64,000 nucleotides of DNA from Cenococcum geophilum (taxonomy: Eukaryota). Positions 1 to 64,000 of this stretch are shown here, in pieces; positions within the stretch are counted from its first letter, which is position 1, and every line of letters starts with the position of its first letter. Location: assembly GCA_050273025.1 (NCBI GenBank), contig CP158635.1:7378001-7442000 (forward strand), given 5' to 3'. The notes under the pieces were generated by a model. That model saw only the letters and a program-made list of their open reading frames with translations, was not told the DNA's origin and searched no databases. The position numbers and the translations under genes are program-made.

Positions 1-166
1 ACTAAAAACTGGACCCAACGCCAACGAAATTCATTTCACATAAGCTTGCCCTTGAATAGTTAGCTGTTCTGCAGACGCATACGATCCCCACCACGCCTCC
101 TGCCCTTCACCGCTATTCCTATTCCCTTCAAGGGAAAGCTCCAAAATACAAAAGGAGGAACAAAAA

Positions 167-285
167 ACATACAACAGCTGGGATTCGCTAATGGTCACCC
201 ACTTAACTACTGATCAGCCGGTTACTAGCTTAAATAGGGCGGAGCGGACGGGACGCCTTGATCTCTAGTACCTATGGTCGTATGT
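167..285 (-). rRNA. 5S rRNA gene (dispersed type), 119 nt
   Basis: Reverse complement reads ACATACGACCATAGG...CCCGTCCGCTC...GGGTGACCA...GCGAATCCCAGCTGTTGTATGT, the ascomycete 5S pattern. It is followed by a T-run Pol III terminator and has a TATA-like element about 26-31 nt upstream (311-316). Confidence 0.95.
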
Positions 286-921
286 AGGAGAAAGCTGAGA
301 AGACAAATTTGATATAGGCAAAGTAAAGGAAATAGGAAGCAAGCAGGGACGGTAATTTCGCTCATTGGCATGCCAAGGAATTTTGGTTTTGGGTGCTTTA
401 TTACGTGGCTAGATGGCCCACTTCGGGATGAGTTGGTAGAACTCCGGTAAGGGGACACCCCTTCATTCAATTTCTCACTTGAATTCTACTTTCACTATTG
501 CTCTATTATTACTATTAACCCCTTGACTTATTCTTCAGTTAAATATGGAGAATGTAAAGCATCCTGCAGGCCGCTATATCTCGCTAATTTAGTAATTATA
601 TGCTGCTATTTTTATTGTAGCTGCTCTACCACCGTCATGGCAGCAGCAACGATAGAACAGTGGCGAGTAAGTCATATTTATATTATTTTTAACCTTTCAA
701 GGGGGGAGAACTAAACTTAATTCTAGGGGGTGTCCACATATCAATCATGGGGTGGCCCTTTACCGGAGCCCTTTAAGTATGGGCCCTTGACTAGCACTCA
801 TCAATGATTCAATGGAAACAATTCAATTTCCATTGTGATCTTTATTATCCTACCCACCAAACGCCATCAATGCACCACGTAGTGTTGTAGTTCTACAATA
901 TGAACGCCGTGAGACCTCCGC

Positions 922-3900
922 TTATTCTGCCATATTGCAAATATCTATCCACCTTTCGCCCCTCTGAATACCTTCCGGTCCGTCTTTCACAGGGCAGGAG
1001 TCACTATGCGGCATCCATGAATCGTTACGGTAAAGAGCCGACACCCACTCCCCGCCCATGAGCATCTTGTCTACTACACTGCTGGAAAGCCAGAAGCGCA
1101 CCCCTTGCGCAATGTCTCTAATTGTGTTAGTCCACTCGAAAACGCTGACCACAATTATTCCTTCTTCTCGTAACCTCTTATCACTCGCCGAGGAGTTTCC
1201 CGTCTCGTCGTCTAAGAGGGCTTCACGCAACGTCTTTGTGTCTTCTTTGAACAAATCGTTATTTATGAAGACGAGGACGAAATGAGGAAAGTTGTTGTAA
1301 AAATACCGAACATCCTTGAGGCAAAGGGTGTACAGGTAAATATCATGCAGACTAGGTAGACCAGGCGGAGCAAATCCAAATGGAAGTAGCGGCATCCAGA
1401 TGGTTGCTTGAGTTTGCATTTCGGCGACGAATGGCGAGACACTCATGACCCTAACTGAACGATGCTGTTTCAACTCTGAGATGGCGAGAGGGCATGAGCG
1501 GGGAGGGCGAGCATTAGTAGTGATTTTTCCGCCAAGGACGCTGGAAAGAAAGCCCCCTAACCAATGAGCAGGGTATCCTAACTCGTGTAAATGCATAATG
1601 ACACGGAAGATGGTTGTAATGTTAAGGGGGGAGTAAACCGTCTTGTCCCAAGCAGGCCCAGCGAATTTGCGGTGATAGGGAATAGTAATCTTGAGGAATA
1701 TGGTATATAGCCATTTTTCAAGTGTCGTCCGGTGAAGGAGCTCTGGGAATCTAAGCTTTTTGCTGTCCCGTCGTGTCCAGTATAGGTATTCATCGAGGGT
1801 ATAGTGTTTCATTGCATCAGGCCGTAGGCCGTGTGTTGCAGGTTCCACATTCATGATTTTTGACAACACCTGATATTCGCTTTCGCAAACATATTCGTTC
1901 ATGAATGGTTTTGGATCAGTTTGGTCTTTGAAGGCAGGATTATTTCGTAGGACGTTGGCAGTGACCCAAGAAGTGCCATGCATTTGCTTCGTGATAGGCA
2001 GCGCGTAGAGAAATGCTGTAAGAGGGCCTCCGATATAGTCCCTGCGGAGATAATTTGCTGTTAGTAAAGTGGCCTTTTGTATTGATGAAGTAGGGCAAAA
2101 ATGACTTCACATGACTATACAGTGCCTATGCTTTAGGTAAAGTACTTGCACCAATGACTAAACTAGGTAAGTATCTTTCGCAACTTTCTCGGATGCATTA
2201 GTATAGCATTCTCAGATCTCTGGAACAACCAATATTTCAGTATGCAAGAAATGTCACCTACGGAATATTGCTCAAATGTATCCGATCAAATCGCCGAGGA
2301 TATTTGTTGAGATTCAAAGCATTCAAAGATTCACTCTCACGGTGATCAGCATTGCCATACCGAAGTTGTTCCATGGTCTTTGTAAGTTCGGAGTTCATGA
2401 ATTCGATAACGAAGCGGCCCGTAAGATGGGAAATAGCTTTGGCAAGGTTGGTAAAGAAGCCGAATGCATAATCGTATAATTGTTTTGGGTGAGATGTGTT
2501 CGGCGATTCGAGTTGTCTTGCCATTACTTGAAATGGGTCATGAGTGATACTGGGTTTGTTCTCAAAGTAAAGACTAGGGAGTTGGTACTCTAGATCGGCC
2601 AAAGTTACATTTGGTCGCCATTTAACGTCGATATATTTGCATATAGCCGACGCTACCTTTTTTGACCCGTCCGATTGTCGGTAGGTAGCAATGAGAGCTT
2701 TCAAGTGAGGCTCATCCTGATCGAGAAATTTCAATGGAGGGTAAAGAAGTCCAGCATTAAGGTAGCAACGCTTTTCAACTTGACATCCATCTGGCGCTGG
2801 ATGACGGTCTTGTATCGAATTGAACTCTTCCATTGCTAATGCACGCATCCTTGATGTTGGCCATGCATCTGCAGTGTCGTTTTGCCAGGATTCGAGGGCA
2901 GTGATCAGAGCCTGTCTGTCCTGTTCATAGATACAGATCCATTCAGGAACGTCCTCATAGCCCTCCAACATCCTGAGAGCATATGAAATAGTCTCCTGAA
3001 GTTGTTCATACGCATATGGTGGCATCACGGGCGCGACGAACGCATAGAAGGCCGTTGCTATTATTCTCTGAGTTTTTCCCGAAGAGAATTTGTTGGTCAG
3101 CGAGAGACGGTGTAGAAGGAGCAGGATGACGAGCAACCTAGCAAGGCTCTTGGCCTTTAGTTCGACACAAGTGAAGTGCCATCGGCGCCGAGGAAGTTCG
3201 TCAATGCTCAAGCTGTACTCTGCTTCTGCAATGCTTGTCAAAGTAGCATACAAATGTCTAGCATCGCCAATGCCCCCAAAGAGAAAAGATAGTGTTTCTT
3301 TAGGCCCGGACATGAATATGAGAGGAACATCAACTTGCGGAGTTGCGTCGTCGTGGCCGACATTGTAGTACTCGGGGAAATCTTGCCTGAGGTTGTTAGC
3401 GATTCCCAATGTATAAAAGGGTTGGCAGGTCACAATGGAGTTGTGCAGTGTGTTAGTCTCAAGGACGTCCAGACTCTTTGGCGATTTGAAGTTATTCGAG
3501 ACACTCTATCAGCGCTGATTTCCCACCGATATGGCCAGAAACAACTCCAAATAGTAAGACAATAGAGCGACTTGTATGAGTATTTTGTGAGTGACCCGAA
3601 GAGCTGAATCTTTAGATATCATCGGTAATGATGTTAGAGTTTAGATGTAAAATTAACTCACATCATGGGCAAATATCGAGGCAACGAGTTAATAATTTTC
3701 ATCCTATAATTAGATGTGTCTCCCACGTGTTCAAGCGTACTGTTGGCGTGTTCAACGGCTTCAACCATAGCGCGATCCTGGTGTTCCGAGGAGTCGAGGA
3801 CTTCTGCCGCTTCCTTATAGCGGCGGCGCAAGACGTATGCCTTAGCCAATCGTGTTTGCAGACGGGATTTCAAAGGATCAGACCGTGAATGCAGTAACGT

Positions 3901-4198
3901 AAGGGCATACTGAGCTGTCTTGATTGATTCGCGGTAATCTCCAACTTCAAAGTGAGTGGCACTCAAGTTAGAAAGCGGGCGTGGGTCCTCCGGCGCGGTG
4001 GCACACGCGTCCCGATATGCGTCGATAGCTGCTCAACAATGTAAGATAATCCTCCTTCAGTCTTAAGTGGAGCTGTAAATGATTACCTTCGAGCAATTTC
4101 CCGCCTTTGTAAAGCCCATTCCCGCGTTCACGGTGACAAGTTGCGAATTGCTCATTCTGCATCTCAGCGGGAGGGCTTTCAGCAGTTGCTTCCGGCAT
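922..4198 (-). CDS. Multi-exon TPR-repeat + DUF4470-like protein
   Basis: ORF pieces 3968-4198, 3658-3966, 2258-3433 and 922-1983 join through GT-AG introns (e.g. 4086-4029; ~2262-2043). N-terminal TPR (RERGNGLYKGG...AIDAY...SNLSATHFEVGDY); motifs EYYNVGHD, FGGIGDARHLYATL and FDRIHLSNIP-DYIGG. The middle exon boundaries near 3400-3660 are not resolved. Confidence 0.8.
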
Positions 4199-5394
4199 GA
4201 CGGCAATTCGAGAAGCACCAGCTTCGAGAAGGGTAGACGGTCCTGAGGGGTTTCAGTACGCTTAACAAGGAATATTTTTGCTCAATTGACTGACGGTACA
4301 ACTGATGGTGAAGAGTGAGGGTGACATGGTCTGACGGGAGTGAGAGACAGCACAGAAAATATCAGAATGAAAAGTCGGTCAAGGACGCAAAGGATGTGGC
4401 GCGTTTAGATACGTCAGCACGCAATCTCGTGACTTTTGCCTTGGCATAAGCCACAGTCTCAGCTCTCCGTTAACTACTGTAGAACGGAAAGCATTGAAGA
4501 CGATATTGCTGTGCATGAAGTTCGAACTCCAGCTTATGTCAGATTGTGAAAATATTCTGGTTGGATTTTCCGTTTTGCATGCAAGTAGCACCTTGACTGC
4601 TTGGCGGCTGAATATCCTTCAGCTCTTTCACCGGAAAATTTCTGACTCGCTTGTGGGGCTGGGTTTCCAGGCGCATCGCAGACGGAACTCTAAACCCGCA
4701 AGAGTCAGTCTTGATTCTGGAAATGCTCTTTCAGCTCGAGAGCTTCGAACTCACTCTAAATGCCGTAGGCCGATCCCTAAGGTTTCGTGGCTTAGATGTA
4801 GAGAGGAACATCGCTGCGAACGTGTTCGTCAGGGACTGTCTGCGCGAATTTAATATTTCCCTAACTTAACACATTTAGAAAATAAATACCTCTGCCTGGT
4901 CCTGGAACTTTGCAACCTCCCTGGTTCTCTCTATCACGAGGAAGATGGAATCGATGTTATTCTTAGAAACGACAAGAAGTGGCGCACACCATCCTGATCT
5001 CCTAGGCCCAGCGTGCGTCAATCCTTGCGGGATAAGCTCTGTAACGCAGATTTGGTATTCGGATGATGCTTTTGAGATCCCCGATCCAAGGATGGCGAAA
5101 GGACGAAGAAATATTGTACGCCCACGTTTGTTGTTTCACGAACAAAGCAAATATCGGATTTCTCGTTTTCGTTGTCTTGGCATGCTTCGTGGCATATCCA
5201 CCATTGACGACCATTGGCTCCCACGCTGATCAACCTCGTAAGGCAGACCGCAACCCTCGCGGAGCCGATCAACGTCAAGTCAATGAACGCAAAATCTGTA
5301 TTAACTCCTAAATCTCACTGTCTCTTTTAGTCTAAACTCATGGATATTCTCTCATGCTCTTATAGAATCCTTCGTTAACAATTCTGCTTCCCAA

Positions 5395-7173
5395 ATGGGG
5401 CTTTTCCGTGCTCCCCATATTTTCATCATTCTTGCTTCCCTAGTGCTCCAGGGTCTTTGCGTACCTCATCATAGTCTTTCTTCGCATCCGCTTACCTCTG
5501 CTCTCCAACCGTCATCTCCTTATCTCCAATTTGAAAGAAGAAGCAATGCTACCCAGATTCCCTATGGCTTTAACGGCAATCCGGATACCTACGGTGTGGG
5601 CATACGTCTCGGCTATTACACCCAGGCTTTGTCTGTCTGGGCTGCGAATCTCTGGGTACCACGCGAAGCGCACTTCCTCCACAGCGTTAACATTCTCTTT
5701 ATCATTGCCATGATCATTGGAATTGGTTACTTATCCCATGACCCTGCGAACATATATGCGGTCGAACCATATATGCTATTGCAAATTTCATACTGCATCG
5801 CTTACATAGGCACCAAAGACTTCCAGGAGATCTCTATCAGCCATCGACTTATGGGGGACCTCAGCTTCTTAGGGCTCGATGGGTATAGCTTTTACTTCTG
5901 GTGGGGTGGCGTAGATAAGATGATGCCCACCCCAGGTCCACAAGGGGCGGGCACTCCGGTGTGGTGGCTCACTCAATGTGACCTTTATGGTTGGGTGAGA
6001 ACCGCTGCCAAAGTAGCCATAATACCATACATATGTTATGGAGCGTGTAGGCTCTGCTCAACAACGATATACGCCCGGGAGAGCCGGAATTTCTATCGAG
6101 CTACTCGAGGTAAATTTTATGTTGATTTGAGGGAAGAGCTTCAGAGATATCTGGACGATTTAAAGACAGTGCGTTTGGTCGGGCCCACTCCTCGGCTGCT
6201 AACTGAGGAGAAAACTACAGTAGAGCGCCCAGAGTTCAAGAGCTATCTTCGCGTCCCAGTAAGCGATATGGAAAATTTAGGTACAACTAGAAATACTCTG
6301 GAGCTCGACCATTCGATCAGAAGACGCTCGCGGTCATTGATTACTCTGCGAAGCAAGAAAAGCCTCGACTCTCGCTCCCCGTCTCCAATATCATTCGACT
6401 TCAGCATACACTCTGCCGTTGAGGGTGTCGATACCAACTCTCAGGGTCTACCATCAAAAACGTACGATCCACCCGATCCGACGAATCCAGTATCAGGTCT
6501 CCAAGACCAGGGCCATAAAACTTTGGTGCCAATTCCAAGCTTCTCCGAGCTTTACGCCACAGAATTCTATACTCTTAGCCTACTCCCAAATACCCAACCA
6601 CCCCCCTGTTCGTCAATGTCGATGCTAACGCATCCGTTCCGATCTTGTCACCCAATTATCCTCTTATTCCATAATTCTGTCACCACTATCCATCCTCTTG
6701 CGTGGTACCAGCCTCCAATCCTTGTCCTCCGGACCACCATTCGTCCATACCACTCCCATCCCTTGCCGCTTCATCTCTTCCTCATCACCCTCTTTCATCG
6801 TACCCATATGCCGCCACCACGACTCTCTAAAGCAACAAGGGTGTTAGGGCCTGTCCTAGGACTCTTGGTTGTGAGTCTGCTTGTTATAGCCGCCGAGTTA
6901 ACAATTCAGTGGAATTGCATCAGAGGCGTGCAGAAGCTAGGAAACGTTGGGCAGTTGGTGCCGGCTTGTGTTGGTATCGGTGGGCTAGTGAGGGTTATTT
7001 GGGGATGCATGCAATTGGCCTTTGGCAAGGAGGAGGCTGGATGGAATGGTGAGGCTAGGAGGAAGGATAGGGATAGGACGGGAAAGGATAATTTGTTAAT
7101 CCAGGTTGCCGAGCTATATTTTCGAGCAAAGGAGGAAACGGAGATGTTAGGTGGAGAAGGAGGGGAGACTTAG
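5395..7173 (+). CDS. Uncharacterised fungal integral membrane protein (592 aa)
   Basis: Single ORF with a signal-like N-terminus, the motif NPDTYGVGIRLGYYTQ, several hydrophobic segments and C-terminal AELTIQWN...GQLVP, a pattern common in Pezizomycotina membrane proteins. Confidence 0.75.
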   Translation: MGLFRAPHIFIILASLVLQGLCVPHHSLSSHPLTSALQPSSPYLQFERRSNATQIPYGFNGNPDTYGVGIRLGYYTQALSVWAANLWVPREAHFLHSVNILFIIAMIIGIGYLSHDPANIYAVEPYMLLQISYCIAYIGTKDFQEISISHRLMGDLSFLGLDGYSFYFWWGGVDKMMPTPGPQGAGTPVWWLTQCDLYGWVRTAAKVAIIPYICYGACRLCSTTIYARESRNFYRATRGKFYVDLREELQRYLDDLKTVRLVGPTPRLLTEEKTTVERPEFKSYLRVPVSDMENLGTTRNTLELDHSIRRRSRSLITLRSKKSLDSRSPSPISFDFSIHSAVEGVDTNSQGLPSKTYDPPDPTNPVSGLQDQGHKTLVPIPSFSELYATEFYTLSLLPNTQPPPCSSMSMLTHPFRSCHPIILLFHNSVTTIHPLAWYQPPILVLRTTIRPYHSHPLPLHLFLITLFHRTHMPPPRLSKATRVLGPVLGLLVVSLLVIAAELTIQWNCIRGVQKLGNVGQLVPACVGIGGLVRVIWGCMQLAFGKEEAGWNGEARRKDRDRTGKDNLLIQVAELYFRAKEETEMLGGEGGET

Positions 7174-10100
7174 CTTCAGTGGCTGAGGGTACTTGGGGAA
7201 TGCGACCGGAGCCAAATGAGCGTGCTTTCGTATAAGATGAATCCTAACTTTGCGGGATACCTAAAGGATATAAATTTATACTCCAAGGCAAGCGGAGGTA
7301 ATACTTCGTTGCTTTCGACTGGTTAGGTTTTAGAAGCTCGAAGGGTGACCATTCCCACAAACCATCATTTCACAAACTAGGCAAATTAGTTCTTCTCGCA
7401 TCTCTTGTTATATGTATCTTTGTGGCCTTATATTCTTATATTCTCTACACTCAAGGATCACACGTTTGTCTAGGCGCTCTTTTCAACTCATTTACCGTGA
7501 ACTACCTGCATAGTGAAACAGAAGAATTGCATCAAACCTTCCGCAGAGTAGCGGTTTGGGTATTGCTTGTGGTGCTCGGAAGAATTTTATGAGAATACAA
7601 ACATTGACCCCTTGACTGGTATATTGATGTATTTGAGAATTGTGGGCTGCGATTATCCTAATAAAATATAGATTTTGTGCACTGCAAAATTATGGAAATA
7701 AAGATATATAAATCTTGTCTGCTAATTAGGGATTGAGGTTCGAATTCTCCTTCCGAAAATAGGAGGAGTGCAATGGACAATTAATGGACCGACATGCTGG
7801 TTAGTTAATTGTTCCCAGTCAATAAAGATAAGCGGAATGCTTGAAATGTCCTCTAACGGCGACGTTCAAGTTACTTGGTTTGACCTTCTCTACCTATTTT
7901 GGGACTAACACATCTAAGTATTTGCCGGATCCTCGGCTTTTACAACGAAAGTCTTATTGGGTCAGCCATATGTTCTAGCATGCATACGGCTCTTTAAACA
8001 GGCAGAGAACCACATACCCCTAGCGATCCTTGTTGTAGGTGCATCAGTTTTTTGTCTGTTTAAGCTTTGATTCGTCTTGAGTCGATTGTTTATAGAACCT
8101 ATAACTGGTTATACTAACTTTAGATTTAGACTGTGAATTTTTTTTAGCATTAAAGTATACCTAGGTTTTAGGAAAGGAAACAAGCTTTTTTAAGTATGAT
8201 TTTAATTAACTTATCTAGGTGAACACATATTAGGTCAGAATTTTTTATTGAGGGGTGTACGTGTAGTACAATTAATCGGTATAAAGTTGGATCTAGAAAA
8301 GTGATATAGGGCTAGCAAGGCTTAGTATAGTGTTTCGTCAGCCCAGGCAGAAAGTCACGGAGGCTAAGAGAAAGAGATACGTGGGGAAGCGAAGGAGGCA
8401 TTAAGAGTAAGGATGAAAAACCTAATTAGGGGCGACAGGTGACCAGGTATCGGAGGTCCGGGTTAAGCTTGGCGTAACCTCGGGTTACGTACAAGCCCCC
8501 CTAGGGGACGGCCCCTACTTTTCGGACGCGTTTTTAAGGCCTAGGTTAGTATAGAGGGCTTATTACGCGCCTTTAACCTTATTATCGTCTTAATAATCTA
8601 TTTTCTAACCCTCTTCTATTTTTATACCTATACTAGCTCGCGTAGGACTTTTAATTATATATAAAGGCCTGTTATAATTCTAATTCTATAATATAGAGCG
8701 CTTTTCTTCTCCTTTAGTATTTATACGTTTAATAGCTTTATTTACTCGCGCCGCACTTATACATCTGACCCCTTACCTCTTATAGATATAGAGTTTTTTT
8801 TAATAAAAAAATCACCCTTAGTCTACTTTATGGTTAAAGGAAGCCCCCCAGCCTTTTAAGCGAATTTAAGGCTTAAATAGCGCGGCTATAGAGTATTTAT
8901 AAGGCCTAATGCTTAAAGAATACTACAAGAGCGTATAAGCTAAAGTAGAAAGAGTAGAAAGCCTAATATATAAGACTAAAAGGTAATATAAATAGCGCCT
9001 AGGTAATAGAAGATAAGCTATTAAAAATATATAAGTTAAAATAAAAAAAGAGGGAAAAGATAGCTAAGTAGGCGAGAAGGTAGCTAGGCGAGAAGGTAGC
9101 TAGGGGAGAAGGTAACTAGGGGAGAAGGTATTTATAGGAATAGCGGTAGCTATAGGAGTAGCAGTAGCTATAGAGGAGAAAGCTATAAAGGGAAAAAAAG
9201 GGGGGATATAAAATAAGAGATATATATAGGGGACCTAGGTTAGAGCCCTAGGACAAGATACCTAGTTTTATAATAGTTTAAATTCGCTCCGCTATTTCTT
9301 TAGGATAGAAATTATACTATAAATAGGAGGATTATAGGTGTATATGTATATAGAGCATTTAAATAGGAATAAGGGTAGGTATATAAGACCTTACGGCAAT
9401 TTTATAGCAATCTATAATTAAGCGGAAGTATAGTATAAATAGTAAATAGGACAACGTAGGTAATTAGGATACTCTCTTATAGAAGTTTTAGAGCAGCGAC
9501 TTAATGGTATTTTTCCTCCCATTAATATAGTATAGGTGTTACCTAAAGGGATATATACTATATTACCACTTACGTCTTCCTTAGAGGTTTTTTATGCCTA
9601 ACTTAACGGAATTTATCTATATAGATCTAGATAGGGACTAGATTAGATATTAATTAAAAATAAATATAATAATTAATAGGGAGACTGTTAGCGACTTAGT
9701 TAATTAAGGCACAAGCACGGCAAGAGGGACGCGTAGCCTATACGATTGGTAGTTTATAAACGAGGATCTAAAGCTAAAGAAAGGAAAGGAGACGGAGGGC
9801 AGCGCCGCTTAACATTATATACAATCCTCTGGTTACGTAACGGCAATTATTTAAAACTATATAAAACTGTCTACGACTGTCCGCTATAATCCACTAATAT
9901 CTATTAGCCATAATCTACCAGTTTCCACTAGCGCCGTAACATTACCCCCCCTCTAAAAAAAGCCTACCCTTAGGCTTTATACGTCCGTATTATGTCTATA
10001 GGGTATTCTTATCTTTATGCTTAATAGGCAGCTTATTATCTTTGCTATTCTAGCACTTTATTTACTTATTAAGGTACTTTAAGGGTCTGGGTTTATTAGG

Positions 10101-12336
10101 GTAACAATTATAAAACTTTTAAAGCTTATAGGGACTACCTATAAAGTTCTATATAGGGTACTAAGTGGGGTCTAGGTTATACCCTTTCCAACTAATATAA
10201 TATTTTAACGTTCCCCTTATAAGCTTATAGGCTAGTATTTCTTTAATTTCTTATTTATTATTGCCATTAACTTAGATTAGTAGGGGAGGTTTATTCTTTT
10301 ATCTAGGTAATAGGTTGTTTATGGCTTTCTATAGTTTATCCGGAGAGAAAATAGGGTAAACTTTAATTAAATCTGGGAGCTTTACTTTATACGAGTTACC
10401 TATCTTCTTAAGAACCTTATACAGTCCTGTTATCTAATAGTTTAGCTTATAGCTAGGTTATTTTATCTTTTAGTTCTTTATTATAACCCAGACTATATTT
10501 CTTATAGTAAAGTTAGGCTCTCGCCTATACTTATTTGCCTACTATTATATTAATTTCTAGGCCTTTTCTAAATTTATACGGGCTACTGTCTAGGCTTCTT
10601 TTAAGCGCTTAGCGTACTGCCGTGCTTTCTTATAAGATGGTCTTTTGTATATAGTCTGGGGTCCTTTTAGTCTTTCCTAGTTAAAGCTTATATAGGGTAA
10701 GTAACCCATTTCTAGTTAAATAGGGGCAAATCCTGTAGAGTTATGGGGTAGGGTCGCTTAGGCATAGTCTATTAGGGGTAGTAGTTTAGCCTAGTTATCT
10801 TAGAAGTAGTTAATAAAGGGCTAAAGTCTCTAATCTAAGTATTAATTTATAATTTCCGTCAAACTATTTATTTAGGGGTGGTATACTATAGAAAGCTTTA
10901 GCTTAATACCTAAGATCCAGGTAAACTTATTCTAGAAAGCCAATATAAATTGCGGCCTATAATTAGATATAATAGTATTTAGTAGACTGTAGATTTAGTA
11001 GACATAGTAGATATATAGTTAGGCCGCTTCTTTAGCATTAATATTTTTATAATATAGGATTAAGAACGGGCGCTTACTAAAGCGGTTAACTAGAATTATA
11101 ACTATATTGTATCCGTTACGGTCTATAGGTAGCTTATAAAAGTCTATAGAGATATACTACTAGGGGCGTTCTAGTATTAAGAGTGGTTTTAATAGTCCTA
11201 AGGTTTTGTCTTATAGGATTATAAATTTACGGCAGCTATCGCAGTTCCGTATATAATGGTTGACGTTTATAACTATTCTGAGCCAGTAGTAGCGGTCGCT
11301 AATAATCCTATAGGTCTTATTTTTTCTAAGGTAGGCTATAGAGACCTAGGTATACACTTCGGCAATAAGCTAAGTCCGCAAGTCTATTTTTAAGGGATTA
11401 TAGGCTAGTAACGTTCTTTACCTTTTTACGGTACTCCTATAGAGAAGGGGCCGTACAGTTTTCCTACAGTAGTTTATTAATAAGGTTAAGTTTTAGGGAG
11501 TTAATAGGGTATATCTTAGCTTTTAAAGATTCTATATTTAGTTCTGCTTATATTTAAAGGTTAAGGTATTCTAGTTATAATAGCGTCTGGGTCTATAATA
11601 AGATCTTTATAGCCATCTAGTTATCTAGGTCTTATTTACGCCTTATAAGAGTGTCTATACGGTTTATAGCGTCTAGTCTATATATAATTAAGAAGTTAAA
11701 CTAAGATAGGGTATCCGCCTAGCGTGCCTACTAGGCTATAAGGGCCTTAGTTATTATAAAGTATTCTAGGGCCTTATAATCTAAAACTACCTTAATTAGC
11801 TTAGGGGTCCCCTTTAGCTATATACACTAGTACTAAAAGCTAGAGATAATAGCCAGCATTTCTTTATTATAGATATAGTAGTTTAGCTCGGTATCTATTA
11901 TAGTCTTTAAATAGTATATAATAAGGTGCTATTCTCCGTCCGGTTACTTCTAGGAAAAAATACTAGCTATTACGCTGTTTAAGGCATCAGTTTCTAGTAT
12001 TAAGGGCCATTTTAGGTTAAAATAGGTAAGTAGGGGAGTTAATACTAGCTGTTTTTTAAGCTTATTAAAGGCCTGCCTATATATAGCGTTAAAGTAGAAG
12101 GGCTGGTCTTTTCTAGTAAAACGGTTAAGAGGCTAGGTAATTCTACTATAGTTCTTAATAAAGCGTTAGTAGAAGTTATAAAACCCTAAAAATAATTATA
12201 CCCCCTTTATAGTCTATAGGGGTGCCCACTAGTTAATTACGGCCGTTTTCTCTAGGTTGGCTTTAATTATGTTTATACTAATAATAAAACCTAGGTACTT
12301 TATATACTTAACACTAAACTCTAACTTCTTAATATT

Positions 12337-12584
12337 TGTCACGGGACTCACACGTTCTCACGTCCCTGCGCGTTTTGACGTTCTTGACCCGTGCTCACGT
12401 TCGTCCCAAAACACCTACGCACGTTCCCCTACAACCCCTATTTATACCCGTACCTAACCTATTCTGTTCTATTTTGCATCCAAATGTCTTTATATTAACT
12501 ACGCATAGTTACGCGTACGTAGCCTTCTTTAATTACTACCCCGTTTAGTATATTGTATTCTAGCTCGTACCTACTTCCGTAACA
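12337..12584. mobile_element. Solo LTR (family C), 248 bp, inserted in the pol region of Gypsy A
   Basis: TGTCAC...GTAACA ends with a perfect 5-bp TSD ATATT (12332-12336 / 12585-12589). Confidence 0.9.
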
Positions 12585-12804
12585 ATATTAACCTAAAGGC
12601 TAGCCTTATAGAGCCGTTATAAGACTTTATAAACGTACTCCTTATATTCTAGCTCGTTCTTAAAGTAGATTATAATATTATCTAAATAGGCCGTATAGAA
12701 GTTATTAAGGTAGTTAAAAAGTATATCGTTTATATACCGCTAATACGTAGCTAGTCCATTAGTTAGTCTAAAAGGGAGTACCTTATATTTATATATTCCG
12801 TAAT

Positions 12805-15800
12805 TGTCACAGAACGTGGGCAGTAGCTACAGAGCGTATGTATTTGAGGAGTCTACAAGACGTTACGCGATCGATCGTAAGGGTCGAGGGCGTAAGGAGG
12901 TGATATACCTACGCGTAGCTGACATAAGCTGTATATGAGGTGTACGCAAGAGCACGGGGCTCTCCTATAGAGGCCCCTGCGGTAGGGTTCCGTAACACTA
13001 CCCCCCCTCCTATAAAGGCGGAGCTCCGGTAACGCTATGGTTACTATATATATATAGAAGGGACACTTAAGGTATAGAGAAGAAGAAAAAAGGGGGGTAT
13101 CGCTAAAGGTTTAAAACAACATTATATAATAAGGCTTGGTATCTAAGAATCTAACCAATTAGATAACTTTAACTGCCGGTTGAAGTTCCTAGATATCTTA
13201 ACGATATTCTAGTCACGTAATTGCACTTTACCGCAATCTAACGGCAATATGGCGGCAATTTGCCCTTACGTAGTAATGTATAACGGTTTAGCTCTATAAG
13301 GGCTCCTATAGAGGATTAGGTATAAAATCTCTACTTAGGCCTAGTTTCTGTAGGTTTACGTAGTAAAAGTCGCTGATTAGATCCTTTGTATTTTTAAAGT
13401 CTTCCTATAGTTGCCATTCTGGCTAATCTATATCAAATCCTGTATATATAGCTCTGTAGTAGAGCCATTGTCCTCTGCCTTTGCTAAAGTATTTAGAGTT
13501 AATAATTCGTTTAATAGTCTACTCCTCGTAGTTCTTATCTTTGTTTTTGTCTTGGATTAGTACTAGTGGGGGTTTAGGCTATATCTGCCCTAGTAAGGGG
13601 TTAGGCTAATAGAGGTATAGTAGCTATAGGTAAAATATAGGCTATATCCTGCGGGTAGCTAGGGTAGGCGGAAGTTCTAGCTTATATGCGGCTCCCTTAT
13701 TAATAACTTATTTAATTAGATAGGGGCTGAGGTTCTTGTGATTAAGTGACTTTATAGGCCTCTACGTAGAGATATTGCGTGCATCTAGCTATACCCAGTC
13801 GCCAACACGTATCTCCAGTAGTGGCGTTCTATAATAGTTAGTAAAGTAGGCCTGCTTTGCTTAAGCCTAGGCCATTTCTCCCTTATAGTAGTTAAGTAGA
13901 TTTTTTATACAGTTTATATGCTAGTTAGTAAGTAGTATCTTAAGGCATTTTCTATATAGCAGTTTCTTATTAATAGGTTCTAGTAGCTCTATACCGGATT
14001 AGGGGTAATAACCCTTATTTACAAAGAATGGGGTAAGTCCTATAGTAGTTAAGATATAGTTATTTGCTGCGAATTTACCTAGTAGGAGGTAATCTACCTA
14101 GTTATCTTAACTATAGGCGACTACCTATCGTAGGTACGCTTTTATGCTGGCGTTAGCGTTTTCCGGTTACCCAGCAGTTTTATAATAAAAGGATATAGAT
14201 ATCTTAACGGAGATGCCAAGGCGTTAGCAGATTTATCTCTATACATTAGAGTTAAATTATATGCCTTAGTCGGACGTAATTAAGTTAGGTAACCTATATA
14301 GTCGGTAAACTTTGCGGAGGAAGGCGTTAGTAACATCGCTAACGGCTACGCCTTTAGTTAGGACGTAGTGGCGCTCTTTTATAAGTCGGTATATTATTAT
14401 AAGGATATTCTTATAGGTACGGCCGTGTCGTTTATAGGGTAGTAGGTTAATAACGAAATCTATGGCGATATCTACCCATCGTTATATAGGTATTGGTAGA
14501 GGGTGTAGTAGTCCTTAGTACTTTATATTAAAGGCCTTAGCGCGCTTATAACTATAGTAGGCGCCTATAAAGCGTTCAACTAAGTCTATTATTTTTGGCC
14601 AGAAGTAGTATCGGCTAAGAAGCTTATAGGTTCCTTTTCTACCTAGGTAGCCGCTTAATTAGAGGTTATAGGCCATTTGGATTAGTTGCTATTATAGATT
14701 TTCTAAGTTAGGGATAAATAGGCGACCTCTGTAATAGAGCCTATTCTCTTTTACTTTTAAGGCTGCTATATTAATCTGGCCTAAGCTTTAGAGGTTAATA
14801 GGCAGTATATAGGCGCTAGCGGTCTTTACGGTAATAAGTTAATATAGTAATAGGTTAACAGAGGTGTTATATACCGTAGTAATAAGCTTATTAATTTTAG
14901 GAGGTAACTTTAGTTCTATAGTATAAAGCTAAGGTATAGTTAGCTCTATTGTAGGTAGTATACCTAGGGCCAAATTTCGTGCTTTTAGGATTGTTTATTG
15001 TTAGAACTAATTATAGGGGTTATCTTTAAACTAAGGAAGGTCTTACAAGCGGCGTATTAGGCTATTAGGTTTAGTACCTTATACTCCTAATCTATATATA
15101 ATTTTAAAGTTAAAACTAGAAAGGAACTCATTCTAACGTGCTTAATGTCGGTTTAGCTACTTTGTGGTTATAAAGTACTTAAGGTTGCAATGGTCTGTAA
15201 GGACTTTAGTTAGCTAGTTAGGCTCTACTAAGGAAAGTTCTAGTTAGAATTCTTTAAACGCTCGTATGATTATAAGGAGTTCTTTATTATAAATCTTATA
15301 GTTACACTCTTATAGTGTAAGCTTAGACGAGTAGAATGCGACTAGGTAAAGGAGACCATTATTACCTATTTAGGAAAGGACGCCTGCGTTAATATAGTCT
15401 AAGAAGTCGGTTTCAAAATAGAGTTATTGTCCTAGTATAAAGTAAGCTAGAATAGGTGCTTTGGTAAAGGCATTTTTAAGGTCTTAAAACGCCTTCTTGT
15501 ATTTAGGCATCTAGGTAAAGCGTAGGTACGTTTTTCTTCCTTTTACAAAAAGGCCCTTCGTTTGCATTATTGCTATAAGTAGTGCTACTACGCCTAAGAA
15601 GTTATATATGAATTTCTAATAGAAGTTAGTAAAACTAAGAAAGGCTTATACGTCCTTAATATAGTTAGGGGCTTGCTATTTAGTAATTATACGTACCTTC
15701 TTAGGGTCTATATGGACACCCTTAGTAGTAACAATTAGTTTAAGGTATTTTACTTCTATAACTAAGAATTCGCATTTCTTTAAATCAATATAAAGTCCTG

Positions 15801-18800
15801 CGTCCCTAAGGCGCTATAGAACTTTTTAAACGTGTTTAGTATACTTAAAAGGGTTATCGCTATAAATAAGTATATTGTCTAGGTACGCAGAGCAGAAGTT
15901 ATTAAGGTAGTCCTATAAGGCGTTATTAATATAGCTTTAAAAGGTGCCTGGGCCGTTATATACGCCAAAAGGTATAATAGTATATTCAAATTGGCCGAAG
16001 CGCGATGCGAATGCAGTTTTCCATTTATCACCTTCCCGTATTTAGAGATAGTTAAAGGCGGCGATAATATCAAGCTTAGTATAGATTTTAGCTTGGCTAA
16101 GCCGCTTAAGGGTCTCCCGTATAAGCGGTACTGGGTATTAGTTTTTAATTATAATAGCGTTAAGTCCTCTATAGTTAATATAGAATTAAATACCTCCTTC
16201 TAGCTTCTTAGCGAGAAGAATAGGGGCGGCTGCTAGTAATATACTAGGATAAATAAACCCTTTATTAAGGTGCTCGTTAATATACTTTCTTATAACTAGA
16301 AGTTCGTCTTTTAATATTAGGTAGGGTCTCTTATAAGGTAGCGTTTTTCCTTATTTAATATTAATGGCATAGTTATTAGGTTAATGTAGGGGGAGTATAT
16401 TTACGCCCTTTTATAAGCATATGTTAATAAAGTCGTAGTACCTTTTAGGGAGGAGCTTACGGAGTTCTTTATTAGTAAGTCCTTTTTTAAGTTTTATAAA
16501 CTTCTTAAAGTCTAAAGGTAAAAGTCTATAGAGTTCCGCAGGGGCATCGTTTTCTAAAAAGTCAACTATATCTATCCTATTACTATAAAAGACGTAGTCC
16601 TATTCTTTATTAAGCTTATATAGTCGTAATCGGGAAGCTATAGCAATAGTCTAGCCTTTCCTACGTGCTATACAGTAGAAGGCCGCGGCACTTATGTAGT
16701 AGTAGTTAATCGTAGGTGGGATAATAAGGGGTTTCTTAGGTTAATATCCTGGTAAGTAAATAGAGGCGGCTAGGCCATATCCTAGGCAAGTCTCTTTATA
16801 GTATTTAGAGTTAAAGGTTGCTTCTTTCTTTCCTAGTTAATGGCAGGGTTGTGTTATTTAAGCTAGCTTATTTTAAGGATAATAGGGTAGTTAGCAAGTG
16901 GTATAATATAGGCCTAGAGCTCTTCCTGGTGCCCGTTTATATCTAAGTAGAGTTATACTACATGGGTAATCTTTTATGCGGTATAACTACCGTTAGCGAG
17001 TTATAGGGCGCGGGCTTTAGTAAGGGGTAAGGTAGGTAGGTTATAAGTACGCACAAGTTAGGTATCTATAAATTAGTTAGTAGCTCCGTAGTTAATTATA
17101 GAACGGCTTTTATATTATTTTTTAGTAGTAGTTCCTATTATAGGTAAAACTATCTATTTCTGTCTATTTATCTTTACTAGGTTATTTATTAAGCAGGCCA
17201 ATATATAGATCTCTCTATCATTAGGGCGTCCTAACCTACGACTTAAGGCTAGGACTTGGCGTTTTCCGCTTCCGTATCCAATTCTACTACTATTACTACA
17301 TCTTCGTCTTATATAGTAGTGGCATATAGTAACATATTTAGTGTTTGGGGCATTAGGTTAGGTATTAGGCGGCAAGTACTAAACCTAGCCATTAAGTAGT
17401 TTAGATTATTGCAATAATAGCCTTTTTAACGGTATCTATAGCAGCGTCCTAGTTTCCGGAGTAGCTCACGTTCTCTGTCTAGGAGTTTTTATGGAAAGGT
17501 TAGTATAAAGAGGTTAATATTGGCTCTAGTGGTACTTAAGGTAGTAGGCGTTGGTGGCTTAGTATATATAGGTTTAATAGGCCCGGAGGGCTTCTATAAA
17601 GAGGTCTTTAAGCAAAGGTTAGCGGTAGTAATTTAATTTAGTCGTTGTTTAATCTTCTATAAGGCTGCTACCATCTTATAAACATTGTTATAGTTATAGC
17701 TAACGGCTGCGTAACTAAGGCAATAAGTAACTTTTTTAAGGAGATCCTTCTAGTCTTCCGTATTATCTCGGGCGAGGGCTCTAGTATATTCCTAGAATTT
17801 AATATAGAACTCGTTAAATAATTTGGTAGGGCTTATCTTTAGGGCACGTAGTTTAGCTCGGTTAGTGGCTAGTAGGTTATAATTACGGTATATTAAGTTA
17901 AGATTATTAAGGACTTCTTAGTAAAACTACTACTTCTAGGGGCTACTAGTCTCCTATTAGGCAAAGAATCTGTTAAATAGTATACCCTTTATTCGCCTAA
18001 TAATGTAGCTAATCTTAGTGTCTTCCGTAGGAAAAAGGCAGGTACTCTAAGTTAGTTTCTTACGGATTTACATCTTCTAGTGGCTGTATTCCTTACGGTT
18101 TCCCTAAAAGACTAGGGGATTAGGGTAGCGTATATTAGACCCTATAGTGGCAGTTTAGGTCCGATTATTATGGCTTTTATTATCGCTGCTTTAGTAGGGG
18201 TTCCTATTAGGTAAAGCTGCTTAGCGCTAACCCTTTATTAAGCGTTAAGTAGGTGAAGTTGCTAGGGGCGTAAAGACTTAGGTGGCGTTATATATAATAG
18301 AGAGGTGTCTAGCGTTATTACAAATATACTTATTAAGCTAAGATTATAGGTATTTAATTATGCCTTCTTTTTTAGTAACCGTAGCAATTAGTACAATCTC
18401 CTTCTTCTTTAACTATTAGACGTCGCGTTTAGACATACAGAGGTCGTCTTTGGTTTCTTAACGTGTGTTATTAGTGAGCGCCTTACGAGCTTATAGGTCT
18501 TGGATAATATTATAATTTTAGGCAGTACGCATCTTAGCTCGTGTAAGCTTTAGGTAGTAGTTCTATAGAAGGCGGTAGTATTTATTAGGGTTTTGTGCTA
18601 CTATTTTTATAAACGTCTTGGCGTCTCGTATCTTAATTTTAATAGGTAGTAGCCCTTCCGTTTGCTTATCCGTAGTTATATAGTTAATAAAAAATAAGAC
18701 ATTATTAGTGTCCATCTCCTTAGGGGTTAAGGCTAGGGCTAATAAATCGAATTCTCCTAGGATTAATTGGCGTTGTAGGTTAAGTATAGGTATTAGATTG

Positions 18801-19167
18801 TTCTTTAGGTTTAATATAGTAGCTAGTAAGGAATATTATCTTACTATTATGGGTTCCTTAGAAGTATAAAGTAAGGTAATTTATAGACACGCTGCTTTTG
18901 GCAGCGCCTGCAGTATTGCAAAGACGTAGAATTAGTCGTAGGCTGAGCGTCAGTGGTAAAAAGGCGCAACGTAATGTCACGGAACGTAGGCAGTAGCTAC
19001 AGAGCGTATGTATTTAAGGAGTCTACAAGACGTTACGCGATCGATCGTAAGGGTCAAGGGCGTAAGGAGGTAATATACCTACGCGTAGCTGACATAAGCT
19101 GTACGCGAGGTATACGCAAGAGCACGGGGCTCTCCTATGGAGGCCCCTGCGGTGGGGTTCCATAACA
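12805..19167 (-). mobile_element. Gypsy chromovirus family B, copy 1, full length, nested in the RT region of A
   Basis: 193-bp LTRs at 12805-12997 and 18975-19167; TSD GTAAT; PPT (CTACCCCCCCTCC on +); degenerate RT, RNase H, integrase and chromodomain on the minus strand; collinear with 57608-63951. Confidence 0.95.
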
Positions 19168-22100
19168 GTAATAGGTCTAAAATATAATAAGATCCTTAGA
19201 CCTAAGGTCTATTCTAATTTAGTAAAAGGCCTAGTGGATATTAAGCTTTATAAAGACCTTAGCTCTACTTATTTAGGCTAGAGTCTTATTAAGTAAAGGA
19301 AGTAGGTAGTAGTCCTTGCGGGTTATATTATTTAGCTTATAGTAGTTAATATAGAAGTAAAGTCCTCTATTTAGCTTTTTAATAAAGAGAATAGGCGAGG
19401 TAAAAGGGGCTTAGCTAGGCTTAATAAAGCCCTTATTTAGGTTATTAATAAGATACTACTTTATAGCCTATAATTTGGTAATAAACTGCTTATAGAGGGG
19501 GCTAAAGCCAAGGGTGTTTTTCTTACCCTGCTTAATCTTAATCTTATAGTTATATAGTTAGTAAGGTAAAAGTATATTAGATACTACTTTAAAGAATATA
19601 TCCTTAAATTTCTAGTATTAATAGGGCAGCTTTTATTTTACTAGTTCCTTATCTATAAGCTCGCTTTTTTATCTACTAAGCTTATTTTTTTTATATTATT
19701 TAATTAAATTTATACAAGCTAGTTATAAAGACGATAGTATTAGGCTGAACTAAGTTCCGGTAGAATCCTACGGCACTAATATAGTAGATATTAACTGGTG
19801 GGAGGTCCGCTAGTTTCCTTATAGCCGTTTTCCGGACCGTATTTTATAGTCTAGGGTTTATAGTCTTTTTTAGATCCTATTTTATCTTCCGTAGGTTATC
19901 TCTCTAATTTATTAGTTTAGTATAATATCTAATATCCCTTACTATTCTTTATGGCTGTATAGGGCCTAAGCTCTCTATAGGGGGCTTTTTTAAGTTACTA
20001 TTAACTTTCTAGGTCTTTAATACGGGTGGCGTAATATAGGTAGTCTAAGGGCAACGTAGTATATAGATTCGTTGCGAATTAAGCTATATATCTTTCTTAA
20101 AGGCCTAGTCCCTACGTATAGTATCGGCCTAGTAAAGAGTATTAATCTAGGGCCGTATAAGGTTTTTTATTGTAATACTAATTTCTTTTATAAAGGAAGG
20201 GGTTAGGGGTAGGGTTTTAGGCTAGATAAGCCGCCTACTCTATAAATTAAGCTGTAAGCCTAAATAGGCTAGCTATTTTCTTTTTAAAATTATATTATAG
20301 CTTCCTAGGTCCGTAATAAGGAAAGGGATATTATACTACCTTCGTCCGTCTACACGGAGGTAAATCTATAAGATAGTTATAATAGGTGGTCCTATCTACC
20401 GGTTATACCCGCGAATAGGAATTAATTTAGGCAGTTCTTTAATAGGTGCATTAAAAAAGTTAGCCAGCTTTATAGTGTACTAGGTATCTATTAAGGTAAA
20501 GATATTTACTTTAGAGTTAGCTAAAGCAGAGGTTAAAACTTAATATTTATTGCGGAATAAAGTATAAGGAATAGTGCAGCTTCTTCTACTAACTAGCCAA
20601 CCTAGATTAATATCTAATATATTAATCCCTTTTAACCCTAGAAAAGAGTCTTCCTCTAAGGTTCCTTTTTTTCTAACTCTATACTATCCTCCTAGATTAA
20701 TAGAACATTGTCTACTTTTATATTTATTCGGCAATCCTTTATACGGTAGCCTTTCTAACTATAGAAGAAGTAAGCTCCTTAATTACTAAGGGCCTATATA
20801 TAGAGGTTACTATATATAGGCTGAGTATTTGCTAGACCTATAGTAGAACTAGCCGTATAGCTAGCTACTAAATTAGCGGCGGGCTATACGGGTAGTGCGG
20901 TAGGGGTTACTAATTGTGCTAGGGTATTGCGGGCCGTTCTTATATTACTTATAGTCTAATTTAAAGGGTTTCTAGCCTTATACCGTTTAGCGCGTACCTT
21001 AATTTAGTAGAGGCCTTAGTTAATAGCTAAGCACTAATCCATAAGTTCCTTTAGCGTCTATATAGTAGTAAAAACTAGCAATATAGCTCGCTGTAGGTCT
21101 AGGGTAAGCTTATTAAATAGATCTAGCATTAAATCTTCCTAAGGAATTTAAGCCTAGCCGGCTAGGTATAGAAAGCGGGTCTAAAAGGCTAAGAAGGTCT
21201 CTATCGTTTTTATATTTAGGCTTTTATAATTAAGTTGGGCGTTTTATACTTTAAAGGGGTCCTTATAAATAGAAGATAGGTAAACAATTATCTCTTCTTT
21301 AAAGAGAAAGGGATCTACTAAGTCCTATGCGTATTACGGACGTAGGTACGTCTATACGTCCCTACCGGTACGGCCGAAGACGTAGGCTATTTTGGCCTAA
21401 GTAGTAGGGAAGTAGTCCGTATTAACTTTAAGCTTATCCTATAGTTAAAGCTTCTAATTATTAAATATAGGGTTAGTTCTATTTATAAGTAATAGAGGGT
21501 CCACAACCTTTACAGACCGCGACGATGCTAATGCTATACGTTAGGCTAGGGCCTTAAGGACTATAGTAAGTCTCTAGGTGTCTAATAACTCTTCGCTAGG
21601 TATAGGGGGTTCTCTAGCTTTAAGCAGCTCTTAAAGTTATTTAATTTTAGCATTGGCTACTATAAGCTCTCCCTAGGAGTTCGAGTTAGTTACTATTTTA
21701 CTATTAAAGGTATTTAAGGGTCCTGCGGCTACTTTACCGGCTACTATATTTCTTGGCATAGTGGTACAGTTATTATAGTAACTTTTAGTAGAATTTTGTA
21801 GGGGTTCTGGTCTATGTTTATTCTATAGGTCTTATTATTCTTTTCTATTCTTTAAGTTCTAGTAATAGTTTTTAGGTCTACTTCTGTGTTCTGTTTTTAT
21901 TTATAGTCTATAAATATTTTTTAGTTCCTTCTTAGGAAGAAGAGTAGATAAGCTTTGGATAATATTAGTAACTTAGTTAATTAAGGCACGAGTATAGCAA
22001 GAGGGACGCGCAGCCTATATAATTGGTAGTTTATAAACAAAAATCTAAAGCTAGAGAAAAGAAAGGAGACAGAGGGTGGCGCCGCTTAACATTATATATA

Positions 22101-24476
22101 ATCCTCTAGTCATATAACGGTAATTATTTAAAACTGTATAAAACTTTCTGCGACTGTCCGCTATAATCTACTAATATCTATTAACCACAATCTACTAGTT
22201 TTTACTAGCGCTGTAACAGAGTCTAATTAATAGAATAATACGGTATATTATATAAATAGATAAATCTTTAAGGGAAAAGGAGGAGTCTAAGTAGGAAGTA
22301 ATAAAGGGGTTTTTCTAGGTATATATAGCGTATATACCTTATAGCTATATAACTATCTACTTAGGTTTTACCTAATATTAGTATTATTCGTATCTATATA
22401 GATCTAGTAAAGGAAGACAGGTATCTAAATAGGGCCTATAGAGTTTATACGTCTACCTTTAGACGGCCCTATACCTATTTTATTTATATCTATACCTAGG
22501 TCCGTTTCTAAACCTATTAATAGCTAGGTTTTGTCTTTAGATAAACTCTTTCCCGTATATCTAACACTTAGAGAGATATTAAAGAGCCCTCTATTAAAGC
22601 CTTTATTAGAGAGACCCCTATTTACTACTATAGACCCTACTTAGCCGTCTATTATAACGTCTACTATAACGTCTACTATAACGTCTACTATAATCCTACT
22701 ACTGTTGTAAGCTAACGCTTAACCTCTTCTATTTATCCTTAACCTATAGGCGTCGCCAAGAAAATATAAGACGCTTTTAGAGTGGCAATTTAGTCTTCTA
22801 GCTCTAGATTAAGTAAACGTTAGGGCTAATAGGTAGGCTGTTAATTAAAGCTCTTAATTACTATTAGGGGACGCGTTAGCGAGTTAATAGCAAGGCTATA
22901 TTCTATAGCCGTTACTATAAGATAATTAAGGATATAAAACGGCGCGTAGAAGGTGGTATAGTAAAAGATGAAAGATAGGCTATTAACTAGCTAGAATAGC
23001 TATAAAGGCTGGCGTTCTTTAGATTAGCTTTATAAGAATATTTAATTACTAATTAGCCTCTAAAGCGGGAGAGGAAAAGTCTCCCTTTTAAGTAGTATAT
23101 ATATATAACACTAGATAATACTTATTTTATTTCTAAAATAGTTATTTTACTATAGTAACTAAAACGCCTTAATATAGGACTATACTATAGTAACTAAGAC
23201 GTCTTAATAACGTCTAGTCTCTACGTATATATACTACCTTTATTATATATAATAGTAATAATAGAACGCGTTTAGGTATTTAAATTTTAAGGTAATATTA
23301 CGCGATCGCCTATAAAGTACCGATCTAATATAAATTATATACCTTTTCGCCCAAAATCGCGTGCGAGGGTACTCGGGGGCGGTCGCTGCGCGACCTCGTG
23401 CGGGGTTCGTTTGCAATATTAGGGGGGGGTTGCCCTAACCTCGTAATAACCCGGGTCGTAACCGCACCAAAGCCCCCCCGATATGTGATAGATATCTAGT
23501 TGCAAATCTTCTAGACATGACTTGGTAAGTATTTTCATCGTACCCTCGTAGGTATTCTTCTAATTGAGGTAGAGGCGTACAAGAGACCTTCTACTAAGAC
23601 AGCCGTATCTCTCGCTGCTAGGTTTCCATTCTCCTTTCGAAATGCTGTGTAGGCTCAAGCGTGTGGAAAACAAGTGGCAGAAATAATAAGAGAGATCCGT
23701 CCATAACTAAGGAAAAGATTTCAGTACGCATAGCTCGATTTTATCAATGTGGGATTTGCAGATCAACAGGAGAATCACATGTCACCGAAGGGTGAGTGAT
23801 ACAGTTATCGAAATCCTGACGAGAACGAGTTATACCCTGTATATCTTTATTCAGCCACGAGATTTGAACCGATCATGGGGCCTAACCTCCAAGCTAAGTA
23901 CTGATTCCGTGCGGGAAAATCGCCTAATTCTTCCCAGGCTCGCCACGATTAGCCCTAAGTTCTTCACCGTATTGAAAACGCATTTCAAGGCGTCCGTATA
24001 CTATGTAAGAGTGGAGCTAGGCTCGGGAATGCTGTGCAAAAGAGACATCTCTGCTGGTCATTTGTCCAATTTCTGAAAGGAATGTTGAAATAGCATGTGA
24101 GTAGAGCCTTACTTGCGTACTCGATGCGGGTACGGAATATACATAGTTTATATATATTTCGGTCTTTTTTCATAAATGTTATCAAACTGTCAAGCCGTCT
24201 ACCCAACAAAGGCCCAAGGGAAGTGAGAGTTTATCAGGAGAAAGCCATTGGTTTTCAGATCTTGTAAAGTAAGTACACTGTTTATCGTCAAGCATATACA
24301 TTAACGTCTATATTTGTAGTAGGCTCGCTCAAAGGCCATCCATATCAGAAAAGGGAAGCAGACGCTAGGCGGTTATACGGTCATACGGCTAAGGAGAGAG
24401 TGAGAAACACAAAGTCAATATACGCAACAGTGACGAGAGTTATTTCAACTGTATAACTTCGTTGACCGCCAGCATA

Positions 24477-26153
24477 ATGCTCATTTCAGTCCTTTTCTTT
24501 TTTTTTCCCCTCGCCCTGGCTGCTCCAGCAAAAAGAGCTTCTGGGCCGACAGTTACCATTGCTGCCCCTGCAGCAACAGTAATCGGTTCTTCAACCTCTG
24601 GTGTCGACACCTTCAACGGAATCCCATTTGCGCAGCCTCCAACAGGATCACTACGACTCAAGCCTCCGCAGCCACTCACCTCGGCTCTTGGTACCGTTAC
24701 AGCGACAGGCACTGCAAAAGCTTGCCCCCAATTTTTTTTCCAGGTCGACTCTAGCCTCCCTATGGACATCCTCAGCATGATTCTTGACCTTCCGATCTTC
24801 CAAACAGTGACTAATGCTGGTGAGGATTGTCTTACTATTAATGTAAACCGGCCTACTGGAACAACATCCTCTTCTAAATTACCAGTCCTGTTCTGGATAT
24901 TTGGTGGCGGATTCGAGCTTGGATCTGCCTTGACGTACGATGGTGCATCTCTTGTCGCAGATTCCATCACGCAAGGGAAGCCAATCATCTTCGTAGGGGT
25001 GAATTACCGTGTTGGAGGGTTTGGATTCCTTCCTGGTTCGGAAATCCTAGCTGATGGTTCGGCGAATCTGGGTCTTTTGGACCAAAGACTTGGTCTGAAG
25101 TGGGTTGCAGACAACATTGAAGCATTTGGAGGAGATCCGGAGAAGGTTACGATATGGGGTGAATCTGCGGGAGCAATCTCCGTCTTTGACCAGATGGCAC
25201 TGTATGACGGAGATAATACCTACAATGGGAAGGCATTATTCCGTGGAGGAATAATGAATTCCGGTAGTATTGTTCCAGCCGACACAGTCGATTGTCCGAA
25301 AGGACAGGGGGTCTATGATACGGTAGTCAGGAACGCAGGCTGCGCTTCTGCAAGTGATACTCTAGAGTGTCTGCGAGGTGTCGACTACACAACTTACCTC
25401 GACGCTGCGAATTCCGTTCCTGGGATCCTGGGCTATAATTCTGCAGCTTTATCTTACCTACCTCGACCTGACGGGACCGCTCTCACGGATTCTCCCGAAG
25501 TTTTGGCTGAACAAGGCAAATATGCGAAAGTCCCCTTTATCGTTGGCGACCAAGAAGATGAGGGTACCATCTTTGCATTATTTCAGTCCAACATCACCAC
25601 TACAGCTGAGCTCGTGAGCTACCTCCTTAATGTAATCTTCCACGATGCTACCCAAGAAGTTATTGAGCAACTGGTTGCCTCGTACCCAGATGATGCGTCA
25701 GATGGCTCGCCATTCCGCACATCTATCTTTAATGAATGGTATCCTCAGTTCAAGCGCCTGGCAGCCATCCTCGGTGACCTCACGTTTACGCTTGCCCGCC
25801 GTGAGTTCTTAGAAATTAGCTCAGCTATCAATCCCGACGTCCCCTCTTGGTCATATCTAGCCTCATACGATTATGGGACACCTATCCTAGGCACATTCCA
25901 TGGCAGTGACCTTCTTCGAGTTTTCTACGGTATCTTGCCTAATTATGCGTCTGCATCTATTCATTCGTACTACTTCTCCTTCGTTTATAACTTGGATCCA
26001 AACACCGGATCAGGCTATATGAACTGGCCGCAGTGGAGCGCAGGCCAACAGCTGATGAACTTTTATGCAACGAGTGCAACCCTTCTTGTTGATGATTTCA
26101 GGTCGGATAGTTACAATGTGATCGTGTCAAACATCGCTAGTCTTCATATTTGA
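24477..26153 (+). CDS. Secreted type-B carboxylesterase / fungal lipase-sterol esterase (Candida rugosa lipase-like)
   Basis: ATG at 24477 followed by a signal peptide; [23 protein letters not shown] oxyanion motif, nucleophile elbow WGESAG, GDQEDEG (Glu) and FHGSD (His); intronless. Confidence 0.93.
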
Positions 26154-26936
26154 GACAGGGGATAACTATGGGAATTAGGTGGTGCTTAATTACGAACTCC
26201 CTGATGCTGATGGCCTAATAATTTATTTGTTATTTAATGTCTGCTTTGCAAGATAACTTATACTTGTTGCTTCCCAGATATGTGTAGGCCTATTTTAATG
26301 ATTTCATTATTGAATTGAAGGGTCGGCAATGGACACCATTGAATATCGAGACTAACATCCTGAATTACCGCCATTCCTAAGGCTACAGCTGGCAAGGCTT
26401 AATAAGCCTTCCAGGATTCTGCGCACATATAGTATATTGTTGCCGGGTTGACCTCCCCAGATTGCCGGATTAAGCGAGCACGCGAGGTGACCTGGTGACG
26501 TCGCCAAAGGATGTGACGATCAGTGTGCCTGCGTTTCGGCGTGGCGCAACAACAACAATTGCCTCAACGCTCTCTACCACAGCCATCTCTGCATCATCCA
26601 CAAAAATACCCCCCGGCCTGCCATATCTCCTACTTGTATTGTCTGTCATCTAAATCACTTGCCTTGTTGTTGAGCTTGGAAATAACTCGACGTTCAAAGA
26701 CTTCGGAGCTTACTTCAAACCTCCTAAACTGTTGAAAACCATCCAAGTGGTCTTGAAAGTGCCCTCGTCTTTGGAGGACACTATTTGAACTGTTTTCACC
26801 CCTCACCCAATCATATTACGGAGCCCTGGAAGCCCTTTGAACGCTGCAGTGTCCTGCTTGACAGATCAACACTCCGACCCCGGTGCAACTTGTCCGGCCA
26901 GGGCGCTTCGCCCGCAGCCAGCGAACAAAACTAGGG

Positions 26937-29900
26937 ATGAAGAATGCGAGTAGGAGTTGGAGAGTAGTAACAGCATTGCTGTTTACTCTCCTATTTATAA
27001 CAGTTCTTGCGGATGATGGCTTAGCTCAGAAACACGAGAAAGGGCGCTGTGCTATCAGGGGACACTGTGGAAGCGATGGGTTTTTGGGACCGCAACTACC
27101 ATGTCCAGATAACGGATTAGCAAAGAGACCAGACGCGGAGCTCAAAGAGTCACTTGTCGATATTTGTGGAGATAAATGGTGCGACTCCGATGTCTGTTGT
27201 AATTCCGAGCAGGTAAAGTTACATTGTTGGCATAATTAAGGCACCCAGTGTACTGATATTCCGTTAGCTTGATGCATTGCAGAGCAACCTCAAGCGGGCA
27301 GAGAGCCTTATTGCAGCATGTCCGGCCTGCAAGGAGAACTTCTTTAATCTCTTTTGCACATTTACGTGCTCCCCCGACCAGTCACTTTTCATCAACGTTA
27401 CAGATACAAAAGCAATAGGAGACAAGTTCATCGTTACAGAGTTGGATCATTTGGTTTCGAATGAATATGGGTCCGAGTTCTATAACAGCTGCAAAGATGT
27501 TAAATTTGGTGCTACAAATGGAAAGGCTATGGACTTCATCGGAGGAGGCGCAAAGGATTTTACGCTATTCCTCAAGTTCCTTGGGGACAAAAAGTTCCTT
27601 GGTAGCCCGTTCCAGATGAACTTCCCGAGACCAGATGCTACGAAATACCCGGATATGACACCGATGAACAAGACCGTTAGGAGTTGCAACGATACTGATG
27701 AAACTTATCGTTGTGCTTGCGTGGATTGCGCCGGATCCTGCCCAGATTTGCCGGAGCTTACTAAAAGCAAGCAGTGCTACGTAGGACTTCTCCCGTGCCT
27801 CTCATTCGCGGTTATCGTCGTCTATTCAGTATTCATTGGACTTCTTGTCCTTGCTGTTTCTGGTCATGTCGCCCGCCAAAGGCACACCAAACACAAAAAC
27901 GATCGCTTGCGGCTTCTTCAGGACCCCGACCCAAGTGATGATGAAGATGAGGGTGATATGGTTCACAGCGTCGGAATGTTGGATAGACCTACTAAACACT
28001 ACTTCTTGAACACCGCATGTGACAAAGCTTTCAGTAGACTGGGCTATGTCTGCGCTCGTTTTCCAGCTATCACAATTTTTACCAGCATACTGGTGGTTGT
28101 CTTGATGAGCTTGGGATGGCTTAGATTCGCTGTGGAAACCGACCCGGTCCGTTTATGGGTTGCTCCGAACTCTGCCGCAGCGGAGGAGAAAGCATTTTTC
28201 GACTCAGAATTCGGGCCTTTCTTTCGCGCAGAGCAAGCTTTCCTTGTGAATGACACAGGCAGAAATGGTCCTGGACCTGTCTTAAGCTACGAGACTCTAG
28301 GCTGGTGGTTTGATGTCGAAACTCGTGTTCAACGTCTTAAATCTCTCGACAACGGGGCCACATTACATGATGTCTGTTTTAGGCCCATTGGGGACGACTG
28401 TGTAGTTCAGTCGGTCACAGGATACTTCCAAGGGGATTTCTCCAAAGTTCCCCAGAAATGGCAAACTAAACTACAGAATTGTGCAGATGAGCCAGTCGGT
28501 TGTTTACCAACATTCCAGCAACCCCTAGATCCCAAAATGATTTTCGGAAGCTGGAACAAAAGTATTGTCGATGCTGAAGCTCTTATTGTTACCTGGGTTG
28601 TGAACAATTTTGCGGAAGGCACTACAGAACTGCAACGGGCAATGGACTGGGAGGACAGCCTCAAAAACTTGATGATCGCTGTTCAAGCTGAAGCAAAGGA
28701 TAGAGGCCTGAGACTTTCCTTTATGACAGAAGTTAGCTTGGAGCAAGAGCTGAACAAATCGACGAATACCGATGCGAAAATTGTCGTAATAAGCTACGTA
28801 ATCATGTTCCTATACGCATCTCTCGCGCTCGGATCGACAACTCTTGTGGCTACCTCGATTCTCCATAACCCAGCAAACGCTCTCGTCCAATCAAAATTCA
28901 TGCTTGGCGTGGTCGGTATTTTGATTGTCCTTATGTCGGTATCTGCATCAGTGGGCCTATTTTCCGCGGCTGGCATCAAAGTTACCCTGATCATCGCCGA
29001 AGTCATTCCATTCCTGGTCCTGGCTGTTGGAGTCGATAACATCTTCCTGATTGTCCACGAATTTGAACGTGTGAATGTCAGCCATCCCGAAGGCAGCGTA
29101 GCGGAGCGCGTTGGAAGAGCTCTAGGGCGGATGGGGCCGAGTATCCTCCTTTCGGCGACAACTGAGACCGCTGCTTTTGCGCTTGGAGCCGCAGTTGGCA
29201 TGCCGGCAGTCCGTAACTTCGCAGCTTACGCGGCTGGCGCTGTATTCATTAATGCCTTATTACAAGTCACCATGTTCATTGCTGTCCTAGCTCTAAATCA
29301 ACGTCGAGTAGAGGCAAACCGAGCAGATTGCTTTCCGTGTGTCCGCGTCCGACGCGCTGATTCAGGCTACATCAACGGAGGTATTGGTCAGGGTGTTGAC
29401 GAAGAAGGTAGCCTTCAGCGCTTCATTCGCAAGACCTATGCCCCTGCTCTGCTTGGGAAGAAGACCAAAGTCGCCATTATCACGATCTTCCTTGGGTTCT
29501 TCACTGCGAGTCTTGGACTTTTCCCAAAGGTAGAGTTGGGTTTGGATCAGCGAATCGCCATCCCAAGTGACTCGTACCTCATTCAGTACTTCAACGACCT
29601 CTACGAGTATTTCGATGCAGGTCCTCCAGTGTACTTTGTCACAAGGGAATTGAATGTAACTCAACGAGAGCATCAGCAAGAACTCTGTGCTCGTTTTGCA
29701 ACTTGTGAAGAGGCATCCTTAGCCAATATCTTGGAGCAAGAGAGAAAGAGACCAGAAGCCTCCTACATTGCTACCTCGGCTGCTAACTGGCTGGATGACT
29801 TCTTTTATTGGTTGAAGCCTTCAAATGACAAATGCTGTGTTGATAAAAGCGGTGATAAAAATACGACATGTTTCAAGGACCGTAACCCTCCTTGGAACTT

Positions 29901-30914
29901 CACTCTCTCCGGTATGCCGGAAGGCGAAGAATTTATCTCTTACCTCTCCCGCTGGATTGAAGCGCCTACCTCGAGTGATTGCGCTCTCGGTGGGGCAGCG
30001 GCGTACGGCAATGCTCTTGTAATTGACAAAGAGCGACTTACAATCCCGGCGTCCCATTTCCGTACCTCTCACACGCGCCTTCGTAGCCAACGTGACTACA
30101 TTGGCGCCTACAAAGCAGCTCGTCGCATTGCATCTACCATCTCTGAACGTACTAGCGCTTCCGTATTTGCCTACTCTAAATTCTATATTTTCTTCGACCA
30201 GTATATCTCCATCGTGCGCCTTTCTGGCGCTCTTATCGGTTCTGCTCTTGCCATGATCCTTCTCGTAACTACCACCCTCCTTGGCTCCTTGCAAACTGGC
30301 CTTATTGTTACCCTCACTGTTGCTATGACTATCACCGACATCATTGGTACCATGGCTTTGGTCAATGTCTCCCTGAATGCTGTCTCTCTAGTTAACCTGA
30401 TTATCAGTGTGGGCATCTCTGTCGAATTCTGTGCACACGTCGCCCGTGCTTTCACTTTCCCGTCGCGAACTGTTATGGAGCGTGCGCCTCGAAATAAGTT
30501 CCGAGCAAGAGATGCACGCGCTTGGACAGCGTTGGTGAATGTAGGCGGAAGCGTCTTTAGCGGTATCACCATCACGAAGTTGTTAGGAGTTTGCGTGCTT
30601 GCATTTACGCGGAGTAAAATTTTTGAGATCTACTATTTCAGAGTATGGTTGGCACTGGTGGTGTGGGCAGCAACACATGCGCTTATATTCTTGCCGGTAG
30701 CGTTGAGCTTGTTTGGAGGAACAGGTATGCTTATTTTCTCAGTCTTTACCTGCATATGTTTCTGCTGCGGCGTATTACAATGATAGTATGGCTAACATAT
30801 CTTGCAGGCTACGTCGACCCAGAGTCGGATGGCGGCTTAGAGCAGGATCTTAGGTCGAGGCAGTATCCTGCATTACTGAACGACGATGATTACGAGGATG
30901 ACTCGGACGAGTAG
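26937..30914 (+). CDS. NCR1: Niemann-Pick C1-type sterol transporter (patched/SSD family), 3 exons: 26937-27212, 27268-30724, 30808-30914 (~1279 aa)
   Basis: Cys-rich N-terminal domain (CAIRGHCG, CPACKENFFNLFCTFTCSPDQS), ETDPVRLW, sterol-sensing domain EVIPFLVLAVGVDNIF, GISVEFCAH and SGITITK. Two GT-AG introns with branch-site motifs keep the frame. Confidence 0.95.
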
Positions 30915-31434
30915 AGAAGAGAACTAGGCAATGTAGTTGTTCAGTCCTGTACTTTTAGGCTTAGAATGCAAGAAATTTCATCGGAATGTAAATGGCGATT
31001 CGTAGTTTTTCGTCTTTTTAATTAGTCTTTTTGCTATGTCCAAGCCTCATTCTTGGGGGACCGCCGCTTCTTTTGCCGCTCTAGACCATCCGTCTGCTCT
31101 ATCCCATTTCTAGTCTTGATATTGTCACCTGTTACATCTCCCTCTCCACAACATGCAAACTTTCGTAACAAAAAAAAAACCATGGCCACAATCCAAACCC
31201 AGCAGAAAGCCCTAAGCTGTCTCTCCCAAAACACTTCCCGTAACATTTCAGAGCAAGCGTAACCCCGAATGCCTCTCGCTAAACGCCTAAGCAGATGACC
31301 ATGCTTGCCAATGCAATTTGTGAAACAAGAGGATGCAGCTAACGAAATAGAAAAAAGCGAGGCAAAGGGAACCAGGCGTAGAATTATCAGACCAAAAAAA
31401 GGCATGAGAAGATAAGAAAAGGTTAGAAAACATA

Positions 31435-32966
31435 TCACGACGCCCCTTCGACCTGATCGGCCCAGCTCTTCCCCGCCGCAGGCGACGGAAGGCCGAAACT
31501 GTCCTGCTTCCGCGGTGGAGCGGGCCGAGGTTCCTCTCCTGCTCTCACTGCAGCAGGTTGAGATGTCGTACTTGTGGTGGGGTTCTTGTTGGTTGCTTTG
31601 CCCTTGATGGGAAAATCGAGGACCTTGGGCTGTGAGACGGTGCTGGTAGTCTCTTTTGCAGCCGTAGCAGCTGGGAGATCAGGGAAGTCGGATGCTGACG
31701 GCGGTTTCTGTGATTGAGCGGGTGCTGCGGAGCGCGGGGTGTTGTTGTGGTCGCCTCTCCCACCACGCCGCCCACCTCTTCCGCGGCCCCGGCCTCTCCC
31801 ACGCTCGCCTCCGCGATGCGGTGGTGTACTCGGTGGCGCATTATCCTCCTCCGCTACCTCTCCGCGTGGCGCATTGCTACCTACGCCACCGACCACACCC
31901 CCAAACGCTCCTCTCATGTTCCCCACTCTCTTCTCATCGCCTGTACCGCCGAACCCCTCCTCCTTCTCAAAATCCCACTCGCGGCCGCCGACAGCTTCCA
32001 GCTTGCGCTGCCGATTCTTCTCGCGCTCGCCCATCATCTGTGCGCGGTTCTGGCGGTCCACTTTCTGGCGGGCCTGCATCTGCTTCCGCTTCTCTGCGCT
32101 CTGCTGCGCGGCTTGCGCTTCGCGTGCCTCAAAGGATGCGAGATCAGCTTCAGCGCGCGCGTGTGCGGCCGTCAGGAGCGAGTTCTTCAGCGAGATGGAC
32201 GCCATTTTCTCCGAGAGCTCCGCTTCGGTGAGTTTGGTCTACACGGGGTAGGGTTAGCAAGACTTGTTCGCGAGCGTAGCGGCTTCGTCTATTGAATTTA
32301 ATGTGCAAGAGAAGGGCGTCCAGAGGGGATACACACCCGTTTTACACCACCAGTCCCGCTACGGTCCCCGCGCACCGCGCCTTCTTTATGCGGTGTCTGC
32401 GGCGGCTTCGCCGTTTCTGCCGCTGTGCCGTCGGCCTCGCTATTCTCATTCGCAGCGCCTTCTGGAGCCACAGCTGCTGCGGGGCCTGTGGGGATGGGAG
32501 CCTGCGCCCCGCCCCTCCGCCCTCCGCGTCCTCGTCCCCCGCGGTGTCCGTCTCGTCCCCGAGCACTGTTCGCAGGGCCTTGGGGTGCGGTTGGAGGAGC
32601 GGCGGAGGGTGCGGGTGCGGGCGCGGGTGCAGGCGTAGGGCTCGCCTCGACAACGGGTTCGGGGATGGGCGTGAAGTCGTCGTCGAAAAAGAGGTCATCG
32701 GGGGCGCGAGTTTGGGCGAATTCGTCCATGGCGGGGTCGTAGGCCATGTCGTCGGTCTGTGAATGCAAAACATGTTAGAGTCCTAGTAAATCCAGCTTGG
32801 GGGGAGACGGAGACTGTACTCTGTACTCTGAAGTGCTTTCTACAAGTGCAGATTCTGGTATTGGTGCCGGTTGCTGTGTCGTTGCTGGTTCAGGCTTGGA
32901 TGGTTCTTGTTGCGGGGGTGTCGGTGGGGATTTGGAGGTTTCAGAGGCCCACCGTGAAGACTTCAT
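31435..32966 (-). CDS. Conserved fungal hypothetical RGG-rich protein (spliced)
   Basis: Exon 32747-32337 (MAYDPAMDEFAQTRAPDDLFFDDDF...RGDRSGTGGVKR), intron 32336-32239 (GT..CTAAC..TAG), exon 32238-31435 (KLTEAELSEKM...REKNRQRKL..GGREWDFEKE, RGG boxes). A further 5' exon from 32966 (MKSSRWA) is plausible via the acceptor at ~32757 but uncertain. Confidence 0.75.
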
Positions 32967-34161
32967 CTTTGCAAGTTAAGCGAAATGGAGGGAGGAATCT
33001 GGTATGAATTGTTAGCTTTATAGTAAGAATGTAGTGAAGAACTATTTCGTCTCGAATAGATGGTGAATGAGGCTTGCCAGTGGTTTGTGGAGGTAAGTTC
33101 GCCTAATGCCGATGAGGAAGGCGGTGAACATGCCGTCAGGGGTGAGGGTTCTGGACTTCAACACCAGAAACTTGTATCTTGAGCCAAAACATCGGCGATT
33201 CGTTGCAGCGCCTAGCTAGTTTACATGTATTCGGTAGCTCCGGTATCGTATATGGATGGCTTGGTAGAAATTGTGGTATTGGGCGAGTCGTTTATCGTTA
33301 TATCCCCCCTCCACTTACTCCGAACCAGCTCGGAATTAGGATGCCGGCCGGACGTCGCGTCACCTAAACATATATAATAATAATATTATTATCATACACC
33401 CCCTAAATGATACGCGTACACCCCCCAATTGATATGCATACCCGTGGCGTTTTGATTTTCGTAGACTCAACCAACACCACTTAGCCAGCTAAGTGGCTGC
33501 CAGCACGGTGCACAGCCCAGCAAGGAACCCAGAAAATCACGATATATTCACTACTTCTTTTATAAGGCCCTCGTCGTACTATAATTCCGTTGGCCTTATT
33601 GTAGGCCCTTATCCCTTGCACCGTCAAATCCGTGTTCAAGGTGGTGGCACGTGCTTAGCCAATTATATTGCTGGCAGTGTGGCCAAAAATTACGATAAGC
33701 GAATTGAAATAAATCGATATCCGATAATCCGATATCCGATATCGATTTATTTTAATTCGCTTATTATAATATATATTAAATCGCACACTTTAAAATCTCT
33801 ACTATAGTAACTATAGCTTTAGAGACTAATCTTAAGTCTTCTTTTCCTAAGGTTACATCTAAAACTATATTATCTATTTAATTAACTTTAAAATCTTAAA
33901 AGAATTAGTTTAATATTTATGATTTCTGTTATATAGCACCAAAAGGAGAAGAGCGTAACTCTTATGGAAGATTACTCTATTTCTGTAATTAATGCGATTA
34001 TAAAGTAGGCTTAATAATAAACTTCTAGGGTTACTACTTATCCTAGTATAGGATTTAGATTAAACTATATGGAAAGAATTATTATATGGGAGAAGCAGCT
34101 AAAGCATTATAATTAGTCTTTAATAAGCTACGGCTTAAAAACCATAATCTTAATAATAAAA

Positions 34162-34877
34162 GGACAACGATAGCCATACACCCCCTAAATGATACGCGTA
34201 CACCCCCCAATTGATACGCATACACCCCCTACCTCATTTGGTTTAGATGCATCCTCATTAAGTTAGATGCTCCCTCATTAAGTTAGAGTATCACGTGCGT
34301 TTGACTTGTTTGCGTCTGCATCACGAAAATCAAAGTATGCGCCATGTAGGTTTTATAACTGCAATATCACGATCATGTCTTAATTTTAGTTATAGTATAA
34401 GTAGTAGAGTCAAAATTGGAACGCGCCAAAGTCGATTAATTGGATTGCGCGGTGCTTTATAAGGCGTCGCGTAAACTAATTTGCGTGCTGCTACCTCTGC
34501 TGCCTCCGCGCCCACACCCGCGCCCACGCATGCGCCTGTTAGGACCTAAAATAACAACTCTACTTCGCATCTAAGAGCTTGCAATTATAGAGCGTCGCGG
34601 CAGTTAGCTAATTAACTCTATAACCTGCTTTATAATTACTAATCGCGTTAACAGATCTACTCGTAAAGAGCCTTTAGCATTTGAACGAAATACTAGGGCT
34701 TATACTTTGGTTTTCGCGATCAGGCGCAAACAAGTCAAACGCACGTGATACTCTAACTTAATGAGGGAGTATCTAACTTAATGAGGATGCATCTAAACCA
34801 AATGAGGTAGGGGGTGTATGCGTATCAATTGGGGGGTGTACGCGTATCATTTAGGGGGTGTATGGCTATCGTTGTCC
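34162..34877. mobile_element. 716-bp non-autonomous foldback element with ~155-bp TIRs and 8-bp TSD (Mutator-like; superfamily uncertain)
   Basis: GGACAACGATAGCC...GGCTATCGTTGTCC with near-perfect long inverted arms; TSD TAATAAAA on both sides. Confidence 0.88.
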
Positions 34878-35437
34878 TAATAAAATCCTTAGAGAAGTAA
34901 TTAATAAAAAGGTTATTAAGATAACTTTTCTTAATCTTATTATTATACAAAATCTCTCTTTCCGAATTGTTTAAAGTTAAGAGTTTTAGACATTTTATTA
35001 TGCTCTTAATTAATAAGCTGTTAAAATACTTCCTACTTCTTATATAACCCTTGTTTAAAAGGTAAGAGCCAAGTTTATCCTTAATAAGGATATATATAAC
35101 GGGTTATTTAATCCGTAATTACGTAAATCTATCTTAGTATAGATATCTGGATATCTCTAAGTAATAACCTTTATCTTATAGTCTGCGGCCATTTTATTAA
35201 TATAGAAGAATGTATTCGCAATATCCTACTTACTCTACCTTAGGTAGTAGGCTATAGCAAAGAGCATTAATGGCTTACTCTTCTTTTAGTTTTATAAGAT
35301 TTTAGTATTATATAACAAATTAGAGCAATTATTAAAGACAATTCTAGTATAAACGATACGCTCTATTATACAATTAGCACCTACCTTTTAGAGTATAAGA
35401 AGATTTGTAACCGACTACCAAGGCTCGCATTACCTTA

Positions 35438-38400
35438 TGTCACGGCACTGACCTAACGCATACTGTTTCATACTGTCTCGTACTATTTCCTACTATTAGC
35501 TAGCCCACCACTAGTACCTTGGCAGCCGGCCCTACTATTTATATATAATACTCCATCTCTACCCTCTTCTCCTCTTTATACCACAACGTAGTTATTTAGT
35601 CTACTTTATTGCAGCACTGTAATAGTTTATGGTATCTCTAATTGCATCCTATCGCAATCTTTATTTTTCCCAGTCTACTATCTCCGTTTTCCTAGTATAA
35701 TCGCGACCTAGCGTAACTAATAACACTATACTATAGTCCCAGACAATCTTAGCATAGTCTTAATATAGCCTTAGTATAGTCTTAGCAACCTTAGTATTAT
35801 AGTCAGCCTTATAAGATTCCAATTACCTTACCTAGATCTCTTAGAATGGGCGACTATAATATAGACGACGTCCCACTAACAAACCCTCGTGAAGCGCTCG
35901 CCCGCCTCCTTAACACCTCCTACACTAATATCGCCTAGGCGATTAGGAACAGTCCTAAATACCTAAAGGACCTTAATATAGTAGGAACCTTTTAGCAACT
36001 CTCTATATATATAGCTTTCTTAACTAGTATTAAGAACGGCCTTTAAGCCGTCTATAGCGAAGGCCAAGCTATAAAGTCTTAACTTAAAAAAGCTTAACAC
36101 AGAATTAACTCCCTTAAGATACTTAAACTATATATTAAGTAATACGAATAGTAAGCCCTTATATACACCAAGACTATATAAAACTTAAGCTCCTAGATTA
36201 CTATACTTACTAAAACTATTACCGACAAGAACCCTACTACTAGCTCCCCTCTTTTAACTAAGCCCCGTAGAAAAAAGCGTAAAGTAAAAAATCTAACCCT
36301 ATTTAATAGCAAGGGATCACTAATTAAAAAGTAAGAAAAATTTAAAATATAGGAAATAAAAATCTAAGGCGTTTTCCAGAGGGATATAAAGTGCTTTAAG
36401 ACCCTAATAGACGAAATCCTCTATATATTAGATATACTAATAAATAAGGCTTATAACTATATTAAATATAGCCTTAATACGCTACGTATATACCCGAATA
36501 ACCTAAGTAAATAGACCTTTTCTAACCGAGAGTCTATGTTTATATATATAAGAGGATATTATAAGACTATAGATATAACCTAAGCGACTAAAAATAAGTT
36601 AGATACCTTAAGCTAAGGTAAGCGTAACTACTGGTCCTAGAAAGTAGAGCTTAATAAGTTAATAATTAAAGTAAACAAAACCAAGGAATAAAAAGTGGAT
36701 TTACTTAAGAAGAATATTTCCTCTAAGATAAAGGACCTAGCCCTTACCCTTAGCTATAAGATCGGTAATACTGACTATAAAGGCTAGAGTAAGTAGATAG
36801 ATATATTTACTTATAACCTATAGAACTATACCTATTATACTAAGTTAAATACTACTAAGCTAAGTGCCGCTGGCGGCTATTAACCTATATTATTATAGAA
36901 TAACCTAATAGACCTAGACGCCGTTAAGTTTAGCAGCGGTAGTAATAGCCTCCCTAATAACGTTTAAAGATATTATATAAATAACAGACTCTATATAGCG
37001 TGTGGTTAACCTAGCTACTAAAAAGATACTTACGACCTTTAGCAAAACCTAAATTCCCTTCTAATACTACCACGTTAACCCCCCCCTAGCCGCAGCGGAT
37101 TCTTTAATAGAGGGAATAGTAATTAAGGCGGTAACCGCGGATAAGGACGTGGGTTTAGATACAGAAACCTACCCCTATAATTCCCTTCCCTAATATAGCC
37201 CTAGCTAATAGTCCTATACGCAAACTATAGATAAATACTCTATATTACTACTAACCGCAAGACCGGCTATATTATTGGCGAAGTACCCCCTAGTATATAT
37301 ACCATCAGAGACTAATACGTTAGGATATACTAGCTAAAACTACAGCTACTAGCTAAGCCTTACAACGCAGCCATTAAAAGGCTAACCCTTAGACTAAGTT
37401 ACCTTTAAGGGTTAAAACTATACGGGGAGGAGGATAAAAGAATTAGATTTATACTACTAGATTAATTAAATCTTATTCTAAGCCAGCTGCTATTTAATCT
37501 TAGAACAGTAAACAATAATAGAAATTCCATCCTTATTTAGACTTACCTTTTCTTACTACGTAACCTACTCCTAGAAGTTCTTATTAAAATAGTAAGCCTT
37601 ATTAATAGTAATAGTATAGCACTAGCGTTTGCAAACAAAAACTCGCTTATAAAAAAGTATAATATTATAATAAAAAGACTCCTAGTTCTAAAACCACTCC
37701 GCCTTACTAACGGACTTTAATCTAGCTTTATTACCCATTACTTTACAGTAAAAATAACAATCGGCCACTATATAAAATCTATACTTTTTTATATTATAAA
37801 GTTATCACCCTTAATACTAGTAATTCTTAGAATGCCCTAGCTTAAAAAGCATAACCTAAGTATAAACTTCCCCGTTTTAGGGCTTAAGTTTAACTCTAAT
37901 TACTATACCTATAACTGTCTCCTATAGTATATCCCTAATTATAACCGAGTAGCACTATACGGACATATTATACGGCCAACGCTTAGATACTATTAGCTAA
38001 TAGTAAAAGAGATACCTAATACTAGTAAGCTAATATATACAGTAAACAAAATAGAGATTCTAGAAGACTGGACTACCGCCCTACCCCTAAGAAATACTAT
38101 CCCGCCCCTAAGAATATAAACACCACTAAAACTATAAGTCCCCCGTATACACCCGCTTAACCTAGGCTAGCTAATAAAATACCTAACTCTAAGTCATTTA
38201 CTATATGTATATATAACCACATATATAATAGCTAAAGGCGTTATAACTAAAACCAAAACCAGAGTAATTAAGACCTCCCCCCTATAACGCCTAACCTTAT
38301 ATCTATCTCCCACGCATACCGTATAGGGCCACTACTATGTTTTTACCCCCTAGGGCCGACCGAGCTATACTAGCCTAGCCGTAGCACTAGAGAACTAAAC

Positions 38401-41400
38401 ACGCCCCAAACTAGACGATATTAGATACACTTATACCGTTAATTTTACCCAGTTCTATAAATAAAAAGGCGTAAAAGTAATAAGGATCTATATAGCGGAG
38501 CTAGTAGAACTAGTTAAATAAGAAAAATACTAATAGTTGCTTAAAGAGCTACCTATAGGCCTAATAGAAGTACTAAACCTATTAGAAAAGTCTTTCCGCC
38601 GGCTAGTAGAGGGCAATTATATAATAGAAGAAGCCCGTAAAGCGCTACCCCCTTATTTTTATAATTTCCTTAAGATAAACCTAAAAACTAAGCCTAAGTC
38701 TCTACGCTAGAAGATAGTTAACACTAATATTAAAAAATTCCTAAAAGGCAAACTAGGATTAACCTAAGAAGATATTTTATAACGCTTACTAAAGGAGTTC
38801 CGCAAATATATTAAGCACTTTCTCCTTAAAAACGCAGATAAGCTGCCCCCTTACTAACTATAGGACTATAAAATTAAGATTATCTCCGGAAACTAGGCCC
38901 TATACTATAAAAATAGACCACTCTTACCTACTAAACTTAGGTATATAAAAAAGTGGATTAATAAGATGCTAGATAAGGGTTTTATCCGCGAATTAACCTT
39001 ACTAGCTGCCGTACTACTCCTCCTCACTGCTAAGCCTAGTAGCGGTATGTAAATCTACTATAACTACTAAGGCCTAAATATAGTTACTATTAAAAATTAG
39101 TACCTACTACTACTAATCTATAAGACACTTAATGCACTTTATAGTGCTAAGTATTTTACTAAACTTAATATAATTGCTACGTTTAACCGAATCCGGATTA
39201 TAAAGGGCTATAAGTAGCTTATAGCATTTATTACCTAGTTCGGACTCTATAAGATACTAGTTATACTATTTAGCCTCTATAACGCACCCGCTACGTTTTA
39301 AAACTATATTAATTATATCTTATATAACGCCTTTAACAACTACTATACTGCCTATCTTAATAACGTCCTTATCTTTTCTAAAATACATACCGAGCATACT
39401 AAGTATATAAATAAAGTTATCCAAAAACTCGGTAATACTAGACTTTAGATTAATATTAATAAGTCTAAGTTCTACTCTACTAAAATAAAATACCTTGGCT
39501 TAATTATCTTAACTAATAGTATAACTATAGACCCTAAGAAGGTATAGGCCTTATAGGAATAAAAGGACCCAATATTAATTAAAAAACTATAACAATTTCT
39601 TGGCTTCGCGAACTTTTATTAACAATTTATTTAAGGCTACTTTACTATTGCTACACCTATAACAAAACTCCTAAAGAAGGACATTAAATAGCTATAGGGA
39701 CTAGAATAAATCAAATCGTTTAAGGCCCTTAAGGGAGCTTTTACCTTAGCACTAGTACTAGCATACTATAACTATATAAAGAAGACAGTGGTAGAGATAG
39801 ATATATTAAATTAGGCTTCTAGCGGAGTCCTTTCCTAATATAATAATAACGGTAAATTAAAACTGGTCGCATTCTTCTCCGTAAGGCACTTTGCGCTAAA
39901 GTATAATTATAAGATCTGTAGTAAAGAACTCTTAGCTATTATTAAGGCATTAGAGAAATAGTATCCTAAGCTATAAGGGACTAAGGAGCTGTTTAAAATT
40001 ATTACCAACTATAAGAACCTATAGACGTTTATAACTACTAAGTAGCTAAATTAACGCTAAGTTTGGTAAGCAGAGTTCCTTTTATAGTTTAACTTTGTAA
40101 TTATATATAAACCTAGTAATAAAGCCACGCTCCCTAACGCCCTAAGCTAGCTACTAGGAATAAGGCCTAAGGACGCTAATAATAAACACCTCCGCTACTA
40201 AGCCTAAGTCGTTATACCGCCCTAGAAAATTAACCCTATAATTTTAGAAGAATTACTATATAAGTCCTATAACTCTAATAATACGGAGTTTATAGCCGCT
40301 CTAGACCCTAAAATAGCTAAAAAGTTACTAGATAAGTTAATTTAGTTAGGATACTAGGAGAACAAACTTATAAGAGATATAATAGCGGCCCTATATAATT
40401 AAAAAGCTCGCTATTAGCTAAAGAAGATTAGAAAATTACTCTATTATAATAAGTTAGAATATAGTATTATTAACGAGCAGATCTACTTCCGCTAACGCCT
40501 TTTTATCCCTAACGCCCTAAACCTCCGCCTAAAAGTTATCTATCGCTCTTATAGCAGCGGCCCCACTAATTACCCCAGCCGGGTTAAAACCCTTAACCTC
40601 TTAAACTAAATATACTAGTGGCTAGGAATCTCCTAATTTACGGCTACCTTTATTAAAGACTATACCCTATACTTTTATACTAAGACCCCCTATTCTACCC
40701 TGCCTAGTTTTTTAAAGCTACTAGAACTACCCGCTCGCCTATAAACCGATATTTTAATTAACTATATTACAACGCTGCTGGTATGCTAACGCTATAGTAA
40801 GGTATATAAATATATCCTTATTATTATAGACCGCCTAACTAAAATATAATACCTCGTTTTAGTAATAGGACTCTTAATAGAGAAGCTAGTTAATAGCTTT
40901 ATTAATAATATATATAAGCTTTACGGTGCACTAAGTATGATTATCTTTAATCGCGGTATATAATTTATTAGCGACTTCTAGCAATAACTAAGTAAACGCC
41001 TTAAAACAACCCTAAGACTAAGCTTAGCCTAGTACCTAGAAATAGACGGCTAAACTAAAATTATCAACACTGCCGTAAATAAGTACCTTTATGCTTTTAT
41101 TAGCTTTATATAGAATAACTAGGTTAACTACCTACCGCTTACTAAGTTTGCTATAAATAACTAAGTTAACGAAAGTATAAGCATCTCCCTGTTTTTTATA
41201 AACTATAGCTTTAACCCTTACCTTGGAATTAAGCCTACTAGCCCCTACCTACTAATACTATTAGCATAAGTAAAGAAGGAGTTCTTCTATATAGACTTTA
41301 TGGCCAACCGCTTTAAGCAAATATTAATATGGCTTAAGGCTCTAGCCCGGATTTTATAGCAACGCTATAAAGATAATATTAATACCTATAGGGATAAGAG

Positions 41401-42424
41401 CGTGTTATTTTATAAAGGCGATATAGTTATAGTTAGCTTAGAAAATATAAAGATAAATAGACCTAAGAAGAAATAGGACAATAAATAGGACGGCCCGTAC
41501 CCCGTACTTACAGTATACTAAGGGGTAGTTATAATAGACCTCCTAAACTACATCTAAGTAAATAAATCCTTCTATATATTTAAGGTCCGCCTTTAGGCTG
41601 CTAAAGAGATCCCTAGCTAAGCAAATATTAATACTATAAAACGCCGTAATGTATAAGGATAAGTAGCAGAGAGAAATAATAACGGTAATATAAAAGATAA
41701 ATAGGAATTTAAGAAAATCCTTAATATACATAATAAAGACCCTTAAGGCCTAACTTATAAGATTAAATAGAAATATTATAAGGACATAACCTAGCAGCTA
41801 AAAAAAGACCTAAAGGGTTATAAATAGGCTGTACAGCGCTTTTATAAGCAATACCTTAAGAAGCTAGAACCCCCAGACTGGGTATAAAATAAGAAAAAGT
41901 TACGCCAAGGTTATAGCTGACCACTATATTAAAATTTGTGGTAGTTAAGATATTATAGAACTTTAACCAGTGGTTGAAGTTATCTAATTAGCCAGATTCT
42001 TGCTAAGAAACGCTATATAGATCGATTTAGGTGGCGGTATAGAGTTCTGCTAACCTTACTTACTAAACTAACTAATTAGGATTTTCTATACCTAGTACGG
42101 AAAATTACTATTAGCTTAGTTAAGGGCAGTAAGCGGAACTAATATCTTTATAGTAAAAAATAGGCGACCCTAAATACTGCCTATTTTAGAGTTATTTATT
42201 TAATTTAGGGACCAAACCATCTAGGGGAGAGGAGTACTGTTACGGAACTAACCTAACATATACTATTTTATACTATCTCGTACTATTTCCTACTATTAGC
42301 TAGCCCACTACTAGTACCTTAGCAGCCGGCCCTACTATTTATATATAATACCCTATCTCTACCCTCTTCTCCTCTTTATACTATAACGTAGTTATTTAGT
42401 CTACTTTATTGCAGTACTGTAACA
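35438..42424 (+). mobile_element. Gypsy chromovirus family D, full length, nested in the hAT transposase
   Basis: 187-bp LTRs at 35438-35624 and 42238-42424; TSD CCTTA; PPT AGGGGAGAGGAG; degenerate gag, RT (AYLNNVLI = de-RIPed YLDD near 39350), RNase H, integrase and chromodomain (~41700-41870). Confidence 0.95.
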
Positions 42425-42781
42425 CCTTATAACTCACCACCCGTTTCTTAATATTATATATCTTACTACCTATATCTCACTACCTATTTCTATTACCTAT
42501 TGCCGACTATAAGCGCTGTCTACCTCGGCAATTATACATTATCGTTATCATCTTTTTGTTACCCACTTCGTGTATATATAGACGCTTTAGAGCTACATTT
42601 ACAATTAAGTCGTTCACTTAATTCTTCGCACTGTAAAGCTTATAAGATTTCTTAGAGTATAACTTATTAGTATATCCGCTACTAAAAACACGTCATTAAT
42701 CTTATTATTTAGGCATTTATTTTTATAGATAGTAAAGAGCTTAGCTTTATTCTATTATATAATAAAGAAGAGGAGGAAAGC

Positions 42782-42969
42782 TGTTACGGCACTGACCTAA
42801 TACGTTGTTATAACTCGGCGTTGCTGTGACACGAGCACAGACCTGACCCCTGAGCGACACGTATATATACCGCCTTACCTCTATACATAGATCCTCACAC
42901 AATATCGTTTGTCAATTATATACAGTCACCTTGTATATCGTATCTTAACAGTCCGCACGTACTGTGACA
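42782..42969. mobile_element. Solo LTR family E, 188 bp
   Basis: TGTTAC...GTGACA ends with TSD AAAGC; the first ~20 nt match the family D LTR. Confidence 0.9.
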
Positions 42970-45371
42970 AAAGCTTTAAAGTTCTAACTAAAAAGGAGAT
43001 AAAGGATAAAGATACGAAGTTTTAAGCTTTTAGGGTCCTCAGAAAGCTCTATAATATCGTTATTTATATTTAAAGTAGTCTAGGTCGTATAAAGCAGTTT
43101 TAAGATTAAGCTAGGAGAAGAATTCCTTTTAATAATTATATAAGATGGAATAGCTAGTGGACTATACTAGATATTGCTCTTACTCTTTAAGAGTGGGTTA
43201 GCTGGTATATCTCTAATAATCTTAATATAATTAATAAAGGGGACTAGCTTTTAGTGCAAGACTAGGTATATTTTTATATAATATATAAGTTTCTAGCTGC
43301 TTTTAAATTAGCGACTCTAAAGCTTAAAAGAGAAGATATAACGCTTAAGAAGGTTCTTATTACTATAGACGTTCTTAATCTCTACTTTAAAGAGACATTA
43401 GTATATTATATAATACTAAATTTATTATATATACTAAGAAATTTTTAGAAGATACTTCTAAATATAAAAGTAGTTTAAAACTTTTAAACCTAAGTCTTAC
43501 GAAGTAAGGTAAAGTTTAAAGATTACTATACTAAGCTTTTTACTACTCTCTCTATGCTACTACAGTTATTCTTTACCTAAGCCATTATACGGTATATAGT
43601 AAAAAGATCTAGCTAAGTAATATCTATAATAGAGCACTCTGGCACGTTAGGTAGCTTTAGAAGAAACACTAATATAAAGTATATCTGCTTCTATTATATA
43701 ACAAGAGTTTTTTTTAAACTAAATAACTTAAAAAAGCCTTTAAAAGAACTTAATACTTTTAATCTTTTAGAGGCTTATATAGAAGAATAATACCTTCGGC
43801 TATAGAGCTAAGACAAATTTAATAACTACCTTTTAGAGGTCTTATACGGTTTAAAGATTTAGGATCCTATTAAGTGGTAGTTATATAAAGATTAAGTAAG
43901 GCGCTGGCCACAGCTTTTATAATTTATAGTTAATATCCTTTATATTTCTGCAATAAGTAATAAAGCAGAGGTAGTTTTCTTAGGTGGCCGTTATACGGTA
44001 GGCTGGGAGAGAGTTTAGCTTAGGGTAGATATGCTTAAGATTACGGAGAGTATAAAGGATTGGATTAGAAGTGGTATTCTTAAAAGTTCTTTCTAAAAGG
44101 GGCTAGAAATAGTTAAATGTAATAGGTTATACCCTAGAGATACTACTTAGTAGCTAGCCTACCTATTCTAACTAGCGTATAATATATAACTAAGGGGCCT
44201 TAATAGGAGAAAAAAACTCGTTAGGGAACTTTAAAACTCTTCTTTTATTAACAAATCTATCTTATATAATAGTAATATTACTACTAAAACGGATACTAAG
44301 TCGTATAAGGCCTAGGATATTATAATAGTAAAATTTTATTAAAGAAGATTTTTTTATAGAAGCTATATAGCTTAGGTATTATACGGTATAGAACCGTAAG
44401 CTTTAATAAAACTTAGAAAGAGCATTTACCGTTAAATTATTAGGTACGTTACTTAACCTATTATCTAAGTTATCTTCTTCCTCTTTAGCCGATAAATTAC
44501 CCTCTAACTTATCTAGATAAGTGCTGCTATATATAAGATTATAACTATTTCCCTATTCCCGCTATTTGCAGTTTAAATAATAGTTATTCTAATATCTATT
44601 AAGCATATAATAGGTAGAGAAGGGTTAAGGTCCTAACTAACTTTAATTATTCTTTACCGTATAGGCATTATAAGGCTAAATCTATAAGTTAGCTACCGTA
44701 TAACTAAGGGAAAAAGGTACTTATATTAGCTATATTATCTCTATAACTATAAATAATTATTATATTAACGTACAAAGGCCGCTTTATATTAATTTATTAT
44801 TTAGTAATAAAAGCTAGCGTAGTAACGTCCTTAGTAGCGTAGCAGCGAAGAGCCATATATTAGACGTCCTAGAAGAAGTTAGTTAGGGATTATATAAATA
44901 AGAGGAGACTTACTATATAATATAGGCTCTTAAGCTAAGCATCTACCTCTGCTTAAGATAAATTCCATAACTTCTCGCCAGTACTAAGAGCCGTAATAAT
45001 TATAGTAGCAGTAACAGTAGGAGTTAAACTTAAAGCCATAGTTAACGAGATAAATTTAGGCAATTAACTAAGTAAGCTATAATTATTGTAGTTAATTAAA
45101 GAATTAAAGAAAAAGTTTAAATATTTAAATTTAAAGCTTAAATTGGAAGTACGGAAAACCGTTTTTTTGTTACCCACTATACGAGGCACCTATTACTCCG
45201 GCATATAATTCCTACGCATCTCCTATTATACAACACATAAAGAAAAGAAAAAGAAGGGGAGTTATATAATATCACGGCACTAACCTAACACGTTGTTATA
45301 ATTTAGTGTTGTTATAACACGAGCACGGACCTGACCCTAAGCGACGTGTATATATACCACCTCACCTCCTA

Positions 45372-48300
45372 TAGCTCTGTGCACGACCAGCTTCCACCCC
45401 CCTTTAGCGAGATTTCAAATTCGCTACGCGCATCCAATCTCGCTTGGTTGCCACTAACTGTACATAGTAACTATAGCGAGCGCCTATGCTTGGCTGTAAG
45501 AACCTTGCTTTTAAAGGACTTAAAGCTATTTACAATTAGCTTTTCTCCAGTGTCGTAATCTTTGTCAAATACCGTGAGGTTTCCACCTATACTATATTCG
45601 CAATATGGCTCCGCGAATAGGCCCATATTAGCACGCCCTAATTAAGGATCTTCTTTAACTTGGAGCAACCCGAGCAGAGTATGCCTTCGTCGCTAGTTAT
45701 ACAGTTCGCTTAATTACGTTAATTAGAAGGGACTTGTGGATATTTAGATTAACTCGGGCGCCTTTAAACGGTAAAGGTGGCCAGTTTATAATGAGCAATC
45801 GGATAATTATAGTGGTACTAATACAGCTAGAGGAAAAGCTAACTCTCTTTAGTAATAAGATGGAGTAGTTAATCTACGACATATTTAACGTTATAATAAG
45901 CTACTATACAATATTTCGAGAGCTCTATTTAGCTGGCTGGATAAGAAAGCGAGTAAGCTAATTAGATCCTCTAGTTATAGAGCTTAGAAAGTAGCTTACG
46001 CAAAGTAGTATCGCCAGGTAGCCCTTAAGCGTAGCGCTTACGATCGTGATATATATTTCGCCATTATATTATAGTATACCGCCGATTAACTAGTGTTTAT
46101 AGATAAGTTAGGTATAGATTTAAAGACAGGTATACGGAAGACCGGCTAGGCTCCTTATAGTATTATACTAGTTTCTTATACGCCATATAATTAGGGTAAG
46201 ACGAGGCTTAATATACTGCCTGCGTATATAATTAACGGCGTACTAGTAGCTTTGGTATATAAAGGCTCGACAAATAGCAAAGGCTTTAAGTTTTGGGTGG
46301 CAAATACTCTTCTACCACAGTGTAATCGCTTTTCTGCTAAGCGATTAGTAGTTATTATAGATAACGCCAGCTTCCATCACTTAGAGAGGATGTAGGCTCT
46401 CTTTAACGCCTTTAGCGTTAAGCTTATATATTTGCCTACGTACTTACCTAATTTAAATCCAATTAAAGAGTTTTTTAGAGAGCTAAAAGCTTTTATTTAG
46501 TGGGAGTGGTTCTCTTAGACAGAGTACCCTAAAAGCTTTAACTATAGCTTTAAAGCCTTTCTTCTTTAGTGTATAGATAAGGTTGGTAGCAAGAGCGAGA
46601 GCGTAAGAGGACATTTCCAACATAGTGGGTATAATTATTGAGGTTTTTAGTATAGGGAAGATCAATTTTTAGTAGCGTTTTTTTAATTGTACGTAACACT
46701 TGTAAATATACTAAAGGCTTCAATCTCTTATATATATGGGGTGTCTTTGTCACTATAGAGGCGCTAGCAGTAATAGAGATACCTTATATTCTACTAATTA
46801 TCTATATCTTAGAAACTTCCTTTAAGCTATATACGACGCTTATTTACCCACTCCTTTAAATCCTTCTATAGCCGCCTTATAACACCCAATTTAACACCAG
46901 CCTTTACAAGCTCCTTAATAGGATTAGCGCCATTAGATTTATTATATAGGAGCTCTAAGTCCTATCTTAAATCGCGGATAATTTTGTATACCGCCTTAAA
47001 GTCAGCCTCCTAGTTAAGATTACTAAATACACTCTGCTTCTAATACGCAAAGAACTCCTCTAAATCCTTCGCGCGGTTAATACTATATAGGCGGCGTATT
47101 AGTAATATAGGTAAGGATAATAACATCAGTCGGCTTACTAGTGTAGGAGTTTGCTAATTTGGTACTAGGCCTATAGAACTAATGTAAAAGTGGTTAATAA
47201 CGCCTGGAGTACTAGTAGTAGAGCTCTCGCCAAAGGCTGATTAGCGTACTCTTCTACTATTATTTCCTCCCTTTACTGCTCTCTTAGCAAGCCGCGTAGC
47301 AAGCCTATAAGGTGGATTCTAAATATTTGCAATACCTTACTGGATACCAGTTACCCATTCTCTTAAGTCTTTATCCATTAATTTAACGTCTACCTAGCCA
47401 AGAACGTAGCACTAATTAACATTTAGGCAGCGCTTCTTATAACGCCAATATCTAGTAAGCTTAACCTATAATTTTATAGCGTTACTAGCAGGAGACACGC
47501 AAGGCGTTAAGCTCCGCTCCGAAATCTATAAGGGCGTTAAAACTTTACCATGGAGTTAATTAAGCATTAATAGATAAGAGCTAACTCTAGAGCGAGAGGC
47601 TGCTGGTTAATTTATAGCTGGGGCATATATAATTAAGAGGTCAACGGTAAGAGCCTTAATAGCGCCACTTCTATTAATATGCTTCGCCTACGATACAAGC
47701 TAGGTATTAATCTTCTACTACTAGGCTGCAACCTTAACTTCTATAATATTAAATCTAATGTTACGAACGCCTGCGTACTAAGTGTTAACTTTAGCCTTAA
47801 TCGGCTGGAGCTTAATGCGAATACCTTGCTCTTAATAATATAGCTCTCTCTCGCAAATAGGAAAGACTTAGAGTCGCTAAAGATTATAAAGCTGAAGGCT
47901 TATACTAATAAGAGTCTTAGTAAAAGGCGAATCCTTTAAGTATTAAATTACTATATTATAATTATAAGTAATAAACACGCCGCTATTTCTCCTCTCTATA
48001 TTACTAATCTTACTCTTAAAACGTAGGCGAGGCGGCGGCGGAATTAGCTTATCCTTATACTTACTAAGTAAGCATAAGCGAGCCCTTAGGGGTAAGCGAG
48101 AGACTAACGTTAAGCGAGTAATTGGAGGAGTATAAGCATAAGGAGTATAAGCAACTTCCTAAGAGGGCGTGGCTTAATATCATAATATTAATACTGGCGG
48201 CTCCTGTATCAAATATGGTGACTCGTAAGATCTTGACCAAGGCAATCTACTAAGCTAACTTTGGTAGTATACACGCCAACCTTCTACCTCCTCCTCAGCG

Positions 48301-48779
48301 GCCTCCGCTGCGGCTTCTGGATCATCATCTATTTCCTTAAGCTCCTCTAATGTAAAACCTAGCTAAACGGTGTTTTATTCGCGTTTTAGCGGCTGTTGTA
48401 TTATATTCGGGTAATAGCTTAACGGCAGTAGGGGTCTAGGTAATAAGGAGGGAGGAAGGTAGCTTCGTCGAGTTCGTTAAGAAGGAGGACTCTCGCCTGT
48501 TAATTAAGCCGCTGCGCGTTTTGAAGAAGGATGCATATTAAGGGTAAATTAATAATAGTACAACACGATTTTAGGTGGATATTGCGGCTTTGATAGGTTA
48601 GGCAAGTTCTATATAGCTTTAATTTAATTGTCCCTGCAACCAGGACGGTCCTTACGTGCAGGCATAGGCGCTCGCTACAGTTACTATGTACAGTTAGTGG
48701 CAACCAAGCGAGATTGGATGCGCGTAGCGAATTTGAAATCTCGCCAAAGGGGGGTGGAAGCTGGTCGTGCACAGAGCTG
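45372..48779 (+). mobile_element. Tc1/IS630-type element F, 3.4 kb, long TIRs (~120-140 bp), TA TSD; intron-containing transposase plus a convergent second ORF
   Basis: TIR (C/T)AGCTCTGTGCACGACCAGCTTCCACCCC...; transposase ~45605-46640 with LVFIDKLG, VIIDNASFHH and YLPTYLPNLNPIKE (de-RIPed DDE_3 motifs); intron 45953-46008. Confidence 0.9.
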
Positions 48780-48783
48780 TATA

Positions 48784-50844
48784 CGGAGGACGGCCCAGAA
48801 AGAGATTTCTCCTTCCTATTTGGGAAAAGCGCGGTTTTAGTGCCAAGACCCCACCAAAATATACCAAAATTTTGACTTCGAGCTTTATAAAAGCAACTCT
48901 ACACCAACTTTTTCATAGAATTACCTCACTTAATCGCTTATAATATCCTCTACATACCTTCTACTGTTTTCCCTACTGTTTTTAAGCCCAAAATACCTTA
49001 CTACGGCCTTGCAACGAGGGCGCAGGCCGTAGTAATAAAGGCTTTAGGTACACCCCTAAAACTAATTACTTAAGTTACTAGGATTAGCGGTAGGCACATT
49101 AGTAACCTAGTAAAAAAGGTAGTAGAGAATAGCTAGAATGCAAATTGGGTTCTTCTTAATAACCACCTTAAGGATAAGCCCCGCGTAGGGCGTACTAAAA
49201 AGATTACCTCAGATATTAAGCAGAGAGTCGTTAACACCGTTATATACGATTATTACGGGCGTAAAAAAAGTAGTAAAAAAATCGCACGCGAAATAGGTAT
49301 CTCTGCAGCGTCCATTTAAATTATACTTAAAAAGTACGGCTTCCGTAAAATAAAGCTAATAAGGAAGCCTGGATTAACTACAGCTATAAAGAATAAACGA
49401 TATAGATTTACACTAGCTTATTATTATTAGACGCTAGAAGATTGGAAGGCTATAATTTAGTTAGATAAGATAAGTATTGTTTTAGGCCACCGTTAAGGGG
49501 GCTATTAAGTATAGCGATAATTAAATAAGGCCTACGTACGTAGCTACGTACAAGAGCGGTGGAAGGGGTACTCTAAGTTTATGTTTTGGGGTTGCTTTAT
49601 ATACGACTTTAAAGGCCCTTACTATATTTAGAAGCCCTAAATAAAGAAGAAATCTAATAAATTAAAAGCTATTATTAAGATCTGGAATTAAGCTCTAGAG
49701 CTAGAGGTACATAAGGCCTAAAAGAAGAATTAAGCTGCTAAAAGGAGCCTATACGAACTACGCTATAAGAGGCGAATAGGCGGCGCTCCTACTAAATAGA
49801 AGTTTACGGCGTTATACAGAGCTTTAACTTAATTAGATGGAGGTGGAATTAACTAGTGGCAATATTTAATAAATATTTTAATACTAAAGCTCCTTCCGTT
49901 TACCTAGAGTCTTATATACTTAAATCCTAATACGATTATATAGGAAGACAAGGCTACTGCTTATATTACAAAGATTTACTAAACCTACTTTAACGCTTAC
50001 GAGATTCAGCGTCTTCTTTAGCTAGGTAATTTGCCTAATCTAAATATAATTAAGCCCTGCTAGGGCTACCTAAAACGGATTACTACAAAAAGAGGCCTAC
50101 TTACCTCTCGCGCAGCTGTAGAGAAGGCTTAGCTTAGAGCTTAGCAAGATCTTAAGCAGTAGTAAATTTAGCAGTGGATTAAGAGGATACCTTGCTATAT
50201 TAAGAAGATTATAGAATTTAAAGGAGGCAATAATTATAGAGAGGGAGTAGATAAAAAGCAGCGAAGCCGGAAGTAGCTCCGTAAGGAAGCCAATTATAAG
50301 CTCTCTATAATCGTTAAGGTGCTTAAAACAGGCTACGAGATATTACGAAATCACTGTAGTCTACCTGACGCCTATCTATAATTCTTCCTACCTATGCAGA
50401 GCCGTAAGGAAATTGAGGAGATCACTAAGGAAGAGTGGCAAAAATCAGCTAATTTAGTTGTTCCAAATCGACGTCAAAACACTTAAGGCTTTGGCTTAAT
50501 TGTAGATCGACAGCTCTATAACTTGAGACCCCAAAGAAACGATCGTAATTAGGTAATTAAACGGGTAGAGAGCCAGGTAGAGAGCCAGGTAGAGAGCCAA
50601 GAACAACAGAGGCAATTAAGGCCTCGAAAACCTCGAAAGCCTGTAGAATATAAGGTGCAGTGGAACGAGGTCAATCAGGTAAATGCTAGACACTAAAACA
50701 CTACGTTTTGGAAGCTATATAGACAATATACTAGTATTAAAAGCTTCAATCAAGCTGATTGAGTTGATTTTGGTGGGGTCTTGGCGCTTAAAACCGCGCT
50801 TTTCCCAAATAGGAAGGAGAAATCTCTTTCTGGGCCGTCCTCCG
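48784..50844 (+). mobile_element. Tc1-like element G, 2.06 kb, ~77-bp TIRs, TA TSD
   Basis: TIR CGGAGGACGGCCCAGAAAGAGATTTCTCC...; transposase ~48993-50260 with RKPGLT, TLEDWK, FMFWGCF, *EDKATAY and LGNLPNLNIIKPC*GYLKR (de-RIPed WPGNSPDLNxIE). Confidence 0.92.
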
Positions 50845-52267
50845 TATAGATCCTCACACGACATCGTTTGTCAATTATATACAGTCACCTCGTACATCGT
50901 ACCTTGACAGTCCGCACGTACTGTGACATGTAATGGGTTATACCTAGATATACTACTTAGCAGCTAGCCTGCCTACTTATATTAAATACCTATATACAAA
51001 AAAAATTCGATATCGGATTTTATTCGGATATTTTATCGGATTTTACGATATCGTAATCGTTTTAAAACGTATAATTTTTGGCCACACTGATTGCTGGACT
51101 CGCGGGCGGTTAGCATTCTGCCAGGAACACCAACTTCGTTAGCGTGCGACCTTTGTAAATAGATAAAACTTTATACTTTAAATACTAACACTTATGGTAC
51201 GAAACAGGTCGTTAAACGATGAGGACTTTGTTCTACCGACTCAATATCCCAAATTACCAAAGGGAAGAAGAAATTAAGACCTCCTGACCTAAACTTATCG
51301 ATTTTAGGTATTGTTCGCACGGGCCACCATCTTAAACACACTGACGGTGCAAGGGATAACTTTACGCGTATCTATCTCTTGCGCTTCTAAGCCTTAATTA
51401 CCTTATTAGCAGCCTTTTTCTTAAGCTTCTTTAGCTTCTCTTATGCATCTTACAACACTAAGAGTTTAGAATTCTCTATAGTATTGCGTCTATCTTGTAT
51501 ATAAAGTATATCTTCCGTTTAAAGCGACTGCTAAGCGTCCTTCTGTATATCCTTATGCTTCTATACTATTACAATAGTACGTAATAAGTCTCTATATATA
51601 GCCTTAGCTGCAACCGCAATTACTAGGCTACTATATATAAACTTTTTATACAGAATATACTACGTATCCTTATCCTCCTCCTAATCTAGCAGATTAGCTA
51701 GTACTATAAGCGTATATATATAAACTAGTATCTCTAGAGAGTAATTATCTATAAAACCCGTATCTATAGACATTGTTGCTTATAGTAATAGCATTTAAAT
51801 TTGGCTAAGCATAGTGGTAGAATTAAAAGGAATTAGCACTGATTTCGCCTAAGCGCTTAAAACTATACTTCTCTTAAATATATTAAGGCGAACTTTGTAT
51901 AGAGCTTATAGAAACTCTATCTTATTAAAATTTATATAGCTATTTTAAAAGGCCCTAGTTGTAGCTTGCCTGTACTAGTACTTATATAGCTATAAAAACA
52001 CTACAATATTAAGAGGCTAATAGATATGCGTTATATACAATATTATAGCAAATAAGATAATTAGGTAATTATTGTAAAACTATATAAATTGCCTAGTAAA
52101 ATAGCTAGTATAGCCACCTAGGATAAGGAGCTAATTTTTACTAATTTAGCACTTCTTAGACCACTTTAATAGTAGCCAATCGTTAATATATGCAGTATTA
52201 CTTAATGCTAGTAAGTAATTGCCTAGCAGCTTATATATAGTTTTACCTACTAGGATAATAAATAAAG

Positions 52268-52479
52268 GCCATCAGGAATTTTTTTTGGCCACGTTGTTGC
52301 AAGCGAAAATCCAATTTTGGCAATTTGCGGCGATTTGCAGCAATTTGCTACAAACACATAGGCTACCTATGCACGCGCCTGCCCTATCTATGTGTTTATA
52401 GCAAATTGCCAAAATTGCGACTTACGCAGACCCCGATTTTCGCTTGCAACAACGTGCCCAAATTTTTTTTCCTGATGGC
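52268..52479. mobile_element. 212-bp foldback/MITE-like palindrome
   Basis: GCCATCAGGAA...ACGTTGTTGCAAGCGAAAATC arms inverted at both ends, plus an inner inverted pair (GCAATTTGCTACAAACACATAG); TSD unclear (TAAAG/TAGAG possible). Confidence 0.7.
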
Positions 52480-52480
52480 T

Positions 52481-53243
52481 AGAGGCTCTGCACGAGGCTC
52501 TGCACGAGGCTCCATACAAAGCTCCGCACGAGGCTTTACATAAAGCTCTGCACGAAGCTCTGCACGAAGCTCTACACAAAGCTCTGCACGAAGCTCTACA
52601 CGAAGCTCTACACGAAGCTCTGCACGAAGCTCTACACAAAGCTCTGCACGAAGCTCTACACGAAGCTCTACACGAAGCTCTACACGAAGCTCTACACGAA
52701 GCTCTACACGAAGCTCTACACGAAGCTCTACACGAAGCTCTACACGAAGCTCTACACGAAGCTCTACACGAAGCTCTACACGAAGCTCTACACGAAGCTC
52801 TACACGAAGCTCTACACGAAGCTCTACACGAAGCTCTACACGAAGCTCTACACGAAGCTCTACACGAAGCTCTACACGAAGCTTTGCACGATGCTCTACA
52901 CGAAGCTCTGCGTACAGAGACTCTACACGAAGCTCTACACGAAGCTCTGCACGAAGCTTTACACGAAGCTTTGCACGAGGCTCTACACGAGGCTCTACAT
53001 AAAGCTCTGCATATAGAGGCTCTGCACGAGGCTCTGCACGAGGCTCTACACGAAGCTCTACGTACAGAAGCTCTGCACGAAGCTCTACACGAAGCTCTGC
53101 ACAAAGCTCTATATGAAGCTCTACACGAAGCTCTGCACAAAGCTCTACGAAGCTCTACACGAAGCTCTACATATAGAGGCTCTGCACGAGGCTCTGCGCG
53201 AAGCTCTGCGTACGGAGGCTCTACACGAAGCTCTACACAAAGC
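52481..53243. repeat. 12-bp minisatellite (GAAGCTCT[A/G]CAC)n, about 60 units
   Basis: Direct tandem repeat visible in the sequence; it produces the EALH and CRAS repeat ORFs. Confidence 0.97.
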
Positions 53244-53410
53244 CTTTGTGTGTGCGCGCGACACACTACTATCGGGTCCCCGCTATATTCCCGATAGCCT
53301 CTACACGTGCCTCTGCCAAGTATACCCCCTATATACACCTAGGTAGCCACCTCATTTTTTACCCTTCCTTACATCCTCCCTACCTAGGAAGACACCAGAA
53401 CGACAGCCAG

Positions 53411-53570
53411 CAGATGACCGTCGCCGGAGCCAGACGACCATCGCCGGAGCTAGACGACCGTCGTCAGAGCTAGACGACCGTCGCCGGAGCCAGATGACCG
53501 TCGCCAGAGCTAGACGACCGTCAGAGCCAGACGACCGTCGTCATCGCCACACGACCGTCGCCAGAGCCAC
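53411..53570. repeat. 20-bp tandem repeat ([C/T]AGACGACCGTCGCCGGAGC), about 6 units plus degenerate copies
   Basis: Direct repeats visible in the sequence. Confidence 0.9.
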
Positions 53571-53639
53571 ACGACAACCGTTCGAACGACCAGCCAGCGA
53601 ACACGATAAACGATTCGATCGATCGATCGAATCAAGGTG

Positions 53640-53697
53640 ACACAGACAGGTAGGCACAGACAGGTAGGCACAGATAGGTAGGCATAGACGGGTAGGT

Positions 53698-53740
<43 letters not shown>

Positions 53741-53875
53741 GGTAGGTAGGTAGGCAAGCAGGCAGGCAGGTAGGCAGGCAGGTAGGCAGGTAGGCAGGCA
53801 GGCAGGCAGGCAGGCAAGTAGGCAGGCAGGTAGGCAGGCATGCAGGCAGGCAGGCAGGCAGGTAGGTAGGCAGAT
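53640..53875. repeat. Compound tetranucleotide microsatellite (GACA)n/(GGCA)n/(GGTA)n
   Basis: Visible in the sequence. Confidence 0.95.
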
Positions 53876-53989
53876 AATTTAGAGCCTCCGCGAGAGGCTT
53901 CCCCCTTAACGCCTAAAGTAGATAGCTCTACATTTTATATAGTTATAATATAAATATATTTAAAAGTATATTATAGAAATCTATAGGAA

Positions 53990-56625
53990 TGTCACGGGAC
54001 GGGGGCAGTGGCTACAAAGCGTATGTATTCGAGGAGTCTACAAGACGTTGCGCGATCGATCGTAAGGGTCGAGGGCGTAAGGAGGTGATATACCTACGCG
54101 TAGCTGACATAAGCTATACGCGAGGTGTACGCGAGAGCACGGGGCTCTCCTATAGAGGCCCCTGCGGTGGGGTTCCGTAACACTACCCCCCCTCTTATAG
54201 AGGCGGAGCTCTGGCGACGCTGTGGTTACTATATATATATAAAGGGGACACTTAAGGTATAGAAAAAAAGAAAAGGGGGGTTTACTAAAGGCTTAAAATA
54301 ATATTATATAATAGGGCTTAGCATTTAAGAATCCGACTAATTAGATAACTTTAACCGCCGGTTAAAGTTCCTAGACATCTTAATAATATTCTAGTTACGT
54401 AATCGCACTTTGCCGTAATCTAATAGCAATTTAACGGTAATTTGCCCTTACGTAGTAATGTATAATAGTTTAACTCTATAAGGGCTCCTATAGAGGATTA
54501 GGTATAAAGTCTCTACTTAGGCCTAGTTTTTATAGGTTCGCGTAATAAAAGTTGCTAATTAAATCCTTTGCATTTTTAAAGTCTTCCTATAGTTGCTATT
54601 CTGGCTAATTTATATTAAATCCTGTGTATATAGCTCTACAGTAGAGCTATCGTCCTTTGCCTTTACTAAAGTATTTAGAGTTAATAATTTATTTAACGGT
54701 CTACTCCTTATAGTTTTTATCTTCGTTTTTATCTTAGATTAATACTAGTAGGGGTTTAGGCTATATCTACCTTAGTAAGGGGTTAGGCTAATAGAGCTAT
54801 AGTAGCTATAGGTAAAATATAGGTTATATTCCATAGGTGGCTAGGGTAGGTAAGAGTTCTAGCTTATATACGGCTCCCCTATTAATAACTTATTTAATTA
54901 AATAGGGGCTAAGGTTCTTATAATTAAGTAACTTTATAGGCCTCTATATAGAGATATTGCGTATATTTAGCTATACCTAGTCGCTAACACATATCTCTGG
55001 TAGTGGCGTTTTATAATAGTTAGCGAAGTAGGCCTACTTTACTTAAGCCTAGGCCATTTCTTCCTTGTAGTAGTTAAGTAGATTTTTTATATAGTTTATA
55101 TACTAGTTAGTAAGTAATATCTTAAGGCGTTTTCTATATAGTAGTTTCTTATTAATAGGTTCTAGTAGCTCTATACTAGATTAGGGGTAATAACCCTTAT
55201 TCGTAAAGAACGGGGTAAGTCCTATAGTAGTTAAGATATAGTTATTCGCTGCAAATTTACCTAGTAGAAGGTAATCTACCTATTTATTTTAACTATAAGC
55301 GACTACCTATTATAGATATGCTTTTATACTAGTATTAGCGTTTTCTAGTTACCTAGTAGTTTTATAGTAAAAGGATATAGATATCTTAATAGAGATGCTA
55401 AGGCGTTAGCAGATTTGTCTCTATATATTAGAGTTAAATTATATGCCTTAGTTGGACGTAATTAAGTTAGGTAACCTATGTAGTCAGTAGACTTTATAAA
55501 GAAAGGCGTTAGTAAAATTACTAACGGCTACGCCTTTAGTTAGGACGTAGTGGCGCTCTTTTATAAGTTAGTATATTATTATAAGGACGTTCTTATCCCT
55601 TAACCCGCCGGCGTCTATCTAGTAGCTGGTCCGTGCGGAACACCAGAATTAAAAGTACGCGTGTAGTCACGGAGCCTTGATCCTATTAATCTGATTGGCT
55701 AAATCTTATCGATAATAGATGGACGTAACTCGGCGGGTTAAGGGATAGGTACAGCCGTATTATTTATAGGGTGGTAGGTTAATAACAAAATCTATAGTAA
55801 TATCTACCTATCGTTATATAGGTACTAGTAGAGGGTATAGTAGTCTTTAGTACTTTATATTAAAGGCTTTAGCGCGCTTATAACTATAGCAGGCGCCTAT
55901 AAAGCGTTTAACTAAGTCTATTATTTTTAGCTAGAAGTAGTATTGGCTAAGAAACTTGTAGGTTCCTTCTCTACCTAAATGGCCGCTTAATTAGAGGTTG
56001 TAGGCTATTTAGATTTTCTAAGTTAGGGATAAATAGGCGGCCTTTATAATAGAGCCTGTTCTCTTTTACTTTTAAAGCTACTATATTAATCTAGCCTAAG
56101 CTTTAAAGGTTAGTAGGTAGCGTATAGGCGCTAGCGGTCTTTACGGTAATAAGTTAATATAGTAATAGGTTAACAGAGACGTTATATGCCATAGTAATAA
56201 GCTTATTAATTTTAGGAGGTAACTCTAGTTCTATAGTATAAAGCTAGGGTATAGTTAGCTCTATTATAGGTAGTATACCTAGAGCTAAATTTTATACTTT
56301 TAGGATTGTCTATTATTAGAACTAATTATAGGGGTTATTTTTAGATTAAAGAAGGTCTTACAAGCGGCGTGTTAGGCTATTAGGTTTAGTACCTTATACT
56401 TCTAGTTTATATATAATTTTAAAGTTAAAACTAAAAAAGAACTTATTCTAATGTGCTTAGCGTTAGTTTAGCTACTTTATAGTTATAAAGTACTTAAGGT
56501 TACAATAGTCTGTAAGAACTTTAGTTAGCTAGTTAGGCTCTATTAAGGAGAGTTTTAGTTAAAATTCTTTAAACGCTTATATAATTATAAGGAGTTTTTT
56601 ATTATAGATTTTATAGTTATACTCT
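53990..56625 (-). mobile_element. Gypsy family B copy 2 (3' LTR 53990-54182, chromodomain, integrase, part of RNase H), interrupted by a LINE
   Basis: Collinear with 12805-15315 and breaks at the T-rich LINE tail; the remainder presumably lies beyond the window. Confidence 0.92.
55597..55744. mobile_element. 148-bp MITE with TIR CCCTTAACCCGCCG and AT duplication
   Basis: Absent from the paralogous B copies, which read TTCTTATAGGTAC at ~14408-14420 and ~59208-59220; here the sequence is TTCTTAT[CCC...GGG]ATAGGTAC. Confidence 0.93.
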
Positions 56626-59600
56626 TTTATTTTTATTTATTTTTATTTTTTTATATCTATTATATTATACTACGTACAATACTGCGCATGCAGCCTTGGG
56701 CTATGGCGCTATAGTTCTATATACATAAATCCTTTCTAGGCAGCTTAATATGTACTAGTAGCTATATCCTAGTAGTTTATAAACCCCTAAATTAGGAGTT
56801 TATAGTTTCCTAGTAAAATACTAAGATACTACAACTACTAGGGAATAAGAAAATGGTAAGAAAAACTATAAGAAATCCTAACCCCTGTCCCTGTCCATTT
56901 GTAATTTATTTCTGTCCTTTTGCTCTCTAATATCTTTTTAAGAGCCTAGTAGGAGTTGCCTCCTTCTAGAATCCTATCTGTTTTATTCTTCTATAGAATC
57001 TTCTTTACGTACTAGTTTAGCAGCTTTAAAAGTCTTACAATCTTTACTATTAGTAAAGTGTTTTTCTTTACAATTAATGCAAAGAGGGGTGGTATGCTGG
57101 TAAGGCTTGCCTATTATTATACAGGTAGAACAGGAATAGTCTTTAGATAAATATACAGCTGCACAGTATCTGCAGGCCCTAGTAGAGCACCTGTCTCCTA
57201 TATGGCCAAATTTTTAGCAGCTCGTACACTGCGTAGTAGGAGAGACTTCGAGGTATTTTACTACCTTAGTAGCTGTACCTACAATTGATATCTCTTTTTG
57301 CTTAAGGATTTCTTGTCTTTTTTCCTCGTTCTCTATAGTAAAAACTATAGAGCCAAATCTAGTTTATGGGTTGTGTCTTTTTACACTAGATAAGATCCAT
57401 CTAGGTAGTCCCTGTATCCTTATAGGATTTAAAGTCTTAATTTCTTCCTTTAGAAGCTTAGAGCCTCCTTCTCCTAGGAACGGTATAGTAGGGACCCTAT
57501 AGGCTATAATTTGAACCTATAGTTCTAGTTTTTGTTCTCTTTAAAAGGTAAAGCAATTATGCCAGATATCCTTATATTTGACTAAGAAATCTATATTATA
57601 CTCTTCTTGTTACGGGACGGGGGCAGTGGCTACAAGACGTATGTATTTAAGGAGTCTACAAGACGTTGCGCGATCGATCGTAAGGGTCGAGGGCGTAAGG
57701 AGGTGATATACCTACGCGTAGCTGACATAAGCTGTACGCGAGGTGTACGTAAGAGCACGGGGCTCTCCTATAGAGGCCCCTGCGGTGGGGTTCCGTAATA
57801 CTACCCCCCCTCCTATAGAGGCGGAGCTCCGGCGACGCTGTAGTTACTATATATATATAAAAGGGACACTTAGGGTATAGAAAAGAAGAAAGAGGGGTAT
57901 CACTAAAGGCTTAAAACAACGTTATATAATAAGGCTTGGCATCTAAGAATCTAACTAATTAGACAACTTTAACTACCGGTTAAAGTTCCTGGATATCTTA
58001 ACGATATTCCGGTCACGTAATTGCACTTTACCGCAATCTAACGGCAATCTAATGGCAATTTACCCCTACGTGGTAATATATAACGGTTTAACTTTATAAG
58101 GGCTCCTATAGAGGATTAGGTATAAAATCTCTGCTTAGGCCTAGTTTCTGTGGGTTCGCGTAATAAAAGTCGCTAATTAGATCCTTTGTATTTTTAAAGT
58201 CTTCCTATAGTTGCCATTCTGGCTAATTTATATCGAATCCTGTGTATATAGCTCTGTAGTAGAGCCGTCGTCCTCTACCTTTGCCAAAGTATTTAGAGTT
58301 AATAATTCGTTTAATAGTCTACTCCTTATAGTTCTTGTCTTCGTTCTTATCTCGGATTAGTACTAGTAGGGGTTTAGGCTATGTCTGCCCCGGTAAGGGG
58401 TTAGGCTAGTAAAGGTATAGTAGCTATGGGTGAAATACAGGCTATATCCCGCGGGTGGCTAGGGTAGGTAGGAGCTCTAGCTTATATATGGCTCCCCTAT
58501 TAATAACTTATTTAATTAGGTAGGGGCTAAGGTTCTTATAATTAAGTGACTTTATAGGCCTCTGCGTAGAGATATTATGTATATCTAGCTATACCTAGTT
58601 GCTAACACGCATCTCCGGTGGTGGCGTTCTATAACAGTTAGTAAAGTAGGCCTGCTTTACTTAAGCCTAGGCCATTTCTCTCTTGCAGTAGTTAAGTAGA
58701 TTTTTTATATAATCTGCATGCTAGTTAGCAAGTAGTATCTTAAGGCGTTTTCTATATAGCAGTTTCTTATTAATAGGTTCTAGTGGTTCTATACCGGATT
58801 AGGGGTAATATCCCTTGTTTGCAAAGAATGGGGTTAGTCCTATAGTAGTTAAGACGTAATTATTCGCTGCGAATTTACCTAGTAAGAGGTAATCTACCTA
58901 GTTATTTTAACTATAGGCGACTACCTATTGTAGGTACGCTTTTATGCTAGCATTAGCGTTTTCTAGTTGCCCAGTAGTTTTATAATAGAAGGATGTAGAT
59001 ATCTTAACGGAGATGCTAAGGCGTTGGTAGATTCGTCTCTATATATTAGAGCTAAACTATATGCTTTAATTGGACGTAATTAAGTTAGGTAACCTATGTA
59101 ATCGGTAGATTTCGCAAAGGAAGGCGTTAGTAATATCGCTGACGGCTACACCTTTGGTTGGGACGTAGTGGCGCTCTTTTATAAGTCGGCATATTATTAT
59201 AAGGATGTTCTTATAGGTACGGCCATGTCGCTTATAGGGTAGTAGGTTAATAACGAAATCTATAGCGATATCTGCCTATTGTTATATAGGTACTAGTAGA
59301 GGGTGTAGTAGTCCTTAGTACTTTGTATTAAAGGCCTTAGCGCGCTTATAACCGTAGTAGGCGCCTATAAAGCGTTTAACTAAGTCTATTATTTTAGGCT
59401 AGAAGTAGTATTAGCTAAGAAGCTTATAGGTTCCTCCTTTGCCTAGGTAGCCGCTTAATTGGAGGTCATAGGCTATTTAGATTAGTTGCCGTTGTAGATT
59501 TTCTAAATTAGGGATAAATAGACGGCCTCTATAATAGAGCCTGTTCTCTTTTACTTTTAAGGCTGTTATATTAATCTAGCCTAAGCTTTAGAGTTTAGTT

Positions 59601-62600
59601 GGTAGTGTATAGGCGCTAGCGGTCTTTGCGGTAATAAGTTAATATAGTAATAGGTTAACAGAGGTGTTATATGCTGTGGTAATAAGCTTATTAATTTTAG
59701 GAGGTAATTCTAGTTCTGTGGTATAGAGCTGAGGTATAGTTAGCTCTATTATAGGTAGCATACCTAGGGCCAAATTCCGTGCTTTTAGGATTATCTATTA
59801 TTAGAACTGGTTATAGGGGTTATCTTTAGACTAAGGAAGGTCTTATAAGCGGCGTGTTAGGCTATTAGGCTTAGTACCTTATACTCCTAGCCTATATATG
59901 ATTTTGAAATTAAAACTAGAGAGGAACTCGTTCCAGCGTACTTAGCGTTAGTTTAGCTATTTTATAGTTATAAAGTACTTAAGGTTGCGATAATCCGTAA
60001 GGACTTTAGTTAGCTAGTTAGATTCTGCTAAGGAGAGTTTTAGTCAGAATTCCTTAAACGCTTATATAATTGTAAGAAGTTCCTTATTATAGATCTTGTA
60101 GTTACATTCTTATGGTGTAAGCTTAGACGAGTAGAATATAACTAGGTAGAGGAAACCGTTATTACCTATTTAGGAGAGGACGCCTGCGTTAATGTGGTCT
60201 AAGAAGTTAGTCTTAAGATAGAGTTATTGTCCTAGTATAAAGTGAGCTAGAATAGGTACTTTGGTAAAAGCATCTTTAAGGTCTTAGAACGCCTTTTTAT
60301 ATTTAAGTATTTAGATAAAACGTAGATATGTTTTTTTTTGTTACGGAAAGGTCCTTTGTTCGCATTATTGCTATAAGTGGTGCTATAACACCTAAGAAGT
60401 TATATATGAATTTTTAATAGAAGTTGGCGAAACTAAGGAAAGCTTATATATCTTTAATATAGTTAGGGGTTTGCTATTTAGTAATTATGCGTACCTTCTT
60501 AGGGTCTATACGGACACCCTTAATAGTAACGATTAGTTTAAGGTATTTTACTTCTGTGATTAAGAATTTGCACTTCTTTAAATTAATATAAAGTCCTATA
60601 TCCCTAAGGCGCTGTAGGACCTTTTAAACGTGCTTAGTATACTTAGAAGGGTTATTGCTATAAATAAGTATATTATCCAGGTACGCAGAGCAGAAGTTAT
60701 TAAGGTAGTCCCGTAAGGCGTTATTAATATAGCTTTAGAAGCTGCTTAGGCCGTTATATACGCCAAAGGGTATAATAGTATATTTAAATTGGCTAAAGCG
60801 TAATGCGAATGCGGTTTTCCATTTGTTACCTTCTTATATTTAGAGGCGGTTAAAGGCGGTAATAATATTAAGCTTAGTATAGATTTTGGCTTAACTAAGC
60901 CGCTTAAGAGTCTTATGTATAAGCGGTACGGGGTATCGGTTCTTAATTATAATAGCGTTAAGTCCTTTATAGTTAACGTAGAATCGGATACCTCCTCCTA
61001 GCTTTTTAGTAAGGAGGATAGGGGTGGCTGCTAGGGATATACTGGGGCAAATAAACCCTTTATTAAGGTGCTCGTTGATATACTTTTTAATAACTAAAAG
61101 TTTGTCTTTTAATATTAGGTAGGGTCTCTTATAGGGTAGCGTTTTTCCTTATTTAATATTAATGGTATAGTTATTAGGTTAATATGGGGGGAGTATATCT
61201 ACGCTCTTTTGTGAGCATATGTTAATAAAGTTATAGTACCTCTTAGGGAGGAGCTTACGGAGTTCCTTGTTAGTAAGTCCTTTTTTAAGCTTTATAAACT
61301 TCTTAAAGTCTAAAGGTAAAAGTCCGTAGAGTTCTATAGGGGCATCGTTTTTTAGAAGGTTGACTATATCTATCCTATTACTATAGAGGACGTAGTCTTG
61401 TTTTTTATTAAGCTTATATAGTTATAATTGGGAGGCTGCGGTAACGGTCTAGCCTTTCTTATATGCTATACGGTAGAAGGCCGCGGTACTTATATAGTGG
61501 CAGTTAGTTATAGGTAGGGTAATAAGGGGTTCCTTGGGTTAGTATTCTAGGGAGTAGATAGAGGCGGCTAGGCTATATCCTAGGCAGGTCTCTCTATAAT
61601 ATTTAGAGTTAAAGGTTACTTCTCTCTTTTTCTAGTTAATGGTGGGGTTGTGTTATTCGAGCTAGTTTATTCTAAGGATAATAGGGTAGTTAGTAAGTGG
61701 TATAATATAGGCCTAAAGTTCTTCCTGGTGCCTATTTATATTTAGGTAGAGTTATACTATATAGGTAATCTTCTATATGGTATAACTACCGTTAGTAAGT
61801 TATAGGGCGCGGGCTTTGGTAAGGGGTAAGGTAGGTAGGTTATAAGTGCGCACGAATTAGGTATTTATAAATTTATTAGTAGCTCCGTAATTAATTATAG
61901 AACGGCTTTTATATTGTTTTTTAGCAGTAGTTCCTATTATAGGTAAAACTATTTATTTCCGTCTATTTATCTTTACTAAGTTATTTATTAAGTAGGCCGA
62001 TATATAGATCCCCTTATTATTAGGGCGTCCTAACCTACGACTTAGGGCTAGGACTTAGCGTTTTCCGTTTCTATATCCGACTCTACTGCTATTACTGCGT
62101 CTTTGTCTTATATAGTAGTGGTATATAGCGACGTATTTAGTGTTTGAGGTACTAGGTTAGGTATTAGGCGGTAGCTACTAAACCTAGCTATTAGGCAGTT
62201 TAGGCTATAGCTATAACAGCCTTCTTAACAATATCTATAGCAACGCTTTAGCTTTTAAAGTAGCTCGCGTTCTCCATCTAGTAGCTTCTATGGGAAGGTT
62301 AGTATAGAAAGGTTAATATTAGGACTAGTAGTGTTGCTTAAGGTAGTAGGCGTTAGTAGTTTAATAGGTCTAGAGGGCTTCTATAGGGAGGTCTTTAGGT
62401 AAAGGTTTATAGTAGCGATCTAATTTAGTCGTCGTTTAATCTTCTATATGGCTGCTACTATATTATAAACATTATTATAGTTATAGCTGGCGGCTGCGTA
62501 ACTAAGGCAATAAGTGACTTTTTTAAGGAGATCTTTTTAGTCTTTAGTATCGTCTTAGGTGAGGGCTCTAGTGTATTCCTGAAATTTAACATAGAACTTA

Positions 62601-64000
62601 TCAAATAATTTAGTAGGGCTTATCTTTAGAGTATATAGTTTAGCTTAGTTAGTGGCCAGTAGGTCGTAGTCGCGGTATATTAGGTTAAGATTGTTAAGGA
62701 CTTCTTAATAGGACTGCCACTTTTAGGGGCTATTGGTCTCCTATTAGGCGAAGAGTCTATTAAATGGTGTACCCTTTATTTGCCTAATAATATAGCCAAT
62801 CTTAGTGTCTTCCGTAGGAAAAAGGCAGGCGCTCTAAGTTAGTTTTTCGCGGATTTGTATCTTCTAATGGCTATATTCTTTGCGGTCTCCCTAGAAAACT
62901 AGGGGATTAGGGTAATGTGTATTAGACCCTATAATAGCAGCTTAGGTTTAGTTATTATAGCTTTTATCGTCGCTTTAGTAGGGGTTCCTATTAGGTAAGA
63001 CTGCTTAGCGCTAACCCTCTATTAAGCGTTAAGTAGGTGAAGTTGCTGGGGGCGTAGAGACTTAAGTAGCGTTATATACAGTAGAGAGGTATCTAGCGTT
63101 ATTACGAATATGCTTATTAAGCTAAGATTATAGGTATTTAATTATACCTTCTCTTTTAGTAACCGTAGCAATAAGTACAATCTTAGCCTTCTTTAACTAT
63201 TAGACGTCGCGTTTAGACACACGGAGGTTATCTTCGGTTTCTTAACGCGTGTTATTAGTAAGCGCCTCACGAGCTTATAGGTCTTAGATAATATCGCAAT
63301 CTTAGGTAGTACGCATCTCGGCTTATATAAGCTTTAGGTAGTAGTTCTATAGAAGGCGGTAGTATTTATTAGGTTCTTATGCTACCATTTTTATAAACGT
63401 CTTAGCGTCTTATATTTTAATTTTAATAGGTAGTAGTTCTTCCGCTTATTTATCTATAGTTATATAGTTAATAAAAGATAAGATATTATTAGTGTCTATC
63501 TCCTTAGGGGTTAAGGCTAGGGCTGATAAATCGAATTCTCCTGGGATTGATTGGCGTTGTAGGTTAAGTATAGGTATTGGATTGTTCTTTGGGTTTAATA
63601 TAGTAGCTAATAAGGAATATTGTCTTACTATTATAGGTTCCTTAGAAGTATAAAATAAGGTAACTTATAGGCACGCTGCTTCTGGCAGCGCCTATAGTAT
63701 TACAAAGATATAGAATTGGTCGTAGGCTGGGTGTTAGTGGTAAAAAGGCGCAACGTAATGTTATGGAACGGGGGCAGTGGCTATAAGACGTATGTATTTG
63801 AGGAGTCTACAAGACGTTGCGCGATCGATCGTAAGGGTCGAGGGCGTAAGGAGGTGATATACCTACGCGTAGCTGACATAAGCTATACGCGAGGTGTACG
63901 CGAGAGCACGGGGCTCTCCTATAGAGGCCCCTGCGGTGGGGTTCCGTAACACTTCTATAGTTGTAAGGAGAATATTTTGTTTTCCTTTAGTTCTAGCTAT
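56625..64000 (-). mobile_element. Tad1-like non-LTR retroelement, ORF1 (gag-like) only, with A-rich tail; pieces 56625-57607 and 63957-64000
   Basis: Minus strand reads PRWIL...GSIVFTI...QCTSC*KFGHIGDRC..RACRYCAAVY...LCINCKEKH....KDC (three zinc-knuckle-like motifs); (AAAAT)n-like tail at 56625-56652. Confidence 0.8.
57608..63951 (-). mobile_element. Gypsy family B copy 3, full length, nested in LINE ORF1
   Basis: 193-bp LTRs at 57608-57800 and 63759-63951; perfect TSD CTTCT; PPT; collinear with copy 1. Confidence 0.96.

Follow-up and report, generated by a model that had tools for sequence, protein, structure and literature searches.

The MITE described here would be, with a probability of about 0.8, a non-autonomous member of a fungal clade of the piggyBac superfamily that inserts into TATA, duplicates AT and, as held with only moderate confidence, is excised through a 4-nt hairpin. 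By enzyme, fold and ends the family is a piggyBac variant, and it lacks the TTAA duplication. The window, that is, the whole stretch of 64 kb that was analysed, lies in contig CP158635.1 of Cenococcum geophilum. Its features are as follows.

55597..55744, plus strand: MITE of 148 bp with perfect 14-bp TIRs
55597..55610, plus strand: left TIR, 14 bp, starting with CCCTT (exact pattern match)
55731..55744, minus strand: right TIR, 14 bp (exact pattern match)
55595..55596, unstranded: left copy of the duplicated AT, preceded at 55594 by T, the outer TATA base
55745..55746, unstranded: right copy of the duplicated AT, followed by A at 55747
14408..14420, plus strand: paralogous empty site 1, single AT at 14413-14414
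59208..59220, plus strand: paralogous empty site 2, single AT at 59213-59214
53988..56629, minus strand: host of the MITE, a truncated, RIP-mutated Ty3/Gypsy (Tf2-like) LTR retrotransposon, from paralogy to the full copies; LTR at 53988-54185
12799..19170, minus strand: full-length Ty3/Gypsy paralogue with empty site 1, from paralogy and domain matches
57607..63953, minus strand: full-length Ty3/Gypsy paralogue with empty site 2, from paralogy

The original prediction placed the MITE at 55590..55752. The element is real, but those coordinates take in 7-8 flanking bases per side. The TIR pattern has only these two matches in the 64-kb window, even with three mismatches allowed, and the plus strand of the MITE corresponds to the direction of the transposase in the parent element. 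The filled site reads TTCTT-AT-[CCCTTAACCCGCCG...CGGCGGGTTAAGGG]-AT-AGGTAC. The 13-mer of the empty site was found exactly at 14408 and 59208 in the window; with two mismatches the bare 13-mer is not above chance (4 found, 5.3 expected). Both empty sites lie in true paralogues, which are 86-89% identical to the filled copy over 1.6 kb to the left and 0.9 kb to the right of the MITE. According to the alignments, the left and right paralogous segments share exactly two bases, AT, at both empty sites, and the filled site exceeds the empty one by 150 bp, i.e. 148 + 2. The single AT of the two window paralogues, as originally read, is upheld by the exact 13-mers and this two-base overlap, and the gain of 2 bp confirms that TA and TTAA duplications are ruled out.

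A 6.4-kb LTR retrotransposon is present in three copies, and the window MITE lies within one of them. The copy at 12799-19170 encodes RVT_1, RT_RNaseH, Integrase_H2C2 and SH3_Tf2-1 on its minus strand, and the paralogous coordinate would place the MITE in the integrase region of its host. The host is heavily RIP-mutated, with a TpA/ApT ratio of about 1.8, compared with 0.8 for gene-like DNA. RIP converts CA/TG to TA. The density of TATA is 29-30 per kb in the RIP-mutated DNA and 4 per kb in the gene-like DNA of the window, a difference of about 7-fold. RIP could perhaps multiply TATA targets in dead repeats and draw insertions there. The window MITE differs from its closest copy (L002) at five positions. 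Since all five are C>T or G>A at CpA/TpG, the window MITE appears to have undergone RIP-type mutation after the two copies split. A tblastn search of the window for a remnant of the transposase found none. The predicted DNA folding of the window MITE gave a z of -5.9, which reflects only the TIRs and the subterminal repeats.

The MITE is one of many copies. In the genome (178 Mb, 7 contigs) the search yielded 376 candidates, of which 40 were scored as matches. Identical copies are present at unrelated loci, in groups of 4, 3, 2 and 2, which indicates recent movement of the family. At the loci picked by BLAST on the element alone, the left end is preceded by TAT in 30/30 cases, and the right end is followed by AT in 30/30 and by ATA in 29/30. 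A census with the end pattern CCCTTAACCCGCYR found 447 matches, and 437 of them are preceded by AT: 428 follow TAT and 9 follow VAT. The other ends follow CT (two, with an interior unlike the family) or a non-T base (eight). The direct duplication was exactly 2 bp in 46/46 elements, 16 of which had been picked by a pattern requiring AT; duplications of 1, 3, 4, 5 or 6 bp were found in 0/46, and the duplicated 2 bp are AT in all 46. At position -4, the 92 ends of these elements have C in 52 cases, T in 25, G in 10 and A in 5, which points to Y-TATA-R as the preferred site. This target is palindromic; its central AT is essentially invariant, and its outer T/A is kept in about 98%. The element of 148 bp is non-coding, bounded by TIRs and multicopy, and shares its ends with a transposase-bearing element, as expected for a MITE.

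Empty sites beyond the window gave the same result. We queried 82 filled sites, and 29 had a paralogue matching both flanks. After removal of two duplicates, 27 distinct comparisons remained, 19 in the same genome and 8 in metagenome contigs. The modal overlap of the flanks against the empty paralogue was 2 bp at 25/27 sites and 1 bp at 2/27. At the two exceptions (L055 and L065) the flanks are diverged or contain a homopolymer. For one of them, 14 further paralogues with an adjoining homopolymer were found, and they fit a 2-bp gain plus one substitution. At many of the empty paralogues the site is TACA, TGTA, CACA or a similar sequence, and we take these as probable un-RIPed precursors of TATA. 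Contigs of other strains were also compared with locus L226. A contig of run X9 bridges a family MITE there with a single AT inside TATA; its letters come from one of four other-strain runs, in which paralogous contigs with MITEs crowd the mapping. In a second run, the first bases of one contig are precisely the right-hand AT of a young MITE, and this contig passes over a second MITE. At L047 one AT joins two different family elements, an arrangement that fits more than one model. According to the flanks and the empty sites of the family, the atypical target rule with a net gain of 2 bp, as originally proposed, is upheld. The AT duplication rule is well supported, and we hold it with high confidence for the material in which it was seen, namely one genome, close strains and metagenome contigs with 44-92% protein identity.

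The enzyme was sought in long copies with the same ends, followed by a profile search, as the original prediction had suggested. Among the first 100 of 158 exact end matches, four pairs of ends lie 2.2-2.3 kb apart. Two of these copies, L032 and L033, are 2256 bp each and differ by one base (99.96% identical); their frames are open, and their flanks are unrelated to each other and read TAT/ATA in both cases. The open-framed copies are located at 22999426-23001681 of contig C2 and at 13088058-13090313 of contig C4. PF13843 (DDE_Tnp_1_7) was matched with an E-value of 4.8e-43 in exon 1 (148 bits, cut-off 22.4) and 4.1e-7 in exon 2, and no other Pfam family was matched by either ORF. The mobilising enzyme, which had been called not identifiable, is therefore a transposase of the piggyBac superfamily, and the supposed transposon of a new type is instead a piggyBac element with a changed target rule, as judged from the enzyme of the same-ended copies. 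Removal of a predicted intron (86 nt, GT-AG, including a branch-site motif) would join the two exons in frame to 642 codons and a stop. By sequence, the closest PDB entries are Trichoplusia ni (T. ni) piggyBac (6x67, E = 3e-19) and piggyBat (9c0f, E = 6e-6). A predicted model of exon 1 (pLDDT 72.9) was compared with the PDB by Foldseek, and piggyBac (E = 1.6e-16) and piggyBat (E = 1e-13) were matched; their chains are the only three matches at E <= 0.001.

Of the DDD triad, the first Asp aligns to D268 and the third to D447 of piggyBac. The second, in the motif WLDNLF, is invariant in 16/16 aligned relatives, and the span of the Pfam alignment suggests that it corresponds to D346. Y439, N440 and D447 of piggyBac are kept. 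A cysteine pattern (CxxC ... CxxC ... C ... C/H) is visible in exon 2 and in relatives; a search with the Pfam family zf-Tnp_2 gave no match at E <= 0.001 in the transposase, and one distant relative matched weakly (0.063).

The MITE is close to both ends of such elements. Its bases 1-70 are 93% and 91% identical to the left ends of L193 and L194/L034, respectively, and bases 72-148 are 90% identical to the right ends. Judged from these identities, the window MITE is an internal-deletion derivative of a 2.23-kb element of the piggyBac superfamily. The genome contains at least 102 scored transposase candidates, mostly riddled with stops. Among 29 long copies of the same genome, TAT precedes the left end in 26/26 cases where it was found, and among 52 metagenome loci in 43/44. 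The right ends that were found are followed by ATA in 23/26 and 28/32 cases, respectively; the remaining ones are probably ends mis-called within the fixed search window. In sister families the TIR differs after CCC[T/A]T and the flanks are unchanged. The clade was also sought in prokaryote and viral collections, where 36 and 17 pattern matches were obtained and none was confirmed.

In T. ni piggyBac, R275, Y283 and K290 of the omega loop are described as contacting the hairpin and the target in the cryo-EM report (PMC7351741). In a gap-free alignment, these residues are replaced by M, N and P in the fungal transposase; TTAA-targeting piggyBat retains R, Y and K. In the 209 of 264 relatives that were matched by the loop motif, Y283 was found in 0, R275 in 1 and K290 in 12; these relatives were compared as protein only. 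The predicted model leaves the omega loop at a pLDDT under 50. The replaced residues are in line with a changed target step, as far as an alignment can suggest it.

Evidence on excision comes from inverted dimers. The expected junctions were set down with the search: a 4-nt loop should leave GGG-NTAT-CCC, a 2-nt loop GGG-AT-CCC, and neighbouring insertions GGG-ATAT-CCC. The first two correspond to an unopened hairpin of the piggyBac type copied by replication. Spacers of 0-8 bases were allowed. The first junction search gave 2 places. The wider junction search found 10 places (control, 4), three of them with long arms, and a fourth long-arm dimer was added from outside this search. The other 7 of the 10 places were dropped as chance, since their arms are 5-6 nt and the control gave 4. 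A metagenome junction (L136) with a 10-nt arm was also dropped.

All four long-arm dimers consist of one MITE inverted, with the same ends joined. The arms are 148, 308, 117-128 and 334 bp with 0, 7, 1 and 8 mismatches, respectively. On one strand the spacers all read N-T-A-T (TTAT, CTAT, GTAT and TTAT), and a spacer of AT or ATAT was found in 0/4. L062 consists of two identical inverted copies with 4 bases between them, and taken by itself fits more than one model. In three of the four dimers, the spacer has the same four bases as the flank of its own locus, on the strand expected of an in-place hairpin; at L237 it does not match the local flank on the predicted strand. When one dimer (L244) is compared with its paralogue L110, the outer ends have gained the usual 2 bp. 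The outer right end of L236 reads GGG-TTAT-ATAA. The extra TTAT is absent from two empty paralogues and is the reverse complement of the adjoining flank, i.e. a 4-nt palindromic addition. Such an addition is the form expected of a hairpin that was opened on the wrong side and rejoined. The collected loci were scanned for further palindromic additions, and L236 was the only one; the end definition was loose (38/298 'ends' lack AT and are mostly internal chance matches), and the scan is not taken as a count.

From these data the following mechanism may be proposed. The transposase, supplied in trans, would act on the ends of the MITE. The GGG-3'OH ends would be joined to T^ATA on both strands, a step that we consider highly likely. 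Because this strand transfer would have a 2-nt stagger, AT would be duplicated. Excision would proceed through the piggyBac hairpin 4 nt outside the end, with the loop N-T-A-T; our confidence in this step is moderate. Donor flanks would be left with 5'-ATAN overhangs that pair through AT only, and a fill-in of the overhangs would be needed to restore TATA. With a hairpin reaching 4 nt into the flank, the hairpin (NTAT) and the target (ATAN after the end) would no longer be the same tetranucleotide. In T. ni piggyBac the spacing of the active sites is said to mandate the 4-bp offset (PMC7351741, in the sections consulted). Thus, a stagger of 2 nt would need a changed geometry, and the omega loop is blurred in the model. 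The uncoupling of a 4-nt hairpin from a 2-nt stagger, which five junctions at four loci suggest, is slightly favoured.

The main competitor keeps the same piggyBac clade and shrinks its geometry. The hairpin loop and the stagger would both be 2 nt (AT), and excision would be seamless. It departs from the preferred reading only at excision, and the dimers would have arisen otherwise, for example by neighbouring insertions and mutation. Since hairpin and target share a conformation in T. ni (PMC7351741, in the sections consulted), a coupled change would be the simple expectation; there are four dimers only, and the normal reaction may differ from one that yields aberrant products. However, no dimer has the spacer AT or ATAT. 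All four would have to carry a substitution at one and the same position, whereas the arms are little diverged and T>C inside the TIR was seen about 3 times per site in 430 ends. Nor does this alternative account for the palindromic 4-nt addition. We consider this alternative possible but rather doubtful.

Another arrangement leaves the transposase the same and abolishes the duplication. TCCC...GGGA would be inserted bluntly between TA and TA, as in Spy, a DDE element described as inserting without duplication (PMC4122938, in part). The resulting filled site is identical, and the base adjoining CCC is T in 439/447 matches. As the filled site alone cannot separate AT duplication from blunt insertion, the choice rests on the four dimers and the one addition. 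In all four dimers one arm stops at GGG and continues with C, G or T, never A, which argues that the transferred end is at GGG and that the AT is derived from the target. The TIRs of piggyBac are, moreover, reported to start with a conserved C, most often in the form CCCTT (sections of PMC5381638 and PMC10813416). The original prediction had left both versions open, and the dimer junctions favour the AT duplication; blunt insertion appears improbable. The four TAC-CCC ends among the eight non-T ends were considered as TACA insertions that might separate a stagger from a blunt cut, and were rejected. They are explained by background (T>C inside the TIR, 6 over two sites), and the paralogues of two such loci (L058 and L065) read TATA or TGTA, never TACA.

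A different enzyme might move the MITE, ISL2EU with an AT rule or Tc1/mariner with a TA rule, and the likeness to piggyBac would then be superficial. ISL2EU duplications are given as 2 bp, typically AT (PMC4122938, in part), and AT is also the target of the ATon MITEs of mosquitoes, for which no enzyme is known according to the relevant part of their description (PMC3422177). The same-ended transposase copies, however, have TAT/ATA flanks and encode PF13843 only, and their ends are 90-93% identical to the MITE. ISL2EU elements carry a DDE enzyme of the PIF/Harbinger type with THAP, plus an additional YqaJ ORF, whereas L032 encodes a single PF13843 protein, of which its two long ORFs are the exons. 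For Tc1/mariner, a TA duplication fails at the empty sites, which keep TATA, and the enzyme is PF13843 rather than DDE_1/DDE_3. The ends of ATon are ATAGGCC, and neither ATon nor ISL2EU is described, in the parts consulted, as needing TATA. This explanation is largely refuted and very improbable. Finally, an ordinary TTAA piggyBac, whose true ends would be the inner CCCGCCG and which would have inserted into the TTAA of a prior CCC-TTAA-GGG palindrome, is hardly credible, even though the TIR reads CCC-TTAA-CCC and TTAA adjoins the inner CCC at both ends: the empty sites have no such palindrome, and the inner TTAA is not a hidden duplication because sister families swap it (TTAG, TTGC, TTCG, ATGC; 14 octamers at TIR positions 5-8 in 44 metagenome left ends) and keep the outer CCC and TAT/ATA (TAT in 43/44).

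The piggyBac variant with AT duplication can be compared with known systems. Like T. ni piggyBac (6x67/6x68) and piggyBat (9c0f), the fungal family has a PF13843 DDD transposase of the same fold, TIRs of about 14 bp starting with CCCTT, a putative Cys-rich C-terminus and a strict palindromic AT-rich target, and the 4-nt excision hairpin may be common to them. The 14-bp TIR is within the 12-19 bp, starting with C, that is given for piggyBac. Unlike them, the fungal family uses TATA with 2-bp AT, not TTAA with 4 bp; it has one intron and an M/N/P omega loop, and its hairpin apparently differs from its target. Because the enzyme fits and the duplication is not TTAA, we file the family as a variant, not as a canonical piggyBac. 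The target of Spy is AAA^TTT, without duplication, and its enzyme is of the PHIS type; here the target is TATA and the enzyme PF13843. Repbase reportedly holds piggyBac lineages, piggyBacA and piggyBacX, with a non-TTAA target and the 4-bp duplication kept.

Closest by description is Ti_tr1 of the ascomycete Tuber indicum, likewise with a PF13843 transposase, no TTAA and a 2-bp duplication (PMC3864998, in part). Compared by description only, it differs in a duplication given as TA, in 52-bp TIRs and in being single copy; its authors left its classification unclear in 2013. PiggyMac, a domesticated protein of Paramecium, likewise makes 4-nt overhangs of which 2 nt pair, and processing leaves one dinucleotide, according to part of its description (PMC3408717). 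It is a host excisase without integration, and its dinucleotide is TA, central in the overhang, whereas here it is AT and terminal.

The TTAA duplication is the hallmark of piggyBac, and the sections consulted put rare single-copy exceptions, including ATAG, TTAT, ATAT and ATAA, down to mutation (PMC5381638). The same four 4-mers are found beside AT-type elements, perhaps by coincidence. In sections of an animal survey the other exceptions to TTAA are all 4-bp (PMC10813416), and the text examined of a fungal survey of 5,965 piggyBac transposase copies holds no duplication data (PMC5751038). No description of a piggyBac with 2-bp AT was found in the literature searched, of which the parts seen were mostly open-access, without Repbase, and did not have dimers as a topic.

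A TTAA duplication serves as the working definition of piggyBac, and the AT lineage contradicts this defining feature. Pipelines that require TTAA or a recognised duplication would miss or misdraw such elements (PMC10813416, in part). The cryo-EM work, in the sections consulted, explains TTAA by a structural echo of hairpin and target with a 4-bp offset (PMC7351741). A lineage with AT, a replaced omega loop and an apparently unchanged 4-nt hairpin tests this model directly. The two 99.96%-identical copies with open frames are a candidate tool with TATA specificity, with which the question is directly testable. The proposed mechanism is read from genomic fossils. The chances are a little better than even that a widespread fungal branch combines 4-nt hairpin excision, a 2-nt stagger at TATA, a rebuilt omega loop and RIP-made targets. 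If so, this natural piggyBac would differ from the known ones in its target site and its cut geometry, both of them new, and its target would be made by the RIP defence of the host.

Four inverted MITE dimers of the CCCTT family, whose arms are separated by a 4-nt N-T-A-T spacer, are present in the 178-Mb genome (G000, contigs C1, C2 and so on; L numbers denote loci fetched for comparison):

G000:C3:14320952 (L237/L062), inverted MITE dimer, 4-nt N-T-A-T spacer
C2:17632654 (L236), inverted MITE dimer, 4-nt N-T-A-T spacer
C5:13767788 (L244), inverted MITE dimer, 4-nt N-T-A-T spacer
C1 near 20398027 (L235), inverted MITE dimer, 4-nt N-T-A-T spacer

One outer end of the L236 dimer carries a palindromic addition of 4 nt. 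The four dimers with their spacers, together with this end addition, are read as fossils of hairpin intermediates.

Family insertions are also found close together. Three MITEs of the family, each from a different subfamily, are located within 1.2 kb of otherwise gene-like DNA at L226 (4313-5439); the first has no right TIR end. This stretch is a local hot spot for family MITEs. The second and third seem to be missing in at least one other strain. At L047, near position 1500, two family elements meet at a single AT, one with its right end and the other with its left; the target is GATA. This junction is read as an insertion directly adjoining an older relative.

A sister family is represented in the window by one matching pair of TIRs:

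33613-33626 and 51342-51355, sister-family 14-bp TIRs, CCCTTGCACCGTCA

The pair is flanked by TAT and ATA, its spacing is 17.7 kb, and the whole RIP-mutated nest lies inside. No transposase remnant was detected in the window. The stretch may be a single small element enlarged through nested insertions.

Other inverted-repeat elements in the window lie outside the CCCTT family: an imperfect 82-bp palindrome (33689-33770), an inverted 178-bp pair that bounds ~720 bp (34161-34878) and a 179-bp palindromic element (52284-52462). A tandem array (52480-53246) lies a short way to the left of the host retrotransposon. It is made of short units that are richer in GC and 83-85% alike; similar units also flank L046 and L003.

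Two transposase-bearing copies of the family retain an open frame:

L032, 527-2782, 2256-bp copy
L033, 509-2764, 2256-bp copy

The L032 copy, which is young and autonomous, lies within a tandem repeat that makes up its flanks (200-526 and 2783-3100). The repeat units measure ~35 bp, and every one of them represents an empty site showing the same 2-bp overlap. The two copies differ at one base over 2256 bp and the RIP signature is absent from both, and, unlike these two, nearly all remaining transposase copies of the genome abound in stops. The L032 and L033 copies are candidates for a recently active element.
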